Shown here one piece after another: positions 1 through 64,000 of a stretch of 64,000 nucleotides of DNA. How positions within the stretch are numbered: the stretch's first letter is position 1; the number at the start of each line of letters is the position of its first letter. A program made the translations under genes and the position numbers. Source of the stretch: an uncultured Candidatus Saccharibacteria bacterium (lineage in GTDB: Bacteria > Patescibacteriota > Minisyncoccia > Phycocordibacterales > CAYSCM01); assembly GCA_964429815.1 (NCBI GenBank), contig CAYSCM010000001.1, positions 288,001-352,000 on the forward strand, given 5' to 3'. Below the pieces are notes generated by a model. It worked only from the letters and a program-made list of their open reading frames with translations. It was not told where the DNA came from and did no database searches.

Positions 1-945
1 CTTCTCTCCATTTTCAATAAGCTCTTCGACATGAAGGTCGCGGGAGGGCCCGCATTCGAGCAGTACTTCAGAAATTCAGCGCTTTTGGTTATGGAGCACC
101 CGCAAAGCGGAAACACCCTTTTTGATATCGGGCGAGTTCTTGCGGACCGCGGCTTCAGGCAGATGAAGCTTTCTCACAGCCAAAATCCAACCATCCAACA
201 ATTTTGGCGCACCGCTGAGGAGACGACCGGCGAGCAATCGCTTGCGAACTTCGTTCCCTACATCACCAATAAGTTCGACGTCTTTACGACCAACGACATC
301 ATGCGCCCCATCATCGCGCAGGAGCGCTCGGCGCTCAACTTCCGGGAAATAATGGACTCGAAAAAGATTCTCTTGGTGAATCTCGCCAAGGGGCGTCTCG
401 GCGACATCAACGCGAACCTCATCGGGCTTGTGCTCGTCGGCAAAATACTCATGGCCGCGCTCTCGCGAGTCGACTCATTCGGTGCAGATCTCCCGCCGTT
501 CTACCTCTACATTGACGAGTTTCAGAACATCACCACTGACTCCATAGTTTCCATCCTCTCAGAGGCGCGTAAGTACGGCCTTTCGCTCACCATCGCGCAT
601 CAATTCATCAAGCAAATACAGGAAAATATCCGCGACGCGGTCTTCGGGAACGTGGGGAGCCTCTGTACATTTCGGGTTGGAAGCGACGATGCGCAAGAGC
701 TCGAAAAACTTTTCGCGCCCACCTTCAAGGCTATGGATCTTCAAAATCTCGACAACTACAACGCGATCCTCAAACTCCTCTCCGGTGGAAAACCCATGGT
801 GCCGTTTTCCCTCGCCACCGCAGCGCCGGCTGCGACCGACCGCGACACGGCCGCCCGCATTAAGAAATCCTCCGCGCTTCGCTTCGGGCGCCCCAAGTTC
901 GAGATTGAAAAAGAAATTGCCGCACGCTATAGTCAGCCCCTATGA
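1..945 (+). CDS. C-terminal part of a TraG/VirD4/TrwB-like type IV secretion coupling ATPase (partial; the 5' end probably lies before the window)
   Basis: Walker-B-like LYIDEFQN, LSLTIAHQ, and an acidic C-terminal tail. The ORF runs to the window edge. Confidence 0.45.
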   Translation, partial: LLSIFNKLFDMKVAGGPAFEQYFRNSALLVMEHPQSGNTLFDIGRVLADRGFRQMKLSHSQNPTIQQFWRTAEETTGEQSLANFVPYITNKFDVFTTNDIMRPIIAQERSALNFREIMDSKKILLVNLAKGRLGDINANLIGLVLVGKILMAALSRVDSFGADLPPFYLYIDEFQNITTDSIVSILSEARKYGLSLTIAHQFIKQIQENIRDAVFGNVGSLCTFRVGSDDAQELEKLFAPTFKAMDLQNLDNYNAILKLLSGGKPMVPFSLATAAPAATDRDTAARIKKSSALRFGRPKFEIEKEIAARYSQPL

Positions 946-1547
946 AACATCCTAAAGAAGAACGCACGCTCGTCCTCATAAAGCCGGACGGCATCCAGCG
1001 CACTCTTATCGGCGAGATCATGGGGCGCTATGAGCGCCTTGGGCTCAAGCTCGTCGGCCTCAAGATGCTCGTGCCGACCGAGAAGGAGGTCGAGGAGCAC
1101 TACACGCTCGACCCAAACTGGCGCCGCATCACCGGGGAGAAGCGCATCGCGAAGGCACGCGAGCGCGGCGAAAAGCCGCCGTCAGAGGACCCGCTCGAAA
1201 TAACCGCCATCATTCTCGAAAAGCTCAAAAAATACATGACCTCGGGTCCCGTCATCGCAATGGTCTGGCAGGGAGCGCACTCGGTCGAGCTGGTCCGCAA
1301 GCTCACTGGCGGCACCGAACCGAGAAGCTCCGATGTCGGCACTATCCGCGGGGATTTCGTACTCGACTCCTATGGCATGGCGGACACCGATGGTCGGGCT
1401 ATCCGCAACCTTATCCACGCCTCCGGCACGGTGCCTGAAGCGGAAAAGGAAATTCCACACTGGTTCTCCAGAAAAGAGCTCGTCGACTATCGTCTCGTGC
1501 AGGAGCAGATACTCTACGACGTTAATCTCGACGGAATCTTTGAGTAA
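942..1547 (+). CDS. ndk: nucleoside diphosphate kinase (long form with insertion)
   Basis: TLVLIKPDGIQR...IGEI...GLKLVGLKM N-terminal NDK signature. ATGA overlap with the upstream gene. Confidence 0.8.
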   Translation: MKHPKEERTLVLIKPDGIQRTLIGEIMGRYERLGLKLVGLKMLVPTEKEVEEHYTLDPNWRRITGEKRIAKARERGEKPPSEDPLEITAIILEKLKKYMTSGPVIAMVWQGAHSVELVRKLTGGTEPRSSDVGTIRGDFVLDSYGMADTDGRAIRNLIHASGTVPEAEKEIPHWFSRKELVDYRLVQEQILYDVNLDGIFE

Positions 1548-1710
1548 AGGCCAGCCGAAGTTCTAAAAAACACGCCTATTTTCAGCTGAAAATGTGCTCC
1601 GCTGGGCGCTGTCCCGCCTGCGCGAGGTTTTTCGTCCTTCGGCGGGAGAGTATTGAATGTAAAATACCGGACTACGTAACCTTAAGCCCTCTCTTTGGTA
1701 TACTGGAGGT

Positions 1711-1897
1711 AGGTTCGTCTGGCGTATTACCCCTTACGCAAACATTAGGGAGTCCTATATCTCGCCGCGTCCGTGATCGCCGGCCTAGCCGCGAACTACG
1801 ATGCGCCGTTGCGGACACCCACCTGGCGTAGCGCCAGGTAATACGCACAAATGAACCTCCACAGAGTGCTCCCGCGGTGCGGGGGCATTTTGTTTTT
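1711..1897 (+). ncRNA. candidate small structured ncRNA (6S-like rod?) from TATACT promoter to intrinsic terminator
   Basis: TATACT at 1699-1704. Long-range complementarity gcgtattacc (1722-1731) / ggtaatacgc (1837-1846) and ggagg/cctcc ends. Terminator hairpin cccgc-ggt-gcggg plus T-tract at 1871-1897. No convincing ORF. Confidence 0.25.
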
Positions 1898-1903
1898 CGG
1901 GGT

Positions 1904-1909
1904 ATACTG
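1904..1909 (+). promoter_or_regulatory. -10 element TATACT 7 nt upstream of ATG (leaderless-type promoter)
   Basis: TATACT then 7 nt then ATG at 1917. Confidence 0.4.
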
Positions 1910-1916
1910 CTAGGTC

Positions 1917-3284
1917 ATGGCCAGCGGAAAGCTCACGCTCACATTTTACGGCGGCACTGGGGCCGTGACCGGCTCCAACTTCCTTCTCGACGACGGGGAG
2001 ACGAAACTCCTCATCGATTGCGGGCTCCAGCAGGGCACGAAGTTCGTCGAAGATTACAACCGCCAGAGTTTTCCTTACAATCCCCGTGATATCGCCGCAC
2101 TCGTCGTCACCCACACTCATCTCGACCACATCGGCCGCATCCCTAAACTTGTACGGCAAGGCTTCCGGGGCCCCATTTTTTCGACTCCGCCGACCAAAGC
2201 GCTCGCAGCCATCCTTCTTCGCGATGCGCTTTCCGTCATGGAGCACAACCATAAGCTCCACGGCGAACCCCCCATCTATGAAGCAGAGGATATCGAGCGG
2301 GCGCTTTCGCTGTGGCGGGGGGTGCCCTACCACGCGATGGAAAAGATCGCCGGCGATTTCTCCATCTATCTGAAAAATTCCGGCCACATTCTCGGCTCGG
2401 CTATCGTGCAGGTCTACCACCGAGGCATCTCGGTTGCTTTCACCGGCGACCTCGGCAATTCCCCTTCGCCCCTTCTTCCCGACTGCGAAGAGGTGACTGA
2501 CGTCGATTACCTCGTCATGGAGAGCGTGTATGGGGACCGCAATCACGAGAAACGCGACGAGCGCCGCGACGCACTTGAGGACATAATCGAAGACACAGCG
2601 CATCGCGGCGGCACGCTCCTCATCCCGGCGTTTTCCCTCGAGCGCAGCCAGATCCTCCTCTACGAAATAAACCGGCTCATGGAGGGAAGCAAGATACCGC
2701 TGCTGCCGGTGTTTCTCGACTCGCCGCTTGCCATCAAAGCGACCGTAGTCTACGAGCAATTCTGCGACTACCTCAAGAGCGATGTGCGCGGCCAGTTTAA
2801 AAAGTGCGAGGAGATTTTTTCCTTTCCCCAGCTCTTTCTCGCCCGGGAGCGCAAGGACGCGCAGCGCGTTTTGGAGGGGAGGGGCCCCCGTATCATCATC
2901 GCAGGCTCGGGCATGTCGATGGGAGGCCGGGCCCCCGAGCTCGAGAAAAAAATTCTCCCCGATCCGGACTCGACGCTCCTCCTCGCGGGGTTCCAGGTGC
3001 CGGGAACTATAGGCAGGCGTATTCTCGACGGGGCCAAGGAGGTGGTCATAAACGGAGAAACGGTGTCGGTGCGCGCCAGGGTGCTCTCGATACGCGGCTA
3101 CTCCGCGCACAAAGACTCTGATGCGCTTGTCGCGTTCGGACAGCGCGCGGCGGACGCGGCCAAAAAAATATTCGTCACGATGGGGGAGCCGAAAGCATCT
3201 CTTTTTCTCGCGCAGCGGCTTCGCGACTATGTTGGCGTCAATACGGTCGTGCCCAAGGCGGGAGATAGGGTCGAGCTCATCTGA
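1917..3284 (+). CDS. MBL-fold beta-CASP ribonuclease (RNase J / CPSF-like)
   Basis: HTHLDH zinc motif, beta-lactamase fold N-terminus, about 455 aa. Confidence 0.7.
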   Translation: MASGKLTLTFYGGTGAVTGSNFLLDDGETKLLIDCGLQQGTKFVEDYNRQSFPYNPRDIAALVVTHTHLDHIGRIPKLVRQGFRGPIFSTPPTKALAAILLRDALSVMEHNHKLHGEPPIYEAEDIERALSLWRGVPYHAMEKIAGDFSIYLKNSGHILGSAIVQVYHRGISVAFTGDLGNSPSPLLPDCEEVTDVDYLVMESVYGDRNHEKRDERRDALEDIIEDTAHRGGTLLIPAFSLERSQILLYEINRLMEGSKIPLLPVFLDSPLAIKATVVYEQFCDYLKSDVRGQFKKCEEIFSFPQLFLARERKDAQRVLEGRGPRIIIAGSGMSMGGRAPELEKKILPDPDSTLLLAGFQVPGTIGRRILDGAKEVVINGETVSVRARVLSIRGYSAHKDSDALVAFGQRAADAAKKIFVTMGEPKASLFLAQRLRDYVGVNTVVPKAGDRVELI

Positions 3285-3328
3285 TTCTCCATACGCAAAA
3301 GGAGCTTTTGGACGTATAATCAATCTCC

Positions 3329-3913
3329 ATGGGCGAGGAAATGATCCGTCACGCACATACGAAGGTAAAGGTCTGCGTCTCCGGCGCGGCGGAGACGGGG
3401 CATTGCGGCCTCAATGCATTTGAAAAGGGAAAAGACCTTGGTCGCGAGATAGCTAAGCAGGGCGCGGTCCTGGTGACCGGCGCCACGACCGGCTTTCCCC
3501 TGTGGGCCGCGCAAGGGGCGAAAGAGGAAGACGGCCTCGTCATCGGTTTCTCGCCCGCTTCCTCCGAGCGCGAGCACGTCGAAGTGTTCCGGCTCCCCGT
3601 CGATTTTCATGACCTCATCGTCTACACCGGCTTTGGCTACCCCGGACGCGACCTCATCCTCACGCGCAGCTCCGACGCCGTCGCATTCGGTTGCGGCCGC
3701 ATCGGCACCATTCACGAGTTCACCATTGCCTTCGAGGATAGAAAGCCCATCGGCGTTTACGAGGCGGAGTGGGAGACCGACGAAGTTATACGTACCATCC
3801 TTGAGAAGGGACACCGCCCGGATGGCTTCGTCCTCTTCGATAAGGACCCCGGAGTTTTGGTAGGGAAGCTCATCAAAATGGTTCAAGACCGCAGAAAATC
3901 TTTGAAAATATAA
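3329..3913 (+). CDS. LOG/TIGR00725-family Rossmann-fold (SLOG) protein
   Basis: VCVSGAA...GAVLVTGATTG...GIG(T) pattern typical of LOG/lysine-decarboxylase-like proteins. Confidence 0.5.
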   Translation: MGEEMIRHAHTKVKVCVSGAAETGHCGLNAFEKGKDLGREIAKQGAVLVTGATTGFPLWAAQGAKEEDGLVIGFSPASSEREHVEVFRLPVDFHDLIVYTGFGYPGRDLILTRSSDAVAFGCGRIGTIHEFTIAFEDRKPIGVYEAEWETDEVIRTILEKGHRPDGFVLFDKDPGVLVGKLIKMVQDRRKSLKI

Positions 3914-3920
3914 AACAAAA

Positions 3921-3946
3921 ACTCCCGCGCACGCGGGAGTTTTTGT
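3921..3946. terminator. bidirectional intrinsic terminator
   Basis: Hairpin ctcccgcgcacgcgggag flanked by an A-tract on the left and a T-tract on the right. Lies between convergent genes. Confidence 0.6.
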
Positions 3947-4290
3947 TAGGTGACCGTTTTGACTACTTGCGCAAAGGTCTCGGGGTGCTTTTCGGCGAGG
4001 AGGGCGAGAATCTTTCTATCGAGTCCCACCTTTCCTTTAGCGAGCGCGGCGATGAATTTGCTGTAAGAGATGCCGTGTTTGCGGACCTCGGCGTTTATCT
4101 TTACTGTCCAGAGGGCGCGCATGTCTGCCTTTTTGTCACGGCGGTGCGCGAAGGCGTACTTGCCGGCATGGAAAATGGCCTCGCGGGCCTGGCGTTTCTT
4201 TTTGGAGCGGCCGAAGCGGAAGCCTTTCGTTTGGCGAAGAATGTACTTGCGGCGGCGTGTATTGACTACTCCTCCTTTGACGCGCGACAT
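3946..4290 (-). CDS. rplT: 50S ribosomal protein L20
   Basis: Strongly basic sequence with the L20 signature. Operon infC-rpmI-rplT. Confidence 0.9.
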   Translation of the reverse strand: MSRVKGGVVNTRRRKYILRQTKGFRFGRSKKKRQAREAIFHAGKYAFAHRRDKKADMRALWTVKINAEVRKHGISYSKFIAALAKGKVGLDRKILALLAEKHPETFAQVVKTVT

Positions 4291-4293
4291 GGT

Positions 4294-4479
4294 CTAGCTG
4301 TTAGGCAAAAAGCGGCTCTTCTGCGCGTTGGTCATCTTGAGTTCAACGAGTCCACGGCGGTTGAGACGCCCCGTCTGCGACTCCTTGGCGTTGAAATGAT
4401 TCTGTCCGGCTTTGCGCGCCAAAATCTTCCCCTTGCGGGTGACCCGGAGCCTTTTGGTGAATGACTTGTTCGTTTTCAT
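4294..4479 (-). CDS. rpmI: 50S ribosomal protein L35
   Basis: 61-aa basic protein between infC and rplT. Confidence 0.85.
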   Translation of the reverse strand: MKTNKSFTKRLRVTRKGKILARKAGQNHFNAKESQTGRLNRRGLVELKMTNAQKSRFLPNS

Positions 4480-5003
4480 GATGCTTTTTTGCTTTTATTC
4501 CGCTCGATGAGGACCGTGAAGCCCTTGGGCGACTTTTTTATCGGGTCGGCCACCCGGTGAGGCTCCCCGATGATGAGCATGAATCGCTCGAGCCGCTCCT
4601 TCAGGAATTTTTCGTCCATGTACTTGTAGCGTCCCCAGAGGAAGAGGTCGATTTTGACGCGATCTCCCTCCCGCAGCCACTCAGAGGCCTTCTTGGCCTT
4701 GAGCGCGAGGTCGTGCTCGCCGGTGCCTATCTTGATCTGCACGCTTTTTACCTCGGTGGTGTGGGCTTTGCCTTTTCCCTCCTGCTCTTTCTTCTTTTGG
4801 TCGTACTGAAACTTACCATAGTCCATTATTTTCGCAACGGGCGGGTTGGCACCCGGACTTATCTCGATTAGATCAAGTGTCGCTTCTTTTGCCCTTCTGA
4901 GAGCCTCCGAGGTCGGGATAATACCTAAATTGGCGCCGTCAGCGCCAATGACCCGCAGTTCGGGCACTCGGATGGACTCGTTGATTCTTACTTTTTCTGC
5001 CAC
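4476..5003 (-). CDS. infC: translation initiation factor IF-3 (GTG start)
   Basis: IF3 N- and C-domain sequence. Start codon is GTG (plus-strand cac at 5001-5003). Confidence 0.9.
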   Translation of the reverse strand: MAEKVRINESIRVPELRVIGADGANLGIIPTSEALRRAKEATLDLIEISPGANPPVAKIMDYGKFQYDQKKKEQEGKGKAHTTEVKSVQIKIGTGEHDLALKAKKASEWLREGDRVKIDLFLWGRYKYMDEKFLKERLERFMLIIGEPHRVADPIKKSPKGFTVLIERNKSKKAS

Positions 5004-5099
5004 AGGAACCGGCCTACTCTAGCATTTGCGAGCCGTTTTCGCAATTGGAACTCCGGGTCGATTTTTCTAGTATTGATACTAGATGAATTGGAGTTACCC

Positions 5100-5498
5100 A
5101 TGATCTTCACGTGCCTCGACCACGTCTCGGTCCTCTGTAGAGACTACGAAGTATCGAAGAAGTTTTACATCACGATCCTCGGCTTCAGGCTCATTCGTGA
5201 GGAATTCCGATGGGACCGTTTCTCCTGGAGGGGAGAATTGTCGCTTCGTGGACGCTACCTCGTCGAGCTCACCTCTCTCCCCAACGCTCCGGCACGCCTG
5301 ACTAATCCCGAAGCAACGGGCGGTAGGCACCTGGCGTTTGCATGCGGAGATTTCGACAGTGCCCTCGCACATTTGCGGGAGCGTTGTTCGGTTGAGAGCG
5401 TGCGTTTTGACGCCTTGCGAAAGCGGAGGTTCACGTTCTTTTTTGATCCGGACGGATTGCCCACCGAACTTGTCGAAGCGAAAAGGCCTCACGTATAG
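5100..5498 (+). CDS. VOC/glyoxalase-family protein
   Basis: LDHVSV...FYITILGF...FFFDPDGLPTELVE. GGAG Shine-Dalgarno sequence 6 nt upstream of the ATG at 5100. The ORF track's TTG start at 5073 is less likely. Confidence 0.6.
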   Translation: MIFTCLDHVSVLCRDYEVSKKFYITILGFRLIREEFRWDRFSWRGELSLRGRYLVELTSLPNAPARLTNPEATGGRHLAFACGDFDSALAHLRERCSVESVRFDALRKRRFTFFFDPDGLPTELVEAKRPHV

Positions 5499-5508
5499 GG
5501 GCCTTTTT

Positions 5509-5865
5509 TCAGTCTTCAGGCGGGTACATCTCGTGTTTGATCGCCCGGAGCTTCGCGATCACGTCGGGATCAGTGATGCGCATGAAACGCTCGACCTCAT
5601 CACCGTCCTTTTTGGCCGCCTCGTAGAACATGTGAAGCGGTCGGTTATCGAACATCTTGCCGAGTTTGTATACCGTAGCCTCTTTGTACAAAGGTCTGTA
5701 ATTAAGCATGAACTGATCGATTGGCCGGCAGTCTTCTTCAGTATGGTGGCCGACGCCGTAGATGTAATAGGCGTAATTGTTAATCGCCCCCGCAGGATCG
5801 TGTTTGTAGTGGTAATAGTAGCCGGGCTCCGGCACTTTTTCTGGTGGTTGCGGATTGTTGCTCAT
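5509..5865 (-). CDS. DUF1653-domain protein
   Basis: YHYKH...Y..YGVGHHTEE...YRPLY...MFYE pattern typical of DUF1653. Local GC lower than flanks. Confidence 0.45.
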   Translation of the reverse strand: MSNNPQPPEKVPEPGYYYHYKHDPAGAINNYAYYIYGVGHHTEEDCRPIDQFMLNYRPLYKEATVYKLGKMFDNRPLHMFYEAAKKDGDEVERFMRITDPDVIAKLRAIKHEMYPPED

Positions 5866-6027
5866 GTGAAATTTCCTGTTGCCCCTCCAACCTTACTTCA
5901 GAATTTTAAAATACAAAACTCGCCATCGAACGTGTTTTGTGTTCGGGTAGAGAGGGGTGGAATCATAGGGATATTCCTAACCACCTTAACGTGATATATT
6001 TCGATAAAGTTTTATCCTCCTGACTGA

Positions 6028-6564
6028 ATGCAAAAAAATATATACATAATCACTGGCGGACCTGGGTCTGGAAAAACGAGTATGATCGAGGAATTGAAGA
6101 AGCAGGGATTTAATGGCTCTGAAGAATTATCAAGGCAATTTATTAAGGAGCAGATACAGACGAAAGGGAGGTTACTTCCCTGGGTCGATAGATTGGGATA
6201 CAGCGAAGAGATGCTCAAAAGAAGAGTGAATCAGCATGAAAAAACCTCTTCCAGTGATTTATGGTTTTTTGATAGAGGAATTCCGGACTTAATTGCCTAT
6301 ATAAGAAAAGATAAGCTTAGCGTGCCCGAGATCTTCTATGTCTCAGCAAAAGAGTACAGGTACAATCACATTGTATTTTTAACACCTCCCTGGAAAGACA
6401 TATACGAAAACGATTCTGAACGAAGAGAAACTTTTGAGGAGGCAAAAAAAATTCACGCCGAGATTGTGAGCACCTACCTAAACCTAGGATATGAAACCCA
6501 TACTGTACCAAAGGGCACCATTGACGAGAGGGTCAGTTGGGTTTTGAATCTCGTCGGCGGCTGA
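6028..6564 (+). CDS. AAA_28 / NadR-like P-loop ATPase
   Basis: GGPGSGKTS Walker A near the N-terminus. Markedly AT-rich (~40% GC) relative to the genome. Confidence 0.55.
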   Translation: MQKNIYIITGGPGSGKTSMIEELKKQGFNGSEELSRQFIKEQIQTKGRLLPWVDRLGYSEEMLKRRVNQHEKTSSSDLWFFDRGIPDLIAYIRKDKLSVPEIFYVSAKEYRYNHIVFLTPPWKDIYENDSERRETFEEAKKIHAEIVSTYLNLGYETHTVPKGTIDERVSWVLNLVGG

Positions 6565-6782
6565 AGTTATCAAACTGAAAAATCCTCCAATACCCCAGGG
6601 CTTTTCGAGGTCTTTGTCAGTGAAACTCCTAGATGTAGAGATGGGCGGAATCGACATACCAAGTCACTAATTCGCTTCGCTCATAAGTGCTTGCCGGCCC
6701 TCCTCGCCGTCGCGAAGCGACATGGCTCCGGCCGTTCGATTCCGACGAATGTGCCACATTCTCCAACAAAGGCAAAAGAAAA

Positions 6783-6806
6783 AACCGGCACAAAGCCGGT
6801 TTTTCT
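6783..6806. terminator. bidirectional intrinsic terminator (serves tmRNA on the minus strand)
   Basis: ccggc-acaaa-gccgg stem with a T-tract on plus and T-rich on minus, directly 3' of the tmRNA end. Confidence 0.5.
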
Positions 6807-6813
6807 TTTGCTG

Positions 6814-7183
6814 TGGAGATGGGCGGAATCGAACCGCCGTGCAAAATAGGGTAAACGCGTTTCTACACTATCTAGTCTGCTCTCAATTCTCGAAGTTATG
6901 CGTTAAGAGCAAACAAAATCGCATACCTTCCAGTCTCGTAGTTTAGACGCGCTCGTGAGACACCAAATGCGTCGAGTCCGGAAATATTACACCCAAGAGT
7001 GCCTAACAGACTTCAACAAGCTGGATGGGATTAGGCCGTCGCGTAAGCGAAGGAGAAATCCTTTGCCGAAAAATACGGCGAAGTAACTGATTTTGCAGTT
7101 ATTTTTTCAGGATTTTAAGGAAGGTCCTGACTTCCACAGTGCACGTTAGTTTACGGATTATTTTGTCTAGGCCGATCATCCCC
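6814..7183 (-). ncRNA. ssrA: tmRNA (transfer-messenger RNA)
   Basis: 5' GGGGAUG pairs with 3' CAUCUCC, giving the G3:U70 wobble (tRNA-Ala identity). T-arm GGCGGUUCGAUUCCGCC. An AAAAAAUAACUGCAAAA pre-tag region resembling the E. coli resume region. Candidate tag ORF GCA...GCU UAC GCG ACG GCC UAA. Immediately downstream of smpB. Confidence 0.7.
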
Positions 7184-7441
7184 GAGGAGGGCACGAGCGT
7201 GTTTCAGCGATTCACGTGTTTTGTTGAGGAGGCAAGTTTAACGCTTGCCTCTATTTTCTTTAGGTGGAACGTTTCCCTTTCACTGCAAGGTACAAGACCA
7301 TGATGAGACCTACTGCTAGCAGTACTCCCCACCCGAAAACGATGTTCTCGCTCACCCATATGAGATGAGCATTGAGATCGCACATGACTACCTCCAAGTT
7401 TCCTCAACAAAACACGCAACTCACGCCCTCTTTGGGAAGGC

Positions 7442-7891
7442 CTAGTATTCTTTTTTCAACGAACGCCCTATGTCTCTCTGCGCCTCGCGCTTCTTCATAT
7501 CTTGACGTTTGTCATGGAGTTTCTTACCACGCACGACCGCGATGGAGACCTTTATCTTGCGAGCCTTACCATACATCGAAATAGGCACTATTGTCAAGCC
7601 CTTTTTGCTCTCAAACCCCAGAAGCCGGGAGATTTCCGTGCGGGTAAGGAGAAGTTTTCGTGTGCGTTCCTGATCGTAGTTCTCGGGGGTGTTCTTCGGC
7701 TGGTAGGGCGGGAGCTGCATGCCAACGAGGTATGCTTCATTGCCGCGCACGACGATGCGCGCACCTTCCAGTTTTCCGCGCCCTTCGCGCAAGCTCTTTA
7801 CCTCAAGACCCAGCAATTCGATACCCGCCTCTAAGGTTTCGAGTATCTCGTAGGTCAGGCGCACTTTTTTGTTTTCGACCAAGGCGGCCAT
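7442..7891 (-). CDS. smpB: SsrA-binding protein
   Basis: GLELLGLEVKSLR...RKLLL...GLTIVP SmpB signature. Adjacent to the tmRNA. Confidence 0.85.
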   Translation of the reverse strand: MAALVENKKVRLTYEILETLEAGIELLGLEVKSLREGRGKLEGARIVVRGNEAYLVGMQLPPYQPKNTPENYDQERTRKLLLTRTEISRLLGFESKKGLTIVPISMYGKARKIKVSIAVVRGKKLHDKRQDMKKREAQRDIGRSLKKEY

Positions 7892-7973
7892 GCCCCCGAC
7901 TATAGCATTTTTCCTCAGGGAACCCTACCCAAATGCCGATTTTTGTTTTCTAGTATTTTCAGTCCTTTTGTGT

Positions 7974-7979
7974 ATACTA
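7974..7979 (+). promoter_or_regulatory. -10 TATACT, 9 nt upstream of ftsH ATG
   Basis: tgTATACTactagtctct ATG. Confidence 0.4.
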
Positions 7980-7988
7980 CTAGTCTCT

Positions 7989-9947
7989 ATGCCTCCGATG
8001 GGAGATCAAAAAGAGAAAAAAGGCGATAAAAAGCGTAATCCACGTCGTCCACTCTTTCCGCTTCCGGGAGGGGGTGGGTTGTGGGCCAATCTTTTTACCG
8101 CGCTCCTTATTTTTCTCCTGCTCGCCAGCATCTACTCATTCTTTGCGGGAAGCGCCGGCAACCCCGAGAATATTCCCCTTTCGCAGCTTGCCACCGACAT
8201 CACGGCGGGGAAGGTGAGCAGCATCGTTGTTTCTGGCGACGATCTCAAGATCACCTACGCGGACAAAAGCGAGAAAGCTTCGAAAAAGGAATCGGGCACC
8301 GCGCTCACGCAGACCCTCGATAACTACGGAGTCACCCCTGACGCGCTTCGGAAAGTTTCCATCTCGATCGAGAATCAGTCCGGGTTCCGTTTTTGGTTCC
8401 TCGAGCTTTCGCCCTTTATCCTCCCGCTCATTTTTATCGTCGCTCTCTTCTGGTTCCTTTCGCGACAGGTGCGTGGCGCGGGCATGCAAGCCTTTACGTT
8501 CGGCCAGAGCAAAGCGCGCATGATCGATCCCAATGACAAAAATCAGCGGGTGACTTTCAAAGACGTCGCTGGTGCCAAGGAGGCGAAAGAAGAGCTTACC
8601 GAAATAGTTGACTTCCTGCGCAACCCTAAGAAATTCCTCGACATCGGCGCGCGCATTCCGAAAGGGCTTCTCCTCATGGGCGCCCCGGGAACAGGGAAGA
8701 CCTTGCTTGCTCGCGCGGTCGCAGGTGAGGCAGGCGTGCCCTTCTTTACCATCTCCGGAAGCGAGTTCGTCGAAATGTTCGTCGGCGTCGGCGCCTCCCG
8801 CGTGCGCGACCTTTTCGCGATGGCTAAGCGCGCCGCTCCGGCCATTATTTTCGTCGATGAGATCGACGCTGTGGGGCGCGTGCGCGGCACCGGGGTCGGC
8901 GGCGGCAACGATGAACGCGAACAGACGCTGAATCAAATCCTCGTCGAAATGGACGGCTTTGAACCGAATGAAAAGGTGATCGTCATGGCTGCGACCAATC
9001 GTCCCGATGTACTCGATCCTGCACTCCTTCGCCCCGGTCGCTTCGATCGCCGCGTCGTCATCGACCTTCCCGATCGCTCCGACCGCGAGGAAATTCTCAA
9101 AATCCACGCACGCAAAAAGCCGCTCGCTGAAGATGTGAATCTCACGACGGTCGCCGAGCGAACGCCCGGCTTTTCAGGAGCCGATCTCTACTCGCTTATG
9201 AACGAGGGTGCCATTTTAGCCGCCCGCGAGAATAGGAAGCGCGTCTCGCAGTTCGACCTTATCCGCTCTATCGAGAAGGTGATGCTGGGGCCTGAGCGCA
9301 AGAGCCACCTTCTTAATAAAAAAGAGAAGGAAATAACTGCGTACCACGAAGCCGGACACGCCCTTGTCTCCTCAATTCTCCCGTATTCAGATCCAGTCCA
9401 TAAAATCTCGATCATTTCTCGTGGTCGCGCGGCAGGGTACACGCTCAAGCTTCCGTTTGAAGAGACGAAAATGCAGTCACGTCGTGAGTTTCTCGATGAC
9501 ATTGCCGTCTCCCTCGGCGGCTACATAGCGGAGCGTATTGTTTTCGGCGATCTCACGACCGGCCCAAGCAACGACCTCCAAGTTTTGACGGCGCTTGCGC
9601 GCAACATGGTCACCAAGTACGGCATGAGCGAAAAAATGGGACCCGTCGCACTCGAGGGCGAGGGAGGGGCTCTCTTTGGTGCGGGTGTAGGAAGCAAGGA
9701 GTACTCTGAGCGCGTCTCCGCGGAAGTGGATGCCGAAGTGAAAGGCATCATCGATGGGGCCTACAAGAAAGCAGAGACCACCATTAATGAACATCGCCAG
9801 CTCCTTGATGCTATTGCTAAGCGCCTCATCGAAGTCGAGACAATCGAACGCGATGACTTTGAAAAAATTCTCATTACGCACGGCGTGACGCCGAAGAAAA
9901 AAGACGAGCGCATTGATACGACCGAGACGCTCGTCATTCGAGACTAG
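7989..9947 (+). CDS. ftsH: ATP-dependent zinc metalloprotease FtsH
   Basis: GAPGTGKT Walker A, an SRH region, the HEAGHAL zinc motif, and an N-terminal transmembrane/periplasmic region. Start chosen at ATG 7989 after TATACT. The longer track ORF overlaps smpB. Confidence 0.9.
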
Positions 9948-9955
9948 ATAAAAAA

Positions 9956-9980
9956 GCGGCCGCGACTCTCGTCGCGGCCG
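9956..9980 (-). terminator. intrinsic terminator (minus-strand oriented)
   Basis: 9-bp GC stem cggccgcga/tcgcggccg with an A-tract on plus (a T-tract on minus). Between convergent genes. Confidence 0.45.
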
Positions 9981-9987
9981 TCGTCGC

Positions 9988-10500
9988 TCAGGCGGCTTTC
10001 TTCTTCCGCATCTCCTCGATATCCTTGAGGATCACCTTGGGGATCTTGGGGTTGCCGTTGCGGTAGACGAATCGGAGCGCCTTGGCCCGCATCTGCGCAA
10101 TTTTCTGCACCGCTTTCTCGGAGAGGACTTCTACCGGATCGACGTGCTTTTCCCGCTCGTCAGCATACTTCACCGCAAATCGAATGACTTGTGCCATCGT
10201 GAGCGGCCGCTTTTGCTTCTGCAACTCCGCGATAATGAAAGGAGAACCTGAGACGCTCACTCCGAGAAGCGTGTTCTTCCGAAAACCGTGAAGATGGAGC
10301 ACGACGCTCCCATCGAAGGCGCGGTCCTCCACGTCTGTCTTATTGCGGTTTCGCCAGGGCATAAGTGTGAGCTCCTCAAAAAACGGCATCGCGAAGAAGT
10401 TGGTCGAAGGTGGTACGCGCGGGATCTGCCGCATGATCTCGGCGATCCCAGGGAAACCAACGAGACTAACGGTTTCCACGCGAGTTTTCTTTGTGCGCAT
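9988..10500 (-). CDS. hypothetical protein (start at internal ATG giving ~170 aa)
   Basis: ORF with coding-like composition. No motif recognised. Confidence 0.35.
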   Translation of the reverse strand: MRTKKTRVETVSLVGFPGIAEIMRQIPRVPPSTNFFAMPFFEELTLMPWRNRNKTDVEDRAFDGSVVLHLHGFRKNTLLGVSVSGSPFIIAELQKQKRPLTMAQVIRFAVKYADEREKHVDPVEVLSEKAVQKIAQMRAKALRFVYRNGNPKIPKVILKDIEEMRKKKAA

Positions 10501-10732
10501 TGCTCTCTCCTGTTTTCTGGTCTCCAGAAAGGATACCCAGGCAGAAAAACTAATCAAGTACTTAAAGGAAGGCGAAAAAGGCTGCAACCGCTGCAATCTG
10601 CACCGCTTTAAGGACGGCACCTATAAAAATAAGTTGTTTCGCCTTTTTCTTGCTCACGTTTATGTAAACGTAGAGAGAGGCGTTTCGTTACAAATTCCTG
10701 ATTTACATGATGTGCGCTATAGTCCCGAGGAT

Positions 10733-10805
10733 GGGCGTGTAGCTCAACGGTTAGAGCACCAAGCTTATACCTTGGTGGTTCCTGGTTCGAATCCAGGCAC
10801 GCCCA
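10733..10805 (+). tRNA. tRNA-Ile (anticodon TAT, reads AUA)
   Basis: Cloverleaf with acceptor gggcgtg/cacgccc, anticodon loop cuUAUac, T-loop ttcgaat. No encoded CCA. Confidence 0.7.
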
Positions 10806-12956
10806 CTATTCGAAGTGAAGGTTGGCAGACGCTTCGGCGGCTTTTGTAGCGACGTGTGGGTACTTAGCGAGGGTAGGATCCTCCTCAACAAGCGCCTCGG
10901 CCTCCGTGCGGGCCGCCTCTACCATTTTGAGATTGCTCATCGCTTCCATCGCGATATCCGAGATGCCCCACTGACGCCCTCCGCCGAGCTCGCCCGCACC
11001 ACGCAGCTTGAGATCAAATTCGGCGAGTTCAAAGCCATTTTTTGCTGTTTTGATGGCGCGTAAACGATCCGTGGTCTGCTTTCCCTTAGAATCCGCAAAC
11101 ACGTAGCAATATGCTTGATGTGTGGAGCGAAGCACGCGGCCACGAAGCTGGTGGAGTTGGGCCAGTCCAAAACGTTCCGCCCCCTCGATGACAATTACCG
11201 TCGCATTCGGAACATTCACGCCCACCTCGACAACCGACGTTGCAACCAATATCTGGATTTTATTCGCAGCGAATTGCTCCATAACGGAGTCCTTGTCCGA
11301 CGCACTCATTTTGCTGTGGAGTATGCCAACATCGAATTCCGGAAATACTTCATCAGCGAGGCGTTTCGCCTCTTTTTTCACCGATTTAGCGAGAAGAGCG
11401 AGCTCCTTGGTGGGATCGGGCTCGTCAATGCGCGGGCAAATGACGTAGGCTTGGCGGCCCGCTTTGAGCTCGGAGCGGATTTTTTCGTAGACACTTTCGC
11501 GCTCACTTGGTGCGACGATTTCTGTCACTATCGGCTTGCGTCCCGCGGGCATCTCGTCGAGGAGTGAGAGGTCGAGATCGCCGTAAATGGTAAGGGCAAG
11601 TGTGCGGGGGATGGGGGTCGCCGTCATAGAGAGAAGGTGAGGTGCAATGTCGTCCTTACGTACCAGTTTTTTCCGCTCCCTCGTGCCGAAGCGATGCTGC
11701 TCGTCGATGATGACGTAGGCAAGATTCTTAAATTTAACCGCCTTTTGAATGAGAGCGTGGGTGCCGATGAGGATGGGTATTTCGCCATTAGCGACCCACC
11801 TGAGAAGCTGTGCGCGGGAGATATCCGTAGCACCCTCGCGGTTAACTTTTGAGGGGAACTTTTTACAGCCCGAGCTCGTGAGGAGGCCGATGTTGATGGG
11901 AAGGTGCTTAAATAGCGCTATGAAAGATTCAAAGTGCTGCTTGGCGAGGATTTCGGTCGGTACCATGTAGGCGACCTGAAGATTGCCAAAATTCTGCCCC
12001 GCCGGTCGGGTCATCACGGTGGCGTACGCGGTCGCAGCGGCAACCGCGGTTTTCCCCGACCCCACATCGCCCTCGAGAAGGCGCGACATAGGGTGTCCCG
12101 ATTTCATATCAGACACAATGTTTTCAATAGATTTTTTTTGTGCACCGGTGAGGGGGAAAGAAAAGCGTGACGTAAATTCACTGATGTCGCGCTGCTCGAG
12201 TGCAATTTTGAACGATTGATGGTGTTCGTACTCACGACGCTCCTTAAACTTTCCGACCTGAATAAAAAATACTTCCTCAAAGGCGAAGCGCTTTTTTGCC
12301 GAAATTGAATCCCTAAGCGTTTTTGGGGTGTGGATCCACACCAGAGCGGCGGCTTTGGTGGGGAGGTGGTAGCGCTCGATGATCTCGGCGGGAATTGGGT
12401 CGACGATTTTCTCCAGAATGCCGCTTTTGAGGACACGGTCGATGGCATAGTAGAACCACTTCGAGGTGATGCCTCGGCTCTCGGGGTAGATGGGGTAGAG
12501 GCTCGAGGCGCTCATATCGGAAAACATGGGCCCCGTGCCGGCCTCGTTTATGTGAGCGGCTTCGATTTCGGGATTACCAAAGTACACACCCGATTTTCCC
12601 GAGCCGACTTTGCCGGCAATTTTTACAAAACTCCCGTCGGGATGCATTTTCGCGATGTAGGGCTGGTTGAACCAAATGAGTTTGACCTTGCCGCTCCCGT
12701 CCTCGAGGTAGCCCTCCGCAATGGGGACCTTGGAGCGGAAGGCGCGGCGTGTTTTGGGCCCTTTGAGAACGCCGTAGAGCGTTGCGGCCTCACCCGGGGC
12801 GAGCGTCGCCACCGTCTTCGTCCTCCCTAAATTTTCGTAGCGGGTCGGGTAGTGGGAGAGGAGGTCGTCGATCGTTGCGATGCTGAGTTTCCTGTGGGCC
12901 CGTTTTTGGACTTCTGAAATACGAAAATGTTTCTCGACGGCGTCGGTGAGTTCCAT
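10806..12956 (-). CDS. recG: ATP-dependent DNA helicase RecG
   Basis: N-terminal wedge/OB domain, GDVGSGKT Walker A, DEQHRFG motif II, helicase C-terminus. TATACT 7 nt upstream of ATG on the minus strand. Confidence 0.9.
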   Translation of the reverse strand: MELTDAVEKHFRISEVQKRAHRKLSIATIDDLLSHYPTRYENLGRTKTVATLAPGEAATLYGVLKGPKTRRAFRSKVPIAEGYLEDGSGKVKLIWFNQPYIAKMHPDGSFVKIAGKVGSGKSGVYFGNPEIEAAHINEAGTGPMFSDMSASSLYPIYPESRGITSKWFYYAIDRVLKSGILEKIVDPIPAEIIERYHLPTKAAALVWIHTPKTLRDSISAKKRFAFEEVFFIQVGKFKERREYEHHQSFKIALEQRDISEFTSRFSFPLTGAQKKSIENIVSDMKSGHPMSRLLEGDVGSGKTAVAAATAYATVMTRPAGQNFGNLQVAYMVPTEILAKQHFESFIALFKHLPINIGLLTSSGCKKFPSKVNREGATDISRAQLLRWVANGEIPILIGTHALIQKAVKFKNLAYVIIDEQHRFGTRERKKLVRKDDIAPHLLSMTATPIPRTLALTIYGDLDLSLLDEMPAGRKPIVTEIVAPSERESVYEKIRSELKAGRQAYVICPRIDEPDPTKELALLAKSVKKEAKRLADEVFPEFDVGILHSKMSASDKDSVMEQFAANKIQILVATSVVEVGVNVPNATVIVIEGAERFGLAQLHQLRGRVLRSTHQAYCYVFADSKGKQTTDRLRAIKTAKNGFELAEFDLKLRGAGELGGGRQWGISDIAMEAMSNLKMVEAARTEAEALVEEDPTLAKYPHVATKAAEASANLHFE

Positions 12957-13020
12957 GGGCCCTAGTATACGTTGGATAGGGAGGTTGTGAGAGGAGCGGG
13001 AATGACGCTACGATGGGGTA

Positions 13021-13509
13021 ATGAAACTCGAAGGCGGTGCGCCGGAGCGTCCCCGGATGGAACTGCGTAAATTAATACCTAAGACAGACTCGGAAGAGAG
13101 CTCGCTCTCTTCCGGACCTCTTTCCCCGATGGCGAAGCTCGTCCAGGAGATCCGCAAGGCGCCAAAGGGTGCCAAGGCGCCACAACCACATGAGCGACTG
13201 GAGAAGGAGCGTCCAGCACCTGCCAATATCAACTACGAGATAATCACCAACTGGGTCAGTCGGGTCACAACGGTAGACGATATCAAAAACTTACTCCAGG
13301 GTCTCTATGAAAAGCCCCTCGGCGATCCGAGCGACGAAGGACACTACCCCGGCTACCCGTGGGATGAAAACCCCGACGATATCATCGGCGCGCTCACGAC
13401 ATATCTCGCGAGCGAGCGTACCGACGAGGCTGCGCTTGAGCGCATACCGCAGGAGTGTGGTCTGCGCAAGAAGGTCGTCGAGCTAGTGCCGCCACAAACG
13501 GTGCATTAG
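13021..13509 (+). CDS. hypothetical protein
   Basis: ORF only. Confidence 0.25.
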   Translation: MKLEGGAPERPRMELRKLIPKTDSEESSLSSGPLSPMAKLVQEIRKAPKGAKAPQPHERLEKERPAPANINYEIITNWVSRVTTVDDIKNLLQGLYEKPLGDPSDEGHYPGYPWDENPDDIIGALTTYLASERTDEAALERIPQECGLRKKVVELVPPQTVH

Positions 13510-13571
13510 GAAAAAGACAAAAAAGTGTTATTGTTGGCGGTGAGAGGAGTTCTTCGCTAAGGAGAACGACG

Positions 13572-13823
13572 ATGACTATCATCCCCGACCCAGCTGTCGA
13601 GTTCCTCGAACTCGCGAAGCAGTCAATACAGACGACAGACCACTTCCACATGGCATGCCGCCTGGCGTCTCTCCACGATTTCGGCTCTGAAGGTAATAAG
13701 CTCGTGCATAGGGGACTCTGTGAGATCGGGGAGGGAGTTCTCGAGCGCATCCGCACCGACTTCGAGGCTGAGCTCGGCGCGCTAGCGCTTGCAAAAGCCG
13801 CGAGGTTCAAAATCGCGGCGTAA
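13572..13823 (+). CDS. hypothetical small protein (83 aa)
   Basis: GGAG Shine-Dalgarno sequence upstream of ATG 13572. Followed by a strong terminator. Confidence 0.3.
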   Translation: MTIIPDPAVEFLELAKQSIQTTDHFHMACRLASLHDFGSEGNKLVHRGLCEIGEGVLERIRTDFEAELGALALAKAARFKIAA

Positions 13824-13832
13824 AAAAACAAA

Positions 13833-13860
13833 GCCGCCGGTTCCTGACCGGCGGCTTTTT
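13833..13860. terminator. bidirectional intrinsic terminator
   Basis: gccgccgg-ttcctga-ccggcggc stem with an A-tract on the left and TTTTT on the right. Convergent genes. Confidence 0.6.
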
Positions 13861-13861
13861 G

Positions 13862-14230
13862 TCAGCTTGCTTTAGAGTGTCTTGCATCAAGCGCTAGCGC
13901 TAGCGCCATCGCGGCGATCGAGATGTCCCGGAAGAGGACAACAAACTGCGCACCGTTGAAGATTACGATCGCGGCGAGCATGAAGGTGGCAAGAGCGCAG
14001 GGGATGAGTATGCGCCAGCCCGAGAGGATCCAGAGAGCAATCACCACTTCAACAACTTCGAAGAGAGTGAGGAGTGTTGTGTCGGCGACGTAGCCGCGCA
14101 CGAGCTCAGGAAAGTAGCCTGTCCAACCACTCGGATCTCCTCCGAAGATCCACACTGACAGCGGCGGATAAAGAAACGCAAACGCGACGCCGGTGCGAAG
14201 GAGGAGCGAAGTGCGTTTATCCATATGCAC
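13862..14230 (-). CDS. DoxX-family membrane protein
   Basis: Four predicted transmembrane helices and a DoxX-like hydrophobic pattern. Confidence 0.5.
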   Translation of the reverse strand: MHMDKRTSLLLRTGVAFAFLYPPLSVWIFGGDPSGWTGYFPELVRGYVADTTLLTLFEVVEVVIALWILSGWRILIPCALATFMLAAIVIFNGAQFVVLFRDISIAAMALALALDARHSKAS

Positions 14231-14250
14231 TTAGTATCGCACGGCGGATT

Positions 14251-14772
14251 CTACTGCACGACGATGGTGCACTTCTGACTGGCGCGCAGGTGGTTGTGAC
14301 AGCCCCACTTTCCGGCATAACTGAAAGTAAAGTCGAAGTACTGTCCGGGCCCGAGCGCTTTGCAAGCGTCGAAGGAGCTTCCGAGACAATCTGAAGCGCT
14401 CTTTTGCGGGTAGAGCGAGTGTGTGGGATGAATGTCCGAGGCTGGCCAGAAGGATGCCGAGGTATCGTTGTTCATAAAACGCACCGTCTGGCCTTTTTTG
14501 ATCGTAATGGTTGTCGGGTTGAAGCCACTTGTGCTCCAATCCACCATGGCATCGTAGCCTTGCGTGTTGGTCGAGGAGCTCTCGTTTCCTGTCACGGTGC
14601 CGGTCTCCATGCCACTTCCCGTGGGGCCTCCTGGGGTATAGTCGGAGCCTCCGGAGGTTGTTTGCGTCTGCCCCGACGGAGAGGGGGAGGCGGTATTTTG
14701 GGAAATGAGGTACCAACCGCCTACGACGATGATAACGAGTATGACGATGATCCAAAGGGTACGCGTGCTCAT
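14251..14772 (-). CDS. membrane-anchored secreted protein, possibly cupredoxin-like metal-binding
   Basis: N-terminal transmembrane segment, Ser/Thr/Gly-rich linker, C-terminal domain with conserved His/Cys (HPTH, C...C, CHNH). Confidence 0.3.
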   Translation of the reverse strand: MSTRTLWIIVILVIIVVGGWYLISQNTASPSPSGQTQTTSGGSDYTPGGPTGSGMETGTVTGNESSSTNTQGYDAMVDWSTSGFNPTTITIKKGQTVRFMNNDTSASFWPASDIHPTHSLYPQKSASDCLGSSFDACKALGPGQYFDFTFSYAGKWGCHNHLRASQKCTIVVQ

Positions 14773-14816
14773 GGAATGGACAAGGTTAATGAAAAAGAAG
14801 CCTTAGTATACCAAAT

Positions 14817-15596
14817 CTACGAAGTGGAGGCGTTTTTGGGTGCCGAGCGCTTCTCTACTTCGATCGCAAGAAAGAGGGGGATCTCTTTGCGGGAGTGATC
14901 TTCGGCAGCAGCCCGTGGGCCCTTCTCGCTCACCTTGTGCGAGATCCACTCTTCAAGGCGGGTGATGGAAAGCCCTGCCGAGCGAAGTGCCTTCGTATAG
15001 TCTTGCAGCGATCGGTGAAATGAATACGTAAATTCTTTCGCCGCCGAACCCGGGTGCGTATCTATTTCGATCTTCGCGGACGAAAGATAGGCATCGATTC
15101 TGCGATACTGCACCCTTTCTTTCTCATCGTAGCCCCAAGAACTTTTTTTCGGGATACGAAAGGCGGGATGATTAAGGACAAAGATAAAACGCCCCGTTTT
15201 CGTCAGCACGCGTGCCACCTCCGCAAACACCGGGGGAAGCGATTGCATATTTTGAAGCGCAAGGACGCACAGCACGACATCAAAAGAAGCGTCGGCGGCA
15301 AAGGAGAGGTGTGTCGCATTGGCAATATGAAAGGGTATCTTCGGTGAGGCAATTTTCGCCCGTTCGATAAGGGAAGGTGAGAGATCACACCCAACAATCG
15401 TTTTGGCGTTTTGTGCGAAAGCTCTCGTGAAGTATCCTTCTCCGCAAGCAAGATCAAGCACGGCCTCGGCCTTGTCGAGCTCGAGGATACGCTTGAGATT
15501 GGGGAGAAGCACTCTCGCGTGGTAGGTATCCCCCTCCTCGAGGTGTTGCCCGTACCAATCCGCGACATTTTCCCATGACGTGTCTTTCTTTTTCAT
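14817..15596 (-). CDS. class I SAM-dependent methyltransferase
   Basis: LDLACGEGYF motif I. ATGA overlap with the upstream disrupted kinase gene. Confidence 0.7.
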   Translation of the reverse strand: MKKKDTSWENVADWYGQHLEEGDTYHARVLLPNLKRILELDKAEAVLDLACGEGYFTRAFAQNAKTIVGCDLSPSLIERAKIASPKIPFHIANATHLSFAADASFDVVLCVLALQNMQSLPPVFAEVARVLTKTGRFIFVLNHPAFRIPKKSSWGYDEKERVQYRRIDAYLSSAKIEIDTHPGSAAKEFTYSFHRSLQDYTKALRSAGLSITRLEEWISHKVSEKGPRAAAEDHSRKEIPLFLAIEVEKRSAPKNASTS

Positions 15597-16183
15597 CTCT
15601 TTTCCAAAACAGCGATCACACGCTCGTACAGAGTGTCGATGGGGGAGGCTTTTATGAGTAAGAAATTGTTGGATTCTGCTTGTTTTTTGATCTTATTTCC
15701 GTATGTGTAGTGATACAGGGCATCTTTCTTTGCTCTCTCTCCTTCCTTATTACCACGCTTGCGCAGAGTCTGTCTCTCATAAATGGGCTCGACTTCGTCG
15801 TAAAGGAAGAGTGCCTTTATTTGGATCTAGTCTCTCGTGGCCAATAGATCGGGAATAATCCCATCACCTTCGAAAATTACCTCTTCATTGCATCGTATAT
15901 GTTTCGAAAGGAGTGTATTGAGAGAAGGCCATACTGCGTGGCCAACATCGAGTAATTTCTGAGCGAAAACCTCGGCAGAAAAATCTTCAAGATAATTTTG
16001 GTGATCGACAAACGTAAACAATGCTGGAGACCTTGAGCTGTCGGCCACTTCGCGGATCGCAATTCGTATGTCGTCTATCTCGGTCAGGGGAATCTGATAT
16101 TTATTTGCAATCTGTCGAGCCAAATACGATTTTCCTACGCCGGAACTTCCGCCAATAAGGAGGACTGTCCATTCTTTCTCCAT
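15593..16183 (-). pseudogene. P-loop kinase/NTPase gene interrupted by an in-frame TAG (amber) at 15827-15829
   Basis: LLIGGSSGVGKS Walker A. The reading frame continues in the same frame through the TAG for 77 more codons, to a TGA overlapping the methyltransferase ATG. Low GC. Confidence 0.5.
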
Positions 16184-16211
16184 CCTTCAATTATAAGGCG
16201 AGCTACTCTGG

Positions 16212-16276
16212 ATTCAGAAAACCGTCGTCAATCCCCATAAGGGTATTTTAGCGCTTCTAAAGACGACTTGTTGAGG
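16212..16276 (-). repeat. attC-like repeat copy A (degenerate R' end)
   Basis: In gene orientation CCTCAAC lies directly after the VOC stop codon, followed by conserved gggattgac... Shares >70% identity with copies B and C. Confidence 0.4.
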
Positions 16277-16287
16277 CTCTCAGGTCG

Positions 16288-16656
16288 CTAAGATTTATGC
16301 ACCGCTTCAAGATTGTGGCCGTTGGGGTCAATTACAAACGCAGCAAAATATCCAGGCTCATAATCGCGCAGGCCGGGAGCACCATTATCAGTCGCGCCAC
16401 GGGTAAGTGCAATTTTGTAAAATTCCTCAACGGCCTGCCTGCTCTTTGCGGTCAGGGCTATGTGTACGGATTTTGAAAGGGGCATGTCCACTCCGGCCTG
16501 GCTTATTTCGAGCATGTCGTGAGGGTTAGACCCAAAGCCAACTACGACACCTTCAATTTCAAATACGACATTGTACCCGAGTGCCCCAAGTACCGCTTCG
16601 TAAAACAAGCGGTTCTTTGCGAAATCTGTTACTTTAATTTGTACGTGGTCAAACAT
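16288..16656 (-). CDS. VOC/glyoxalase-family protein (cassette)
   Basis: Glyoxalase fold pattern. Low GC. Confidence 0.55.
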   Translation of the reverse strand: MFDHVQIKVTDFAKNRLFYEAVLGALGYNVVFEIEGVVVGFGSNPHDMLEISQAGVDMPLSKSVHIALTAKSRQAVEEFYKIALTRGATDNGAPGLRDYEPGYFAAFVIDPNGHNLEAVHKS

Positions 16657-16726
16657 ACTTACATTATAGTCGAGTGTTGATACCCGGATCTGTCCGATAC
16701 AAAAGTCTTCGGGCGGGCCGCTCGGG

Positions 16727-16792
16727 ATTCAAACTTTTAAGCTCAATAAACACGAGGGTATTTTTGGCCCATCTTGGTGCAATCTGTTGAGG
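16727..16792 (-). repeat. attC-like repeat copy B
   Basis: In gene orientation: CCTCAAC ... aaaaGTTTGAATcccgagcggcccg. Confidence 0.4.
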
Positions 16793-16863
16793 CCTTCGAG
16801 TCGCAAAGGTTTCTTTGGGATTATCCGAATTGAACTCCGGGAAGATCCTTTCGACGTAACCTG

Positions 16864-17553
16864 CTACCATTGTCCGAGATCAAGAACCGGCTTGCCGATA
16901 ACCGCGTTTTGTGCGACGGTCCAAGTGGAGGTTGCGGACGGATTGTCCTTGGAAAGATACCACTCGCCGCTCTGAATTGTCGTTCCGTTTATTATTTCAC
17001 CAGGAACGCCAATAACCCGAGCGATGATATTGTGCGAACTTTGGCCAGAACCAACTCTGGCAAGAATGATATCGCCTTTTTGTACGGAGCGATCATATTT
17101 TTCAATTATGAGATATTCATTTGCCGGATAAGTTGGCGCCATCGAATCCCCGCTCATCAGAAAAGGTTCGAGGAGAAAACCCCGAAAAGCTACAATGATT
17201 ATAATCGCAAACAACCAGAACGCGACAGAGCCGGTGAGGAGGGCAGGTAAAAATTTCCAGAAGGTGACGGCAAAATATTTCCGATACAGAAAATACGCAA
17301 CAGCGTAGAAAACTAAAGTTATCGAGAGCTTAAAGATGCCTGCTCCAAGCCAGAAAACCAGCACGCCCACGATGGCTGACGCGACTGTGGAAAGAAAAAG
17401 AATTATTGCAACGCGCCCAAAAGTGCTTGTTTTGATCCCATACAATTTATTTGCCAAATTCACAAACTCGATGCTACCAATGAAAAACAGTCCGCCAACA
17501 ATCAGTATGGGCACAAGAATAGTAAGACTCATGTTAAGATTATACCTTTCCAA
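16864..17553 (-). CDS. lepB: signal peptidase I with extra N-terminal TM region (cassette)
   Basis: SGDSMAPT serine box and RVIGVPGE box. Confidence 0.7.
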   Translation of the reverse strand: MERYNLNMSLTILVPILIVGGLFFIGSIEFVNLANKLYGIKTSTFGRVAIILFLSTVASAIVGVLVFWLGAGIFKLSITLVFYAVAYFLYRKYFAVTFWKFLPALLTGSVAFWLFAIIIIVAFRGFLLEPFLMSGDSMAPTYPANEYLIIEKYDRSVQKGDIILARVGSGQSSHNIIARVIGVPGEIINGTTIQSGEWYLSKDNPSATSTWTVAQNAVIGKPVLDLGQW

Positions 17554-17721
17554 AAAGGTTACTTACATTGTTCACTCAAACCCTCAGGTCTACCGATAAA
17601 AAGTTGTCAATGCGGAGAGGGCCGGTCTAGAACTCGGCCTCGTCAAGCAGTGTAAGGGTTTCTTGGCAACTTGGCGACCACGCGTTTTCAGGGAGAACGG
17701 TCGGGAGCTGTTGAATGCGAC

Positions 17722-18294
17722 CTAATGTAATCTCTTACCAGATCGCATCATCGCGAGAAGTACTTCCATACGGCGAGCTCTCGTTTCTAGCCTTTTAGCC
17801 GTTTGGAGTCTCCACGCAATCGCGTAGGTATTCACACGATTGAGTGACTTGAAAAAATCGTAAGCCTTCGGATCTTTTTTTACCGCTTCAACAAAATCCG
17901 CGGGGACCTCCGCCGTACTCCCGACGTCATAGGCTCGATCCCATCGGCCATCCTTTTTTGCCGCGTCTATCTCCCTCTTCCCAGCAGCGGTCATGCGGCC
18001 TTCTTTAAGTAGACGAAGGACGTGCTCGCGATTCCGCTTCGACCACATGCTTTGTGGACGGCGTGGCGTAAATTTTTGCAAGAATGAACCGGCATCATAG
18101 GCCTTCTTTTGCCCGTCAATCCATCCATAACAAAGCGCTTCATCGAGGGCTTCATCATAGGTTGCGGATTTGTGGCCGGAACCTTTTTTGTAAATACGGA
18201 GCCAAACACCTTCCGAACGCGAGTAATGCTTTGAAAGCCACGAACGCCAACTCGCAGCCATAGCAAACAATTTGATCGGAATTTTTTTCGCCAT
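17722..18294 (-). CDS. YdeI/OmpD-associated family protein (cassette)
   Basis: GxSxG-free basic protein matching the YdeI/OmdA bacteriocin-protection family pattern. Confidence 0.45.
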   Translation of the reverse strand: MAKKIPIKLFAMAASWRSWLSKHYSRSEGVWLRIYKKGSGHKSATYDEALDEALCYGWIDGQKKAYDAGSFLQKFTPRRPQSMWSKRNREHVLRLLKEGRMTAAGKREIDAAKKDGRWDRAYDVGSTAEVPADFVEAVKKDPKAYDFFKSLNRVNTYAIAWRLQTAKRLETRARRMEVLLAMMRSGKRLH

Positions 18295-18322
18295 GAGCCA
18301 AACGTTTTGCGGGCCACTCGGG

Positions 18323-18387
18323 ATTCAACTTTTAGAGGTCAATCCCCGCAAGAGTATTTTGGTGGATTCAATGCCGACTTGTTGAGG
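18323..18387 (-). repeat. attC-like repeat copy C
   Basis: In gene orientation, 65 nt from CCTCAAC (R''-like) to GTTGAAT (perfect GTTRRRY), with imperfect internal inverted repeats. Lies between the hydrolase stop and the YdeI start. Confidence 0.45.
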
Positions 18388-18436
18388 CACTCGGGTCGGA
18401 GTCTATAAAGCAGTGGGCTTACTAAATTGCCTGAGG

Positions 18437-19051
18437 CTACCTGGCATCTGTTTTGATCATTTTAACGATTTCCGGGAATCGCTCGATGTTGAAATGTCCG
18501 TTTTTGCTCTTGAAGATAGTTATTTGCGCAGTTGGAAGTTTTGCTCGATATTTTTCTGCGTGCGCGACTGGGACAACATCGTCATCTTTCGAGAACAGAA
18601 GGTAAAGATTCTTACAGTTCTGCTGAATCATCGAAAGGTTTTTCTTAAGCTCAAAGCCTCCGGCTAGCCTGTCGCCTGGCATGTCGTCGTCAAACGGAGG
18701 ACATACGAGATATATCGAAATTGCTTTCTTGGACAGTTTGTTTTCAGAAAGATATTTAGCGAGGAAAATGCCACCGAGAGAGCCACCAATGAGAATGAAA
18801 GGTCGTCTAAGGAGCAGGAGATAATTCTCGAACATAATCTTCCAATCACGATACTGCGAATTGTCCTGCAGCGGCATTCGTGGAATCGTCACAACAAACT
18901 TGGCGCCCAGATCTTTTTGGAGATTATCGCTGTTCCAGCGGATCCGTTTACCCAGCGTTACCTTCTTAGTTTTAAGATATTTGACATATTCCTTGTCGGA
19001 CACAAAAGTATTGCCACCATGGATATAGAGGACATCTATTTTCCTTTTCAT
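18437..19051 (-). CDS. alpha/beta hydrolase (RBBP9/YdeN-like serine hydrolase) (cassette)
   Basis: GGSLGG nucleophile elbow. Low GC. Confidence 0.55.
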   Translation of the reverse strand: MKRKIDVLYIHGGNTFVSDKEYVKYLKTKKVTLGKRIRWNSDNLQKDLGAKFVVTIPRMPLQDNSQYRDWKIMFENYLLLLRRPFILIGGSLGGIFLAKYLSENKLSKKAISIYLVCPPFDDDMPGDRLAGGFELKKNLSMIQQNCKNLYLLFSKDDDVVPVAHAEKYRAKLPTAQITIFKSKNGHFNIERFPEIVKMIKTDAR

Positions 19052-19117
19052 ATTAGAACTATAGCAATAATGAGGGCCAAGATCTTCGGGTCTGTCCGAT
19101 AATAAAGTTTTCGGGCG

Positions 19118-19257
19118 GAGAGGGTGGGATTAGGTCACAAGTATTTTTCTGCTGAAAAATCTCGCGACCCCGCCTCGCGCCAGCGCTGCGGCTTTCGAAT
19201 CCCATCCCTACCGCAATGATGAATCGCGCAGACGCCTCCCCGGGCGTCTTTGCGAAT
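19118..19257. repeat. tRNA-Ser 3'-end fragment (ggagagggtgggatt) plus R1-family repeat head and palindromes
   Basis: 15-nt direct copy of the tRNA-Ser 3' end, 126 bp from the real 3' end. A ttcgaatccc T-loop-like fragment. Palindrome ccgcaatgatgaatcgcg...cgcgaatcattgcgg. Confidence 0.35.
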
Positions 19258-19262
19258 CATTG

Positions 19263-19350
19263 CGGAGAGGGTGGGATTTGAACCCACGGTCCAGTTTCCC
19301 GGACTCCGCATTTCGAGTGCGGTGCCTTCGACCAACTCAGCCACCTCTCC
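19263..19350 (-). tRNA. tRNA-Ser (anticodon CGA)
   Basis: Acceptor ggagagg/cctctcc, long variable arm, anticodon loop cuCGAaa, T-loop ttcaaat. Confidence 0.8.
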
Positions 19351-19431
19351 AACCTGCAAAACATACCATAGCTCAGACAATTTTCATCTTTGTAAGGAGT
19401 CGCACCAGGTCCGTTTCCTACACGGTGAGCT

Positions 19432-20061
19432 CTAATGCGCCAGTGCGATGAGGACGACTTCGCGCGCTCCGGGAAGCCGGAGCGCGCGTTTTGCTTCCGA
19501 GAGCGTAGCACCGGTGGTCATGACGTCGTCGACGACGATAAGAAGGCCCTCCGGCAAGGCTCCGGTCAGAGCGAAAGTCCCTTCAACATTCTGAAGCCTC
19601 CCCTGCCGGGAGAGCGAAGTCTGGGGCGCTGTGTCGCGCATCTTTTTTAAAAGTCCCGCGACACGGGCCTCGCCGAGCCTTCGTGCCGCAACGGCGAGAA
19701 CAAGCTCGACCTGGTTAAAACCCCGCGCACGCAGGCGCTCTTGCGAGAGCGGAGAGGGGATGAGAACGAGCGGGCGCTCGAGCACGCCCTCGTCTTCCAC
19801 AAACGACAGCAGGGCCTCGGCGAGTGCGCTTCCGAGAATCTCCGCACTGCGCCTATCCCTTCTGTACTTAAGCTCTCGTATGAGCGCGCAGACAAGGGGA
19901 TCTTTGTAGGAGGAGAGGACATGTATACCGTCGACAACGGTGCCGAAGGAGAATTTCGAAAGCGCTTCTGCGTCGCTTGTCGCGGCGATGAGCGCGGCTT
20001 CTCTGCGTTGCGGCAAGAGGAGGTTGAGAAGTTCCAAAAGCGCACGGCGAACTTTCTCCAT
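19432..20061 (-). CDS. comF: ComF-family phosphoribosyltransferase (competence protein ComFC-like)
   Basis: VVDDVMTTGATL PRTase motif. Divergent from pilM. Confidence 0.65.
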   Translation of the reverse strand: MEKVRRALLELLNLLLPQRREAALIAATSDAEALSKFSFGTVVDGIHVLSSYKDPLVCALIRELKYRRDRRSAEILGSALAEALLSFVEDEGVLERPLVLIPSPLSQERLRARGFNQVELVLAVAARRLGEARVAGLLKKMRDTAPQTSLSRQGRLQNVEGTFALTGALPEGLLIVVDDVMTTGATLSEAKRALRLPGAREVVLIALAH

Positions 20062-20115
20062 GACCTTAATCTAGCCACGCTAACGTTGTGGGCGCAACGG
20101 GGTATACTACAAGGA

Positions 20116-21252
20116 ATGGTACGTTTAGGTGCTTCACTTTCTTCGCTTTTTGGCGGTGTGTTTTCGCAAAAACCCGCCGAAAGCGTCGTGGGCGTCGACA
20201 TAGGCTCTTCTTCTATAAAGGTCGTACAGTTGCGGCGTAAGTCCGGCGTTCCCGTCCTTGAGACGTACGGCGAGCTCGCGCTCGGCCCTTACGGCGGAGT
20301 CGAGATCGGTCGCGCCACGAATCTAGGGCCCGACGTCATAGCCAAAGCGCTCAATGATGTTGTGCGCGAGGCCAATGTCACCGCAACCTCCGGCGGCTTC
20401 TCCATCCCCTTCAGCGCCTCACTCATTTCACTCATCGAGCTTCCGCAGGTGCCTCCCGGTCAGCTCGCCCAGATGATCCCGCTCGAGGCGCGCAAGTACA
20501 TCCCCGTCTCAATCGGCGAGGTGACGCTCGACTGGTTCGTCATACCCAAAGAAGAAGCGCGCTACCTGTCCCTTTCGGAAGATAAGGAAAAGGCGCCGGA
20601 AGCGTCCAAAATAAACGTGCTCCTTGTCGCTATCCACAATGACACGCTCAGCAAGTACCGCGACATCATAAAACAGACCAAGCTTACACCAGGATTTTTC
20701 GAGATAGAGATCTTCAGCGCCGCTCGCGCTTCACTCGAGCAAGGCATTGCACCGGTCATGGTCCTCGACCTCGGGGCTGCGACCACGAAGCTCTACATCG
20801 TCGAGTACGGCATCGTGCGTGCCTCCCACAACATCAACCGCGGCGGGCAGGACGTGACGCTCGCACTTTCCCGCACCCTCGGCGTTTCCGTCCAAAAAGC
20901 GGAGGAGATGAAGCGCGAACTCGGGCTCCTGCCGGGGCAAAACGGCACGGGGGTATCGGAGACGGCGCTCCTCTCCCTCGAATACATTTTTTCGGAAGCC
21001 AATCGTGTGCTTCTCTCCTATGAGCGGCGTTTCAATAAAAACGTCAGCAAGGTGGCCCTCGTCGGCGGCGGAGCCATTATGAAGGGACTTCTTGAGGTCT
21101 CGAAAAAACATTTCCAGACGGACGTTGTGCTCGGGAACCCTTTTGCGAAAGTCGAGGCTCCAGCGTTCCTGGAGCATGTTTTGCGACAGGCCGGGCCGGA
21201 ATTTTCCGTCGCGACGGGACTTGCCCTTCGAAAGCTCTCCGAGCAGGGATAA
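20116..21252 (+). CDS. pilM: type IV pilus assembly protein PilM
   Basis: VGVDIGSSSIKVVQL actin-like ATPase N-terminus. Start at ATG 20116 after TATACT (20103-20108). The longer track ORF overlaps comF. Confidence 0.8.
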   Translation: MVRLGASLSSLFGGVFSQKPAESVVGVDIGSSSIKVVQLRRKSGVPVLETYGELALGPYGGVEIGRATNLGPDVIAKALNDVVREANVTATSGGFSIPFSASLISLIELPQVPPGQLAQMIPLEARKYIPVSIGEVTLDWFVIPKEEARYLSLSEDKEKAPEASKINVLLVAIHNDTLSKYRDIIKQTKLTPGFFEIEIFSAARASLEQGIAPVMVLDLGAATTKLYIVEYGIVRASHNINRGGQDVTLALSRTLGVSVQKAEEMKRELGLLPGQNGTGVSETALLSLEYIFSEANRVLLSYERRFNKNVSKVALVGGGAIMKGLLEVSKKHFQTDVVLGNPFAKVEAPAFLEHVLRQAGPEFSVATGLALRKLSEQG

Positions 21253-21297
21253 CTTGCTTGGAAGAGAATGTGAGCGTCGCCTATACTATAGAGTGAA

Positions 21298-21945
21298 ATG
21301 GAACCGAAGTTCCGTACATCTTTCATTCCAAAGCAGCCCATCGTGGCCGTCCCGGCGAAATCAACGCGTCGTGGCGGCGGGCTTCTCTTTCTCGTCGCGC
21401 TCATAATTTTTCTTGCTGCAGTCACCCTCGCCGGCGCGGTATTTCTCTACCAGCAGTACCTCAAGCAGGCGATAAGCTCCAATAAAGCTTCCCTTGAACG
21501 CGCACGGGCCGCGTTCGAGCCGGCGCTCATCCAGGAACTTGAGCGGCTCGACAGCCGCATAACGGTCGCCGGGCAGCTTCTCGGGAAACATACCGCTCCG
21601 GCAGAGCTTCTCACCTTCCTCGCCGACAACACGCTCCAGGACGTGCGCTTTACCGACTTCAATTACACCGCATCTGCGGACAAGATATCGCTCACCATGA
21701 AAGGGGAAGCCAAAAGTTTCGCCGCGGTCGTCCTACAATCGGATGCATTCGCTAAAACCCACGATCTCCACGAGCCTATTTTCTCCAATCTCAATCTCGA
21801 CGATAGGGGGAATGTCCAGTTCGACTTCGCCGCGTACGTAGAACCCGGCCTCGTTTCCTACGCCGCGTCTCTCGATCGAGGGCTCGGCGCAGCCGGTACG
21901 CAGCAGGGGACGAATGGTTCACAGCACGCCACCTCAACACCATGA
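21298..21945 (+). CDS. pilN: PilN-like pilus assembly protein
   Basis: Single N-terminal transmembrane segment plus a coiled-coil periplasmic domain. TATACT 9 nt upstream. Confidence 0.5.
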   Translation: MEPKFRTSFIPKQPIVAVPAKSTRRGGGLLFLVALIIFLAAVTLAGAVFLYQQYLKQAISSNKASLERARAAFEPALIQELERLDSRITVAGQLLGKHTAPAELLTFLADNTLQDVRFTDFNYTASADKISLTMKGEAKSFAAVVLQSDAFAKTHDLHEPIFSNLNLDDRGNVQFDFAAYVEPGLVSYAASLDRGLGAAGTQQGTNGSQHATSTP

Positions 21946-22484
21946 TAAAGTTCCTTATTCCCATCATCTTCGTTGGCACCGCAGCCGGGCTCTTCTTCGG
22001 CTACATCGACCCCACATACTCGAGCGTGAAAGGGCTTAAGGGGGAGAACCAGCAGTACTCCGATGCGCTCGATAAGGCCAAAGAGCTCCAGGCAGTGCGC
22101 GATCGCCTCCTCTCCAAGTACAACACCTTCCAGGGCTCCGACCTCGACCGTCTCCAGAAGCTCCTGCCGGATGCCATCGACAACGTGCGTCTCATCCTCG
22201 ACCTCGATAACATGGCAAGCCGCTACGCAATGCGCACTCGCAACGTCACCGTAAGTAACGAAAGCGCTCCCGCGCAAGGAACCGTTGGGCCGGACGTAAA
22301 CCGTTTCGGCACGGCGACCATCACCTTCTCGGTCATCGGCTCTTATGAAAATTTCCTTGCTTACTTGCGTGACCTTGAGACAAGCCTGCGACTCGTCGAT
22401 ATCACGACTGTTGTCTTTCAGGTCAACCAGGGAAGCGACCTCAACACCTACACCATTACCGTGAAGACCTATTGGCTCAAGTAA
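21942..22484 (+). CDS. pilO: PilO-like pilus assembly protein
   Basis: N-terminal transmembrane segment plus coiled coil. ATGA-coupled to pilN. Confidence 0.5.
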   Translation: MIKFLIPIIFVGTAAGLFFGYIDPTYSSVKGLKGENQQYSDALDKAKELQAVRDRLLSKYNTFQGSDLDRLQKLLPDAIDNVRLILDLDNMASRYAMRTRNVTVSNESAPAQGTVGPDVNRFGTATITFSVIGSYENFLAYLRDLETSLRLVDITTVVFQVNQGSDLNTYTITVKTYWLK

Positions 22485-22486
22485 CC

Positions 22487-22825
22487 ATGAACTTTTTCGC
22501 AAAATACAAGAACATAACCGTCACCGTCGTTATCGCGATCCTTCTCTACCTCGGCTATTCTTATTTCTTCGGTGGCGTGAGCGCTCCGTCGAACATCGTC
22601 ACGGAGACCGCGAACCCGGCGCAGAGCGAAGTCGGCGGAGACCTTCTTCAGACGCTTCTCACACTGCGCTCGCTTACCCTCAACGAGGGGATTTTCACCG
22701 ACAAGGTGTTCGTCTCGCTCAGAGATTTCAGCCAGCCCATCACACCACTGCCTGTCGGCCGCAAGAACCCCTTCGCTCCGTTCACCGCCGCAGCGACGAA
22801 CCAAAAAGCGGGAACGACGCGCTAG
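22487..22825 (+). CDS. membrane-anchored hypothetical protein in the pil operon (PilP-like position)
   Basis: N-terminal transmembrane segment. Lies between pilO and pilB. Confidence 0.3.
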   Translation: MNFFAKYKNITVTVVIAILLYLGYSYFFGGVSAPSNIVTETANPAQSEVGGDLLQTLLTLRSLTLNEGIFTDKVFVSLRDFSQPITPLPVGRKNPFAPFTAAATNQKAGTTR

Positions 22826-22867
22826 TGCGCGGGAGGGCACAAGCGCGAGTTCGGCGTCAGGAGGACC

Positions 22868-24643
22868 ATGGAAAAACTACTTGAACTTTTAGTCGACAAG
22901 GGAGTTCTCAGCGCTTCCGATGCCGCTGCAATAAGCTCGCAAGCCACCGCCGAAGAGGGGGCCGAAGAGCAGCTTCAAAAGCGCGGCGTGAGCGCCGAAG
23001 ACATCCTTACCACAAAGAGCGATTACTACAAAGTTCCCTGGAAGACACTTGGCGACGAGACGGTCGCCATCGAGACCCTGCGCTATATTCCCGAAGAGTC
23101 GGCGGCGCACTACCGCTTCGTGCCGCTCGCACAGCGCGACGGGGTCCTTGAGGTTGGTATCCTCGACCCGGACAATATCGAAGCGCTCGATGCCCTTAAT
23201 TTCATAAGTTCGAAAATGGGTGTGCCCTACAAGGTGTTCCTCATCACCGAAGAGGATTTCAAAAAAGTCATTGGCATGTACAAGGGCCTCTCCTCCGAAG
23301 TGGGGAAGGCGCTATCCGAGCTCGGCGGGGAGCTTGGAGAGGCTGACGACCTTGAGACTCAGCTCTCGGAGGTGAAGGGGAAACTCAAAGAGGACGAAGA
23401 GCACATCAAGGAAGATGCCCCGGTCACGAAGATGGTCGCCACCATCATCCGCTATGCGGTCGAAGGGCGTGCTTCGGACATACACATCGAACCCACCGCC
23501 ACGAATGTGCGCGTGCGTTTCCGCGTCGACGGCGATCTCTACACGTCGCTCACTCTTCCCGCTGCCGTACAGAAAGCCATCGTCGCGCGCATCAAAATAC
23601 TCTCCCTCATCAAGCTCGATGAGAAGCGGAAGCCGCAGGACGGTCGTTTTTCGGCCATGGTCGACAACCGGCGCATCGATTTCCGCGTTTCGACTTTTCC
23701 CACCTCCTACGGTGAAAAGGTCGTGATGCGCATCCTTGACCGCGACAAGGGAGCCATCAAGCTCACCGACCTCGGGATGGAAGAGGAGCAGCTTGCGGCG
23801 GTCCGCGACATGATAAAGCACCCCTACGGCATCATTCTTCTCTCGGGCCCGACCGGCTCCGGTAAGTCGACAAGCCTCTACGCGATGCTCAACGAGATGG
23901 ACCGCGAAAAGAAAAACGTCGTCTCGCTCGAGGACCCGGTCGAGTATGACATCCAGGGCGTCGCGCAGTCTCAGGTCCGCCCGGAGATAGGCTATACGTT
24001 CGCTTCGGGGCTCCGTTCTATACTGCGCCAAGACCCGAACGTCATCATGGTCGGCGAGATCCGTGACAAGGAAACGGCCCAGCTTGCGGTGCAAGCGGCC
24101 CTCACCGGACACCTCGTCCTCTCGACCATCCACACCAACACGGCTGTCGGCGCAATACCGCGCCTCATCGATCTTGGCGTCGATCCGTTTCTCATCGCGC
24201 CGACCTTGATCGGCGTCATCGCCCAACGTCTCGTCCGTGTGCTCTGTAAGGGAAGCGGCAAGAAAATGCCGGTCGAAGGGAGCATCAAAATAATGCTCGA
24301 GAAACAGTTCGCTGATCTACCCGCCAAGTACCGCAGCCAGATCCCAACCGGAAAGTCCGTCTACGGTCTCGATCCGACGCCAGAGTGCCCCTCGGGGACC
24401 CGCGGGCGCACGGGGGTGTTCGAATTCCTCACCATGGATGCGGCGATCGAATCGATCATCCTCAAGCATCCGGTCGAGGAGGAGATCTGGACCATTGCGC
24501 GCGGTCGAGGCATGTTCACCATGAAGGAAGACGCGATCAAGAAAGCGATGAAAGGAGAGATACCGTTCGAGGAAATAAATACCCTCGGCGGGGCGCTCCT
24601 CACCGACGAAGAAGCGCCGCAAGGGGAAGAGGCGAAGTCATAG
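22868..24643 (+). CDS. pilB: type IV pilus assembly ATPase PilB (GspE family)
   Basis: N-terminal GSPII_E_N domain, GPTGSGKST Walker A, Asp/His boxes. AGGAGG Shine-Dalgarno sequence upstream. Confidence 0.9.
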   Translation: MEKLLELLVDKGVLSASDAAAISSQATAEEGAEEQLQKRGVSAEDILTTKSDYYKVPWKTLGDETVAIETLRYIPEESAAHYRFVPLAQRDGVLEVGILDPDNIEALDALNFISSKMGVPYKVFLITEEDFKKVIGMYKGLSSEVGKALSELGGELGEADDLETQLSEVKGKLKEDEEHIKEDAPVTKMVATIIRYAVEGRASDIHIEPTATNVRVRFRVDGDLYTSLTLPAAVQKAIVARIKILSLIKLDEKRKPQDGRFSAMVDNRRIDFRVSTFPTSYGEKVVMRILDRDKGAIKLTDLGMEEEQLAAVRDMIKHPYGIILLSGPTGSGKSTSLYAMLNEMDREKKNVVSLEDPVEYDIQGVAQSQVRPEIGYTFASGLRSILRQDPNVIMVGEIRDKETAQLAVQAALTGHLVLSTIHTNTAVGAIPRLIDLGVDPFLIAPTLIGVIAQRLVRVLCKGSGKKMPVEGSIKIMLEKQFADLPAKYRSQIPTGKSVYGLDPTPECPSGTRGRTGVFEFLTMDAAIESIILKHPVEEEIWTIARGRGMFTMKEDAIKKAMKGEIPFEEINTLGGALLTDEEAPQGEEAKS

Positions 24644-24694
24644 TCTGTTGAAAAGCGGCGCGGATAGGCTCATGAGGGCGGTATACTGAGGGGC

Positions 24695-25081
24695 ATGGCA
24701 CTCCAGAGCAAATCGATCCTCATCGTCGACGATGACCGGTTTCTCATCGATATGTACTCGCTGAAGTTCAAAGAAGAAGGGTTCACGGTCTCCTCGGCGC
24801 AGGGCGGGGAAGAAGCCATCAGCAAGCTCTCGACTGAAGCTCCGGACGTCGTACTCCTCGATCTCATCATGCCGGGCGTCGACGGCCTCGAAGTGTTGCG
24901 GACCGTTCGGGAAAAGAATCTTGCGAAAGACACCACGTTCATCGTGCTTAGCAACCAAAGCCAAACCGACGACATAGCGCGCGCCAAGGAGCTCGGCGCC
25001 AATCACTACATCGTCAAGGCGAGCGCCGTACCCTCCGAAGTGGTCGCTGAGGTGCGCAAAAAATTAGCACAAACGTCATAA
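24695..25081 (+). CDS. stand-alone response-regulator receiver (CheY-like) protein
   Basis: ILIVDDD ... phospho-acceptor Asp in VVLLDLIMPGVDG ... conserved Lys. Confidence 0.75.
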   Translation: MALQSKSILIVDDDRFLIDMYSLKFKEEGFTVSSAQGGEEAISKLSTEAPDVVLLDLIMPGVDGLEVLRTVREKNLAKDTTFIVLSNQSQTDDIARAKELGANHYIVKASAVPSEVVAEVRKKLAQTS

Positions 25082-25085
25082 TCGT

Positions 25086-26147
25086 ATGGACTATAAAAAA
25101 GAGCTCGTCGAACTTATCGAGACCGTCATAGCGGAGGGCGCTTCCGACCTCCACTTCACCGCCGGTCGACAGCCGACCATCCGCGTTTCCGGCTCGCTTC
25201 TTCCCCTTATCAAAAAACAGACGCTAACACCCGCCGATACCCTCGGCTTCCTCACCGAGCTCTTGCGGCCGGAGAAGAAAAAAGAATTCCTCGACACCCA
25301 GGAGATCGACTTCTCCTACGCCTTTAAGGACAAAGGACGTTTCCGCGGCAACGCTTTTTTCCAGCAGGGCACCATCGCGGTAGCGCTGCGCCTCATTCCT
25401 CGTGACATCCGGCCTCTCTCCGAGCTCAACTTGCCGCCCATTCTCGGAGAATTTACCAAGCGCGAACAAGGTTTCTTCCTGCTCGTGGGTCCCGTCGGGC
25501 AGGGAAAGTCGACCACCCTTGCGGCGCTCCTTGAGATGATCAACCAGGAGCGCTCTGAGCATATCGTGACCATCGAGGACCCGATCGAGTACCTTTTTCA
25601 GCCGAAAAAATCCCTCGTCGAGCAGCGCGAGGTGCGCATCGACACCAAGGATTTCCACATCGCGCTTAGGCAGGTATTCCGTCAGGACGTCGACGTCATT
25701 ATGATCGGCGAGATGCGATCGCCGGAGACCATATCGACCGCGGTCACCGCCGCGGAGACTGGCCACCTCGTCTTCTCGACGCTCCACACCAACAACGCCG
25801 CCCAGACCATCGACCGCATTATCGACTCGTTCCCCTCCGGACAGCAGGAGCAGATCCGCATCCAGCTTGCCGGCTCGCTTGCGGGTATTTTCTCGCAGCG
25901 CCTCATCCCGCGCATCTCCGGGGGGCTTGTGCCGGCCTATGAGCTTCTCATCAATAACGCTGCAGTCGCCAACCTCATCCGTGAAAAGCGCTCCCACGAG
26001 ATAAACACCGTCATCGAAACGGGCGCCGACCAAGGCATGATCGACATGAATCGCTCCCTTGCGGAGCTGGTCCGGCGGGGCGAAATTACGGTGGAAAACG
26101 CCTTCATGCGCTCCCTTAATCCCAAGGTTCTGGAGCGCCTCGTCTAG
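25086..26147 (+). CDS. pilT: twitching-motility / pilus retraction ATPase PilT
   Basis: GPVGQGKSTT Walker A, PilT signature region, about 350 aa. Confidence 0.9.
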   Translation: MDYKKELVELIETVIAEGASDLHFTAGRQPTIRVSGSLLPLIKKQTLTPADTLGFLTELLRPEKKKEFLDTQEIDFSYAFKDKGRFRGNAFFQQGTIAVALRLIPRDIRPLSELNLPPILGEFTKREQGFFLLVGPVGQGKSTTLAALLEMINQERSEHIVTIEDPIEYLFQPKKSLVEQREVRIDTKDFHIALRQVFRQDVDVIMIGEMRSPETISTAVTAAETGHLVFSTLHTNNAAQTIDRIIDSFPSGQQEQIRIQLAGSLAGIFSQRLIPRISGGLVPAYELLINNAAVANLIREKRSHEINTVIETGADQGMIDMNRSLAELVRRGEITVENAFMRSLNPKVLERLV

Positions 26148-26149
26148 CC

Positions 26150-27358
26150 ATGCTTTTCTCCTATAAAGCCATCGACGAAACAGGTGCCGCACGTGAGGGT
26201 ACCATCGATGCGGTCTCGCAGGACGCCGCGATAGCGGCCTTGCAGCGGCGAAATCTGGTCTTGACCTCCATTGGTGAAGCCGGAAAAGGCGGCGGACTCT
26301 CGCTCAATCTCGCTATTTTTGAGAGGGTTAAGTCGAAGGATATTGTCTTTCTCTCGCGCCAGATCTCGACCCTCTTCGAGGCTCAGGTCTCAGCGCTTCG
26401 TGTCTTCCGCCTCCTTGCCGCGGAATCGCCAAGCCCGGTGCTCGGTAAAAAATTGGCCGACGTCTCCGACGAGCTCCAGGGGGGAAGTTCCATCAGCAAG
26501 GCTTTGAGCAAGCACCCCGAGGTCTTTTCCGATTTTTACGTCAACATGGTGCGTGCGGGGGAAGAGTCGGGAAAACTCGACGAGATTTTCCGTTACCTTG
26601 CCGACTACCTCGACCGCTCCTACGAGGTGACCTCGAAGGTGCGCAATGCCCTTATCTATCCGGCGTTCGTCATCGTAACCTTCGTCGTCGTCATGATACT
26701 CATGCTCACCCTCGTCATCCCGAAGCTCTCCGTCATTCTCCTCGAGGCGGGGCAAAAAGTCCCCATCTATACGCGCATCATAATCGGGCTTTCGCAATTT
26801 TTCGTGAACTACGGCGTCTTTCTTTTCATCCTCGCCGGCATCGGCGGCGTCTTCGCCTGGCGCTTCGCGCGCACGAACAACGGGAGCTACTATTTCGATT
26901 CCCTTAAAATAAACATCCCCTACGTCGGAGACCTCTATCGCAAGCTCTACCTCTCTCGCGTGGCGGACAATCTATCCACCATGCTCCAGAGCGGCATCCC
27001 CATGGTGCGCGCTGTCGAGATATCTGCCTCCGTAGTCGGCAATTCTGTCTACCAGAAGGTGCTCCTCGAGACGCTCGAGAGCATCAAGGGCGGTATCTCG
27101 CTCTCCGATACCCTGGCGCGCTACCCTGCGGAGATCCCGGGCATTCTCGTCCAGATGACGCGGGTAGGCGAGGAGTCCGGCGAGCTCGGCTCTATCCTCA
27201 AGACCCTGGCCAAGTTCTACCAACGCGAGGTAAGCAATGCCGTCGACACCTTGGTGGGGCTTATCGAACCGGTCATGATAGTGGCGCTCGGCCTTGGCGT
27301 CGGCATCCTTCTCGCGGCAGTACTCCTACCCATCTACAACATCGCAAGCGCGGTGTAG
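26150..27358 (+). CDS. pilC: type IV pilus platform protein PilC (GspF family)
   Basis: Two T2SSF repeats and three transmembrane helices. Confidence 0.85.
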   Translation: MLFSYKAIDETGAAREGTIDAVSQDAAIAALQRRNLVLTSIGEAGKGGGLSLNLAIFERVKSKDIVFLSRQISTLFEAQVSALRVFRLLAAESPSPVLGKKLADVSDELQGGSSISKALSKHPEVFSDFYVNMVRAGEESGKLDEIFRYLADYLDRSYEVTSKVRNALIYPAFVIVTFVVVMILMLTLVIPKLSVILLEAGQKVPIYTRIIIGLSQFFVNYGVFLFILAGIGGVFAWRFARTNNGSYYFDSLKINIPYVGDLYRKLYLSRVADNLSTMLQSGIPMVRAVEISASVVGNSVYQKVLLETLESIKGGISLSDTLARYPAEIPGILVQMTRVGEESGELGSILKTLAKFYQREVSNAVDTLVGLIEPVMIVALGLGVGILLAAVLLPIYNIASAV

Positions 27359-27482
27359 AGCCCTGCTACGGCCGTCTCGTTATCCACACGCGCCTGCGTG
27401 GGGCATGGGGTAGCGACGTATACTTATGGCGTACGCTTTAGCATAAAAAGCGGTCGAAATTTAACGGTATTAATCAGTAACC

Positions 27483-27977
27483 ATGTTTACAAGAACTACT
27501 ACATCCAAAGGCTTCACCCTCATCGAGCTCCTCGTGGTCATCGCCATCATCGGCATACTCTCCTCGGTCGTCCTTGCTTCGCTTTCGACCGCTCGTGCCA
27601 AGAGCCGTGATGCAGCACGTGTCGCATCGCTCAAGGAAATGGCGAAATCCATTGCGCTTGCGGACGCAGACCCCGCTCCTGCACTTACGACCTGCACGGC
27701 AGCCGGCGCCAAGGCGAACACCTGCAATGGTCCCTCACCGGTCAACTTCGCAAGCTACTGCGACCCAACAGCCGGTTGTGGCGGCACAGCGTGTACGACG
27801 ACCAATGGCTCGGCTTGTCAGTATGCGATAGGCAAGGCAACCCTCGCAACGGCCAACCCAACCACCCAAAGTTGGGAGATCTGTATCTTCCTCGAAACCG
27901 GCGCAGGTTCGCTGAGTTCGGGTATGGTCCATTCCGGCTCCGATACCGGCGGCGGCGTCGTAGCGACCTGCAACTAG
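27483..27977 (+). CDS. type IV pilin paralog 1
   Basis: Prepilin signal KG|FTLIELLVVIAIIGILSSV (class III signal, N-methylation domain). Cys-rich C-terminal D-region. Confidence 0.8.
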   Translation: MFTRTTTSKGFTLIELLVVIAIIGILSSVVLASLSTARAKSRDAARVASLKEMAKSIALADADPAPALTTCTAAGAKANTCNGPSPVNFASYCDPTAGCGGTACTTTNGSACQYAIGKATLATANPTTQSWEICIFLETGAGSLSSGMVHSGSDTGGGVVATCN

Positions 27978-28051
27978 CCTCTATTTCTCACGAAATATCG
28001 AAATCCCCAGCGGTCGCTGGGGATTTCGCTTTATAGCGCTATACTTTTCCT

Positions 28052-28543
28052 ATGAGAAAACCCTATCGCCGCGGCTTCACCCTCATCGAGCTCCTCGTGG
28101 TCATCGCCATCATCGGCATACTCTCCTCGGTCGTCCTTGCTTCGCTTTCGACCGCTCGTGCCAAGAGCCGTGATGCAGCACGTGTCGCATCGCTCAAGGA
28201 AATGGCGAAATCCATTGCGCTTGCGGACGCAGACCCCGCTCCTGCACTTACGACCTGCACGGCAGCCGGCGCCAAGGCGAACACCTGCAATGGTCCCTCA
28301 CCGGTCAACTTCGCAAGCTACTGCGACCCAACAGCCGGTTGTGGCGGCACAGCGTGTACGACGACCAATGGCTCGGCTTGTCAGTATGCGATAGGACTCT
28401 CCTCGGCAATTGGGACCGGTGGCGCGACCACGCAGAATTACCAAATATGTACGTGGCTTGAGACCGGGGCCGGCTCACTTACACAGGGTCCGGTGAGCGT
28501 GCGAAGCGACACAGGAGGTGGCGTCGTGCAAAATTGCATCTAA
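28052..28543 (+). CDS. type IV pilin paralog 2 (tandem duplicate with divergent C-terminus)
   Basis: Positions 28073-28395 are 100% identical to 27510-27832 and diverge afterwards. Own TATACT at 28040-28045. Confidence 0.8.
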   Translation: MRKPYRRGFTLIELLVVIAIIGILSSVVLASLSTARAKSRDAARVASLKEMAKSIALADADPAPALTTCTAAGAKANTCNGPSPVNFASYCDPTAGCGGTACTTTNGSACQYAIGLSSAIGTGGATTQNYQICTWLETGAGSLTQGPVSVRSDTGGGVVQNCI

Positions 28544-28593
28544 ATCCCCAAGTTCTTGGAATTTGTTGTCGGGAGTGGATATATACTTAGTGT

Positions 28594-29103
28594 ATGAAAG
28601 AGTGCATGAAAGAGAAGCGCGGCTTCACCCTCATCGAGCTCCTCGTGGTCATCGCCATCATCGGCATACTCTCCTCGGTCGTCCTTGCTTCGCTCCAAAC
28701 TGCGCGCGCCAAGAGCCGTGACGCTAAGCGCATATCCGACCTGCGCCAGGTACAACTTGCGCTCGAGCTCTACTATGACGTCAATCGGGCATATCCATCG
28801 GCCATCACGACGGCGACCCTCGTGACCCCCGGCTACATCCCTTCGATACCCACGGACCCGACGACAGGCGTTTCGTATAAGTATTCGGTGCGCAATGCCA
28901 CCTGCACCAGCTATCACCTCGGCGCGGACCTCGAACAGACGAGCAATATCGCGCTCAACAACGACTCCGACGCAACGGCCGTCGCCGCAACGAGCGCCAC
29001 GTGCCCCGACGCATCCGTGACGACGAGCGACTTCAGTGGTGGATTCCCGACATGCTCTGCGACCTCGGGTACTCCTGACGGTTGTTATGATCTAACGCCG
29101 TAG
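28594..29103 (+). CDS. type IV pilin paralog 3 (PulG/PilA-like)
   Basis: Shares the identical ~75-nt N-terminal coding block (GFTLIELLVVIAIIGILSSVVLASL). The rest is unrelated. Confidence 0.75.
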   Translation: MKECMKEKRGFTLIELLVVIAIIGILSSVVLASLQTARAKSRDAKRISDLRQVQLALELYYDVNRAYPSAITTATLVTPGYIPSIPTDPTTGVSYKYSVRNATCTSYHLGADLEQTSNIALNNDSDATAVAATSATCPDASVTTSDFSGGFPTCSATSGTPDGCYDLTP

Positions 29104-29169
29104 CGTGCAAGGGAAAACCCGCGCCCGCTCTCAGCGGGGCCCGGTTTCTTTCGCGTTATACTAAGATGA

Positions 29170-29946
29170 ATGGCTCTTATCGGTATTGGCGCGTTCATGC
29201 TCGGAACCATCATCGGCAGTTTCCTTAACGTCGTCGTCCTCCGGCTTGGCTCGGGGCGCTCCGTGACGGGGCGCAGCGCCTGCCTTTCCTGTGGGACGAC
29301 GCTTGAAGCCGTCGATCTCGTTCCTATCCTCTCCTATCTTTTTCTTCGCGGCCGGTGCCGTCGCTGCGGGAGTCGCATGTCAGCCCAGTACCCGCTCGTC
29401 GAGCTTGCGACCGGCATATTGTTTCTCCTCGTCGCACTCCTCCCTTTTTCGCCCTATGAGATGATCTATCTTGCTATCCTCGTGTCCCTTCTTGTCGCCA
29501 TTGCCGCCTATGACATCAGGCACAAAATAGTACCCGATGTGCTCGTCTATCCGTTTATCGCACTTGCCCTCCTCCATGCCGCATTCGCCGCGTTCATCTT
29601 CATTCCCGCCACACCCTTTGCTCTCTATGTAGTCTCCGGATTTTCCTTCGCGCTACCCCTTGTCCTTATCTGGTATCTTTCTCATGGCCGCGCGATGGGG
29701 CTAGGTGACGGGAAGCTCGCGCTCGGACTGGGCTTCATGCTCGGTCCCATCGGGACCATCTCGGCATTCGTCTTTTCATTTTGGAGCGGCGCGCTTGTTG
29801 GGGTTGCGCTCATCGCTATTCAGCGCGTTGCTTTGCGGGCGAGGGGCAAGGCTCTTACAATGAAAAGCGAGATTCCCTTCGCCCCCTTCCTCATCTTCGG
29901 GGCGATGCTCGTAAAGCTCCTGGGAGTCGAGCTGCCGCTTTTTTAA
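29170..29946 (+). CDS. pilD: prepilin peptidase (A24 family) PilD
   Basis: N-terminal CxxC...CxxC zinc motif, DIRH...GLGDGKL catalytic Asp boxes, polytopic membrane protein. Confidence 0.85.
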   Translation: MALIGIGAFMLGTIIGSFLNVVVLRLGSGRSVTGRSACLSCGTTLEAVDLVPILSYLFLRGRCRRCGSRMSAQYPLVELATGILFLLVALLPFSPYEMIYLAILVSLLVAIAAYDIRHKIVPDVLVYPFIALALLHAAFAAFIFIPATPFALYVVSGFSFALPLVLIWYLSHGRAMGLGDGKLALGLGFMLGPIGTISAFVFSFWSGALVGVALIAIQRVALRARGKALTMKSEIPFAPFLIFGAMLVKLLGVELPLF

Positions 29947-29956
29947 TCCCTACTCC

Positions 29957-30697
29957 ATGCACCCTAGAGACGACCACGCTCGATACCCTAAGGGCTTTAC
30001 GCTCGTGGAACTTCTCGTTACGGTCTCTATTCTCGTCGTCATCACTGCTATCATACTCGTGAGCCAAAACCGCTTTGGCGGTCAAATAACTCTCACGAAC
30101 CTTGCATACTCCCTGGCACTTTCCATTCGGCAAGCTCAAACGTACGGACTCGCTGTACGTGAGGTGAACTCCGGAAGCGGAAACTTCTCCGCTGCGTTCG
30201 GCGTCCACTTCGACCCCGCGACGCCGTCCCAGTACATCATCTTCGCGGATCTCGACGGCAACGGTCGCTACACAGACTCAAGCGAGAACTATTCGTTCAT
30301 CAGGATAACGAGCGGCGGCAAGATATCTTCCGTGTGCGGCGTGCTCGCCAATGCCACCAACAAGTGCAACCCCGACATTTCAACCCTCGATATCGTCTTC
30401 AAGCGCCCCAATCCCGACGCGCTCATCAAGAGTAATGTCCTCACCGACACCTATGGCGGCGCCAAAATAGTCCTCACCTCGCCGCAAGGGGATACCCGCT
30501 ACGTCTATGTTGCCGCGACCGGTCAGATCTCGGTCCAGCAGGCCGCCACGACGCTCTATACGCAGGCCTCCTACTATGCGCAGGGGTACTACCAGTCCTC
30601 CTACTACAGCCAGAGCTACTACCAGAGCACTTACTACAGCCAGGGCTACTACCAGAGTTACTACGAGAGTTCCTATCAACCCGGTTATGCATTCTAA
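29957..30697 (+). CDS. minor pilin/pseudopilin with Tyr/Ser/Gln-rich C-terminal repeat tail ending GYAF
   Basis: Prepilin N-terminus KGFTLVELLVTVSIL. C-terminal YYAQGYYQSSYYSQSYYQSTYYSQGYYQSYY...GYAF. Confidence 0.6.
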   Translation: MHPRDDHARYPKGFTLVELLVTVSILVVITAIILVSQNRFGGQITLTNLAYSLALSIRQAQTYGLAVREVNSGSGNFSAAFGVHFDPATPSQYIIFADLDGNGRYTDSSENYSFIRITSGGKISSVCGVLANATNKCNPDISTLDIVFKRPNPDALIKSNVLTDTYGGAKIVLTSPQGDTRYVYVAATGQISVQQAATTLYTQASYYAQGYYQSSYYSQSYYQSTYYSQGYYQSYYESSYQPGYAF

Positions 30698-30710
30698 GTA
30701 TTTCGCGACA

Positions 30711-31292
30711 ATGAAGAGGGACGAAAAGCTTCGCGACGGCGGCTTCACGCTCATCGAGATCCTTGTCGCCATCACCATTTTTGCAATCGTCATGATGATC
30801 GCGGTCGCAGCACTTCTTGCTCTCGTCGACGGCTCTCGAAAAGCGCAAGCGCTCGAGTCGGTCATGAACAACCTCAACTTTGCGCTCGAGAACATGACGC
30901 GCTCCATCCGCGTTGGGACGCTCTATCACTGTCAGACGACGAACACCCCCTCATCAAACCTTCAGACCCCTCAAGACTGCACGACCGGTGGCGTACTCCT
31001 CGCGTTCGAAGGGGCAACGGGGGATACAACCACGAACAGCGACCAGATCATTTACCGCCTTAATGGGGCTCAGCTTGAGCGCAGTACCGATGGCGGTGGC
31101 ACCTTCATTGCCATTACGGCTCCTGAAGTCAATATCCAAAGTTTTGCATTTTACGTGAGCGGCACCACACGGGGGGACGGACAGCAGCCCAGAGTCCTCA
31201 TGACCATACGCGGCATTGCCGGCGTCTCCCCGAAGGTACAAACTCCTTTCTATCTGGAGTCCATGGCTTCCCAGCGCCTTCTCGACCTTTAA
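30711..31292 (+). CDS. minor pilin/pseudopilin
   Basis: GGFTLIEILVAITIF prepilin motif. Start at ATG 30711 (an alternative is ATG 30687, which overlaps the preceding stop). Confidence 0.55.
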   Translation: MKRDEKLRDGGFTLIEILVAITIFAIVMMIAVAALLALVDGSRKAQALESVMNNLNFALENMTRSIRVGTLYHCQTTNTPSSNLQTPQDCTTGGVLLAFEGATGDTTTNSDQIIYRLNGAQLERSTDGGGTFIAITAPEVNIQSFAFYVSGTTRGDGQQPRVLMTIRGIAGVSPKVQTPFYLESMASQRLLDL

Positions 31293-31293
31293 T

Positions 31294-31911
31294 ATGGCCT
31301 CTTTCCAGAGAAAAACCGGATTTACCCTCATTGAGACGCTTGTCGCCATCTCAGTCCTTCTCGTGTCGATCGCGGGACCGCTCACCATCGCTTCTAAGAG
31401 CCTCACCTCCGCCCTTTTCGCCCGCGATCAGGTAACCTCTTTCTACCTCGCGCAAGAGGGCATCGAATTCGTCCGTAATTGGCGCGACAACAATGCGCTC
31501 GCGAGTGCGGCTTGGCTCACGGGGCTTAGCAACTGCATCTCACCGAATGTCTGTTCGGTCGATCCGAAAAATAACCTCATCGTTGCCTGCGCCGGAGGTG
31601 TGTGTCCCGCGCTCAAGTACGACAGTGCTTCCGGTTTTTACAACACTCAAACTGGTGCCAACTCTATATTTACCCGCACTATTAAGTTAACCCAGATAAC
31701 CGCCGATGAGTACGCGATTTCATCAAAAATTTCGTGGACCTCGGGGCTTTTTCCCAAGACCTTTCAGGTACGCGATAACATTTACAATTGGGCGGGCACC
31801 GCCGTCTACGCGCAAGGAGCCTACTACAGCCAAGGCACCTACTATAGCCAGGGCACTTACTACAGCCAGGGCTACTACCAGAGTACCTATCAGTCAGGGT
31901 ACGCGTTCTAA
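31294..31911 (+). CDS. minor pilin/pseudopilin with YYSQG-repeat tail ending GYAF
   Basis: TGFTLIETLVAISVLLV prepilin motif. C-terminal AQGAYYSQGTYYSQGTYYSQGYYQSTYQSGYAF. Confidence 0.55.
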   Translation: MASFQRKTGFTLIETLVAISVLLVSIAGPLTIASKSLTSALFARDQVTSFYLAQEGIEFVRNWRDNNALASAAWLTGLSNCISPNVCSVDPKNNLIVACAGGVCPALKYDSASGFYNTQTGANSIFTRTIKLTQITADEYAISSKISWTSGLFPKTFQVRDNIYNWAGTAVYAQGAYYSQGTYYSQGTYYSQGYYQSTYQSGYAF

Positions 31912-31917
31912 AATACC

Positions 31918-34454
<2,537 letters not shown>

Positions 34455-34498
34455 CGGCGGCGGTTCTGATTAGGTAGAGAAAGAAAGGGAGGCCCGCC

Positions 34499-34684
34499 AT
34501 GCATATGCGCGGATATGGATCTTCGGAGGGCGAAGTGAATATTCTCCTCCTGTACCTGCTCGTTGGGCTTGTTGCACTCATTCTGTGGGTTACGGCTCTC
34601 ACGGATAAGCTCCGTACTGGCCTGCGGGTAGTTGCCACTCGGGGCAAGAGACTCGTCGGTCGATTCGACACCCGAGACACTTGA
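34499..34684 (+). CDS. small membrane protein (61 aa)
   Basis: GGGAGG Shine-Dalgarno sequence 9 nt upstream. One transmembrane helix. Followed by a terminator. Confidence 0.3.
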   Translation: MHMRGYGSSEGEVNILLLYLLVGLVALILWVTALTDKLRTGLRVVATRGKRLVGRFDTRDT

Positions 34685-34694
34685 CAGGCTTCAT

Positions 34695-34726
34695 AGAGCT
34701 CCGCACTAGTGCGGAGCTCTTTGTTT
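34695..34726 (+). terminator. intrinsic terminator
   Basis: agagctccgcac-tag-tgcggagctct perfect hairpin followed by ttgttt. Confidence 0.5.
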
Positions 34727-34753
34727 CAGCTCTAAAAGTGCTAGCATAACGCT

Positions 34754-35041
34754 ATGTTCGGAACCGATGACGTTAAAAAGCTCGCCGCCCTCGCGCGCAT
34801 CGAGCTCGGGAAAGCCGAGACGGAAAAGCTCGCCAAGGAGCTTTCCTCCATAGTCTCTTTCGTCGACCAGGTGCAAAGGGCACCTACGGGCACTGAGGAA
34901 GACAAACCGTCGCTCCGCAACGTCATGCGTGACGACATCGATCCGTATCCGCGCGGAGCCTTTTCAGAGAAGCTCCTTTCCGCGGCCCCGAAGCGAGAGG
35001 GCAGGTATTTCAAGGTAAGGAAGATAATCACCCGCTCATGA
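34754..35041 (+). CDS. gatC: Asp/Glu-tRNA amidotransferase subunit C
   Basis: 95-aa GatC-like protein (VKKLA.LARIEL...). ATGA-coupled to gatA. Confidence 0.8.
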   Translation: MFGTDDVKKLAALARIELGKAETEKLAKELSSIVSFVDQVQRAPTGTEEDKPSLRNVMRDDIDPYPRGAFSEKLLSAAPKREGRYFKVRKIITRS

Positions 35042-36453
35042 AAGAATTACAAGGGCTTTCGCTTACCAAAGTCCGCGAGCTTCTCCATGCACGGGAAATT
35101 TCCTCGGAAGAACTCACCCGACAGCTCCTCGAAGTAGTCGAAAAAAGGAACGGACAGGTAAACGCATACCTGGAAGTATTTGATGACGCACTTGCGCAGG
35201 CGAAGGCCGCCGATGCGAGAATCGCTTCGGGAGAGAGCGGCGCGGTACTTGGGGTCCCGCTTGCGATAAAAGACAACATCCTCATCGAAGGGCGTCGTGT
35301 CGGGGCGGCATCGAAGATCCTCGAAGGCTATGTCGCAAGCTACGACGCGAGCGCGATAGGGAAACTCAGAGCTTCCGGAGCGGTATTTGTGGGCCGCACC
35401 AATATGGACGAATTCGCGATGGGCGGCTCAACGGAAAATTCCGCCTATGGCGCGACCAAAAATCCCCACGACGAAACTCGCGTAGCCGGCGGCTCTTCCG
35501 GAGGGTCCGCTGCAGCCGTCGCCATGGGCGGGGCGTGCGCCGCGCTTGGCTCAGATACGGGCGGCTCGGTGCGGCAGCCGAGCTCGTTTTGCGGGGTCGT
35601 GGGGCTCAAGCCGACCTATGGCGCCATTTCCCGCTATGGGCTTATCGCCATGGGCTCCTCGCTCGACCAGATCGGTCCGATAGGAAAAAGCGTTTCTGAT
35701 GTCCAGGTCCTTTTCGATGTCATGCGTGGTCGCGACAGTCTTGACTCGACCAACACGCCACCGGAGCTTTATCCAAAAGGCGGAAAGCCGATGACCATTG
35801 GAATCCCGTACCATTTTTTGGGAGAAGGAATGGAAACCGATGCACGTGCGGTGTTCGATTCCGCGGTCAAAAAAATGGAGAATGCCGGCTATAGGATTAA
35901 AGACATCAAACTCCCGAGCGTCACCTATGCGCTCCCGGTCTACTATATAGTGATGCCGGCCGAGGCGTCGACGAACCTTGCGCGCTTTGATGGCGTACGC
36001 TACGGGCTCCGCCGGGACGGGAAGGATATGCTCGACGAATATCTCAAGACCCGCGGCTTTGGGTTCGGCCCGGAAGTTCGGCGTCGCATCATTCTCGGGA
36101 CTTATGTTCTGTCGGCCGGCTATTACGATGCATACTATCGAAAAGCTGATGCACTCCGGCGCGTCATCGCAAGGGAGTATCAAAACGCATTTGAGGATGT
36201 CGACCTCATTGTGACGCCAACGACCCCGGGACCTTCCTTTAAGGTTGGGGCGAAACAGGACCCACTTTCTCTCTACCTCGAAGATATTTTTACCGTCCCC
36301 GCAAACCTCACAGGGCTTCCCGCTATGTCAGTGCCTTCCGGAGTAGTCTCCCGGGACGGCCAGGACGTGCCGCTTGGCATTCAATTCACGGCACCGCAGG
36401 GAGGAGAAGGATCTTTGTTTGCGGCCGGGATAGATTTTGAACAGGTCCGCTGA
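35038..36453 (+). CDS. gatA: Asp/Glu-tRNA amidotransferase subunit A (amidase)
   Basis: Amidase signature GGSSGGSAAAVA with the Ser-cisSer-Lys triad context. Confidence 0.9.
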   Translation: MKELQGLSLTKVRELLHAREISSEELTRQLLEVVEKRNGQVNAYLEVFDDALAQAKAADARIASGESGAVLGVPLAIKDNILIEGRRVGAASKILEGYVASYDASAIGKLRASGAVFVGRTNMDEFAMGGSTENSAYGATKNPHDETRVAGGSSGGSAAAVAMGGACAALGSDTGGSVRQPSSFCGVVGLKPTYGAISRYGLIAMGSSLDQIGPIGKSVSDVQVLFDVMRGRDSLDSTNTPPELYPKGGKPMTIGIPYHFLGEGMETDARAVFDSAVKKMENAGYRIKDIKLPSVTYALPVYYIVMPAEASTNLARFDGVRYGLRRDGKDMLDEYLKTRGFGFGPEVRRRIILGTYVLSAGYYDAYYRKADALRRVIAREYQNAFEDVDLIVTPTTPGPSFKVGAKQDPLSLYLEDIFTVPANLTGLPAMSVPSGVVSRDGQDVPLGIQFTAPQGGEGSLFAAGIDFEQVR

Positions 36454-36472
36454 AGACGGGTGCTTGGTGTCG

Positions 36473-36478
36473 TATACT
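36473..36478 (+). promoter_or_regulatory. -10 TATACT 10 nt upstream of ATG 36489
   Basis: cgTATACTagagagcgaa ATG. Confidence 0.35.
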
Positions 36479-36488
36479 AGAGAGCGAA

Positions 36489-37055
36489 ATGAATGAGATA
36501 ACGTTCCTCAATCTCGAGTATTTTTTTCTCCTGATTTACAACTTTTTTACGGGAGCGCATATCGTCGCCGCGCCCGAACACATTCGGGCCATTTGGAAGA
36601 CGTTTTCTTTTTTCTCCACGTTCATCAGCCTCCTTTTCCTTTCCGTCGCCATATATTCCTATGTGCGTCTGAGGGCCATCCGTCGGGATGAAGTGAAAAA
36701 GTATGGATACGTGCCCCTAGTCGAGTCTCCGCGGGAAAGGCACGACCCTCGTTGGCAACGGGTAGAGGCGCTCATGTCTTCGCTCAATGAGAACGACTGG
36801 CGCCAGGCCATCATCGAGGCGGATGTCATGCTCGACGATATGCTAAAAGGCATGGGCTACCCCGGCGATACGCTCGGGGAGCGGCTCAAGTCCATCGAAT
36901 CGAGCGATTTCGAAACCCTCAACGATGCATGGGAAGCGCACAAAATACGAAACGAGATAGCGCACGGCGGACTCGATTACCACCTCGACCGACGTCGCGC
37001 GCAGCACGCTGTCAACCTCTTCGGGAACGTGTTTCGTGCAAATTATTTGATATAG
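36489..37055 (+). CDS. membrane-anchored HEPN-type (DUF4145/Abi_C-like) protein
   Basis: Two N-terminal transmembrane helices. C-terminal Rx4H motif in HKIRNEIAHGG, typical of HEPN/DUF4145. Confidence 0.4.
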   Translation: MNEITFLNLEYFFLLIYNFFTGAHIVAAPEHIRAIWKTFSFFSTFISLLFLSVAIYSYVRLRAIRRDEVKKYGYVPLVESPRERHDPRWQRVEALMSSLNENDWRQAIIEADVMLDDMLKGMGYPGDTLGERLKSIESSDFETLNDAWEAHKIRNEIAHGGLDYHLDRRRAQHAVNLFGNVFRANYLI

Positions 37056-37060
37056 AAACC

Positions 37061-37190
37061 GGGGATTGGTCACACGTTTCGCTTCGCGAACTCGCGATCC
37101 CGCCCCACCGTCGCCTCACTCTCTCCGCAATCCAGAGAACAGAAAAGGACACGCAGAAGCGTGTCCTTTTCTGTTCTTGTTACACAGCTA
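37061..37190. repeat. R1 repeat family copy 1 (structured element with 19-bp hairpin 37136-37177)
   Basis: Shares ggggattggtcac...cgcgaa..cgcgatccc...ctctctccgcaatccagagaacagaaaag hairpin with copy 2. The hairpin differs by a compensatory G:C insertion. Confidence 0.5.
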
Positions 37191-37240
37191 GGACGATAGT
37201 GGCTCAAGATTTATAAGTTGGTTTTCCACACTTATGCTGC

Positions 37241-38080
37241 CTAGAAGTTTATATTTATGACGGTTCCGGCTACGTCTGAAATGTGGAAATAGGGTGGAGG
37301 TGATAAGGATTCAGAATTGAAAACGAAAGGATGTGAGGTTGTGGAAATACCGTCGCTTGCCTTGAAGGAGATCTGAAAAGTCGGGGTGTAGAATACTACA
37401 GTCGACATAAGATCACTTAATTTCGTTACCATCGGAACTAGATAATCATATATGCCGTCATGACCAACCGTTGCACTAATGGCTGTCATGTTTGGCGTCA
37501 ACGAAAAAGTAGAGGTTGCATTAGCAAAATGGTCATACGCGACGACCTGTATTGAACGGAAATCAATTGGAAAGGTAGTGTTCAAGGTAACCGAGCTGTT
37601 AGAAAGAACTGCGTAAATTACCTTTTTAGGAAGCACAGGAATTTGAGGACTTGCTACCGCTACTACAAGAGGCGGTGGGCCTTGTGGTGTAGGTGGTGGT
37701 GCCGGCTGGAACTCCTTTTTCTGCTGAGCAATTAACATATTCATCTTATTCTCTAAGTCCTGTATTGCGGCCGTTGTCGTGGGGGCGCTTTGACCGTCAG
37801 CACTTGTCGAAACCTGACTGATATGTTTCCGCGTAAGGGGACCGACATAACCCGACGCAGGAGAAATGCCCTCTTTAATTTGGAACGCGATTACAGCCCT
37901 CTTTGTCATAGGTCCGAAGAATGAAGTAATCGGTCCGGAATATACATTTTTTAATGTAAGAAATTGCTGAAGAGCAGCAACATCAGCACCTCTGATTCCT
38001 AGTGACAGGTTTCTATTGAAAGTAGCGTCAGCAAAAGCTACTAGAGGCAAAACTGCGAATACCAAAAGAAGTTTCTTCAT
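37241..38080 (-). CDS. secreted peptidoglycan-binding-domain protein
   Basis: Signal peptide MKKLLLVFAVLPLVAFA. PG_binding_1-like GIRGADVAALQQFL...GPMTKRAVIAFQ. Pro-rich linker. Low GC. Confidence 0.5.
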   Translation of the reverse strand: MKKLLLVFAVLPLVAFADATFNRNLSLGIRGADVAALQQFLTLKNVYSGPITSFFGPMTKRAVIAFQIKEGISPASGYVGPLTRKHISQVSTSADGQSAPTTTAAIQDLENKMNMLIAQQKKEFQPAPPPTPQGPPPLVVAVASPQIPVLPKKVIYAVLSNSSVTLNTTFPIDFRSIQVVAYDHFANATSTFSLTPNMTAISATVGHDGIYDYLVPMVTKLSDLMSTVVFYTPTFQISFKASDGISTTSHPFVFNSESLSPPPYFHISDVAGTVININF

Positions 38081-38159
38081 TGAATACAATATGCAACAAC
38101 TGGCGCCGTTAAGCAAAATTACTCGAATCCGTCAAAGTGTGAGATTTTGTTCATTGCGG

Positions 38160-38348
38160 GGTAATTGGTCACGGATATTTCGCTCGTCGTCGCTCGCGAA
38201 ATTCCGCGACCCCGGCTCGGCATCGAAATCCGCTGATTTCGATATGCCTGCGCCTTGCAATTCCCGCCGCGAGGCAAGTAGTTGCCTCGCTCTCTCCACA
38301 AACCAGAGAACAGAAAAGACACGCAAAAGCGTGTCTTTTCTGTTCTTG
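38160..38348. repeat. R1 repeat family copy 2 (hairpin 38307-38346), abutting the tRNA-Met 3' end
   Basis: Same head motif and hairpin as copy 1. Ends 1-2 nt from the tRNA 3' end. Confidence 0.5.
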
Positions 38349-38420
38349 TTGCGGGGGCGGGAATTGCACCCGCGACCTCAAGGTTATGAGCCTTGCGAGC
38401 TACTGCTGCTCCACCCCGCT
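38349..38420 (-). tRNA. tRNA-Met (anticodon CAT), initiator-like
   Basis: Near-identical architecture to E. coli tRNA-fMet (aGCGGGGUGGAGCAGC...CUCAUAAC...CCCCGCA A), with a 1:72 A-A mismatch. Confidence 0.75.
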
Positions 38421-38489
38421 ATGATGGGAGAAGTATAGCCAAAGGGGAGATTTATGCAAATAAAAAAGTAACCCGCTGGTGTATGCGGG

Positions 38490-38822
38490 TTACGAGGCTT
38501 TGCCGTTGTATTTCTTTCGGCCGCGCTTAAATTCTTTGAGCACTTCGTCAGAGATGAGGAGAAATTCCTTCTGCCCACCATCGTCCACGTGCTTTTTGCG
38601 CCGAATCGGAATTTTCATCCAAAGGGTCCTTGAGCGGGTGTAGAGGTAGATCACCTCTACGGGTCCCTCGTCGGAAAAGACGCCGACATCCTTTCGAGGA
38701 TCCTCCGGTCCAAAACCTTTCTTATAAATGTGCTGCGGTTCCTTGGGATCGTCGTTTTTCTCGATGTAGGGCATCCCATGCGGGATGTCGCGAAAGTGCA
38801 TGAGTCCCAATTTCATGACCAA
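38490..38822 (-). CDS. hypothetical protein
   Basis: ORF only. Confidence 0.25.
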   Translation of the reverse strand: MVMKLGLMHFRDIPHGMPYIEKNDDPKEPQHIYKKGFGPEDPRKDVGVFSDEGPVEVIYLYTRSRTLWMKIPIRRKKHVDDGGQKEFLLISDEVLKEFKRGRKKYNGKAS

Positions 38823-38979
38823 CCCCCTGTGCTCCTTTTTCCTACTTGATGATGTGATGGAAATAGAGTTGCGTCAACGAACAAAGCCCAATTCAAGTTT
38901 TTATTTTGCGTAACCTGGTGGACGCTGTTGGAACTAAAATACGTGAAAATCAGGAATGCATTTATATTCCCGATCTATC

Positions 38980-39261
38980 CTAAGAATCACCCTCAATCAT
39001 CTCGCCCACCAAAAAGTCGCAGCCATTAGGGCCGACGACTGCCGTGTGCTCCTTACTAGGTGGGACATCAAATCGGTCACCTTCTTTAAGGGTTACTTCT
39101 TCATCACCAAACTGAAACGTGAGTCCGCCGCCAAGTATGTACATGCTGACTTTGTCCTTGTGGACATGCGCCGGGTACTTCGTTCGTGCGTCATCATGCC
39201 ATTCATACACGTGAGGGAATCCTTCGTCAGCCAATTTGTGCTTCAATACCTCTTTATCCAT
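38980..39261 (-). CDS. cupin-domain protein
   Basis: Two His-containing cupin motifs (HVHKDK...; TFQFGDEEVTLKEGD). Confidence 0.5.
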   Translation of the reverse strand: MDKEVLKHKLADEGFPHVYEWHDDARTKYPAHVHKDKVSMYILGGGLTFQFGDEEVTLKEGDRFDVPPSKEHTAVVGPNGCDFLVGEMIEGDS

Positions 39262-39525
39262 AACTGAATTGTAACAAAAATGGACTATCTTTCGGATAGT
39301 CATTTTTCAACCAATCTACGATTATTTGCGCGGTGGACGGTAGCGTGGACCTGGTCAGGCATTCCATAATCGCCGTCGCGATTATGGCCGCACGACCCTG
39401 CCTCGCGGTTTCGCGTGCTGGCGAAACATCGCTCCGGCCTTCAAGTCCCGATGCCGCTTCGCGGCTTCTAAAATCCAAAACCCGCCGGAATAAATCCCGA
39501 CGGGTTTTGACTTAGCGCGGCGGAC

Positions 39526-39600
39526 GGGACTTGAACCCGCAACCTCCCGCGTGACAGGCGGGTGCTCTAACCAAGTTGAGCTACCACCGCATCTTTACGA
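39526..39600 (-). tRNA. tRNA-Asp (anticodon GTC)
   Basis: Acceptor gcggtgg/ccgccgc (one G-U), anticodon loop cuGUCac, T-loop ttcaagt. Confidence 0.8.
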
Positions 39601-39647
39601 TGCGAACGCAGACACTGTAGCAGAAAATGAAGGTCTTTCAAACGGTC

Positions 39648-40127
39648 TCACTCTTTAATGTTCTGAAAAGAAAGGCGGTCATATTCATCTGTAGGAAAGA
39701 CAGCAAAACCTGAGTCCTGCCAGAGCACAAACTCTGCAATGCCGCAGTCGAGAGCCAGGCGGCTACAAACGGTGCAGTAGGGCTTGCCAGAGTGTTTGGG
39801 TTCACCCACCTCCGTTACCCGAACAAAATATAAGCGGGAGCCTTTTATTTTTTGTGGATTACGGCTTTGCGCGTCCAGTATCGCGCGCCACTCCGAATGC
39901 ATGCAGCATGTATGATCGTAGCGATAGTTTTTCGGCAGTTCATATTCACTGAGGCAGGTCCGGTAAATCGGGTTGTCTAAGGGAGGAGCGTTGTATCCTT
40001 CGCCTATTACTTCGCCGTCTTTTACGATGACGGTGCCACACTTTGCCCTAAGACATAGCGCCTTTCGGGCGACTCGGGCCGCCTCATCAATCCAGTGTTT
40101 AGCTTCTTGTTCTGCAACAAGCTTCAT
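39648..40127 (-). CDS. CMP/dCMP-type zinc deaminase family protein
   Basis: CMHSE ... PCTVC zinc-binding motifs. Confidence 0.6.
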   Translation of the reverse strand: MKLVAEQEAKHWIDEAARVARKALCLRAKCGTVIVKDGEVIGEGYNAPPLDNPIYRTCLSEYELPKNYRYDHTCCMHSEWRAILDAQSRNPQKIKGSRLYFVRVTEVGEPKHSGKPYCTVCSRLALDCGIAEFVLWQDSGFAVFPTDEYDRLSFQNIKE

Positions 40128-40138
40128 GATCTTAAAGC

Positions 40139-40213
40139 TGTGCCGGGGGACGGGATCGAACCGTCGACCTGACGCTTATGAAACGTCCGCTCTAACCGAC
40201 TGAGCTACCCCGG
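40139..40213 (-). tRNA. tRNA with CAT anticodon (elongator Met or Ile2-lysidine)
   Basis: Acceptor gccgggg/ccccggc, anticodon loop uuCAUaa, T-loop ttcgatc. Confidence 0.75.
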
Positions 40214-40272
40214 CGCAGTCTTACGCTATCATCGTGCCAAGAACTCTACAAGGAGCGCGCTATACTGTGGTA

Positions 40273-40674
40273 ATGCGCTCAATTCAGATTATTTTGCTCG
40301 GGCTCATCTTCATTGGGATTGGTCTCATTGCGACGAAAAATCTCTGGCTCCCTCCGCTTGCAGATGCTGTGGTAGAGCGTGAGGGAGCGAAAATATGGAT
40401 CGATCAGTATTTCTCAAAAGATCCTTCGCATGTGTACTACGCATCCTTCCAGGGCGGAAAGGAGGGCGTGATAACGGTCACGACCAAGGCTCTCGAAGGA
40501 GCGGACCCGGATACGTTTAGAAGAGTAAGCGATATGACTGTCAGCACGACAACCGCCAGCTATCGTGAGTGGGCGCTCTATAGCGACAAAAACTCGACGT
40601 ACACCTACCTCATTTTCAAAACCGCGGGCGGCGTTCAAACGCTCGTGACCGCGACAAGCTCAAGCGCGCGGTAG
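40273..40674 (+). CDS. membrane-anchored hypothetical protein
   Basis: TATACT 40261-40266, 6 nt before the ATG. N-terminal transmembrane segment. Confidence 0.35.
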   Translation: MRSIQIILLGLIFIGIGLIATKNLWLPPLADAVVEREGAKIWIDQYFSKDPSHVYYASFQGGKEGVITVTTKALEGADPDTFRRVSDMTVSTTTASYREWALYSDKNSTYTYLIFKTAGGVQTLVTATSSSAR

Positions 40675-40675
40675 C

Positions 40676-41842
40676 ATGAAGCGCATCTTTAGTTTCCCAC
40701 GCAATATTTTCTTTCTCGGACTGACGAGCCTCTTCAACGATTTTTCCTCCGAGATGATCTACGCTGTATTTCCGGCTTTTTTCACCTCTGTCCTCCATGC
40801 TGGCGCACAGTCGCTCGGGCTTGTCGATGGTATCGCGGAAGCTGCTTCAAATTTTTTTAAGATTTATTCCGGCAATCTCTCCGACCGCCTCGGGAAGCGC
40901 CGGCCGCTGGTCATTGCGGGCTACACACTTTCCGTTTTCACACGTCCGCTCTATGTACTGTTTGCTTCCGTGGGCGGGGCGCTTAGTCTGCGCGTTCTCG
41001 ATCGTGTTGGAAAAGGCTTTAGGGACGCGCCAAGGGACGCTATTATCTCACTCTCGACACCGAAAGAAGAATTGGGCCGATCATTTGGCTTCCATAGGTC
41101 GATGGATACCCTCGGTTCCATTTTAGGACCCCTAGCCGCATATTTCCTTCTCCTCTATTTCCCGGGACAATTCGGTTCGCTTTTTTTGGCTTCGTTTGGA
41201 GTAGGCCTCATTGCGCTGTTTTCGCTCCTTTTTATCTCCGATGCAGCGATCTCGACCGGGCCGCTCAAGCGCGGATTTATCGGCTCACTCGACCGATACT
41301 CAAAAAAATTCAAACTGTTTCTCCTCGCCGTATTCATCCTCTCAATGGGGGCCCTTCCGGTTGCGGTCTTGCTCCTCAAGACAGAGTCGCTCGGACTCAA
41401 CATTGCCACTATACCCCTCTTCTACGTCGTCTACAGCATTTCTTACACCATTTTTTCTTTTATCGCCGGCAGTGTGAGTGACAAGATGGGCTCTCGCATT
41501 GTTATATCTCTCGGCTATCTAACTCTCATCGCCAGTTACTTCTTTATAGATGCCGCGCGGAGCGCCTGGAGCCTCGCGCTCGGTTTTTTTGTGTTAGGAC
41601 TTTTTCCGGCCCTTACCGATGGAGTTCAACGCTCTCTTGCGTCACAACTCTCGGGAACGCAGGAGCGCGGAGGGGCGCTCGGTCTTCTCAATGCGGCAGT
41701 GGGCCTCGGTGCGCTCATTGCGGGAGTTGGCGGTGGCTATGTGTGGCAAATGTTCGGCCCCAGCGCCGCATTTTTCGTTGGCGCTAAAGTGATTCTCGTA
41801 GGTCTCGTTGTTTTTGTTATCGCATCGCGATTACGCAGGTAA
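40676..41842 (+). CDS. MFS transporter
   Basis: 12 transmembrane helices. G..DR.GRR motif A (LSDRLGKRRP). Confidence 0.7.
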   Translation: MKRIFSFPRNIFFLGLTSLFNDFSSEMIYAVFPAFFTSVLHAGAQSLGLVDGIAEAASNFFKIYSGNLSDRLGKRRPLVIAGYTLSVFTRPLYVLFASVGGALSLRVLDRVGKGFRDAPRDAIISLSTPKEELGRSFGFHRSMDTLGSILGPLAAYFLLLYFPGQFGSLFLASFGVGLIALFSLLFISDAAISTGPLKRGFIGSLDRYSKKFKLFLLAVFILSMGALPVAVLLLKTESLGLNIATIPLFYVVYSISYTIFSFIAGSVSDKMGSRIVISLGYLTLIASYFFIDAARSAWSLALGFFVLGLFPALTDGVQRSLASQLSGTQERGGALGLLNAAVGLGALIAGVGGGYVWQMFGPSAAFFVGAKVILVGLVVFVIASRLRR

Positions 41843-41889
41843 TGTTTTTGCAAAACGGGCGAAATTGGCTAGTATGTTCATTGTTTTGT

Positions 41890-41962
41890 GCCACCTTAGC
41901 TCAATTGGTAGAGCAACGGTATCGTAAACCGTAGGTTCCCGGTTCAAGCCCGGGAGGTGGCT
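41890..41962 (+). tRNA. tRNA-Thr (anticodon CGT)
   Basis: Acceptor gccacct/aggtggc, anticodon loop auCGUaa. Confidence 0.8.
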
Positions 41963-41991
41963 CCCTGAAATGTTCAGGTCGCATACGCGAT

Positions 41992-42064
41992 GCCGAAGTA
42001 GCTCAGTTGGCAGAGCATTCCCATGGTAAGGGAAAGGTCGCCGGTTCGATTCCGGCCTTCGGCT
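41992..42064 (+). tRNA. tRNA-Thr (anticodon GGT)
   Basis: Acceptor gccgaag/cttcggc, anticodon loop auGGUaa. Confidence 0.8.
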
Positions 42065-42068
42065 CAAC

Positions 42069-42950
42069 ATGAAGGACGAAAAAGACGTAAAGAGACGGAT
42101 CGTTTTACTCGAAGCCGCCATGGCCGCGCCGGATTTTTGGGCCGATAAAGAAAAAGCACAAGCTTCCATAAAAGAACTTCGGGAGCTCAAAGCGGCACTG
42201 GAGGGGAGAGGAAAGTACGATGCTGGCGAGGCTATCGTTTCCATTTTCTCGGGAGCGGGGGGAGATGACGCGGAGGATTTCTCCGCGATGCTCTTTGGCA
42301 TGTATCGCAAATTCTCCGAGGGAAAGGGGTGGGGACTCACCCTTCTAGGGGAAAATCAAAACAACCACGGAGGCTTTCGCAACGTGACTTTTGAAATAAG
42401 GGGCAAAAACGTATACGGCACGCTTAAAAACGAATCGGGCGTGCACCGGCTGGTGCGCGTGTCCCCGTTCAACGCCCAAGGTAAGCGTCAGACGTCCTTC
42501 TCTCTCGTCGAAGTCGTCCCGAAGCTTCCAAAGACCGACGACATCGATATCCCCGCCGACGACATCGATATCCAATTCCAAAAGGCGGGAGGCCCCGGCG
42601 GGCAAAACGTCAATAAGCGCGAGACCGCCGTGCGAGCCGTCCACAAACCTACCGGCATTTCGGTCCACGTTACGAGCGAGCGCAGCCAAGCGCAGAATAA
42701 GGAAAAGGCTCTTGAGGTCATCAAAGGAAAGCTCTTCAAAAAGCAAGAAGAAGACAGAAAACGTGAGGCTGCGGGCCTATCAATCTCGAAGACGACGTCC
42801 ATCGAGTGGGGCAACCAGATACGTTCCTATGTCCTCCACCCCTACAAGCTCGTCAAAGACCACCGCACGAGCGTCGAGGCGCACGACCCAGACTCCGTGC
42901 TCGCAGGAAATCTAGAAAAATTTATTGAAGCAGAGAAAAATTTAGAGTAA
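42069..42950 (+). CDS. prfB: peptide chain release factor 2 (short N-terminus, no programmed frameshift)
   Basis: SPF tripeptide (RVSPFNAQ) and GGQ (GGQNVNK). The ORF starts 5 nt after tRNA-Thr. Confidence 0.8.
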
Positions 42951-42962
42951 ACTGTCTAAGTT

Positions 42963-43643
42963 GTGATCTATTTCGATAAGGTCAGTAAGGTCTACGCCGA
43001 TAACTCCGTGGCGCTCGACGATGTGACACTCTCGATAGCTCCGGGAGAGTTTGTCTCCGTCGTCGGCCACTCTGGTGCAGGAAAGACGACGCTCCTCAAG
43101 ATGCTTCTTGCGGAAGATAAGCCGTCTTCCGGAAACGTATTTTATGAATCAGTCGATGTGCACCGTCTCAATAGGACCCAAATAAACGAGTACCGACGTC
43201 GTATTGGCGCAGTTTTCCAGGATTTTCGTCTCCTGCCGCACAAAACGGCCTACGAAAATATCGCCTTCGCGATGGAAGCCGCCGGGCGCAGCGACGAGGA
43301 AATAGAATCCGACGTTCCGCACGTTCTCGAACTCGTAGATCTCGCCGATAAAATGTGGAATTTCCCAAAAGAGATGAGCGGCGGAGAGCAGCAGCGCGTC
43401 GCCATCGCGCGCGCCATCGTCAATCAGCCGGATATCGTCATTGCGGACGAGCCGACGGGGAACCTCGACCCCATCAATACCTTCGAGGTGGTTCAAATTC
43501 TCAAGAAGGTAAATGACTTAGGCACTACGGTGATCCTCACAACGCACAACAAAGGGGTCATAGACTCTCTGGGAAGACGTGTCATCACCCTCGATCGCGG
43601 TAGGATCGTGCGCGATGATAAGAGCGGCACGTACGTCCTCTAA
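42963..43643 (+). CDS. ftsE: cell division ATP-binding protein FtsE (GTG start)
   Basis: GHSGAGKTTL Walker A, LSGGEQQRVAIARA signature. Confidence 0.85.
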   Translation: MIYFDKVSKVYADNSVALDDVTLSIAPGEFVSVVGHSGAGKTTLLKMLLAEDKPSSGNVFYESVDVHRLNRTQINEYRRRIGAVFQDFRLLPHKTAYENIAFAMEAAGRSDEEIESDVPHVLELVDLADKMWNFPKEMSGGEQQRVAIARAIVNQPDIVIADEPTGNLDPINTFEVVQILKKVNDLGTTVILTTHNKGVIDSLGRRVITLDRGRIVRDDKSGTYVL

Positions 43644-43666
43644 AAACTGTTGTATACTGGGTCGGT

Positions 43667-44590
43667 ATGTGGACGGCGACAAAGCGCATCATACGGGGCG
43701 GGTTCATAGGATTCCTTCGCAACGGGTTCGTCTCTCTCGCCTCTATCCTCGTCATGACCGTGACCCTCTTTGTAATAGGGTCGCTTTTGTTTTTGGGAGC
43801 TATTTTCAACGCGTCGCTCCAAGAGCTTAAGGACAAAGTCGACGTGAACGTCTATTTCGTAACGACAGCTCCGGAAGACTCCATCCTCGCGCTCAAAAAA
43901 GACCTAGAGGCGCTTCCGGAGGTAAAAGGGGTGACCTACACGAGCCGGGAACAGGCCCTTGCCACGTTTCAAGAGCGCCACAAGGACGACCAGCTCACCA
44001 TCCAGGCGCTCCAGGAACTCGACAACAACCCACTCGGCGCGTCGCTCTCCATCAAGGCAAAAGAGACCTCACAGTACGAAGGTATCGCGAAGTTTCTAGA
44101 AAGCGGCTCGGCGCTCGGAAAGGACGGCACACCGATCATCGACAAGGTGAACTACTTCCAAAACAAATCGGCGATAGACAAACTCTCCTCGATCATCGAT
44201 TCCGCCAACAAAGTAGGGCTCGCCGTCACGCTTATCCTCATCGTCGCCTCCATCATCATTACCTTCAATACTATCCGGCTTGCTATCTATACGAGTCGCG
44301 AGGAAATCTCGGTGATGCGGCTCGTCGGTGCTTCTACCATGTATGTGCGCGGGCCATTTGTTTTCGCGGGCGTTCTCTACGGGCTCATTGCGGCGCTCGT
44401 GACGTTGCTTCTCTTCTATCCACTCGCGCTTTCCTTGGGGCCAGCTACGGAGCGTTTTTTCGGCAGCATCAACATCTTTTCCTACTACGCCTCGAATTTT
44501 GCCCACCTGTTCCTTGTCATAACGCTCTCCGGCGTTATTCTCGGCGGAGTGTCAAGCTATCTTGCGGTCCGAAAATACCTTAAGGTGTAG
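43667..44590 (+). CDS. ftsX: cell division permease-like protein FtsX
   Basis: Four transmembrane helices with a large periplasmic loop. Downstream of ftsE. TATACT 43654-43659. Confidence 0.8.
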   Translation: MWTATKRIIRGGFIGFLRNGFVSLASILVMTVTLFVIGSLLFLGAIFNASLQELKDKVDVNVYFVTTAPEDSILALKKDLEALPEVKGVTYTSREQALATFQERHKDDQLTIQALQELDNNPLGASLSIKAKETSQYEGIAKFLESGSALGKDGTPIIDKVNYFQNKSAIDKLSSIIDSANKVGLAVTLILIVASIIITFNTIRLAIYTSREEISVMRLVGASTMYVRGPFVFAGVLYGLIAALVTLLLFYPLALSLGPATERFFGSINIFSYYASNFAHLFLVITLSGVILGGVSSYLAVRKYLKV

Positions 44591-44619
44591 GCATACGGGA
44601 GCAATGGCAGAACGTCGGC

Positions 44620-46278
44620 ATGACCAAGAAGGGACATAAATACATTTTCGTGATAGGGGGCGTCATGTCGGGAGTCGGCAAAGGCATCGCCGCCTCCTCG
44701 ATCGGCAAAATCCTTCAAGCGAAGGGTTTTATTGTAAATCCCGTCAAAATCGACCCCTACCTCAATGTCGATGCGGGCACCATGAACCCGACCGAGCACG
44801 GGGAAGTCTTCGTGCTTCGGAGCGGACTTGAGACCGATCAGGACATGGGCAACTACGAGCGTTTCATGGAGCTCGATCTCACGAGCGAGGATTACATGAC
44901 CTCGGGCATGGTCTATCAATCGGTTATCAAGCGTGAGCGCAGTCTCGGCTATCGGGGGAAGTGTGTTGAGGCGATTCCCCATGTACGCGATGAAATTATC
45001 GGACGTATTGAGGAGGCTGCGAAAAAAAATGGCTCCCAGATCTCCATTATCGAAATTGGGGGCACCATCGGCGATTTCCAAAACGCTCTCTATATAGAGG
45101 CGGCACGCATCATGAAGATGGAGCACCCTGATGACGTGCTCTTCATCATGGTCTCTTATTTGCCGGTACCCGGGAAGCTCGGCGAGATGAAGACAAAACC
45201 AACGCAAAATGCCGTACGTCAGCTCAATTCCTACGGCATCCAGCCGGACATAATCCTCGCACGAAGTGCGGTGCCCCTCGACCGTAAACGCAAAGAGAAA
45301 CTTGCTATCTGGTGTAACGTGCGTGCCGATCATGTCATCTCCGCGCCTGATATCGAAAGTATTTATGAAGTACCGCTCAATTTCGAAAAGGACGGACTCG
45401 GAGACATACTCCTCGAACAGCTCAAAATAAAGGCCGCAGGGCGCAAGTCCGATCTCCGCGCATGGAAAAATTTTGTCACCAAGATCCTCAACGGAAAAAC
45501 CGAGCTTCAGGTGGCGATCGTGGGCAAGTATTTCGATACGGGGGATTTCGTCCTCTCCGATGCCTACATATCCGTCATCGAGGCTATTAAATTCTCTGCC
45601 GCCAAGCTCGGTGTGCGGGCGAAAGTGTCCTGGCTCAACTCAAAAGATTTCCAAAATGGTGCGGCAAAACTCGCATCTCTCAAAAAATTCCACGGCATTA
45701 TCGTCCCAGGTGGTTTTGGGGAAACTGGCATCGAAGGAAAAATAGCGGTTATTCGCTATGCACGCGAGAACAAAATTCCCTACTTTGGGCTCTGCTACGG
45801 CATGCAGCTTGCCGTCGTCGAATTTGCCCGCAATGTATTGAAGCTCAAGGGCGCTCATACGCGGGAGATCGACAGCAATCCTACGCATCCGGTCATTGAC
45901 ATCATGCAAGATCAAAAAAAGAAACTCGCTCAAGATGATTACGGCGGCTCCATGCGGCTTGGCGTCTATCCGGCCCACCTCAAGCTGAGAACGCTAGCAC
46001 GGGAGGCCTATAGGAGGGACATGATCGAAGAGCGTCATCGGCATCGCTACGAGGTGAACCCCGACTACGTGGCGAAATTCGACGGCTCCGACATGCTTTT
46101 CTCCGGCGTCTCGCCGGATGGGGTTCTCATGGAAATCATGGAGCTCAAAAAAACTGTCCATCCGTTTTTCCTGGGCACTCAGTTCCACCCAGAGCTTCAG
46201 GCGCGCCCGCTCCACCCCCACCCGCTCTTTACGGCTTTTCTCGCCGCCGCGCTTTCTCGCAAAAAGCGCTCGCGATAA
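44620..46278 (+). CDS. pyrG: CTP synthase
   Basis: KYIFVTGGVMSGVGKG N-terminus. C-terminal glutamine amidotransferase domain GLCYGMQ. Confidence 0.9.
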   Translation: MTKKGHKYIFVIGGVMSGVGKGIAASSIGKILQAKGFIVNPVKIDPYLNVDAGTMNPTEHGEVFVLRSGLETDQDMGNYERFMELDLTSEDYMTSGMVYQSVIKRERSLGYRGKCVEAIPHVRDEIIGRIEEAAKKNGSQISIIEIGGTIGDFQNALYIEAARIMKMEHPDDVLFIMVSYLPVPGKLGEMKTKPTQNAVRQLNSYGIQPDIILARSAVPLDRKRKEKLAIWCNVRADHVISAPDIESIYEVPLNFEKDGLGDILLEQLKIKAAGRKSDLRAWKNFVTKILNGKTELQVAIVGKYFDTGDFVLSDAYISVIEAIKFSAAKLGVRAKVSWLNSKDFQNGAAKLASLKKFHGIIVPGGFGETGIEGKIAVIRYARENKIPYFGLCYGMQLAVVEFARNVLKLKGAHTREIDSNPTHPVIDIMQDQKKKLAQDDYGGSMRLGVYPAHLKLRTLAREAYRRDMIEERHRHRYEVNPDYVAKFDGSDMLFSGVSPDGVLMEIMELKKTVHPFFLGTQFHPELQARPLHPHPLFTAFLAAALSRKKRSR

Positions 46279-46287
46279 ACTGGGGAG

Positions 46288-46560
46288 GTGGCGACTATAG
46301 AAAAAAGGATATGGCCAGGGAACTTCGAAGAGGTCCTCTCCGGCAAAAAGACGTATGAGCCGAGACTCCAGGATTTTGTAGTTGAGCCGGGAGATACGCT
46401 CATCTTGCGAGAGTGGGATCCTAAATTAGGCGAATATACAGGACGTAAAATCAAGAAAAAAGTTTCTCAGGTTTCTAAACTTTCTGCAAAGGAGCTTCGA
46501 AAGTATTGGACCCAAGAGCAAATAGAGCACTACGGGCTTCAAATAATCCATTTCACCTAA
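46288..46560 (+). CDS. DUF3850/ASCH-like small protein
   Basis: GDTLILREWD...YTGR pattern. Confidence 0.4.
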   Translation: MATIEKRIWPGNFEEVLSGKKTYEPRLQDFVVEPGDTLILREWDPKLGEYTGRKIKKKVSQVSKLSAKELRKYWTQEQIEHYGLQIIHFT

Positions 46561-46661
46561 CGCCGTCTTGATGCGGCGTTTCTCGCCCTTGTCGCGCTCG
46601 GCTTCCAGAACTGTAGCGCGATGGCGGGACGTGCTGCGAATAACGGGGCTATACTACTCTC

Positions 46662-48032
46662 ATGCAAGAGTTCGGGAAGAGGATAGCGCAGGGGTATGAG
46701 CGGTTGTTTTCTATAGAAGAAATACGCGCCACCCCTCTCCTCCAGTGGATGTTCGGAGCCATGCTCCTTTTTTTCTTTTATTCTTTCTCCATCTGGCTCT
46801 TCACGGGCGCTGGCACGCAGGAGGCATATAGAAGCGGTGCGGTCGTGTGCTGGCCGTATTTCCCCGATTGCGGCAACTATGCGCTCTTTCACGATCTCTA
46901 CGTCGACTATTCGAAGGGCATTTTCTACATGCTCCTCTACGCGATACTCCTCGCCATCGTGTGGTGCATGTGGAAAGGGAGATGGGCGGCCGCGCATGCA
47001 CTCATGGTCATTCTGTTCCTATGGCAGGCGCTGTTCTCGCTTGTCTTTGCCTACACAATGACGGGGCCGCCGTACTACTACCATCTTTTTTTGACCGCCA
47101 TCCTCCTCTTTGTTCCGTTTAAAGAGTATTTTTTACGAGTCGCCTTTGTTCTCTTGTATTTTCTCTCGGCCACCATTAAATTCGACAGCGGATGGGTACT
47201 CGGTACCGAATTTACGACGCTCAAGACCGGTCTCCCGCTTTTCTCCGACGCGCTGACCCCCATTTTTACCAACATCGTCATCTTTTCGCAGGTGGTCCTG
47301 TGTTGGTTTTTGCTATCGAGCCGTCCAAAGCTGCAGCGCGGAGCGCTCCTATTTTTCGTATTCTTTCACTGGTACTCCGGGATTTTCGTCGGATACCTCT
47401 TCCCGACCATCGCCCTCGTGCCGCTTCTCATTCTCTTCGGGCCGATGTATCGGCCGCTTCCGGCGCCGTTTGACAAACGTGCGCTCCCCGGCGTTTTCGT
47501 GCTCGGGCTCATGATCGCGTTCCATGCTGTCGGGTTCCTCATCCCTGGGGATCGTCGCATGACGCTCGAGGGGAGCCGGTACGGATTTTTCATGTTCGAT
47601 GCGAATTATCAATGCCGCATGAACGTGACTATCTACAGCGACCTGAGGCCTCTGCCTCCCTCAGGGCTTGAGGCGTGGGACAATCCGCTCGGTACGCGCT
47701 GCTACGATTTCTATTGTCTTGTCGGTGTTCATGGAAGCTCGACTAAACACGAGCTTGTGCGGAACGAACGTTACGAGTCAAATTTTTCCCAGCACAGCTG
47801 CGACCCGTACGAATGGTGGGCCCGGTATCGGCCGCAATGCGCCGCTTCGTCGACCAGACGGATTTCTCTTCAATTCGACAATTCAGTAAACGGCAGCCCG
47901 TACTACCGCATCGTCGATGTCGATAATGTCTGCGCTCTCGACTACAGACCATTTAGCAGAAACGAATGGATCAAAGAGCCACCGGAAGCTCCTGTCGTCG
48001 GATATCCGGTCAAGGACGTATATCGCTATTGA
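46662..48032 (+). CDS. polytopic membrane protein with Cys-rich C-terminal domain (possibly HTTM-like)
   Basis: About 8 transmembrane helices followed by a ~150-aa soluble Cys-containing region. TATACT 46650-46655. Confidence 0.35.
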   Translation: MQEFGKRIAQGYERLFSIEEIRATPLLQWMFGAMLLFFFYSFSIWLFTGAGTQEAYRSGAVVCWPYFPDCGNYALFHDLYVDYSKGIFYMLLYAILLAIVWCMWKGRWAAAHALMVILFLWQALFSLVFAYTMTGPPYYYHLFLTAILLFVPFKEYFLRVAFVLLYFLSATIKFDSGWVLGTEFTTLKTGLPLFSDALTPIFTNIVIFSQVVLCWFLLSSRPKLQRGALLFFVFFHWYSGIFVGYLFPTIALVPLLILFGPMYRPLPAPFDKRALPGVFVLGLMIAFHAVGFLIPGDRRMTLEGSRYGFFMFDANYQCRMNVTIYSDLRPLPPSGLEAWDNPLGTRCYDFYCLVGVHGSSTKHELVRNERYESNFSQHSCDPYEWWARYRPQCAASSTRRISLQFDNSVNGSPYYRIVDVDNVCALDYRPFSRNEWIKEPPEAPVVGYPVKDVYRY

Positions 48033-48033
48033 T

Positions 48034-48225
48034 ATGAATGTCTCAACCACGACGCTTCTCGTGCAAAAATCTTTCGCGGGGAATCCCCCGGTCGAGCTCA
48101 ACGCGCTCCAGCGCTTCCTCGAGCCGCATGCGACGACCATCGTTCATGCGTGGGTCGTACTCTGGATCCTAACCGCTCTGTTCGTTTTGTTGAAACTGCA
48201 TCGAGACTATCGTTCTCGTAGATAG
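48034..48225 (+). CDS. small membrane protein (63 aa) coupled to the upstream gene
   Basis: ATG 1 nt after the upstream TGA. One transmembrane helix. Confidence 0.3.
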   Translation: MNVSTTTLLVQKSFAGNPPVELNALQRFLEPHATTIVHAWVVLWILTALFVLLKLHRDYRSRR

Positions 48226-48263
48226 AAAAAAGACGAAGACATGCTAGAATCACGCCGTTATAT

Positions 48264-48334
48264 TGCGGGATCGTCTAATGGTAGGACACCAGGTTCTGGC
48301 CCTGGTAATCTAGGTTCGAGCCCTAGTCCCGCAG
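48264..48334 (+). tRNA. tRNA-Gln (anticodon CTG)
   Basis: U1:A72 acceptor (tgcggga/tcccgca), 3-bp D-stem, anticodon loop uuCUGgc. Confidence 0.75.
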
Positions 48335-48450
48335 CAGCAGTCAGCGCAGTATCGTGCGAGACCGGAGAGCCTCAGAACTCAAAGGTCCGCCGATTCGCTG
48401 AATGTACTATTCCGTTATTGCATATCCGGTGAGTCCGGTATTCAGAACAA

Positions 48451-48477
48451 AAATCGCCCCTTACAGGGCGATTTTTG
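48451..48477. terminator. bidirectional intrinsic terminator
   Basis: aaatcgcccc-ttac-agggcgattt with flanking A and T runs. Confidence 0.55.
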
Positions 48478-48493
48478 TTGGCCGACTATTTCT

Positions 48494-49825
48494 CTAGAGA
48501 TATCTTTTTGCTTTTAATGTGATTCTGGTTTTAAGAGTTCCTAGCAGTTCACGCTTCTCAAGAACATCGCCTTCTGTCAGGACATGTCTCACATAATGCC
48601 GTGCATCGAAGTGTTCCTCGACACGCTGCGGTGATTGCTGCCCCAAGAACATTCTTTGGAATTTCTTAGCTCGGGCGCGTTCCTCCTCAAATTTCTTGCG
48701 AATTATCGGCTCATTGAGTTCTAATTTATCTATCTGCTCTATGAGTTGTCGGACAAGCTCCTCTTCGCGAATGTAACCGGCGGCTCTACAGGCGCGATCC
48801 TTTGAGCGATTGCATCCGTAGTACAGGTACGTGGCAGTCGTGCCCGTGCTTTTGATGAGTTTGTGCTTCTCCTCGGCGCAGACACCCGAGCCGCACGCTC
48901 CGCAGGTGATGAGTCGTGTGAAGGCGAACTCCTTGGACTCACCGCGCACAATTCTGTCGCGCTTGAGTTGTGCCAGCACCTTTTCATACAGTTCACGGGT
49001 GATTATCGGTTCGTGTTTGCCCGTGTACCATTTGCCGCTCCCGATTGGGTACTCAAACTGTCCGAAGTAGAACGGCGTCTGCAGGATTTTGTAAATGTTA
49101 CTCAAAGTCAGAGGCTTATTGCTCGTTGCGCTTCGGAAATTCATATCGAACTTGAGCCAGTGATAGAGCTTTTGCCCAGACCATTTCTCGTATGCGACCT
49201 TCTCGAACATCTGCCGAACGACTGGTGCACGGTCGGGGTCGACCATGACGTACCCCTTCCGGTCGACACGTTTCTCGTTGAGGTAGCCGGTCGGCGCAGG
49301 CGCAGGCCATAAGCCCATCTCACAGCGCATGCGGAGGCCTCGCTTCACATTCACACTTTTGTTGTCGTTCTCAAGCTTTGCCTGACTGCACAAAATCATG
49401 AGAAGAAATTTCTCACTCGGTGAATTTGTGAACTTCTGGCCGTATGTTCGGATCTCGACGAGAAGTTTTTGGTCCATCAAGTCCACCAGACTCCCGAGGT
49501 CGCCTGCGTTGCGGCTCAGGCGGTCTGGGTTCCAGGTGAGTACACCGTTGAACCGTCCGGAGCGGATGTCTTTGAGAATCTCATTGAACACAGGCCGCTG
49601 GCCGGAGTCCTTCGCAGAGTGTGCTTCACGCCGGATGTCCACGATCTCGATGCCATCACGCTCCGCGATCTCGAGCATTTCCTTCACCTGAGAGTCGATG
49701 GACAGTGCCTGTTTTTCGCTCGTGTCCTCAGTCGACTTTCGAGCGTAGAGTACATACTTAACTGGTACTGCTAATTGCGGCACGAAAGTGCCTGGAGCTC
49801 TAGCCCCTCGGGTTATGGTTTCCAT
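48494..49825 (-). CDS. large serine recombinase (resolvase-domain integrase)
   Basis: N-terminal resolvase domain YARKSTED..S, recombinase domain, C-terminal CxxC...C zinc ribbon and coiled coil. Confidence 0.8.
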   Translation of the reverse strand: METITRGARAPGTFVPQLAVPVKYVLYARKSTEDTSEKQALSIDSQVKEMLEIAERDGIEIVDIRREAHSAKDSGQRPVFNEILKDIRSGRFNGVLTWNPDRLSRNAGDLGSLVDLMDQKLLVEIRTYGQKFTNSPSEKFLLMILCSQAKLENDNKSVNVKRGLRMRCEMGLWPAPAPTGYLNEKRVDRKGYVMVDPDRAPVVRQMFEKVAYEKWSGQKLYHWLKFDMNFRSATSNKPLTLSNIYKILQTPFYFGQFEYPIGSGKWYTGKHEPIITRELYEKVLAQLKRDRIVRGESKEFAFTRLITCGACGSGVCAEEKHKLIKSTGTTATYLYYGCNRSKDRACRAAGYIREEELVRQLIEQIDKLELNEPIIRKKFEEERARAKKFQRMFLGQQSPQRVEEHFDARHYVRHVLTEGDVLEKRELLGTLKTRITLKAKRYL

Positions 49826-49917
49826 ATACCCAAAGGAATGACGCCTCCCGCCAGGAAGTCCAACGTCTAAGTTGGTAACCTTCAGAGCCGATTTGACTTT
49901 GATTCATTTGATGCATT

Positions 49918-50229
49918 ATGATGGTAGGTATGGAAGATTCAGTTTCAGGGTACAAAGCAGTTAAACGGCTCGCGGTAGAGCGGCCTGATTGGCTCCCTAT
50001 CATTCGAGAGTGCTTGAATTTGCGGAAAGAGATTCACAACACTGACTTTGCTGGCGCATGGGTATATCAGCGTCTTCAAGAGAAGGGCGGACCGAAATTT
50101 TCAAATCTGCGTCTTCTTGTTAGCTTTGGCATCTTGAAGAAAGAGGCGACCTCACGCGGTGGTCGACGCGCGTACTACTCCTTCGTCGATCCTGAGGGTG
50201 TCGAGAAAGCATTAAGCGAGCTTTCATAA
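49918..50229 (+). CDS. hypothetical protein
   Basis: ORF. Preceded by the agttggtaacct motif. Confidence 0.3.
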   Translation: MMVGMEDSVSGYKAVKRLAVERPDWLPIIRECLNLRKEIHNTDFAGAWVYQRLQEKGGPKFSNLRLLVSFGILKKEATSRGGRRAYYSFVDPEGVEKALSELS

Positions 50230-50233
50230 TTTT

Positions 50234-51331
50234 ATGAAAGTCAAAGTTGCGAACACAAGCCTACACGGCGCAAAGAAAGCGAAAAAAGACGAGTTCTACA
50301 CTCAACTCGTTGATATTGAAAAAGAGCTGAAGCACTACAAAAACCAGTTTCGCGGCAAAGTCGTGTACTGCAACTGTGACGACCCGTTCGAAAGCAACTT
50401 TTTCAAATACTTTGCCGCAAATTTCAACGCGCTTGAGTTGAAAAAACTTATCACGACGAGCTTCGTCAAATCGCCTATCGCTGGTGGGCAGTTGCCGCTT
50501 TTTGAAATGCAGGGGCTAAAACCCGACGGCAAAGAACCGTTTAAAATTGCAATACGGGAGGTCCCAGACGCGGACGGCGACGGTGCAATCAATCTTGATG
50601 ATGTGAAGTATCTACTGCAGCACGACAAGAACACAGCAACCCCGCTGAAAGGAAACGGCGATTTCCGCAGCGATGAATGCATGGAATTTCTTAAAGAGGC
50701 AGACATCGTCGTGACAAACCCGCCATTCTCACTTTTTCGTGAATACATTTCGCAACTGGTAGAACACAACAAAAAATTCCTGATCATCGGCAACATCAAC
50801 GCCGTCACCTACAAAGAAGTGTTCCCTTTGATTAAGGCAAACAAACTATGGCTCGGTGCAAGTATCCATAGTGGGGACCGCGAGTTCCGAGTGCCGGAGG
50901 ACTACCCGCTAAACGCAGCTGGCTACCGAGTTGACAGCGACGGAAACAAATATATTCGCGTCAAAGGTGTGCGCTGGTTTACCAATCTCGATTACGACGA
51001 ACGCCACGACAGCGTTGTGCTTTACAAAAAGTATTCGCCAAAAGAATATCCTAAATACGATAACTACGACGCCATAAATGTGAACAAAACTGTTGATATT
51101 CCCATGGACTATAAAGGCGCTATCGGTGTACCAATTACTTTCCTTGATAAATACAGCCCCGACCAATTTACAATTCTAGGCGCACTAATCTCTGGTCCAC
51201 TTGGACAAGAGCTAGGAGCGACCAAAACAAAACAGATCAGGCCAAACGGAAAAACGACAATGGAATACGGGCCTATTATCAAGACGAAGGGTTATTACGG
51301 AAGGATTGTCATTAAAAATAAAACGCTATGA
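50234..51331 (+). CDS. N6-adenine DNA methyltransferase (EcoRI-methylase-like/phage Dam-like)
   Basis: DEFYTQ N-terminal motif and VTNPPFS (motif IV NPPF). Confidence 0.55.
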   Translation: MKVKVANTSLHGAKKAKKDEFYTQLVDIEKELKHYKNQFRGKVVYCNCDDPFESNFFKYFAANFNALELKKLITTSFVKSPIAGGQLPLFEMQGLKPDGKEPFKIAIREVPDADGDGAINLDDVKYLLQHDKNTATPLKGNGDFRSDECMEFLKEADIVVTNPPFSLFREYISQLVEHNKKFLIIGNINAVTYKEVFPLIKANKLWLGASIHSGDREFRVPEDYPLNAAGYRVDSDGNKYIRVKGVRWFTNLDYDERHDSVVLYKKYSPKEYPKYDNYDAINVNKTVDIPMDYKGAIGVPITFLDKYSPDQFTILGALISGPLGQELGATKTKQIRPNGKTTMEYGPIIKTKGYYGRIVIKNKTL

Positions 51332-52419
51332 AAATCGAGCTACAAAAAATAAAAATACGCGATGTCGTGAATGGCTACAAAGACAGCGCCGAGGAAGGCG
51401 TCGTAGCGTATGGTGGTAAGCTCGATATTCGTCCAAAGTACCAGCGTGAGTTCATCTACAAAGACAAACAGCGCGATGCGGTGCTTGATACGGTCAAGAA
51501 AGGATTTCCACTCAACGTTATGTATTGGATGGTGCGGGAGGACGGCGGTTATGAAGTGCTCGACGGCCAACAGCGCACCATCAGCATCGGCCAGTATGTC
51601 AATGGTGATTTCTCGCTCGGCGACCGCTATTTCCACAATCTCATCAAGGAGGAGCAAGAGCAGATTTTGAGCTACGAGCTGATGATTTATTTCTGTGAGG
51701 GCACAGATAAGGAACGGCTCGACTGGTTTAGGACAATCAACATCGCGGGCGAAAAGTTAACAGACCAAGAGCTTCGCAATGCTGTATACACTGGCCCTTG
51801 GCTTTCAGACGCAAAACTCAAATTCAGCAAGACGGGCTGTGCTGCCTATCACTTGGCAAACGACGGTGGGGCGCTCGTCAGTGGCTCGCCGATCCGACAG
51901 GAGTATTTGGAAACTGCACTCTCATGGATAAACAAGGGTGAGGTTGCGGCCTACATGGCGAAGCATCAGCATGACAAAGACGCTGAGAAACTATGGACTT
52001 ACTTCCAAGACGTAATTGGGTGGGCGCGAAAGACGTTCCCCAACTACCGCAAGGAAATGGCGCATGTGAACTGGGGTGAACTATACAATGAGTTCAAAGA
52101 CAAGAAACTGAATGCCGCCAAACTCGAAACCGAAGTCAAGAAACTAATGCAGGACGAGGATGTAACGAAAAAGTCCGGCATCTATCCGTATGTTTTGACC
52201 GGCAACGAGCGCGAACTTTCTATCCGCGCGTTCACCGACAAAATGAAGCGCGAGGCATACGAGCGACAAGACGGCGTCTGTCCGTTTTGCAAAAAGAAGT
52301 TTGACGTTTCAGAAATGGAAGCCGACCACATCACGCCATGGCATGAGGGCGGAAAAACAACAGCTGAAAACTGCCAGATGCTCTGCAAGCAAGATAACCG
52401 GACAAAGTCCGGGAAATGA
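51328..52419 (+). CDS. DUF262 (ParB-like) N-terminal domain fused to a C-terminal HNH endonuclease
   Basis: DGQQR motif of DUF262. C-terminal CPFC...DHITPWHEGG...NCQMLC...N HNH. ATGA overlap with the MTase. Confidence 0.6.
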   Translation: MKIELQKIKIRDVVNGYKDSAEEGVVAYGGKLDIRPKYQREFIYKDKQRDAVLDTVKKGFPLNVMYWMVREDGGYEVLDGQQRTISIGQYVNGDFSLGDRYFHNLIKEEQEQILSYELMIYFCEGTDKERLDWFRTINIAGEKLTDQELRNAVYTGPWLSDAKLKFSKTGCAAYHLANDGGALVSGSPIRQEYLETALSWINKGEVAAYMAKHQHDKDAEKLWTYFQDVIGWARKTFPNYRKEMAHVNWGELYNEFKDKKLNAAKLETEVKKLMQDEDVTKKSGIYPYVLTGNERELSIRAFTDKMKREAYERQDGVCPFCKKKFDVSEMEADHITPWHEGGKTTAENCQMLCKQDNRTKSGK

Positions 52420-52476
52420 ATCGAGAAGTCATCGAAAAAAACATGGCGACGAAATGACACAGACCATAAATATCCC

Positions 52477-53184
52477 ATGATAGAGCTACCATCTTGGCTT
52501 AAGATTGGAAAAATAATCGAAAAACTCGATTTCTCCAATTGGTTTAGTCGCCAGTTAAGAGATGATCAGCGTAAGTATGTGGGTGGGGACTACATCGAGA
52601 AAGTGGAAATACATAACCACGCTCCTTCAGGCACCATCGAGGAAGATCCGCTGGCCAGAGGACTGTATACGCTTGGTTTGGAAAGACGGCAGGTAGACAC
52701 GTACGGGGGCTTCTTCAATAGTTTTTATCTAGAAGTAGAGAAGAGACGGGAGCGTCAAATAACGAGAAGTGCTCATACCATGCTATTGGGTGCGGTTTTT
52801 GCCGTCGGGACAAAGTATCAAAACAATCCTGAGTGGAAAGAACACTGCTCATCGTCATTACGTGAAATATTCCACGAGTGGAGTGGCCCAGATGAATTCA
52901 GGCGGGACCTTGTTTCTGTCTACAACCACAGCAACGCAAAAGGAGGGCTTGCAACAGACGAGGAGGATAGTCTAACGTCATTTTGGCTTCTGTATCGATA
53001 TTTCTCTAGTATAGATCATCATCAAGCATCCGGAATACTGCACGCTCTACGCGCATTTCTTAGAGATAGCTCGCTTAAAATCGAGGACTGCGTGAATGAC
53101 GATATTTTTATTGAGAGAGCAAAAGATTTCTTCTCACATTTATCTCGTATTTCTGAAATCGCAAAGAAACGTACTGAACCATGA
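52477..53184 (+). CDS. hypothetical protein (235 aa), first gene of an unknown two-gene module
   Basis: ORF. ATGA-coupled to the next gene. Confidence 0.3.
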   Translation: MIELPSWLKIGKIIEKLDFSNWFSRQLRDDQRKYVGGDYIEKVEIHNHAPSGTIEEDPLARGLYTLGLERRQVDTYGGFFNSFYLEVEKRRERQITRSAHTMLLGAVFAVGTKYQNNPEWKEHCSSSLREIFHEWSGPDEFRRDLVSVYNHSNAKGGLATDEEDSLTSFWLLYRYFSSIDHHQASGILHALRAFLRDSSLKIEDCVNDDIFIERAKDFFSHLSRISEIAKKRTEP

Positions 53185-56177
53185 ACCAGATCGAATTACA
53201 CAACAGGATAGATGAGTACATTGCTCACGGCCCAGGGAAGGCTGCATGGACGGCTGTAAAAAAAATAACTGAGATTCACCTCGACGTGAAGAAGTATTTT
53301 TATACTAGAGCCGATGAAAAGTGGTTTGACTTGGTACGCGGAGATATTCTGAATGTGGCGAAGACAAAAGCTAGTGATCCCACGAAATACTCATATCAAA
53401 CGCCTGAGCTTGATTATTTGGCTCGGGTGGCTGAGATAATTCCACAGAAGGTCACTAAACTCATTTTAGACACTTCCATATCTAAAGAGAACTTCAATCC
53501 AGAAGTGGTTGATCGTTTTCTTTGGATTTCGAGCAAATTGCCCGCCGACCAACTTAAACGAGTAGTCGTGAAAATCCGCGATGATCAATGGATTCAACTT
53601 ATGGCGCCTTTCAATAGGTGGGTTTTTGAATATCAAAAGATGTTCGAGACGCTTGCAGTTGCCAAGGACCAGGACAGCATACTTATCCTTGCGGAAGCGG
53701 TTTTGCGGACACGTTCAAAGGATGAGCTGGCAAAGATTAACAATGGGATATCGACGGACAATCCCTTCTTCCTTTCAGACCTCAGCGAAACAGACATTTT
53801 CAGTCTTCTTGCCTCTTCTGATGATAAACATCTAGATGCTGCTCTTCGGGTCGCAACTAATGCACTCGCGGGCGTTATCAGGACTGGCGATCGAGAAGAT
53901 AACGTTTTTGAAATCGGTGAGATTTTTCACCTCTTTGATGTTGACTTTTTTTCTCTTGAATTGGGCAAGGGCCGACATTATTCACATAGAGATGAGGTCA
54001 GAGAACTGGCAGCCGTTGTCAAAACACTCGTGAATCGCTCTATTGGTAAGAGCTGCAACGATTCAAAAGAGACTCGCCGGATCTACGAACACATAGAACG
54101 TTTGCCGGATAGTCGATCCATGTGGCGACTGCGGCTCTATGTCTGGAGTCTGTGTCCGAAGGTGTTCAAGGACGAATTACAGACTGCATTTTTCAAGGGC
54201 CTAGAGTCGCGAGAAATGTTATGGCCAATTACAGGCGGTGCGGAATACGATCACGCTCTTAAAAGGTGTTTTGATGTTGTTCTGTCCGAGGAGGACCGGA
54301 AGGCATATATTCAACGTGCCTTTGAGATACTTGACGTGAATGAAGAGCACCCATACGGCTACGGTATATTTGCCAGTATCCAAAGGCATCTGTCAGAACC
54401 GCAGAAGCAGCGGGTGGAAGCCCTCTACAAGATGCCGCTTGATCCAAATTATACGCCTGAGCCTAGCGTAGGTCATTCGTATGCCGGCACAATAGTTTCG
54501 CAGTCACCCAAGGAGGCAGATGATGTCTGGGGAAAGCCGGTTCCGGAGATTGTACAAGCTCTAGAAACCCGCTTGACGCCGGAGCAACTACAAAAGATAG
54601 ACGGTAGGAAAGATTTTCTAAAACCGGTAAACGCAGAGGGGGTGGCGGATAAAATGCGGTCACAAATGAAAGAACGCACGAGTGAATATACCGCCAACGC
54701 GACTTTGTTTTTCGATAGAAAACTAATGGATCCACACTACACCTACTCCTTCTTCCGTGGCGTGGATGAGATTATTCGCTTGCATCGAGAAAAAGTGTCA
54801 GAAATAAACTGGCAGCAGATTATTGCGCTTGGTGTCGCAATTACGAAAGAAGGACAACGAGAGTCTTTTGATTTCACTAAGCGAGAAAGGGAGCACTTCG
54901 ATGCCTGGCTCGCAGGATGGATTGGTGTACACGACGGCCTCGGAGATGTTTTGCAGGATTATCTCCGAAATGATAACGGAATCACTGAGGAGTCCTTCAA
55001 TAAGAACCGGGAGGATCTTTTCAAGATTATTTGCTACCTACTCACCATACCGGATCCGGTTCCTAAGGACGAGCAACCTGAAACGGCTGGCATGACTACC
55101 ACGCCGCCCGGCGGAGAGAAATTAGTGAGCGATCCTTTCGCGATAGCCATTAACTCGGTTCGCGGCCGAGCATATCAAGCGTTCGTAATGTTTATGGAGT
55201 GGGATGGGCGTAAGTATGCGAAGGACGCAAAAGTGAAGCTATCTCCAGATGTATTGCAAGAGTACAAGGATCTTTTAGCGCGTGAAAATACCGGCGCAAT
55301 TTTCTTCATGTACGGACACTATCTACCGTTTTTCTACTTCCGCGATGTTAAGGAAGTCCGAAAGCTCCTCCCGCAAATATTTACGAGCGACAGTAAAAAG
55401 GTTCATCTGTATCTCGCGGCGTGGGAGGGTTATCTGACTCGTAGTCTCTATCGAGAGATGTTTGTCCAGCTACAGGGTGAATACGAACGAGCAATCAAAA
55501 ATAATCCTGACTCTTATCCGAAAAGAAATTACCGTGCAGACCTTGACGAAGCATTAGCAACTCATATGGCATTGGCGTACATCCACTTCGAGGATTTCAC
55601 GCTTGATTCAAGTCTGTTCAAACTTTTTTGGAGCACTCCAAACCAAAAGAGGTATCAAGAGTTTGTATCATTCATCGGACGCTATGTGATCTCGAAAGAT
55701 CATGCAAAGGAGAATCTCGCTGAAAATCCTGAGATCAAACTTTCTAAGCTTATTGACTTCTGGGATTGGACGCTTGAATACGTTAATGACCCGGATGTAT
55801 TTGCCGAATATGGTTTCTGGATGGATACAACCGGTGGTTTATATGACGATGTAACGGCACTTGCCCGAAGGATTCAGAAAACACTCAAAAAATCTAAAGG
55901 TAAAGTCGACTGGGAGATTAAGCTAATGGATTCGCTCCCGACGTTGGCGGCAGCAGTCCCCAAGGACACACTGGAGATTTTACGACTTTATCTCAAACCA
56001 CTTGATGTGAGCCCACGCAGTCGACACTTCATGCATGTCGACGCCGACCTTGTAAATATTTTCAGGACGCTGCATAAGAATCCAGAGACTCAAGACGAGA
56101 CTTATAAGTTGATCGACGAACTCCTGCCGTTGGGGAATGGGGTGTATTGGAAGTTGAAGGAGGCCTTAACGGAGTAG
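53181..56177 (+). CDS. large hypothetical protein (998 aa), no recognisable catalytic motifs
   Basis: Long uninterrupted ORF, predicted helical/repeat-rich. No Walker A or nuclease motifs seen by eye. Confidence 0.4.
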   Translation: MNQIELHNRIDEYIAHGPGKAAWTAVKKITEIHLDVKKYFYTRADEKWFDLVRGDILNVAKTKASDPTKYSYQTPELDYLARVAEIIPQKVTKLILDTSISKENFNPEVVDRFLWISSKLPADQLKRVVVKIRDDQWIQLMAPFNRWVFEYQKMFETLAVAKDQDSILILAEAVLRTRSKDELAKINNGISTDNPFFLSDLSETDIFSLLASSDDKHLDAALRVATNALAGVIRTGDREDNVFEIGEIFHLFDVDFFSLELGKGRHYSHRDEVRELAAVVKTLVNRSIGKSCNDSKETRRIYEHIERLPDSRSMWRLRLYVWSLCPKVFKDELQTAFFKGLESREMLWPITGGAEYDHALKRCFDVVLSEEDRKAYIQRAFEILDVNEEHPYGYGIFASIQRHLSEPQKQRVEALYKMPLDPNYTPEPSVGHSYAGTIVSQSPKEADDVWGKPVPEIVQALETRLTPEQLQKIDGRKDFLKPVNAEGVADKMRSQMKERTSEYTANATLFFDRKLMDPHYTYSFFRGVDEIIRLHREKVSEINWQQIIALGVAITKEGQRESFDFTKREREHFDAWLAGWIGVHDGLGDVLQDYLRNDNGITEESFNKNREDLFKIICYLLTIPDPVPKDEQPETAGMTTTPPGGEKLVSDPFAIAINSVRGRAYQAFVMFMEWDGRKYAKDAKVKLSPDVLQEYKDLLARENTGAIFFMYGHYLPFFYFRDVKEVRKLLPQIFTSDSKKVHLYLAAWEGYLTRSLYREMFVQLQGEYERAIKNNPDSYPKRNYRADLDEALATHMALAYIHFEDFTLDSSLFKLFWSTPNQKRYQEFVSFIGRYVISKDHAKENLAENPEIKLSKLIDFWDWTLEYVNDPDVFAEYGFWMDTTGGLYDDVTALARRIQKTLKKSKGKVDWEIKLMDSLPTLAAAVPKDTLEILRLYLKPLDVSPRSRHFMHVDADLVNIFRTLHKNPETQDETYKLIDELLPLGNGVYWKLKEALTE

Positions 56178-56178
56178 C

Positions 56179-56397
56179 TTAGAGGAAATACTCAACATTC
56201 TTTCCGTATAGCTTCGCCAGCTTGTTGAGCCATATTGCTTCTACCCGCAATTCTCCCAGCTCAACTTTCGACACCCACGACTGAGAGCATTTGAGTTTGT
56301 CAGCGACCTCGGCTTGTGTCAGCCCCGCATCAAGGCGGGCTTTCCTCAGTCGCTTCACGAATACAGCCCGCTCGTCAGTATGAATGGACTTTCTCAT
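56179..56397 (-). CDS. XRE-family HTH transcriptional regulator
   Basis: LTQAEVADKLKCSQSWVSKVE helix-turn-helix. Confidence 0.7.
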   Translation of the reverse strand: MRKSIHTDERAVFVKRLRKARLDAGLTQAEVADKLKCSQSWVSKVELGELRVEAIWLNKLAKLYGKNVEYFL

Positions 56398-56527
56398 ACC
56401 TATAAGCGTCTATTCCGTTATGGGATATTCCAAAATGGAATATTCAATGTTAGGCTACGAATGTCCGACAAAGGCAAGAGTTGGTAACCTCCTTCGCAAG
56501 CCTCCGAATCTAAGTTAGGAACACCAC

Positions 56528-56995
56528 ATGGACCCTATATCCAATAACAAGCGTAATACCATCCTTACCGGCGTCTCCGGCGAGTACTACGTCGCCGCTG
56601 AACTTTCGCGTCGTGGATACCTCGCCTCTATCACACTTCGCAACACCAAAGGCGTAGACATCCTCTGCTCAAACGCGGAGGCGAGTAAATCTGTAGGTAT
56701 CCAGGTAAAGGCAAAGTCGGGTAATGATCGTGTATGGATTCTCAACGAGAAAGGAGAACATTACTACGCGAACAATCTCTTTTACGTTTTTATCAACATC
56801 GACGACGGTCTCAACAAGCATCCTGAGTACACGGTCGTGCCCAGTAAGGTAGTTGCCGAGTACGCTCGCGAGTCGCACGCGAGGTGGTTAAGCGAACCGA
56901 AGAAGGACGGCAGCGCTCGCAAAGACACGACTATGCGGAAGTTTCAGGATCCGGAGGAGAAGTATCTTGGTCGGTGGGATCTGTTGGGTCTTTGA
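56528..56995 (+). CDS. PD-(D/E)xK nuclease superfamily protein (DUF4365-like)
   Basis: GEYYVAAEL ... GVDIL ... IQVKAK resembling the D...(E/Q)xK core. Confidence 0.4.
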   Translation: MDPISNNKRNTILTGVSGEYYVAAELSRRGYLASITLRNTKGVDILCSNAEASKSVGIQVKAKSGNDRVWILNEKGEHYYANNLFYVFINIDDGLNKHPEYTVVPSKVVAEYARESHARWLSEPKKDGSARKDTTMRKFQDPEEKYLGRWDLLGL

Positions 56996-57560
56996 ATTCG
57001 TTCCCGTATTTCTCATTCAACCTCTCGAGTGTCTTTTTGCTAATAACGATCTGCCCGTTTTCGTCTGAAAATGCTTCAATTAGGTCTTGTTTTCTCTGTC
57101 TCTCAACTTCGTCAAGGAATTTCTTCAACGAAGCCTCTCTGACAAGTAACTTCCCGTCGGGGCCGGTGAACATCCTCCGCAATTTCTTCAGGTCGATTTC
57201 CATCTGGTAGTCGGGACCGAATTCCTCATAGTCGTCGAACTTATCCATGAGCGGTATCTTCTCCTCCTCGCCGCGAAGCTTCGGGCTGTAGAACTTGCTG
57301 TTGTGCGTGAGGAAGAATTTGGAGTCCGCCTTGTCCCCGTTGTTGATCCCTTTGATGATGTTCGACTCCGCCTTCTCGCTCACGGCCTCCCGGCTCACTC
57401 TCCGCACGGTTTCCGCGGCCCGCTTGAATTCCGGGTCGTCGTGCATCCACCGGTATATGGTCATGCGCGTAACGTCGACCTTTCGCGCGGCCGTGCCGAT
57501 AAACGGCGTGGTCTCCAACGCCTTGAGGAATTCCTCGCGTTTATCGGCACCGTGCGTCAT
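56931..57560 (-). CDS. phage terminase small-subunit-like HTH protein
   Basis: N-terminal FIGTAARKVDVTRMTIYRWM HTH typical of TerS. Acidic C-terminus. Confidence 0.35.
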   Translation of the reverse strand: MTHGADKREEFLKALETTPFIGTAARKVDVTRMTIYRWMHDDPEFKRAAETVRRVSREAVSEKAESNIIKGINNGDKADSKFFLTHNSKFYSPKLRGEEEKIPLMDKFDDYEEFGPDYQMEIDLKKLRRMFTGPDGKLLVREASLKKFLDEVERQRKQDLIEAFSDENGQIVISKKTLERLNEKYGNEFKDPTDPTDQDTSPPDPETSA

Positions 57561-57563
57561 AAA

Positions 57564-58925
57564 CTAGCCGATCTTCACGCGCTTCTTGCCTGTGAACTTC
57601 TCCCAGCGATTGAGAATTACTTCGGCGTACACAGGTGATTTCTCAATCAGGAAACAACGCCGACCAAGCGTGATGGATGCGATGAGCGTCGACCCGCTCC
57701 CGCCGAACGGCTCAAGCACGAGCTGCCCGCGCTTCGTGAGCGTCTTGATGTACGGCACGAGAATCTCGATCGGTTTTACGCCGAAGATGATCGCTTGGCC
57801 TGAAGATTTTTCATCAGCGGCATTGAACTCGATGAAATCGGTCGGGCAGTATTTCTTGTCTTTGCCGTAGCTCTCCCAGTGTGCGCCCTTGCCGTCAATG
57901 GCAAAGAGTGCCGTTTGGTACTCGTTCTCGTACAACTCCTGTTCGTTCTCGAGATTCAGACCGCTGTACTCCTCGCTCGTGCCGACCATCGCGATGTCGT
58001 GCTTGGAGAAGAACTTATTGCGCCCCGCGTATCCTTGGTTGCGGTTCGGCAAGTGCCACACGATCATATTGCGCACCTTCCAGTGCTTTTCCATCTCACT
58101 CCAGATTTCGCGAATGTTCTTCCAGTTTTCGTAGCAGATGATTGAGAAGTCCTTATTCGCAACTTTCGCAACATTGCTCATCCATTTCTCGGTGAAATCG
58201 GCTGGCAATGATTCTGTTTCAAGATAGCGACGGTTCTTCTTCGAGCCGAACCCAACCGTTGGCTCGCCATTGCGGGTCTTGCCTTTGAGGTAGTCCAGCC
58301 GATACGGAGGGTCCGTCATAACCATGTCCGCCTTTTCGGACATGAGCTTGAGCACATCTTCTTCGATAGTGCTGTCCCCACAGAGAAGCCGCGAACCGTC
58401 GAGCTCGTACACGTCGCCCTTCCGCACACCGATTGTTTTGATGTCGAGCTTTTTGAGCTCTTTCTCAAGTGAGAATTCCGCCTCCGTAGAATCTTCCTCA
58501 AAGATGTTGTCGAGTTCTTCGGAATCGAAGCCGACAGCCTCAAGGAATGCTTCGTCGAACTCGGCGAGCAACAGGTCGTAATCCCACTCACCGACAGCCT
58601 TGTTGAGGCGGAGGCAGAGGTCCTTCTCTTTTTCGATATCGGCAATGTGGACGAAGACGCACGGCACCTCCTTGTACCCGAGATCTTTCATGACTTCGAA
58701 GCGGAGGTTGCCGCCAATAATGACGTTCTCGCGCTCCTTGGCGCGGTTTACTACAAGGGGATCAACACTTCCATGCCGCTCAAGACTCTCGCGCACGGGC
58801 TTCTTCGTGTCATCGTTGACCAAACGAGGATTATATTCGGCGTGCTTAAGGCTGGTAATGGGAACATATTCGACCCACAGTTTGTGAGCCGTATCCGCAG
58901 AGACTGCGACAGTGTTTTTAGTCAT
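57564..58925 (-). CDS. ParB-like nuclease domain fused to N6/N4 DNA methyltransferase (phage-type orphan MTase)
   Basis: N-terminal ParB/Srx region. DPPY motif IV and EPFGGSGST motif I. Confidence 0.7.
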   Translation of the reverse strand: MTKNTVAVSADTAHKLWVEYVPITSLKHAEYNPRLVNDDTKKPVRESLERHGSVDPLVVNRAKERENVIIGGNLRFEVMKDLGYKEVPCVFVHIADIEKEKDLCLRLNKAVGEWDYDLLLAEFDEAFLEAVGFDSEELDNIFEEDSTEAEFSLEKELKKLDIKTIGVRKGDVYELDGSRLLCGDSTIEEDVLKLMSEKADMVMTDPPYRLDYLKGKTRNGEPTVGFGSKKNRRYLETESLPADFTEKWMSNVAKVANKDFSIICYENWKNIREIWSEMEKHWKVRNMIVWHLPNRNQGYAGRNKFFSKHDIAMVGTSEEYSGLNLENEQELYENEYQTALFAIDGKGAHWESYGKDKKYCPTDFIEFNAADEKSSGQAIIFGVKPIEILVPYIKTLTKRGQLVLEPFGGSGSTLIASITLGRRCFLIEKSPVYAEVILNRWEKFTGKKRVKIG

Positions 58926-59012
58926 ATGGTTACGACTATTAACGAATAATAGGAGACGCTATGCCTCCTGTATGTAGTAGTCGCCGGAAAATCGGAGTTT
59001 AATACCCGCCCC

Positions 59013-59453
59013 TCACAGCTCCAATCCTGCGGGATATACTCGATTGGTTATGTAGGTATCACGCCCCGCGCGGCGGCGGAGGTCCTTTATTCCGTTTTTG
59101 AGAATGCTAAGAACGTATGTACGCGGCGCTGCGCCATTTTTGTGCTTGAAATTGAGCTTCGCGTTGATAAGCCGCAACTTCAGTTCGCTTTCTATATCAT
59201 CGGGGTCAAGATCTGGAACCCACTCGTATTCAGCAATCTTTCTGATGTCCGCGCTATATTGCAAATAGAGTTTAAAATTCGGTGCCATGCAATGGATTCT
59301 ACAACCGGTGTTCGAGTAAAAGGTGCCAGGCGAGAACGCAAAAATCTCCAATGACCCTAAATGAAGCATTCGAGATTTTTGAAAACGGTGGATAACTGAT
59401 TTGACGGGTTTTCGCAAAACTCTTGAGTGTCGTAACATTCGTATCATTTTCAA
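59013..59453 (-). CDS. hypothetical protein (C-terminal region sigma-70 region-4-like)
   Basis: ORF only. Confidence 0.25.
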   Translation of the reverse strand: MKMIRMLRHSRVLRKPVKSVIHRFQKSRMLHLGSLEIFAFSPGTFYSNTGCRIHCMAPNFKLYLQYSADIRKIAEYEWVPDLDPDDIESELKLRLINAKLNFKHKNGAAPRTYVLSILKNGIKDLRRRAGRDTYITNRVYPAGLEL

Positions 59454-59557
59454 AAAATGACCCCAACCGAGACGGGTCAGTTTGCTATCATGAAAGTCTC
59501 CAAAGAATCCTTATAGTGTCTTACCACTCTGGGTTCTGAACCGGAGCGGCCAGCAGA

Positions 59558-59851
59558 TTACTTGGATTTCAAATAAAGCTCGCTGTATTTAATCATCGCG
59601 TTTTCGATGACTTTGAGACCCCTGCCTTTTCCCGTTGCGGTATAGATCCCCTCTTTTGATTTTGCGATTAAGCCGAGCTTCTTGAGGCGCATGAGCTTAA
59701 GGGTAAGCGTGCGGGTCGATATTCCTTGAAGCCAGCCCTCAAGCTCAGAAAAACGCTTCGGTCCTTCCGTAAGCGCTCGCATGATAAGCATCGTCCAGGT
59801 GTCAGAAAGGAGTTCGGCAACCCTGGTAATAGGGCAGGTCTCTTTGGTCAT
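59558..59851 (-). CDS. HxlR-family transcriptional regulator
   Basis: CPI..V...L.D.WT.LI.R...GPKRF.EL...GIS.R.LT..L..L...GLI. Confidence 0.7.
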   Translation of the reverse strand: MTKETCPITRVAELLSDTWTMLIMRALTEGPKRFSELEGWLQGISTRTLTLKLMRLKKLGLIAKSKEGIYTATGKGRGLKVIENAMIKYSELYLKSK

Positions 59852-59871
59852 AGCTGTACTCTAGCATAGAA

Positions 59872-59930
59872 GACTTTACAAAGTAAAGTCTTTATTGTGG
59901 GGCTATGGAAACTGCTTTACAAAGTAAAGT
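59872..59930. promoter_or_regulatory. two copies of palindromic operator GACTTTAcaaagTAAAGTC in the hxlR/LUD divergent promoter
   Basis: Perfect 7-5-7 palindrome at 59872-59890 and an imperfect copy at 59914-59930. Confidence 0.45.
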
Positions 59931-59967
59931 ACTTAGTGGAATATAGTGCTCTACTAGCTTCTATTTC

Positions 59968-60594
59968 ATGCATATGCCACAAGTCGCTGCATCAAAAAAA
60001 GAGAACGTGCCAACGTCACTCATTGATACGTTCAAAGAACGTAACATTGAAGTGATGCTCATCAAAGGTCGGGAGGGGGCGCTTGAAAAAATTAAAGAGT
60101 TGATTCCGGCAGGAGCGTCGGTGATGAATGGCACTTCGAGGACTCTCGAAGAGATCGGGTATATCGATTATCTGAAATCGGGCAAACATAGCTGGCGCAA
60201 TCTCCACGAGGAGATTTTGAAAGAAAGTGATCCGGCAAAGCAGGCGCGCCTGCGCAAGGAGGCATCGATCGCCGACTATTACCTCGGGAGCGTACATGCG
60301 CTCACGGGGGAGGGGGAGTTCCTCATAGCTTCTGCCTCTGGAAGCCAGCTTCCGGGCGTTGTGTTCAATGCCAGCAACCTGATTTTCGTAGTAGGAAAAC
60401 AGAAAATAGTCCCCGATCTGGCAGCCGCATTTAAACGCCTCAAAGAATACGTTGTTCCGCTTGAAGATGCACGCATGAAAAAGGCGCATGGCATAGGCAC
60501 GCTTCATTCGAAGACCTTACTATTTCACCGGGAAGCTCCGTTTACCGGACGCAAGGTTTACCTACTCCTCGTCGACGAAGAGCTTGGGTTTTAG
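59968..60594 (+). CDS. LUD-domain (LutC/DUF162-like) protein
   Basis: Lactate-utilisation LUD domain pattern. Divergent from the HxlR regulator. Confidence 0.45.
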   Translation: MHMPQVAASKKENVPTSLIDTFKERNIEVMLIKGREGALEKIKELIPAGASVMNGTSRTLEEIGYIDYLKSGKHSWRNLHEEILKESDPAKQARLRKEASIADYYLGSVHALTGEGEFLIASASGSQLPGVVFNASNLIFVVGKQKIVPDLAAAFKRLKEYVVPLEDARMKKAHGIGTLHSKTLLFHREAPFTGRKVYLLLVDEELGF

Positions 60595-60674
60595 TCCGCC
60601 AAGCACTCACTAGTGCCGGCATAACCTCGCCCATGTTGCTCCGCACGATTGCTGCGGCAGAGGTATACTTTGTG

Positions 60675-61919
60675 TATGGCTAAAGTATGGCTTGGCGTTA
60701 TCGGCCTCGTCATTTTGGGAGGGGCTTTTTGGGGATTACGGCATGAATTGTCCGCACCTGCTTCGACCGACCAAAATAATCAAGCCCAAAAAATTTCCTC
60801 GCTGCAGCCGACACTGAATTCGAATACGCAAACAAAAACCACCGAGACCTCATCCTCCCATCGCGCAACAGGTGGCGCACCCCTTAGCCAAAGCGAGCTC
60901 TTGGCACTCGCAGACAACAAGTATAGTAACGGTGCGATACCCCTTGGCGATTATAAGTACATCACCTCCGGGCCCAAGAAGGGCTACATCTACCTCTGTC
61001 GCGCCATGGGCGGAGGCGGTGGCGCGCAGGCGAATGGTCCGTGGATCCACGGAAGTACTTGGAATCCGAGCGAGAAGATTGCCGTACGCGGAGCAATCGT
61101 TTGGCCGAATGCGACATTTTCAAACATCATCTCCGGTGCCAGTCGCATTCTCTCGGGGAATGGACTCCCCGTCGGCTACACAACCGGGGTATTCCCGATT
61201 TCCGCAAGCGACCCCGCGTATGCTTACGATAGGAACCCTAACTCCATTTCAGCGCAGTCTTTGTTGAAGACCCTTCCGGAAAATCCCGCGTACAGCGATT
61301 CGCCCTACTGCATGGGCGGGGAAGTGGGCATCATGCTCTCGGGGTGCCGCTTTTCAATGGATTTGATGCGGACACGCGGGATGCCGTCGCGCATGAGGTG
61401 CAAGATTCTTGTGGCGGCCATCCGGAGAGGACCGGACAGTACCACTACCACGGGCTCTCGGCTTGTTTTAAGGACACGAATGTTTCGACCGTGCTCGGCT
61501 ATGCACTCGACGGCTTTCCGATAACCGGTGGCACGGTCGCAGCGAATGCCTACCTCACGACCGAGAACCTCGACGAATGTCATGGACTAGTGAGCGACGT
61601 CGTCATAGATGGAGAGGTGCGGACGACCTATCACTACGTGTTGACGCCAGATTTTCCCTACTCCGCAAGCTGTTTCCGGGGGAAACCGGTGTCACTTATG
61701 ACCGGGGGAGCGGGAGCGTCGGGTTCTCAGATAACACCAATAAGCCAGCCTTCGCAGAGCACGAGAGGCATCCCGGGGCAACCACCTCAAGAAGCTATCA
61801 GTGCTTGTATCGGTAAGTACTCAGGCATGTCGTGCTCTTTCACCTCATCTTACGGCGACATCATCTCCGGCAACTGCGCCACGCCGCCTGGCTCGCAGCT
61901 CGCTTGTGTTCCGCAATGA
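60675..61919 (+). pseudogene. YHYH-family secreted protein gene with a frameshift in a G4 run (61341-61344)
   Basis: Upstream frame ends ...CMGGEVGIMLSG. The downstream frame continues VPLFNGFDA...CGGHPE...YHYHG. One extra G would restore a single ORF. TATACT 60663-60668. Confidence 0.55.
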
Positions 61920-62461
61920 ACCTGGACCTTACGCTATTTCGTGCCATAAACGACCTCGCTGGTTCGTCGCGCTTCCTCGATTACGTCGCAATTTTTTTCG
62001 CAGAGTACTCTCAATATCTCTGGGTCGTCGTACTCGCGGGGTTTTTCGACATTCCTTCAAAACGCCTTAGCGAACATCGTGACATGGTGACGCTCGCGCT
62101 CGTCGCGGCCCTCACGGCGCGTTTCGCTATCAAGCCGCTCATCGCTTTCTTTTATGCGCGACCGCGTCCTTTCGAAGCCCTCTCTGGCGTGCACCAACTT
62201 ATCCCACTCATCGGTGGAAGTGGCTATTCGTTCCCCTCCGGTCACACACTCTTTTTCTTTGCAATAGCGACCGTACTTATCCGCTTTAATCGACGAGCGG
62301 GAACCATCGCTTTCATTGCCGCAACCCTTATGACGCTTTCCCGCATCTACGCAGGAGTCCACTACCCAAGCGATGTTCTCGCGGGAGCGATCATCGGCAT
62401 CGTGGTCGGATTGGCGACGGTTGCCCTGTATCGACGCTACGCCGCGCCTGCGCGCACGTAA
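61916..62461 (+). CDS. PAP2-family phosphatase (undecaprenyl-diphosphatase-like)
   Basis: KxxxxxxRP, PSGH, SRIYAGVHYPSDV motifs. Confidence 0.7.
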   Translation: MNLDLTLFRAINDLAGSSRFLDYVAIFFAEYSQYLWVVVLAGFFDIPSKRLSEHRDMVTLALVAALTARFAIKPLIAFFYARPRPFEALSGVHQLIPLIGGSGYSFPSGHTLFFFAIATVLIRFNRRAGTIAFIAATLMTLSRIYAGVHYPSDVLAGAIIGIVVGLATVALYRRYAAPART

Positions 62462-62595
62462 GACCCTTCTTCTCGTGAAGGTCCACGAGGGCCTCTCTCC
62501 CAGTGACGGCGTATTTTTAACCTTCCGTTCATGGGAGCTTTGGTTTGATGAGGATGGTCGACATTAGCGGCCAGCCTATCCGCACAGCATAGCGT

Positions 62596-62781
62596 ATGCA
62601 TGGAAACGGGGCGCACAACTCACGAAAAAAGAAACGTGGATTCGCGGCGATGGACAAGGAGTTACAGCGTAAAATCGCCAGCAAAGGGGGGAAAAGCCAG
62701 GGCAAGGAGAACAATCCCGGCAACTTCGCCAATAATCCCGAACGCGCCAGCGTCGCTGGCCGCAAAGGGGGCCAGTCGTAA
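62596..62781 (+). CDS. KGG-repeat stress-induced protein (YciG-like)
   Basis: KGG...GNFANNPERA...GRKGGQ repeats. Confidence 0.5.
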   Translation: MHGNGAHNSRKKKRGFAAMDKELQRKIASKGGKSQGKENNPGNFANNPERASVAGRKGGQS

Positions 62782-62786
62782 GCCAA

Positions 62787-62817
62787 AAAAACACGCCACG
62801 TGTGGCGTGTTTTTTTG
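62787..62817. terminator. strong bidirectional intrinsic terminator
   Basis: acacgccacgtgtggcgtgt palindrome flanked by A7 and T7. Confidence 0.65.
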
Positions 62818-62910
62818 GGTGATTTTAATACGCGGAGAAAAATTCACGCTACCTTTAGCGACGCCGTGAGAGACTTCAGAGCATAAGTTACTAACCTAAC
62901 AAGAAAAAGT

Positions 62911-63063
62911 TATGCTCATAACCATCGCGGTCATTCTCCTCATCCTCTGGCTCCTAGGCGTAATAGGCGTCTACACCATCGGCTGGTTCATCCATATTCT
63001 TCTCGTCGTCGCCGTCATACTTTTTCTCGTACGCATCATTCAGGGAAAAAATCCGCTCACCTA
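62911..63063 (+). CDS. lmo0937-family small membrane protein (50 aa)
   Basis: MLITIAVILLILWLLG...IHILLVVAVILFLV pattern, typical of the family. Not in the ORF track (short). Confidence 0.45.
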
Positions 63064-63151
63064 AGAATCGGATGAAAGGTTTTTGTTCGAGAAGATGATC
63101 TCGGCTAACGGTTCACCTACCCTTCATGACGGCTCCTGGTACAATGCGGCG

Positions 63152-63790
63152 ATGAATCCGCATGCACGAGGAGGAATTCTCGGTATCGTCCTTGTGCTCG
63201 TGCTGTGCTCAAGCATTGCGGCGTATGTTCTCTTTCGCAGCGGGCTCGTCGAGACCGGGGGAGAGGGAGTGTTTGAGACAGGTCCATGCGAACTGATCGC
63301 GATGGTGACGACGACCGTCTACGCAAGGCCTGACAGGGACGCCTCCGTATCGGGGTTTCTCTCGTCGCAAGAAAAAGTAGGCGTCTCCGGCATAACTGCC
63401 AAAGGTTGGTTCGGCTTCGATCCCGGAGTTGCCCACACGGTATCTATCGGTCCGTTCCGACTGCGCTACATTGCACCGGACACAGGTGCCCGCCTCTCCG
63501 GAAACTGCGCTGACGTACCCACAGTGATCACACTTCCTCCGTTCGTGTGTTTTACTATGGCCGGAACGGTAACTCCCATATACTCACGTCGCTCCTCGAC
63601 CTCTTCCATCGTCGCGGTCATGCACCTCGGCGATTATGTCGAGGTGACCGGCAAGACCGACGTTGAAGGCGCTCATGATTTCGTCCGGGTGGACTCGCGA
63701 GAAGGGAGTCTGCCAGGGGATATAGTCGGGTGGGTAGAAGGCTCCTCCACCAACCTCAATGGCGCTTGCGGGCGACTGCCGCACCTCTAA
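63152..63790 (+). CDS. membrane-anchored hypothetical protein
   Basis: TACAAT 5 nt before the ATG. N-terminal transmembrane segment. Confidence 0.3.
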   Translation: MNPHARGGILGIVLVLVLCSSIAAYVLFRSGLVETGGEGVFETGPCELIAMVTTTVYARPDRDASVSGFLSSQEKVGVSGITAKGWFGFDPGVAHTVSIGPFRLRYIAPDTGARLSGNCADVPTVITLPPFVCFTMAGTVTPIYSRRSSTSSIVAVMHLGDYVEVTGKTDVEGAHDFVRVDSREGSLPGDIVGWVEGSSTNLNGACGRLPHL

Positions 63791-64000
63791 CTTAGAAAAA
63801 AGAGGTGATATATGACGCGTACGAACGGGTCTATGTCCGGCCCGTAGACGATAGCCGTACCGAAACCTCCGGTTATCGTGATGGTGATAAGACCCGCGAC
63901 CGAAAGAAAGATGCGCAGGGGAGGATACTGCAAGATTTTCTCGAGCCTTGCAAGACATAGCCCCGCCCATCTTGAAAAGAATTTCGAATAACGCTCCTCA

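Follow-up and report, generated by a model that had tools for sequence, protein, structure and literature searches.

A row of five small genes, all on the minus strand, lies just downstream of a tRNA-Ser(CGA) gene in the window, the 64-kb stretch of DNA analysed here (Table 1). Their Pfam families bear out the first-pass annotation, which had described functionally unrelated genes in a single orientation, and its description of a low-GC block (~45%) also stands, with a GC content of 0.46-0.48 against 0.55-0.58 in the flanks. GC3 is 0.43-0.51 in the array genes as opposed to 0.59-0.71 in neighbouring genes. Homologues of the hydrolase (60-82% identity) occur in other CPR genomes in ordinary chromosomal contexts, and the contexts checked there (homologues of 73-82% identity) lacked the junction elements described below; homologues of the YdeI/OmdA-family protein at about 70% identity are widespread, again with no junction elements at the two contexts checked (one Paceibacterota, one unassigned JGI metagenome contig). 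Given their low GC3 relative to the neighbours and the ordinary contexts of these homologues, the array genes are counted as foreign. In cassette gene 5 the P-loop protein is encoded at 15827-16183, an in-frame TAG occupies 15829-15827 and the same frame then runs on to 15593; interrupted in this way, the gene is probably a pseudogene. Its end overlaps the ATG of a host-like methyltransferase gene, and there the array has its distal limit. Four of the five cassette genes have a -10-like hexamer upstream, in each case at exactly 6 nt from the ATG, an arrangement shown by 12 of 1886 ATGs in the background and by 6 of the roughly 57 other genes. Competence-type genes (ComF, PilM/O and T2SS-E/F-type pilus genes) adjoin the array.

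Table 1. Features of the tRNA-Ser array, from the tRNA gene to the distal end (window coordinates).
Feature	Position	Strand	Basis or remark
tRNA-Ser(CGA), array anchor	19262..19350	-	ARAGORN; Rfam tRNA 60.7 bits
Long imperfect palindrome	19194..19278	-	ssDNA fold -34.4 kcal/mol, z -6.66, 0/200 shuffles
M module, gene-less, tRNA-Ser to first core copy	19132..19261	-	homologues in L007, L041
E0 core, exact 17-nt direct repeat of tRNA-Ser 3' end (AATCCCACCCTCTCCGC)	19115..19131	-	sequence comparison
Tail, proposed P' arm, CCGAAAACTTTATTATCGGACAGACCCGAAGATC	19081..19114	-	repeat search
-10-like TATAGT	19063-19058	-	6 nt before cassette gene 1 ATG
Cassette gene 1, Ser_hydrolase-family alpha/beta hydrolase, GC3 0.50	18437..19051	-	Pfam
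E1, X-type junction element, tRNA-3'-like core AATCCCGAGTGGCCCGC (18325-18309)	18301..18410	-	nhmmer, alignments
Cassette gene 2, YdeI/OmdA-family protein, GC3 0.49	17722..18294	-	Pfam
E2, divergent junction	17554..17721	-	repeat search; not detected by X-type HMM
TATAAT	17544-17539	-	6 nt before cassette gene 3 ATG at 17532
Cassette gene 3, peptidase S26, signal-peptidase-like, N-terminal membrane region, GC3 0.48	16864..17532	-	Pfam
E3, X-type, core AATCCCGAGCGGCCCGC (16729-16713), tail CCGAAGACTTTTGTATCGGACAGATCC (16712-16686)	16681..16812	-	repeat search, nhmmer (16704-16812)
TATAAT	16668-16663	-	between E3 and cassette gene 4
Cassette gene 4, VOC/glyoxalase-family protein, GC3 0.48	16288..16656	-	Pfam
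E4, X-type, degenerate core AATCCAGAGTAGCTCGC (16214-16198), without tail	16190..16299	-	repeat search, nhmmer
TATAAT	16195-16190	-	at E4 end, before cassette gene 5
Cassette gene 5, P-loop NTPase/kinase-like, GC3 0.43-0.51	15593..16183	-	Pfam
Host-like methyltransferase, GC3 0.59	14817-15596		start ATG overlapped by end of cassette gene 5

The last 17 nt of the tRNA-Ser gene (19278-19262) are duplicated exactly at 19131-19115, and this E0 core is followed by a tail (CCGAAAACTTTATTATCGGACAGACC) that occurs again after E3, in agreement with the earlier claim of a tRNA-Ser 3'-end fragment joined to a repeat tail. Chance expectation in shuffles is 0. Such an exact repeat of the tRNA end is what integration into a tRNA gene classically leaves behind. 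The interval from the tRNA to the E0 core is taken up by the M module, with the consensus GGATTCGAAAGCCG.AG ... CGAGGCGGGGTCGCGA ... AAAATAC ... GTGACC, in which CGAGGCGGGGTCGCGA corresponds to a terminator-like hairpin with a T-run (19179-19163). The M region holds the tRNA-Ser 3' end twice, once inverted and once direct. The inverted copy (19214-19194, 18 of 21 positions matching) is the 3' arm of a long palindrome whose 5' arm is the tRNA from T-loop to 3' end plus trailer and whose apex is a GC-rich hairpin; strongly folding imperfect palindromes are found here, in the tRNA 3' end and the adjoining module, and not in E1-E4, which is a point in favour of the first-pass annotation. An HMM built only from the M modules of two other CPR contigs (L007 and L041) recovers this one with an E-value of 4.3e-12.

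The existence of a conserved element between the genes is borne out: nhmmer recovers three copies within the window (E1, E3 and E4) and none outside the array, and element spacing matches the gene boundaries one to one. It had been described as a ~65-nt element behind each of four genes, starting with CCTCAAC right after the stop codon and ending with GTTGAAT / GTTTGAAT. Clear copies do follow three of the genes, but E2 is divergent, is missed by the HMM and has ATTCAAC where the others have CCTCAAC. The length of 65 nt holds in E1 from CCTCAAC (18387-18381) to GTTGAAT (18329-18323), but the conserved unit is longer, at ~100 nt, to which some junctions add a tail of 25-35 nt. The position relative to the stop codon was not upheld: CCTCAAC lies 11 nt beyond it in E4 and roughly 50 and 65 nt beyond it in E1 and E3, respectively. 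Of the two endings GTTGAAT is present in E1 only and GTTTGAAT in E3 only, with TTCTGAAT in E4 and GTTCTAGAC in E2. Within E2, 17633-17607 is a T-arm/acceptor copy of tRNA-Ser type that matches the resident tRNA at 78% across 27 nt; the tail-like CAACTTTTTATCGGTAGACC and a TATAAT come next. In E1, E3 and E4 the cores (AATCCCGAGYGGCCCGC) agree with the resident tRNA at only about half of positions and are therefore not displaced copies of its end. Pairwise identity among junction copies, those in other genomes included, is about 70-88%; among the copies found, the one closest to E1 is in another contig, L040 (about 88%), and E1 is about 78-80% identical to E3 and E4. Copies within the array are thus no more alike than copies between genomes, and each accompanies a different gene, which argues against duplication in situ.

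Homologous junction elements are present in three other CPR contigs (L040, L041 and L007), giving at least four loci with this family, the present one included. Those of L040 and L041 lie directly downstream of tRNA-Ser and the L007 contig ends before reaching any tRNA gene, so that anchoring at tRNA-Ser is seen at three independent loci. The order in L040 is tRNA-Ser(GGA), tail, a Ham1 gene, a 192-aa gene, X element plus core and a convergent host gene, which is exactly the attL, cargo, attR layout of one insertion. In L041, tRNA-Ser(GGA) is followed by an M module, core plus tail, a gene, X plus tail, a small gene, X and a response regulator, and L007 has two tandem M modules, a methyltransferase, X and glutamine synthetase. 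The tail motif of E0 also follows the E3 and E2 cores, the first E-type element of L041 and the intact tRNA-Ser of L040; it is missing at E1, E4 and the second E-type element of L041.

Modules of similar architecture stand after three further RNA genes in the window, and these modules copy the 3' end of their own RNA gene in both orientations. The 3' end of the tmRNA recurs as a 19/20 direct repeat 158 nt downstream, accompanied by one low-GC gene and a third degenerate copy; after tRNA-Met a low-GC gene is bracketed by a 72-nt direct repeat (90% identity), and tRNA-Asp has a 19/24 repeat. The window yielded neither IntI, reported absent by the first-pass annotation, nor any other tyrosine recombinase. 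The sole recombinase there is a large serine recombinase (48494-49825), 29 kb from the array, which appears to belong to an 8-kb island of its own bounded by CTATTCCGTTAT repeats. The array is identical in all three public assemblies of this organism, with no circular or empty-site forms seen and no direct evidence of mobility.

The explanation we favour, to which we give about an even chance, is that integrase-less mini-elements were inserted serially at the tRNA-Ser 3' end by a recombinase encoded elsewhere. The locus would be a hotspot for site-specific recombination at that end, each mobile unit consisting of one gene, its own promoter and about 150 nt of attachment-site DNA, without a recombinase gene. 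Each inter-gene junction would form a complete attP-like site, comprising a P arm (the conserved X element, containing AAAATACYCTT and GGGGATTGAC), a core mimicking the T-loop-to-3'-end of tRNA-Ser with CCGC always at its end and, in several cases, a P' arm (the conserved tail CCGAARACTTTnnTATCGGACAGACC). Strand exchange would most likely take place at the extreme tRNA 3' end, at or just past CCGC; the tRNA would never be altered, X element and core would move with the upstream gene, and tail and promoter with the downstream gene, the recombinase acting in trans. Since the cores of E1, E3 and E4 are not displaced tRNA copies, this model requires that the crossover lie at CCGC and that the elements bring mimic cores of their own. 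Counted in its favour are the 17-nt tRNA-end repeat, the recurrence at tRNA-Ser, the restriction of the repeat to the array within the window, the lack of signs of duplication in situ, the foreign genes with promoters, the similar architecture at tmRNA, tRNA-Met and tRNA-Asp, and published analogues; counted against it are the missing linked recombinase, the lack of direct signs of mobility, the poor match of the cores to the resident tRNA, the small number of loci found, the junctions that have no tail, the non-significant direct-repeat match between X-element ends and the implied circles of 0.6-0.9 kb, which are unusually small as integrase substrates.

Small gene modules in arrays, bounded by short recombination sites and served by XerC/D encoded elsewhere, are known as pdif modules from Acinetobacter plasmids; however, pdif sites, recognised by XerC/D and 28 bp long, alternate in orientation on plasmids and are neither tRNA-derived nor chromosomally anchored at a tRNA. 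The tycheposons of Prochlorococcus and other tRNA-targeted integrative elements that form tandem islands resemble the picture proposed here in their integration at tRNA/tmRNA 3' ends, with partial tRNA/tmRNA copies between successive insertions, several different tRNAs used by one element family, degenerate remnants and some integrase-less units (10.1101/2020.12.28.424599). Tycheposons are nevertheless kilobase-scale, with their own integrase and often replication genes, whereas the units here measure 0.6-0.9 kb, carry a single gene without an integrase and have a long conserved junction. The Dehalococcoides ssrA islands are likewise accreted in tandem downstream of tmRNA and parted by partial tmRNA copies, with 20-bp direct repeats of the 3' end as bounds, resembling the 19/20 tmRNA repeat and single-gene unit of our window, and for some, which have no integration genes, mobilisation in cis or trans is presumed (PMC3146451). 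They differ in size (10-30 kb), in that most have a serine-recombinase module, and in that neither a conserved junction element of 100 nt nor a palindromic module is part of their description (PMC3146451).

Dispensing with a dedicated recombinase, X, M, tail and tRNA could instead be homology anchors, with foreign genes entering by natural transformation and RecA-dependent recombination; we consider this unlikely, as we do its variants by double crossover or by Campbell-type insertion of circles. The arrangement would be akin to the 'minimal mobile elements' and the intergenic mosaic repeats known from Neisseria, it fits the adjoining competence-type genes, the absence of a linked recombinase and the sequence conservation of the junctions, and the tRNA-Met repeat around one foreign gene resembles a homologous single crossover. 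However, about 70-88% identity with exact runs of <=13 nt (E1 versus L040) is too low for efficient RecA recombination between the copies seen, and neither the both-orientation copies of each module's own RNA-gene 3' end nor the exact coincidence of repeat boundary and tRNA 3' end is explained. It is improbable that X and M are small non-coding MITE/REP-type mobile repeats homing to tRNA-3'-end-like sequences and inserted between the genes of an otherwise-acquired island. Gene-less M modules exist and can be tandem (L007), a short terminal inverted match (TCAAC/GTTGA) is invariant among copies, and E1 and L007 have 8-10-nt direct repeats at both X ends; but across copies the match between X-element ends as a direct repeat lacks significance (945 of 5040 permutations equal or exceed it), dispersed copies are absent from the 64 kb, no transposase is present and the elements fit the gene boundaries one to one. 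Slightly more improbable is that the junctions are transcription-unit boundary elements (3'-end/insulator signals plus promoters) or decayed tRNA-Ser duplicates, without a role in recombination. The -10-like hexamers that come after junctions, the terminator-like hairpin of the M module, the tRNA-like cores and the T-arm-like hairpin retained in E2 are set against X elements that lack a terminator or sigma-70 promoter consensus and in which ARAGORN and Rfam call no tRNA, and a purely regulatory role leaves the tRNA anchoring, the exact 17-nt repeat and the foreign composition of each flanked gene unexplained.

The first-pass annotation had read the array as integron-like (CALIN), and several traits suit this, namely single-gene units in one orientation, a recurring element behind each gene, an E1 GTTGAAT that fits the GTTRRRY core with a partly complementary CCTCAAC 65 nt upstream, and a small inner hairpin (AATCCNCC/GGNGGATT) with TCAA/TTGA (91% of cells paired, with three compensatory pairs among six sequences). 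However, single-stranded E1-E4 DNA folds no better than dinucleotide shuffles, the outcome named beforehand as speaking against attC sites (z of -0.9, -1.7, +1.3 and -0.4 on the top strand; -1.4, -2.35, +1.5 and -0.06 on the bottom), and the consensus fold reaches only -2.65 kcal/mol, with 12-13-nt internal loops. RYYYAAC and GTTRRRY boxes occur together in none of E1-E4, and GTTGAAT forms the T-loop portion of a core that resembles a tRNA 3' end (GAATCC...CCGC). Moreover, attC sites keep structure rather than sequence and integron cassettes are typically promoterless, whereas junction sequence here is kept across genomes and the genes have their own promoters. Shuffle-level folding, sequence-type conservation, the missing R box pair and the tRNA-like core rule out attC identity for E1-E4, so the array is not a CALIN, and a mechanism in which an IntI encoded elsewhere recombines these elements in folded single-stranded form, already at odds with tRNA-Ser anchoring at three loci and a window without IntI, has next to no chance of being the explanation.

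What the locus shares with CALINs is a compact, one-orientation array of unrelated single genes with a recombination-site-like element after each and no recombinase within; it differs in junctions without a stable hairpin or R''/R' pair, conserved in sequence and not in structure, in genes with promoters, and in an anchor that is a tRNA 3' end and not attI. A compact array of foreign, unrelated single genes with a recurring junction element between them is supported, as is, from the tRNA-Ser anchoring and the lack of an internal recombinase gene, the organisational logic of a cassette array. In this CPR-type, tiny-genome bacterium, the five foreign genes beside tRNA-Ser, with junctions that resemble recombination sites derived from the end of the tRNA, look like a gene-capture array that is not an integron.

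The five small genes that follow tRNA-Ser(CGA) were initially described as an integron-like cassette array without an integrase, with attC sites at its junctions and the tRNA gene as its anchor. The array is a real feature, and the integron label is wrong. It is best read as the outcome of site-specific recombination at tRNA and tmRNA 3' ends, in which integrase-less mini-elements were built up in tandem. The block stands out in composition, with a GC content of 0.46-0.48 against 0.55-0.58 in its surroundings and a GC3 of 0.43-0.51 in its genes against 0.59-0.71 in their neighbours, and it is taken to end at ~15593 because the next gene, encoding a SAM methyltransferase, is host-like. The end of the P-loop gene and the start of the methyltransferase gene overlap (ATGA); the former (15593-16183), split by a TAG, is probably a pseudogene. 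The nearest relatives of the ComF gene flanking the array are only 41% identical.

Coordinates of the array, its junctions and the other features discussed (window positions)
Feature	Position	Strand	Remark
tRNA-Ser(CGA)	19262-19350	-	Anchor; five small genes come after
Ser_hydrolase-family hydrolase	18437-19051	-	Array gene
X element E1	18301-18410	-	~100-nt conserved junction
YdeI/OmdA protein	17722-18294	-	Array gene
E2	17554-17721	-	Divergent junction; no match with X-element HMM
S26 signal-peptidase-like protein	16864-17532	-	Array gene
X element E3	16704-16812	-	~100-nt conserved junction
VOC/glyoxalase protein	16288-16656	-	Array gene
X element E4	16190-16299	-	~100-nt conserved junction
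P-loop protein	15827-16183	-	Array gene; frame runs on to 15593 past in-frame TAG (15827-15829)
SAM methyltransferase	14817-15596		Next gene beyond array; composition host-like
tmRNA	6813-7183	-	Last 20 nt recur at 6654-6635 (19/20)
AAA_28 gene	6028-6564	Opposite to tmRNA	Single low-GC gene after tmRNA repeat; GC3 0.45
tRNA-Met	38348-38420		Terminator, then inverted T-loop copy 38268-38256 (13/13), then M-like scaffold
tRNA-Asp	39515-39590		Inverted copy of own 3' end 39462-39440 (19/23); direct copy 39351-39328 (19/24); all within 190 nt
Large serine recombinase	48494-49825		Resolvase, Recombinase and Zn_ribbon_recom domains; adjoins tRNA-Gln at edge of 8-kb low-GC island

Three of the four junctions between array genes (E1, E3 and E4) carry a conserved element, termed the X element, which in gene orientation reads GACCYGAG.G-CCTCAAC-(~27 nt)-AAAATACYCTT..GGGGATTGAC-(~12 nt)-TTGAATCC-CGAGYGG-CCCGC. 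Its copies, those in other genomes included, are ~70-88% identical in sequence. The last 17-20 nt of the element, its core, look like the 3' end of a tRNA and line up in register with that of the resident tRNA-Ser (AATCCCGAGTGGCCCGC vs AATCCCACCCTCTCCGC in the tRNA), running from the T-loop GAAT through the 3' strands of the T-stem and the acceptor stem to G and C, and only CCGC (CGC in E4) is invariant in this part. The remaining junction, E2, contains a copy (27 nt) of the T-arm and 3' end of a tRNA-Ser, with 78% identity to the resident tRNA. A conserved tail, CCGAARACTTTnnTATCGGACAGACC, comes after the cores of E2, E3 and E0, the last being an exact repeat of the tRNA-Ser 3' end that heads the array. 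An identity of the elements as tRNA pseudogenes was rejected, as they have no recognisable cloverleaf, and ARAGORN and the Rfam tRNA model match only the intact tRNA-Ser.

Integron attC sites are imperfect palindromes that form stable hairpins as single strands, with an R'' box (RYYYAAC) on the 5' side and an R' box (GTTRRRY) on the 3' side, and they keep their structure while their sequence varies. The X elements show the opposite behaviour and keep their sequence. Folded as single-stranded DNA, E1-E4 are no more stable than shuffled sequences on either strand (z -2.35 to +1.46 against 200 dinucleotide shuffles), an outcome that the first-pass annotation had itself named as speaking against attC sites. 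In E1, CCTCAAC (first base not R) is accompanied by GTTGAAT, which fits GTTRRRY; E3 has CCTCAAC with a non-fitting GTTTGAA, E4 has CCTCAAC with TTCTGAAT, and E2 has ATTCAAC, which fits RYYYAAC, with GTTCTAG, which does not match GTTRRRY. Both RYYYAAC and GTTRRRY are found together in none of E1-E4. Given these unstable folds, the absence of any element with both boxes, and conservation of sequence and not of structure, the junctions are not attC sites. The RNAalifold consensus of six copies reaches -2.65 kcal/mol and has a short hairpin on the inside (AATCCNCC/GGNGGATT) and, beyond internal loops of 12-13 nt, an outer helix of 4 bp (TCAA/TTGA). With 91% paired cells and three compensatory pairs, this small structure may be real; it is not an attC-type stem. 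An Rfam scan at E values up to 10 gave tRNA as its sole match. Moreover, a complete integron has an intI tyrosine recombinase, attI and Pc adjoining its array, whereas the intI search of the window met nothing of that kind: the six-frame translation holds no HxLRH motif and the scanned ORFs gave no Phage_integrase match, which bears out the earlier remark that no intI is visible in the window.

The array opens with E0 (19131-19115), which exactly repeats the final 17 nt of tRNA-Ser (19278-19262) and runs directly into the tail. The 130 nt between tRNA-Ser and E0 (19132-19261) form a gene-less stretch, the M module, which contains an inverted copy of the tRNA-Ser 3' end (19214-19194, 18/21), a terminator-like hairpin (19179-19163), an AAAATAC motif and, just before the E0 repeat, GTGACC. 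A long imperfect hairpin of -34.4 kcal/mol (z -6.7; 0/200 shuffles as good) is made up of the tRNA-Ser sequence from T-loop to 3' end, its trailer and this inverted copy. The module is conserved in other genomes, as an HMM built only from the copies in two homologous sequences, L007 and L041, matches the window copy with an E value of 4.3e-12.

An insert directly 3' of a tRNA or tmRNA gene is found at tRNA-Ser of the window and in the homologous sequences L040 and L041, and also at tmRNA, tRNA-Met and tRNA-Asp of the window. At the far boundary of the insert, the 3' end of the RNA gene recurs in direct orientation (Ser 17/17, tmRNA 19/20, Asp 19/24, Met 8/8 plus a 72-nt trailer repeat), whereas the cores of E1-E4 are only tRNA-like. 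At the tmRNA, an inverted T-loop copy (6757-6730) forms a hairpin with the tmRNA end (-41.7 kcal/mol, z -8.1) and a third, degenerate copy of that end lies beyond the AAA_28 gene (~5958-5939, 15/20); at 5939-7183, repeats of the tmRNA end thus enclose a unit of one gene. Two small genes lie between the tRNA-Asp copies and tRNA-Met. Outside the Ser type, the modules at different RNA genes resemble each other weakly in sequence and have mainly their architecture in common, with E values in a leave-out test of 0.01 for Asp and 0.9 for Met and no match for tmRNA. At tRNA-Met, the 72-nt direct repeat is 90% identical (38350-38281 and 37181-37110) and brackets a PG_binding_1 gene (37241-38116, GC3 0.40). 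This repeat fits the rival explanation that genes were exchanged through transformation, anchored by homology, as do the competence genes adjoining the array.

Site-specific recombination, the preferred reading, is also consistent with the layout of homologous loci. The X element was sought with a relaxed pattern on genome contigs, where the 36 matches listed all look random except L007 (Saccharibacteria), and with a strict 23-nt pattern on metagenomes, where three of the four matches listed are true homologues (L040, L041 and L038, the same sequence as L041). The fourth, L039 (identical to the viral L042), was rejected as a chance match in a coding region. Viral scans with the tail and X patterns gave chance matches alone, and blastn of E1 against annotated phages and plasmids gave no match. 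True X-element homologues are held by three other sequences, so that at least four loci are known with the window included. In L040, from a JGI metagenome, the tail comes directly after an intact tRNA-Ser(GGA) and precedes a Ham1 gene, a 192-aa gene and an X element with the core GAATCCCGGAGGGCCCGC, beyond which lies the terminator of a convergent dUTPase/deaminase gene; this layout is as expected for one integrated unit, with tRNA and tail as attL and X and core as attR. L041 runs from tRNA-Ser(GGA) through an M-like module, core and tail, a 165-aa gene, X and tail, a small membrane gene and X to a response regulator, and L007 has two tandem M modules, a methyltransferase, X and a glutamine synthetase. 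The two L007 modules (1976-2284, minus strand) have no gene between them. GTGACC and a tRNA-Ser-like core close each of them, and the first of these cores pairs with the beginning of the second module in a hairpin (-23.7 kcal/mol, z -7.4). The genes flanked by X elements differ in every locus and E1 shares more sequence with the L040 copy (~88%) than with E3 or E4 of its own array (~78-80%), so the copies did not arise through local duplication. A weaker rival is that of MITE-like homing repeats. Repeats of the MITE or REP type occur in many dispersed copies with terminal inverted repeats and target duplications, whereas the array is the sole site of X element or tail within the 64-kb window (chance expectation 0), and the direct-repeat match between the two ends of the X element is not significant.

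The array genes look captured, because homologues of the hydrolase (six checked, 73-82% identical) and of the YdeI protein (two checked, ~70% identical) sit in ordinary contexts without junction elements or tRNAs. Neither feature was found around hydrolase and YdeI homologues at any of 10 loci checked in other CPR genomes, and the named contigs that hold them belong to Kaiserbacteria and Paceibacterota. The source names of the best homologues (Kaiserbacteria, Paceibacterota and others) suggest that the organism of the window is itself a member of the CPR. A TATAAT-like hexamer lies exactly 6 nt before the ATG in 4/5 array genes, compared with a background of 12/1886 ATGs and 6/~57 other genes, and each unit therefore seems to be a separate, probably leaderless, transcription unit. 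Window-wide, 9/62 genes have such a hexamer exactly 6 nt upstream of an ATG, three being cassette genes, in a count that left out the fourth cassette gene with a hexamer, the P-loop gene, as too short. This suggests that the organism uses leaderless transcripts. A purely regulatory role of the elements is a further rival; the promoter and terminator consensus scan of the array gave no match coinciding with X elements.

No recombinase is encoded among the five array genes, and the sole recombinase in the window, the large serine recombinase, seems to be part of a separate 8-kb defence island (48264-56428), together with an EcoRI-like methylase, a GmrSD/HNH nuclease, a 235-aa protein and a 998-aa protein of unknown function. 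It was rejected as the enzyme of the array because the candidate boundaries of this island, CTATTCCGTTAT repeats at 48407 and 56410, are unrelated to the array; no recombinase is linked to the latter. Elsewhere in the window, ORF 31-945 has a weak match to TraG-D_C, a domain of conjugative coupling proteins (E 2.9e-6). No population variation was seen at the array, where three public assemblies of the organism are identical. Two of the three break exactly within the segment from T-arm to 3' end of tRNA-Ser (19263-19291; L048 and L049 stop at 19263 and L001 starts at 19291), where the assembly graph branches. These breaks are suggestive: alternative junctions in the population may lie behind them, but so may tRNA sequence that is simply shared.

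Under site-specific recombination, each junction would be an attP-like site composed of a P arm (X or M), a core and a P' arm (the tail). The 5' half of the resident tRNA offers no base-pairing partner for the cores of E1, E3, E4 and L040, and these cores thus were never part of that tRNA, which would place the crossover at or after the invariant CCGC, with X and core presumably travelling with the upstream gene. As there is no element-encoded integrase, the array units would need mobilisation in trans, as proposed for CIMEs. Tycheposons (10.1101/2020.12.28.424599) and the ssrA islands of Dehalococcoides (PMC3146451), which include integrase-less tandem units, are published analogues. Like these and CIMEs, which are tandem and tRNA- or tmRNA-targeted, the array lies 3' of a tRNA gene with a 3'-end repeat. 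However, an element-encoded integrase is a feature of that class and the array has none, its units are far smaller than tycheposons and Dehalococcoides ssrA islands, and it has a long conserved junction. The locus is best read as a new, miniaturised form of tRNA-anchored integrative arrays.

More speculatively, the inverted copy and strong hairpin in each module may point to a folded-DNA substrate, of the kind used by integrons and CTX phage. It is conceivable, though rather unlikely, that CPR bacteria possess a gene-capture platform equivalent to integrons in function and built differently, in which arrays form at tRNA and tmRNA 3' ends, a conserved non-coding module carries the 3' end of the resident RNA gene as both an inverted and a direct copy and pairs with the tRNA end in a strong imperfect hairpin resembling attC, and a recombinase acting in trans, perhaps on folded DNA, inserts and exchanges single promoter-bearing genes with attachment sites of ~150 nt.

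CPR bacteria (Patescibacteria) have tiny genomes, and their gain of accessory genes is poorly understood. If the reading is true, a miniaturised tRNA-anchored cassette system of single-gene units, each with its own promoter and all without a recombinase in cis, would offer such genomes a compact way to gain genes and would stand beside integrons as a second, independent answer to the same problem. The conserved junctions provide searchable markers in the X element, M module and tail, with which the accessory gene pool could be charted and the recombinase identified from its co-occurrence with them.

Follow-up and report, generated by a model that had tools for sequence, protein, structure and literature searches.

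Tandem type IV pilin genes in a Paceibacteria pilus operon form a probable recombination mosaic with identical 5' parts and diverged 3' ends

Type IV pili are the best-supported organelle of host attachment and DNA uptake in Patescibacteria, and the pilin make-up of the filament bears on the hosts that patescibacterial episymbionts can bind. In the saccharibacterium TM7x, PilA1 and PilA2 are small, highly expressed major pilins, and the pili serve host binding and motility (PMC11623550). Two tandem major pilins, PilE1 and PilE2, are described in the type IV pili of a monoderm, S. sanguinis (PMC6497953, PMC10628169); the two proteins are 78% identical, have identical N-termini and form heteropolymeric pili (PMC6497953). 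Outside the pilins, the tandem paralogues of the S. aureus lpl cluster undergo concerted evolution and unit shuffling (Tsuru & Kobayashi 2008, PMC2568036).

We analysed a window of 64 kb (the whole stretch of DNA, 64,000 nt) from the genome of an ultrasmall bacterium of the Paceibacteria (CPR/Patescibacteria), which holds the pilin block of a chromosomal type IV pilus operon. Pfam matches and synteny give the order pilMNO-pilB-RR-pilT-pilC-pil1-pil2-pil3-pilD-minor pilins (Table 1), and the adjacency of pilM/N/O, pilB, pilT, pilC and pilD, syntenic with 80 Paceibacteria loci, identifies the operon as type IVa-like. Each of the three pilin ORFs encodes a type IV pilin with a short basic leader, Gly(-1), Phe1 and Glu5 (K/R-GFTLIELL); all three score above the Pfam N_methyl cut-off (33-39 bits), and the pilin lollipop fold, a long alpha1 helix with a globular head and a C-terminal beta-sheet, was confirmed. 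The pil2 product is 83% identical to that of pil1 in amino acids, with mature residues 1-107 and the next Gly identical in the alignment, and Gly(-1), Phe1, Glu5 and every Cys are retained in both. The pil3 product, 40% identical to pil1, is the conserved second pilin type of the locus, with counterparts in the related loci L005, L091, L092 and L094. Type A (pil1/pil2) is the putative major pilin.

Table 1. Positions of the pilus genes and of the sequence features around the tandem pilins, in window coordinates
Feature	Position	Strand	Details
pilM	19741-21252	+	alignment subcomplex; Pfam PilM_2 1.6e-32
pilN-like ORF	21298-21945	+	alignment subcomplex
pilO	21942-22484	+	alignment subcomplex; Pfam PilO 1.9e-05
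pilB	22868-24643	+	extension ATPase; Pfam T2SSE 6e-119 plus MshEN
Response-regulator receiver gene (RR)	24695-25081	+	stand-alone, between pilB and pilT; Pfam Response_reg 7.9e-25
pilT	25086-26147	+	retraction ATPase, 353 aa; Pfam T2SSE 5.9e-43
pilC	26150-27358	+	platform protein; Pfam T2SSF 2.3e-60, two stretches
pil1	27483-27977	+	complete prepilin; type-A Cys-rich pilin, 164 aa; leader MFTRTTTSK-GFTLIE
Repeat copy 1	27510-27832	+	covers the codons from Gly(-1) to Ile107 and the first two bases of the Gly codon that follows
pil1 diverged 3' end	27833-27977	+	47 codons; C-terminal beta strands, Cys134-Cys163 pair
Hairpin between pil1 and pil2	27999-28028		13-bp GC-rich stem, likely terminator; terminator-like scan
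TATACT -10-like box	28040-28045	+	6 nt before pil2 ATG; leaderless-type promoter
pil2	28052-28543	+	complete prepilin, 163 aa; leader MRKPYRR-GFTLIE; N_methyl 4.4e-10
Repeat copy 2	28073-28395	+	323 nt, identical to 27510-27832
pil2 diverged 3' end	28396-28543	+	48 codons
TATACT -10-like box	28582-28587	+	6 nt before pil3 ATG
pil3	28594-29103	+	type-B pilin, 169 aa; N_methyl 1.8e-09
pil3 tract	28618-28694	+	77 nt, identical to pil2 28070-28146
TATACT box before pilD	29157-29162		
pilD	29170-29946	+	prepilin peptidase/N-methylase; Pfam A24_N_bact 5.3e-30, Peptidase_A24 3.4e-12
Minor-pilin-like gene 1	29957-30697	+	first of four (29957-32436)
Minor-pilin-like gene 2	~30696-31292	+	
Minor-pilin-like gene 3	31294-31911	+	
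Minor-pilin-like gene 4	31918-32436	+	

The pair resembles PilE1/PilE2 in that both consist of adjacent complete pilin genes whose products start with identical N-termini and agree in roughly 80% of residues (78% in S. sanguinis, 83% here), lie within a pilus operon and have no outer-membrane secretin gene in the locus (none was seen here). It is unlike PilE1/PilE2 in that only the last 47 residues differ here, whereas PilE1 and PilE2 also differ by a deletion in the alpha1-beta1 loop; moreover, PilE1 and PilE2 form a heteropolymer, while co-assembly is here a prediction from the genes. TM7x shares the setting of a patescibacterial type IV pilus and supplies functional context, but its PilA1 and PilA2 are parts of two distinct pilus systems, each encoded at its own locus, and are not tandem mosaics; the present organism is a member of Paceibacteria, and its pilin family, with a Cys-rich head, is a different one.

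The identity of the 5' blocks of pil1 and pil2, reported in an earlier note on this DNA as a perfect 323-bp tandem duplication, proved exact: the two copies match over 323 nt, and the very next base differs on both sides. The arrangement is not head-to-tail, however, but a direct repeat with a period of 563 nt and a non-identical spacer of 240 nt that takes in the 3' end of pil1, the intergenic stretch and the leader of pil2. The repeat starts at the Gly(-1) codon of both prepilin genes, the last identical codon is that for Ile107 of the mature protein, and the Gly codon that follows differs at its third base only. It is the only long repeat in the window. As the same note had said, pil3 has only about the first 75 nt in common with its neighbours, 77 nt with pil2 and 74 nt with pil1 (27510-27583 = 28621-28694). 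In locus L005 and the near-identical L006 and L009, the exact tract between the two pilin types measures only 11 nt.

Beyond the repeat, the two genes had been thought to diverge completely in the C-terminal D-region, which is not the case. The tails align over their full length with 54% nucleotide identity (65 mismatches in 142 aligned nt), about half of their residues are identical, and the motifs LETGAGSL and SDTGGGVV are kept in both, as are the two Cys of the C-terminal disulfide pair; the strands of the pil1 tail lie at 132-137, 147-152 and 159-161. Over the 3' 47 codons, pil1 and pil2 differ with pS 0.83 and pN 0.33, so that synonymous sites are saturated, and the tails of orthologues from different species fall in the same range (pS 0.65-0.88, pN 0.22-0.41). 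The pil1 tail is 78% identical in amino acids to its best external match, P0005, versus 56% to pil2, and the best external matches of the pil2 tail are P0008 (70%) and P0010 (65%), with pil1 outside the top 25. Purifying selection acts on the tails (pN/pS ~0.4), which are old types, either paralogues or alleles. Rapid divergence of a hypervariable D-region after duplication was ruled out by the saturated pS and this pN/pS, as well as by the closer relatives that the tails have elsewhere and by a segment that is not unusually variable in the family.

The front of the genes tells of a different age. In the 5' 107 codons, pil1 and pil2 show no differences at all, an identity well above what chance would give, while the same part of pil1 differs from orthologues in other species at 30-37% of nucleotides (pS 0.68-0.79). 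Among 110 family members, mean pairwise identity is 0.47 for residues 61-117, in the mid-head, versus 0.48 for residues 118-164; because the former vary as much as the latter, protein constraint cannot account for the 5' identity, and for the same reason the C-terminal segment is not a hypervariable antigenic region. Codon constraint was likewise rejected as the source of the identity, since the 5' part is synonymously saturated between species and since two paralogues at locus L025 encode nearly the same N-terminus at 63-80% nucleotide identity. Both genes are intact, and an age gap separates their identical 5' from their diverged 3' parts. Because the tails have diverged to the level of orthologues while the front 107 codons carry no difference, the pair is, as judged from its sequence, a recombination mosaic, the product of gene conversion or else of an unequal crossover combined with exchange.

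Taking these observations together, we favour, with a probability of roughly 0.7, the explanation that pil1 and pil2 are tandem type-A paralogues whose 5' 323 nt were homogenised by recent recombination and whose products are probably two co-expressed, co-assembling isoforms. The 3' ends, the intergenic regions downstream and the leaders are old and diverged, and the 5' 323 nt would owe their identity to a recent event of RecA-type homologous recombination in which one copy paired with the other, either a non-reciprocal gene conversion or an unequal crossover. The left edge of the event would coincide with the start of the pil1/pil2 homology at the Gly(-1) codon, and pil3 too carries a tract of this kind, though a shorter one of 74-77 nt. 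The direct repeats may permit RecA-dependent deletion or re-duplication of the 563-nt unit, which would explain the presence of one to three type-A copies among relatives.

The copy number and the position of the identical patches do vary among these relatives. In each of the syntenic loci L005, L091 and L092, a single type-A pilin is paired with a single type-B pilin, while L094 has three type-A copies plus two other pilins. Along some 90 nt at their 5' ends, its three type-A genes agree at 93-100% of nucleotides, and the first two are 100% identical there, leader included. Exact tracts of at least 40 nt between neighbouring pilins occur in 8-9 of the 80 species-level Paceibacteria pilus loci, and the patches lie at the 5' end, internally or at the 3' end. 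In L025, for example, it is the 3' 329 nt that are identical, and the 5' 100 nt stand at 63-80% nucleotide identity with a single amino-acid change. Such varied positions agree more with undirected gene conversion than with a programmed switch. As a mechanism, conversion between tandem paralogues is textbook knowledge, and we regard the finding as useful context and no surprise; it also shows repeated sequence exchange between neighbouring pilin genes in the Paceibacteria clade, so phylogenies and "allele typing" of CPR pilins must go segment by segment.

Expression signals suggest that both type-A genes are expressed independently of each other. A simple sigma-70 scan returned no full -35/-10 promoter in 27300-29250; manual inspection and a pattern search revealed TATACT boxes that are -10-only and sit at leaderless distance. 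The motif TATACT-N6-RTG has five matches in the pattern search versus 0.26 expected, and TATACT itself occurs 24 times versus 9.8 expected, in many cases directly upstream of start codons. At pil1 there is no canonical TATACT at leaderless distance; a weaker TATTAAT lies 8 nt upstream of the ATG and a TATACT 58 nt upstream. Each gene thus appears to have its own -10 box and leaderless promoter, with a clear signal at pil2 and pil3 and a weaker one at pil1, and both pilins would therefore be made. Since the two products do not differ in alpha1 or in two thirds of the head, both could presumably enter one filament, and the differing surfaces of the C-terminal beta-sheet and disulfide loop would be exposed, giving a mixed or alternative filament. 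The most likely outcome, by analogy with PilE1/PilE2 of S. sanguinis, is two co-expressed major-pilin isoforms; the locus shows that one Paceibacteria genome can hold two intact isoforms with a common assembly core and a different C-terminal surface. The hairpin between pil1 and pil2 matched the terminator-like scan on the minus strand, and on the plus strand its stem is followed by CTTTAT. The intergenic regions pil1-pil2 and pil2-pil3 show a weak likeness, with a common AAATCCCCA motif (shuffle p ~0.02), and because of this weakness little weight is put on intergenic homology.

The earlier note had proposed a recent duplication followed by replacement of the C-terminus. The mosaic stands; the replacement is one of two routes that the data cannot separate, and an old duplication in which gene conversion has recently acted on the 5' part is equally possible as a duplication plus import. 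In its full form, the replacement scenario supposes a very recent tandem duplication of the whole unit, possibly by unequal crossover between type-A and pil3 5' tracts, and then an allelic replacement of the 3' end of one copy together with the intergenic region and the next leader. The donor DNA would come from another strain, for example via transformation, with the flanking 5' tracts as recombination anchors, and the unit would be cassette-like, as in the lpl cluster, which provides a precedent for such an evolutionary unit (PMC2568036). The variable blocks 27833-28072 and 28396-28617 are indeed bounded by identical tracts on both sides, and the nearest relatives of either C-terminus are found outside this locus. 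The leader of pil2 and the sequence before it are also like those of pil3: their exact match includes 3 more nt on the upstream side, Arg-Gly closes either leader and TATACT-N6-ATG occurs at both genes, to which the weakly similar intergenic regions (p ~0.02) may be added. A donor strain or allele was not found, however, the closest database relative of either tail being only 70-78% identical, and with one genome the end product is indistinguishable from that of a 5' conversion. L025, moreover, requires gene conversion and not import, because there the diverged part is the 5' one, with essentially synonymous changes (a single amino-acid change). We consider this scenario unlikely.

The lpl cluster is similar to the present locus in that a conserved tract within each ORF is the site of homologous recombination and copy number varies among relatives. 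It belongs to another protein family, its conserved tract is central, whereas the one described here is 5' within the mature coding region, and in the present species, represented by one genome, shuffling among strains would be a conjecture. A wider and rather doubtful extension of homogenised paralogues would make the 5' tract of CPR pilin genes a portable recombination anchor for exchanging variable-tail units and so changing the pilus surface. If so, the units would consist of a variable C-terminus, terminator, promoter and leader, and would be duplicated, deleted and exchanged within the array and between strains of host-dependent CPR bacteria, in the latter case possibly with DNA imported by the same pilus. 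About 10% of Paceibacteria species would carry fresh traces, and such cassette-like change could alter host range or phage sensitivity without dedicated switching enzymes.

An assembly artefact, with two strain variants of one pilin joined in tandem or a repeat array collapsed or expanded, is very unlikely. The assembly is of the metagenome type, the 323-nt exact repeat exceeds typical short reads, pil1 and pil2 are each known from a single NCBI contig, and a search of JGI metagenome contigs with two exact tracts gave 0 matches, so that the arrangement rests on one contig. Against this, the 240-nt spacer is unique sequence in which the pil1 stop, the hairpin, the -10 box and a leader unlike that of pil1 run directly up to repeat copy 2, something that a mix of two strains would not yield; the graph A-R-B-R-C allows one traversal only; and independent assemblies of other species (L094, L084, L043, L075) have the same architecture, in which the 5' tracts of two or three type-A pilins are identical.

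Programmed antigenic or phase variation, with the identical tract as a dedicated switching site, is highly improbable. As in Neisseria pilE/pilS, with which the earlier note had drawn an analogy, a constant 5' region is combined with alternative C-termini and gene conversion is the likely process, and pili do matter for host attachment in cultivated Patescibacteria (PMC11623550); the resemblance is superficial, since here there are just two copies, both full-length with their own ATG and leader peptide and promoter-proximal, with old tails under purifying selection, no G4 or sRNA initiator and a C-terminus that is not hypervariable in the family. Searches by tblastn and blastn found no further type-A pilin fragments, and hence no truncated silent copies, in the 64-kb window, whose sole G3+N1-7 x4 motif (8066-8085) lies 19 kb away inside ftsH. 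An invertible switch like Moraxella tfpQ/tfpI (Q/I inversion, Piv) is opposed by the direct orientation of the repeats, with no inverted repeat of at least 40 nt in the window and no adjacent invertase, and a diversity-generating retroelement (DGR) by the lack of a reverse transcriptase domain among about 50 ORFs scanned with Pfam and of adenine bias in the 65/142 tail differences. Within the 64-kb window, all three kinds of system were rejected on these grounds. The sole recombinase is a large serine recombinase (48494-49825) beside tRNA-Gln, in a separate island 20 kb from the pilins.

The genes around the pilins are largely conserved among relatives. PilC is 59-66% identical to PilC in 80 Paceibacteria/Parcubacteria genomes, the best match among GTDB species representatives being 66%. 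The order pilM/pilN-like/pilO (19741-22484) is repeated in L005 and L094, and the response-regulator gene is missing from the pilB-pilT position in both. The Rfam matches in the 64-kb window are tRNAs and tmRNA only. Downstream of pilD, the first three of the four minor-pilin-like genes have N_methyl matches and their position is that of the L005 minor pilins; the first and third carry Tyr/Ser/Gln-rich C-terminal tails.

The three neighbouring prepilin genes pil1, pil2 (both of type A) and pil3 (type B) lie in a type IV pilus operon, the genes of which are listed in the table together with those of an island discussed below. PilC is 59-66% identical to the PilC of 80 Paceibacteria/Parcubacteria species representatives, and we therefore assign the organism to the CPR/Patescibacteria; its own species is absent from the GTDB representatives. 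The pilin family is populous and metagenome-only, its members being labelled Adlerbacteria, Sungbacteria or simply 'bacterium', and records of pil1 and pil2 come from one NCBI contig only (501,704 bp).

Table. Genes of the pilus operon and of the island in the window
Feature	Coordinates	Strand	Remarks
pilM	19741-21252		Pfam
pilN-like	21298-21945		Pfam search of operon
pilO	21942-22484		Pfam
pilB	22868-24643		Pfam
Response regulator	24695-25081		Pfam
pilT	25086-26147		Pfam
pilC	26150-27358		Pfam
pil1 to pil3	27483-29103		Pfam
pil1	27483-27977	+	complete prepilin ORF, 164 aa, above Pfam N_methyl cut-off
pil2	28052-28543	+	complete prepilin ORF, 163 aa, above Pfam N_methyl cut-off
pil3	28594-29103	+	complete prepilin ORF, 169 aa, above Pfam N_methyl cut-off
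pilD	29170-29946		Pfam
Four minor-pilin-like genes	29957-32436		Pfam search of operon
ligA	32439-34454		Pfam search of operon
tRNA-Gln	48264-48335		beside island
Large serine recombinase	48494-49825		island
EcoRI-like adenine methylase	50234-51331		island
GmrSD/HNH endonuclease	51328-52419		island
998-aa protein	53181-56177		island; no Pfam match
HTH protein			island
ParB-N6/N4 DNA methylase	57564-58925		island

Direct comparison bore out the 323-nt perfect identity of pil1 and pil2 that the earlier note had reported: 27510-27832 equals 28073-28395, with no extension by even one base on either side, and this is the sole long repeat within the 64-kb window, real, correctly located and non-random. 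Its first codon is that for Gly(-1) of the prepilin cleavage site, and after the codon for mature Ile107 it runs on through two bases of the next one, a Gly codon. The roughly 75 nt said to be shared with pil3 were likewise found, as exact matches of 77 nt with pil2 (28070-28146 = 28618-28694) and 74 nt with pil1. The copies are not, however, a head-to-tail tandem duplication, since the period is 563 nt and they are separated by a non-identical spacer of 240 nt, which comprises the 3' end of pil1, the leader of pil2 and the intergenic stretch between the two genes. Nor is the divergence of the C-terminal tails complete as had been claimed: over their whole length they can be aligned with 54% nucleotide identity (142 aligned nt, of which 65 are mismatched), and they agree in about half of their residues, among them both Cys and the motifs LETGAGSL and SDTGGGVV.

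The two parts of the genes differ in age. Over the 5' 107 codons pil1 and pil2 show no differences, while in the 3' 47 codons synonymous differences (pS) are saturated at 0.83 and non-synonymous ones (pN) reach 0.33. In the 5' part, orthologues from other genomes stand at pS 0.68-0.79 and pN 0.15-0.23 from pil1/pil2, and in the 3' part at pS 0.65-0.88 and pN 0.22-0.41. The age of the tails is thus that of the divergence between species, and that of the 5' part is zero. Constraint on the protein is no explanation for the 5' identity, as residues 61-117, identical in this pair, vary as much as residues 118-164 among 110 family members (mean pairwise identity 0.47 and 0.48). Both tails have nearer relatives in other organisms than in the neighbouring pilin: that of pil1 is 78% identical to family protein P0005 and 70% to P0021, with pil2 only at rank 16 (56%), and the pil2 tail matches P0008 at 70% and P0010 at 65% identity. 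Judged by these sequence comparisons, the pil1/pil2 pair is a recombination mosaic, and it is well supported that the tandem paralogues recently underwent homologous exchange.

Two routes could have led to this mosaic, and the recent duplication followed by C-terminal replacement proposed earlier is only one of them. In one, an old duplication was followed by recent gene conversion of the 5' part. In the other, a recent unequal crossover between the common 5' tracts came first, and a foreign allele then took the place of a unit composed of a 3' end, the intergenic region and the leader after it; this route is hinted at by the identical tracts flanking each variable block, by the resemblance of the pil2 leader and promoter to those of pil3, and by the precedent of the Staphylococcus aureus lpl cluster (PMC2568036). 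A further prediction from the direct repeats is that the 563-nt unit can be lost or gained in a RecA-dependent manner, in agreement with type-A copy numbers of one to three in relatives.

Related loci bear on the mechanism. In the syntenic loci L005 (GCA_027451965.1), L091 and L092, the interval from pilC to pilD holds a single type-A pilin and a single type-B pilin resembling pil3, which makes the second type-A copy of the window lineage-specific. Five pilin genes occupy this position in L094 (GCA_964457915.1, CAYWFM010000002.1, 6001-8999); the first three are of type A, with 93-100% nucleotide identity over the 5' ~90 nt and mostly 45-65% thereafter, and pilins 1 and 2 are 100% identical over these ~90 nt and have the same leader peptide. 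When each of the 80 species-level loci was surveyed for the longest stretch of exact identity between its own pilin genes, tracts of at least 40 nt were found in 8-9 of them: 5' in L075 (80 nt), L084 (65 nt), L057 (55 nt, doubtful owing to Ns in the second gene), L055 (47 nt) and L043 (42 nt), internal in L060 (107 nt) and L068 (96 nt), and 3' in L025 (329 nt) and L087 (46 nt). Most of the remaining loci had only 11-15 nt in common, and the 5' tract in the window is unusually long for the clade. The L025 pair (CAYHLC010000001.1, 7291-8192), two adjacent type-B pilins with one amino-acid difference, is a reverse mosaic, with 63-80% nucleotide identity over the 5' ~100 nt and 329 identical nt at the 3' end. 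Such a pattern arises only by gene conversion in an old pair of duplicates and is decisive for the mechanism. Together with the survey, it indicates that patchy concerted evolution of adjacent pilin genes is recurrent and undirected in the clade. The explanation is an ordinary one, a fresh recombination tract in tandemly arranged pilin paralogues, and not a new kind of system; what is new is a further example from a phylum that has been little studied, and a small survey showing that the process is common there.

The pil1/pil2 arrangement is known from one assembly, and the JGI metagenome contigs scanned for two exact tracts gave no match; an assembly artefact is nevertheless unlikely, because the second copy of the repeat is linked, through unique spacer sequence, to a distinct leader, a promoter box, a hairpin and a stop codon, and because the same architecture occurs in independent assemblies of other species. 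Dedicated switching systems fail on their defining features: the pilE/pilS-type variation suggested by the earlier note (no further pilin fragments in the window, no G4 motif near the pilin locus), Moraxella-type inversion (no inverted repeats in the window, and a sole recombinase that lies in a separate low-GC island beside tRNA-Gln) and a DGR (no reverse transcriptase among ~50 ORFs scanned, no adenine bias in the tail mismatches). The island, 48264-59000, is probably integrated, with a GC content of 45-47% at 50-56 kb.

Both pilins have alpha1 and two thirds of the head in common, and their differences lie in the C-terminal sheet and the disulfide loop. A confident AlphaFold model of pil1 (pLDDT 93.6) places a helix at residues 13-60 and confines the strands to the C-terminal part. 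Given the shared portion, PilD should process both, and both should fit into a common filament lattice. Among studied cases the closest is that of Streptococcus sanguinis PilE1 and PilE2, which have identical N-termini and 78% identity overall and make up heteropolymeric pili; either alone is sufficient, although motility speed then differs (PMC6497953). In cultivated Patescibacteria, major pilins are important in host binding and competition (PMC11623550).

With -10-like boxes upstream of each and a hairpin with a 13-bp stem between the two genes (27999-28028), pil1 and pil2 look like separate, intact transcription units. TATACT occurs 24 times in the window against 9.8 expected, often 6-10 nt upstream of start codons, and TATACT-N6-RTG five times against 0.26 expected, pil2 and pil3 providing two of the five; upstream of pil1 there are only a weaker box, TATTAAT, at 8 nt from the ATG and a TATACT box at 27419-27424. 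A -10 box at such spacing is the arrangement expected of leaderless mRNAs, which the boxes of pil2, pil3 and pilD would fit. TATACT or TATAAT boxes stand 6-10 nt ahead of many start codons across the window (for example 28040-28045, 28582-28587, 29157-29162 for pilD, 24682-24687, 21282-21287, 36473-36478, 43653-43658, 46650-46655 and, on the minus strand, 12964-12969), with no evident Shine-Dalgarno sequence between box and start codon, which suggests that leaderless mRNAs are widespread in this CPR genome.

Further features of the window were noted. The stand-alone response-regulator receiver gene between pilB and pilT has its own TATACT box; in the syntenic L005 and L094, pilB and pilT are directly adjacent, with no receiver gene between them. 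PilM has 503 aa and its PilM_2 domain begins at residue 151, leaving an N-terminal extension of ~150 aa (the L005 homologue has 359 aa). Two minor-pilin-like proteins carry Tyr/Ser/Gln-rich low-complexity tails of ~40 aa (encoded at 30560-30697 and 31810-31911) with (S/T)YY(S/A)QG-type repeats and a terminal GYAF, a rare pilin appendage with a similar tail in only one (L013) of 94 related loci. A 61-nt intergenic element without an Rfam match occurs twice on the same strand (16227-16287 and 18338-18398, 79% identity, 2.1 kb apart). A tRNA-Ile with anticodon TAT is uncommon in bacteria, in which a lysidine-modified CAT tRNA is the usual decoder of AUA; the window encodes a TAT tRNA-Ile at 10733-10806, besides two CAT tRNAs (38348-38420 and 40140-40214).

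What the first reader, a model, noticed from the sequence alone, without database searches (positions are those of the whole stretch)
48264..60600. Composite island integrated next to tRNA-Gln
- Immediately 3' of tRNA-Gln, GC falls to ~45%.
- The first gene is a large serine recombinase on the opposite strand.
- Cargo includes an R-M pair, the unknown module, XRE and HxlR regulators, a PD-(D/E)xK nuclease, and prophage-type genes (TerS-like and ParB-MTase), pointing to a degraded prophage or satellite.
- I could not find a distal att repeat by eye.
Basis: partly seen in the sequence, partly recalled or inferred. Interest (0 to 1): 0.55.

Follow-up and report, generated by a model that had tools for sequence, protein, structure and literature searches.

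The report
Recombinase-borne defence island beside tRNA-Gln
This is a real mobile island of about 11 kb in a tiny "candidate phyla radiation" bacterium: a stripped-down, phage-derived element inserted by a serine recombinase at the end of a glutamine tRNA gene, carrying anti-phage genes that include an uncharacterised two-protein module.

Summary
The island is real. The host is a Paceibacteria-type CPR bacterium.

- **Insertion bracket.** In the closest relative (L024) tRNA-Gln(CTG) lies 0.65 kb from the PAP2 gene. In the window the gap is 13.5 kb (48,336-61,831).
- **Recombinase and target.** The intact large serine recombinase (48,494-49,825, minus strand) belongs to a large CPR family. In three other genomes its relatives also sit convergent with a tRNA-Gln. 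All four loci share a ~35-nt trailer directly after the tRNA, which two island-free loci lack. I read it as the recombinase junction.
- **Backbone.** Relatives share DNA methylase(s) -> TerS -> TerL -> cargo -> recombinase, with no capsid genes detected. The window copy has no TerL.
- **Cargo.** One five-gene operon: a 103-aa protein, an EcoRI-like methylase, a DUF262-HNH restriction enzyme, and a 235-aa plus 998-aa pair. The pair is a split form of a ~1,200-aa protein. Its homologues follow restriction-modification-type genes inside four related IMG/VR contigs.
- **Corrections.** GC drops in the cargo, not right after the tRNA. The distal end is unresolved, so HxlR, LUD and the 291-aa gene may not belong. 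No distal att site was found.

Verdict: a new variant of a known kind, moderately interesting.

The parts
48264..48335 (+). Host tRNA-Gln(CTG), the integration target. It is intact.
   Evidence: ARAGORN; Rfam tRNA 59.6 bits. It is syntenic with the tRNA-Gln(CTG) in relatives L024 and L025 downstream of CTP synthase.
48336..48375 (+). Conserved trailer (AGCAGTCAGC GCAGTATCGTGCGAGACCGGAGAGC). Candidate element-derived half of the recombinase junction (B-O-P').
   Evidence: The same sequence sits at the same offset after tRNA-Gln in L042, L028 and L030, and is absent from island-free L024 and L025. Similarity to L024 stops at the last base of the tRNA.
48449..48478 (.). G+C-rich hairpin flanked by A and T runs. 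It looks like a bidirectional terminator between the tRNA and the recombinase gene.
   Evidence: Read directly from the sequence. The simple terminator scan did not list it.
48494..49825 (-). Large serine recombinase (integrase), 443 aa, apparently intact.
   Evidence: Pfam Resolvase 1.3e-20, Recombinase 1.3e-12, Zn_ribbon_recom 6.5e-6; phrog_95 integrase 2e-65; catalytic motif YARKSTE. The 120 best homologues are 66-90% identical, and all those that carry a name are Patescibacteria or 'bacterium'.
49918..50229 (+). 103-aa protein of unknown function, first gene of the cargo operon. A promoter-like site lies at 49,893-49,922.
   Evidence: No Pfam, PADLOC or PHROG hit; promoter scan. A 4-nt gap separates it from the methylase gene.
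50234..51331 (+). EcoRI-family N6-adenine DNA methyltransferase (type II R-M).
   Evidence: Pfam EcoRI_methylase 5.2e-149; PADLOC MTase_II 3e-129.
51328..52419 (+). Type II restriction endonuclease with DUF262/GmrSD_N and HNH domains.
   Evidence: Pfam GmrSD_N 2.9e-17 and HNH 9.9e-13; full-length PADLOC REase_II 2.7e-140. It overlaps the methylase gene by 4 nt.
52477..53184 (+). 235-aa helical-bundle protein with conserved Glu/His motifs (N.EW.EHC.SSLRE; YF..I.HH). Partner of the 998-aa protein.
53181..56177 (+). 998-aa all-alpha solenoid protein with a Dsr1-C-terminal-like region. Likely the sensor or scaffold of a defence module.
   Evidence: The only hit is the PADLOC Dsr1 profile, positions 712-1167 against residues 420-932, 7.5e-19. 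240 homologues passed E <= 1e-5; every name given to one of the 120 listed is 'hypothetical protein'. AF2 pLDDT 87, all helical. Foldseek finds HEAT/ARM proteins; the best TM score among the 50 top rows shown is 0.37 to Avs4 bound to a phage portal, 8dgf. In relatives it is the last gene of R-M-type operons.
56179..56397 (-). XRE-family HTH regulator, 72 aa, divergent from the 155-aa gene.
   Evidence: Pfam HTH_31 1.9e-12 and HTH_3 1.1e-8; PHROG repressor families.
56528..56995 (+). 155-aa protein with a PD-(D/E)xK-like motif. It recurs next to a 998-aa homologue in L039.
   Evidence: phrog_29029 (unknown function) 1.5e-16; motif seen; 27%-identical homologue in L039 at 14,033-14,557.
56931..57560 (-). 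TerS-like HTH protein, 209 aa. Backbone gene. There is no TerL downstream of it here.
   Evidence: PHROG small-terminase families 1.8e-8 and 3.4e-6. Its homologues directly precede TerL in L012, L015, L016, L027, L039 and L042. No TerL remnant by tblastn.
57564..58925 (-). ParB_N-DNA methyltransferase fusion, 453 aa. Backbone gene.
   Evidence: Pfam N6_N4_Mtase 6.2e-22 and ParB_N 3.6e-8; phrog_498 2.7e-80; 60% identical to the equivalent gene of L030.
59013..59288 (-). 91-aa protein holding sigma-70 region 2 only (the ORF can be extended to 59,453). Possible late-operon activator and the last plausible backbone gene.
   Evidence: Pfam Sigma70_r2 8.5e-6; called as 91 aa in the Logan assemblies; GC 45%.
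59558..59851 (-). HxlR-type regulator. Membership in the element is uncertain.
   Evidence: Pfam HxlR 8.6e-14; absent from L024 and L025. It has its own minus-strand terminator-like hairpin, listed at 59,480-59,463.
59874..59938 (.). Two copies of the palindrome CTTTACAAAGTAAAG between HxlR and the LUD gene. Probable HxlR operators, which would make HxlR-LUD a self-contained unit.
   Evidence: the repeat finder family D12, 88% identical copies 41 nt apart; sequence.
59968..60594 (+). LUD-domain protein, 208 aa. Inside the insertion bracket, but membership in the element is uncertain.
   Evidence: Pfam LUD_dom 7e-27; absent from L024 and L025.
60649..61524 (+). 291-aa protein of unknown function with host-like GC. 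Inside the insertion bracket, probably not part of the element.
   Evidence: No Pfam hit; GC 55%; absent from L024. The syntenic PAP2 gene starts at 61,832.

Best explanation
The segment from 48,336 to at least about 59,300-59,560 is an integrated mobile element of a large, undescribed family found in Paceibacteria-type CPR bacteria.

**How the family is built.** Members share a phage-derived backbone: DNA methylase(s), a small terminase-like HTH protein, a large terminase, a variable cargo slot, and a large serine recombinase.

**How it integrates.** The recombinase inserts the element at, or just after, the last base of a tRNA-Gln gene and leaves the tRNA intact. Recombinase and tRNA end up convergent. 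The conserved ~35-nt sequence abutting the tRNA is the element-derived half-site of that junction.

**This copy.** It is a reduced derivative. The large terminase is gone, and the slot between the TerS-like gene and the recombinase holds lower-GC cargo:
- an XRE regulator and a PD-(D/E)xK-like gene;
- a tightly coupled five-gene operon on the plus strand, made of a 103-aa protein, a type II restriction-modification pair and the 235-aa/998-aa pair.

The 235-aa/998-aa pair is a split version of a single ~1,200-aa protein. That protein has a small helical-bundle domain with conserved Glu/His residues, followed by a long alpha-solenoid that resembles the sensor regions of Dsr1 and Avs4. In relatives it is always the last gene of a restriction-modification-type operon. 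Its most likely role is therefore an add-on anti-phage sensor/effector linked to restriction.

**Shown versus inferred.**
- Shown: the gene content, absence from the sister genome, the recurrent tRNA-Gln association, the conserved junction sequence, the family backbone, the loss of TerL, and the split/fused relationship.
- Inferred: that the recombinase still excises and integrates the element, that the trailer is an att half-site, where the distal end lies, and any defence function of the 235/998 pair.
For: **Host and empty-site bracket**
- The CTP synthase is about 72% identical to Kaiserbacteria and Paceibacterota sequences.
- L024 (CTP synthase 83% identical) is syntenic with window 32.4-46.6 kb. 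It then has tRNA-Gln(CTG), a DUF924 gene and PAP2 within 0.65 kb. The window has 13.5 kb between tRNA-Gln and PAP2.

**The recombinase**
- It is intact.
- The 120 best homologues are 66-90% identical; all those that carry a name are Patescibacteria or 'bacterium'.

**Recurrent target**
- L028 (72%), L030-L032 (77%) and L042 (72%) each have a tRNA-Gln convergent with the recombinase, 3-4 kb downstream of it. The host flanks differ: dnaX or FtsX.
- The post-tRNA trailer is conserved in the four island-bearing loci and absent in L024 and L025.
- Between the window and L042 the recombinase is 72% identical but host FtsX only 42%. This argues for horizontal spread.

**Backbone**
- Methylase-TerS-TerL-recombinase is found in L010, L012, L015-L019, L027, L039 and L042. 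TerL matches phrog_38 at 1e-71 to 1e-83, and Terminase_6C in L042.
- No structural genes were detected among the neighbours tested with Pfam or PHROGs, or in the precomputed Pfam tables for L027, L028, L030 and L042.
- No TerL remnant is present in the window.

**Composition**
- Backbone GC3 is 0.62-0.71, against 0.42-0.53 for the 103-aa, methylase, 235-aa and 998-aa cargo genes (the restriction gene is 0.62).

**Cargo**
- Homologues of the 998-aa protein follow type III Mod-Res (L038, L039) or a PLD-SNF2 helicase plus an Eco57I-like methylase (L040). All lie inside recombinase/terminase elements.
- Split/fused relationship.
- Structures.
Against: - No precise empty site was found. The DNA downstream of CTP synthase varies among all relatives examined (L025, L033-L037), so part of the 13.5 kb could have accumulated by other routes.
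- No distal att site, and no inverted copy of the trailer, was found.
- In L030 the DNA between the recombinase and the tRNA-Gln includes probable host genes (xseA). Adjacency there may reflect shared neighbourhood rather than a junction.
- L027 has no tRNA within 10 kb.
- No recombination directionality factor or replication gene was identified.
- The TerS assignment is weak at the sequence level.
- The tRNA-Gln association rests on four loci.
Confidence: 0.72

Rival explanations
1. The element is an active phage satellite. It stays integrated under XRE control, is excised by the serine recombinase when a helper phage infects, and uses its TerS-like protein (in relatives, its own TerS plus TerL) to have its DNA packaged into the helper's capsids. 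The defence cargo protects the host and interferes with other phages.
For: - It is about 11 kb, with an integrase, an XRE regulator and a TerS-like gene but no capsid, tail or lysis genes.
- TerS-only members arose at least twice: the window and L030.
- TerL-bearing relatives also show no detected structural genes in 8-17 kb.
- The recombinase is intact and far better conserved than host proteins.
Against: - No replication module, primase or helper-sensing antirepressor was found.
- TerS homology is weak, and the protein could instead be an excisionase-type HTH (Pfam HTH_17; AlpA in L012).
- No helper phage is known.
- CPR capsid proteins might simply escape the profiles used.
- Loss of TerL is equally well explained by decay.
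Confidence: 0.2
2. It is not a discrete mobile element. The DNA after CTP synthase and tRNA-Gln is a recombination hot spot where unrelated genes accumulate piecemeal, and the recombinase and the methylase/TerS genes are just relics among them.
For: - The region downstream of CTP synthase differs in every relative examined.
- L025 has a partial duplicate of the tRNA-Gln 3' half, a scar of other events.
- GC is heterogeneous within the segment.
- No distal att site was found.
Against: - The same backbone order, and the same recombinase-to-tRNA-Gln orientation, recur in unrelated host contexts, together with a conserved junction sequence.
- The recombinase is intact and 72-77% identical across hosts whose FtsX is 42% identical.
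Confidence: 0.08

Closest known systems
Large-serine-recombinase prophages and their remnants (e.g. phiC31, Bxb1, A118, SPbeta, and the B. subtilis skin element). The named examples come from my own knowledge.
   Same: - Integrase with Resolvase, Recombinase and zinc-ribbon domains at one end of the element.
- No long flanking direct repeats.
- Phage packaging genes (methylase, TerS, and TerL in relatives).
- Reduced remnant forms exist.
   Different: - The target is the 3' end of a tRNA gene, which is typical of tyrosine integrases rather than of the named serine-integrase phages, whose known sites I recall lying inside protein-coding genes.
- No structural, lysis or replication genes were detected in any family member examined.
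- The hosts are CPR bacteria.
Phage-inducible chromosomal islands (PICIs/SaPIs) and other phage satellites. The family traits listed come from my own knowledge.
   Same: - Size of about 10-15 kb, site-specific integration, a repressor-type regulator, a TerS-like packaging gene without capsid genes, and accessory defence cargo.
   Different: - The integrase is a serine, not a tyrosine, recombinase.
- No primase/replication module or capsid-remodelling genes.
- Most relatives carry a full TerL, some carry two in tandem, which as far as I know is not a feature of the described satellite classes.
- Helper dependence is untested.
DSR1/DSR2 defence-associated sirtuins (SIR2 domain plus a long alpha-solenoid C-terminal sensor; PMC11850899, bioRxiv 10.1101/2021.12.14.472415) and the Avs4 sensor domain.
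   Same: - The 998-aa protein matches the C-terminal part of the PADLOC Dsr1 profile.
- It is predicted to be an alpha-solenoid whose best structural overlap in the PDB is Avs4 bound to a phage portal.
- The overall layout in fused homologues is a small N-terminal domain followed by a ~1,000-aa helical region.
   Different: - There is no SIR2 domain and no STAND NTPase.
- The N-terminal domain or partner is an unrelated helical bundle with conserved Glu/His residues and no structural match.
- The gene is embedded at the 3' end of restriction-modification operons.
Type II restriction-modification systems of the EcoRI-methylase family.
   Same: - The methylase is a full-length, high-scoring EcoRI_methylase family member.
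- The adjacent overlapping gene matches a REBASE-derived type II endonuclease model end to end.
   Different: - The endonuclease has DUF262 and HNH domains, not the EcoRI fold.
- The recognition sequence is unknown. Counts of palindromes in the window gave no clear avoidance signal.

Membership tests
Large serine recombinase (serine integrase) | N-terminal resolvase catalytic domain with the nucleophilic serine | tested here: met
   Pfam Resolvase 1.3e-20, residues 25-171; YARKSTE...SIDSQ motif.
Large serine recombinase (serine integrase) | C-terminal Recombinase domain plus zinc-ribbon domain | tested here: met
   Pfam Recombinase 1.3e-12 and Zn_ribbon_recom 6.5e-6; phrog_95 integrase 2e-65.
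Large serine recombinase (serine integrase) | Short attB and attP sites sharing only a central crossover dinucleotide; hybrid attL and attR flank the element | tested here: inconclusive
   One junction candidate was found (the conserved trailer abutting the tRNA). No distal site was found, and the crossover base was not determined.
tRNA-associated genomic island | Adjacent to a tRNA gene and absent from a closely related genome with conserved flanks | tested here: met
   L024 has tRNA-Gln and PAP2 0.65 kb apart, against 13.5 kb in the window.
tRNA-associated genomic island | Direct repeat of the tRNA 3' end at the distal boundary | tested here: not met
   No second copy with up to 3 mismatches. 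None is expected for a serine recombinase.
tRNA-associated genomic island | Compositional deviation from the host | tested here: met
   Most cargo genes have GC3 of 0.42-0.53, against 0.62-0.70 for the host. The backbone is host-like.
Intact tailed prophage | Large terminase, portal, capsid, tail and lysis genes | tested here: not met
   No TerL or remnant. No structural or lysis hits among the island ORFs scanned with Pfam or PHROGs.
PICI-type phage satellite | Integrase, master repressor, replication (primase/rep-ori) module, packaging (TerS) module, about 10-15 kb, helper-induced | tested here: inconclusive
   An integrase (serine type), an XRE regulator and a TerS-like gene are present and the size fits. 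No replication module was found. Induction by a helper cannot be tested here.
Type II restriction-modification system | Adjacent cognate methyltransferase and endonuclease genes | tested here: met
   EcoRI_methylase 5.2e-149; REase_II model 2.7e-140, full length; 4-nt gene overlap.
DSR1 (defence-associated sirtuin 1) | N-terminal SIR2 NADase domain | tested here: not met
   No SIR2 hit in Pfam or PADLOC. The match covers only profile positions 712-1167. The AF2 model is all-helical solenoid.
DSR1 (defence-associated sirtuin 1) | Long helical C-terminal sensor region | tested here: met
   PADLOC Dsr1 7.5e-19 over residues 420-932; alpha-solenoid model.

The most novel reading that the evidence does not exclude
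Two readings remain open.
1. The methylase-TerS-TerL-cargo-recombinase elements are a previously unrecognised class of capsid-less, terminase-encoding phage satellites, or transfer elements, specific to CPR bacteria. They home to tRNA-Gln through a serine integrase.
2. The 235-aa/998-aa protein (split or fused) is a new restriction-coupled immune component. It would be a solenoid sensor with a novel helical-bundle effector that is attached to type II, type III and DISARM-like operons, for example as a guard that fires when restriction is blocked.
Probability: 0.25. Interest if true: 0.8.

Novelty: new variant of a known kind. Interest (0 to 1): 0.6.

Why it matters
CPR bacteria have tiny genomes, and my literature searches returned nothing on integrated elements of this kind in them.

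- **A mobile-element family.** This locus exposes a widespread, conserved serine-recombinase element family that uses a tRNA-Gln site. It could be mined for new site-specific integrases, and it shows how defence genes move among CPR lineages.
- **A candidate immune component.** The locus also highlights an uncharacterised family. 240 homologues passed E <= 1e-5, and the named ones are mostly CPR. The protein is attached to restriction-modification operons of three different types. That makes a concrete, testable candidate for a new anti-phage component.

Tried and rejected
**Searches for an empty site**
- The left-flank 456-aa protein, searched in genome and metagenome collections, found only 29-62% relatives with no shared neighbours and no tRNA.
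- Exact-protein look-ups of flank genes found only the same strain in two Logan runs.
- CTP-synthase relatives P0004, P0009 and P0011 have unrelated DNA downstream.

**Searches for the distal att site**
- A direct repeat of the tRNA 3' end: none.
- General direct and inverted repeats: nothing above chance at the ends.
- Weight-matrix scans with the trailer on both strands of the window, L027, L028, L030 and L042: no second site.
- The motif with mismatches across the whole window: 22 hits against 19.7 expected. A 2-mismatch hit at 18,842-18,857 lies inside an ORF and I judged it chance.
- A tRNA-plus-trailer pattern in IMG/VR: no hits.

**Other dead ends**
- Alignment of the DNA downstream of the recombinase genes in IMG/VR relatives: no common end.
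- Rfam on the junction: only the tRNA.
- TerL remnants in the window: none.
- Homology between the small proteins upstream of the methylases in different elements: none.
- R-M target avoidance among 6-bp palindromes: uninformative.
- PDB sequence searches for both unknown proteins: nothing.
- Literature searches for CPR prophages or serine recombinases: nothing relevant.

**Readings rejected**
- An intact prophage: there are no structural genes.
- Membership of DSR1: there is no SIR2 domain.

Full report
**1. What is in the sequence**

ARAGORN places tRNA-Gln(CTG) at 48,264-48,335 on the plus strand. The ORFs that follow are listed and were scanned against Pfam, PADLOC and PHROGs.

| Coordinates | Strand | Product | Main evidence |
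|---|---|---|---|
| 48,494-49,825 | - | 443-aa large serine recombinase | Resolvase, Recombinase, Zn_ribbon_recom; phrog_95 integrase 2e-65; catalytic motif YARKSTE intact |
| 49,918-50,229 | + | 103-aa unknown | no hits |
| 50,234-51,331 | + | EcoRI-family methylase | Pfam 5e-149 |
| 51,328-52,419 | + | DUF262/GmrSD_N-HNH endonuclease | full-length PADLOC REase_II 2.7e-140 |
| 52,477-53,184 | + | 235-aa unknown | no hits |
| 53,181-56,177 | + | 998-aa unknown | only the C-terminal part of the PADLOC Dsr1 profile, 7.5e-19 |
| 56,179-56,397 | - | XRE regulator | HTH_31, HTH_3 |
| 56,528-56,995 | + | 155-aa protein | phrog_29029 (unknown); PD-(D/E)xK-like motif by eye |
| 56,931-57,560 | - | TerS-like HTH protein | weak PHROG small-terminase hits |
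| 57,564-58,925 | - | ParB_N-methylase fusion | N6_N4_Mtase, ParB_N, phrog_498 |
| 59,013-59,288 | - | 91-aa sigma-70 region-2-only protein | Sigma70_r2 8.5e-6 |
| 59,558-59,851 | - | HxlR regulator | HxlR 8.6e-14 |
| 59,968-60,594 | + | LUD-domain protein | LUD_dom 7e-27 |
| 60,649-61,524 | + | 291-aa unknown | no hits |

The five plus-strand genes from 49,918 to 56,177 are separated by a 4-nt gap, a 4-nt overlap, a 57-nt gap and a 4-nt overlap. A promoter-like site lies just upstream at 49,893-49,922. They look like one operon.

**2. Composition**

- The recombinase, TerS-like and ParB-methylase genes have host-like GC (52-53%) and GC3 (0.62-0.71).
- The cargo operon is 44-50% GC. GC3 is 0.42-0.53 for the 103-aa, methylase, 235-aa and 998-aa genes, but 0.62 for the restriction gene.
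- A second dip covers the sigma-like and HxlR stretch.

The element is therefore composite: an ameliorated or host-adapted backbone with more recently acquired cargo.

**3. Host and the insertion bracket**

The flanking CTP synthase is about 72% identical to Kaiserbacteria and Paceibacterota proteins. The exact protein occurs on a 502-kb NCBI contig. The window therefore comes from a Paceibacteria-type CPR bacterium.

The closest relative found is L024, a 402-kb ENA contig whose CTP synthase is 83% identical. It is syntenic with window 32.4-46.6 kb (DNA ligase, GatC/GatA, RF, FtsE, FtsX, CTP synthase, DUF3850). It then carries tRNA-Gln(CTG), a DUF924 gene and PAP2 within 0.65 kb, followed by the DUF5670 and SH3 genes that also follow PAP2 in the window.

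In the window, tRNA-Gln and PAP2 are 13.5 kb apart (48,336-61,831). None of the intervening genes has a counterpart in L024 or L025. DNA similarity between the window and L024 stops exactly at the last base of the tRNA.

This is a bracket, not a base-precise empty site. The DNA downstream of CTP synthase differs in every other relative examined.

**4. The recombinase family and its target**

The 120 best homologues of the recombinase are 66-90% identical. All those that carry a name are Patescibacteria or 'bacterium' (Paceibacterota, Zambryskibacteria, Taylorbacteria and others), and several sit on contigs of 0.3-0.7 Mb. Four genomic contexts could be read.

| Locus | Recombinase identity | Gene order | tRNA-Gln |
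|---|---|---|---|
| L028/L029 (GCA_027318325.1) | 72% | recombinase, methylase + 284-aa gene, DUF5343 + HEPN_Swt1, then tRNA, then dnaX | CTG, convergent |
| L030-L032 | 77% | S24 repressor, ParB-methylase (60% identical to the window's), TerS-like, no TerL, recombinase, methylase/endonuclease VII, xseA-like genes, then tRNA, then dnaX | TTG, convergent |
| L042-L044 | 72% | methylases, TerS, TerL, recombinase, a diversity-generating retroelement, then tRNA, then FtsX-FtsE-RF | CTG, convergent |
| L027 | 75% | recombinase followed by more than 10 kb of DISARM-like defence genes | none within reach |

Including the window, four of five contexts have the recombinase reading toward the 3' end of a tRNA-Gln, with 0-4 kb of variable cargo between.

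In all four, the tRNA is followed at the same offset by a conserved trailer:
- window: AGCAGTCAGC GCAGTATCGTGCGAGACCGGAGAGC
- L042: ACGAGTCAGC GCAGTATCGTGGATGACCGAAGAGG
- L028 and L030: similar

The island-free tRNA-Gln loci of L024 and L025 diverge immediately after the tRNA.

I interpret the trailer as the element-derived half of a serine-integrase hybrid site, with crossover at or just after the tRNA's last base. This leaves the tRNA intact.

Between the window and L042 the recombinase is 72% identical but host FtsX only 42%. That fits horizontal spread better than vertical descent.

No distal site could be recognised. This is not surprising for serine integrases, but it leaves the far boundary open. 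It lies somewhere between about 59.3 kb, after the sigma-like gene, and 61.83 kb.

HxlR and the LUD gene have two operator-like palindromes between them (59,874-59,938), and HxlR has its own terminator. I treat them as a separate unit of uncertain membership.

**5. What kind of element**

Ten IMG/VR loci (nine contigs) carry recombinases 51-72% identical to this one. Clustering their ORFs shows a conserved backbone: ParB/methylase(s), then a TerS-like gene, then a ~480-560-aa protein, then 0-4 genes, then the recombinase. The ~500-aa protein is a large terminase (phrog_38, 1e-71 to 1e-83; Terminase_6C in L042).

No portal, capsid, tail or lysis hits appeared among the neighbours tested or in the precomputed Pfam tables. 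What was seen instead:
- immunity-type regulators (M78 peptidase, S24 repressor);
- diversity-generating retroelements;
- superinfection-exclusion-like proteins;
- R-M and DISARM-like genes.

L017, L018 and L019 have two TerL paralogues in tandem. The contig behind L012 and L015 carries two such modules in tandem.

The window copy, like L028 and L030, has no TerL and no remnant of one. Its cargo sits exactly where TerL lies in relatives, the same slot that L039 uses for cargo while keeping TerL.

The element is thus a TerL-less derivative of a phage-derived family. I cannot tell whether the family consists of satellites that borrow capsids, remnants, or something else. The reduced window copy cannot package itself.

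**6. The unknown module**

The 998-aa protein:
- 240 homologues passed E <= 1e-5. Those listed are 40-65% identical, apart from the window's own protein. Every name given to one is 'hypothetical protein', and none has a Pfam domain.
- The named ones are mostly Paceibacteria and Parcubacteria, with single records from Omnitrophota, Elusimicrobia and Cloacimonetes.
- About a quarter of the listed ones are 1,165-1,216 aa.
- The extra N-terminal ~200 aa of one of these, P0137, is homologous to the 235-aa protein (BLASTP 3e-5; hhalign 89%, E 2e-6, with the shared motifs aligned). The window therefore encodes a split form of that protein.

The 235-aa protein:
- Its family has 60 cluster representatives, all 87-282 aa, some with an N-terminal hydrophobic stretch.
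- Conserved motifs are RN..TML.GA.FA.G...N.EW.EHC.SSLRE and YY.YFS.I.HH.

Structure predictions:
- 998-aa protein: an all-alpha solenoid (pLDDT 87). Foldseek finds HEAT/ARM proteins, and the best TM score among the 50 top rows shown (0.37) is to Avs4 bound to a phage portal.
- No SIR2 or NTPase domain is present, so it is not a DSR1. It only resembles the sensor part.

Context is the most informative clue. All four IMG/VR contigs with a homologue also carry the terminase module, and three of them show the recombinase too. In three of the four, the homologue is the last gene of an R-M-type operon, usually overlapping the preceding gene:
- L038: type III Mod + Res, then a 235-like gene, then a 998-like gene.
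- L039: type III Mod + Res, then the fused form.
- L040: a PLD-SNF2 (DrmD-like) helicase plus an Eco57I/MmeI-like methylase, then the fused form.
- L012/L041: a different 242-aa partner, preceded by a PDC-S11-like gene and followed by methylases.

In the window the preceding operon is the type II pair.

I infer a restriction-linked accessory immune function. The solenoid would act as sensor or scaffold, and the small bundle as effector or adaptor. That it acts as a guard of restriction is speculation.

**7. Comparison and verdict**

The locus works like a serine-integrase prophage remnant or satellite-like island. It meets the domain criteria for a large serine recombinase and the comparative criteria for a tRNA-linked island. 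It fails the criteria for an intact prophage, and it only partly fits PICI-type satellites: it has no replication module, and its integrase is of the serine type.

New points are:
- the CPR host range;
- the tRNA-Gln 3'-end target with a recognisable junction motif;
- the terminase-only backbone;
- the recurrent R-M-coupled solenoid module.

The literature searches I ran found nothing describing these. Background on DSR architecture comes from PMC11850899 and bioRxiv 10.1101/2021.12.14.472415.

Noticed in passing
L025:10169-10310: In an island-free relative, the tRNA-Gln(CTG) is followed 26 nt later by an exact duplicate of its 3' 44 nt. This looks like a scar of an earlier integration or deletion at the same tRNA.
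   Followed up: partly
L030:11105-11225 (also L031, L032): A second, degenerate copy of 'tRNA 3' end + 10 nt + ACAATATCGAAAGAGA' lies 84 nt downstream of the first trailer. This suggests tandem or successive integration events at this tRNA-Gln.
   Followed up: partly
L011:11340-11560 and L014:11300-11520: Two IMG/VR relatives share a conserved segment of about 150 nt, with obvious internal complementarity, just downstream of the recombinase stop codon (CCTACGCGAATAAAAACGG...CTTATTCGCGTAGG...). It could be a structured RNA or a recombination site. It was not analysed.
   Followed up: no
L017:3809-6938, L018:1620-4813, L019:2405-5564: Two large-terminase paralogues lie in tandem within small recombinase elements, which is unusual for phages.
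   Followed up: partly
L042:11575-13532 and L010:3808-6234: Diversity-generating-retroelement genes (a reverse transcriptase in both; bAvd called in L042) and superinfection-exclusion-like proteins occupy the cargo slot beside the recombinase.
   Followed up: partly
window:15000-19000: A second low-GC patch (46-48%) lies next to tRNA-Ser(CGA) at 19,262-19,350. It holds assorted accessory genes (a SAM methyltransferase, a glyoxalase, an S26 peptidase, a YdeI-like protein and a serine hydrolase) and no recombinase.
   Followed up: partly
window:6813-7183 and 10733-10806: The tmRNA has a long 21-residue tag (AKSVTSPYFSAKDFSFAYATA). There is also a tRNA-Ile with the rare TAT anticodon. Low GC around 6-8 kb coincides with the tmRNA.
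   Followed up: no
window:46288-48225 compared with L024, L025, L033-L037: The DNA between CTP synthase and tRNA-Gln, and beyond it, differs in every relative. The 456-aa protein at 46,662-48,032 has homologues only in unrelated neighbourhoods. The whole stretch is a plastic zone.
   Followed up: partly
window:49826-49879 and L027:9931-9987: The ~55 nt immediately upstream of the recombinase start codon are 77% identical between the window and L027. This may be a conserved promoter/operator or a recombination-related site.
   Followed up: no
L027:11396-20249 and L040:3194-9525: A PLD-SNF2 helicase followed by an Eco57I/MmeI-like methylase (DISARM-like but incomplete) recurs in these elements. 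In L040 it is followed by the fused 998-aa homologue, and in L027 by an unrelated 764-aa protein with no family hit.
   Followed up: partly
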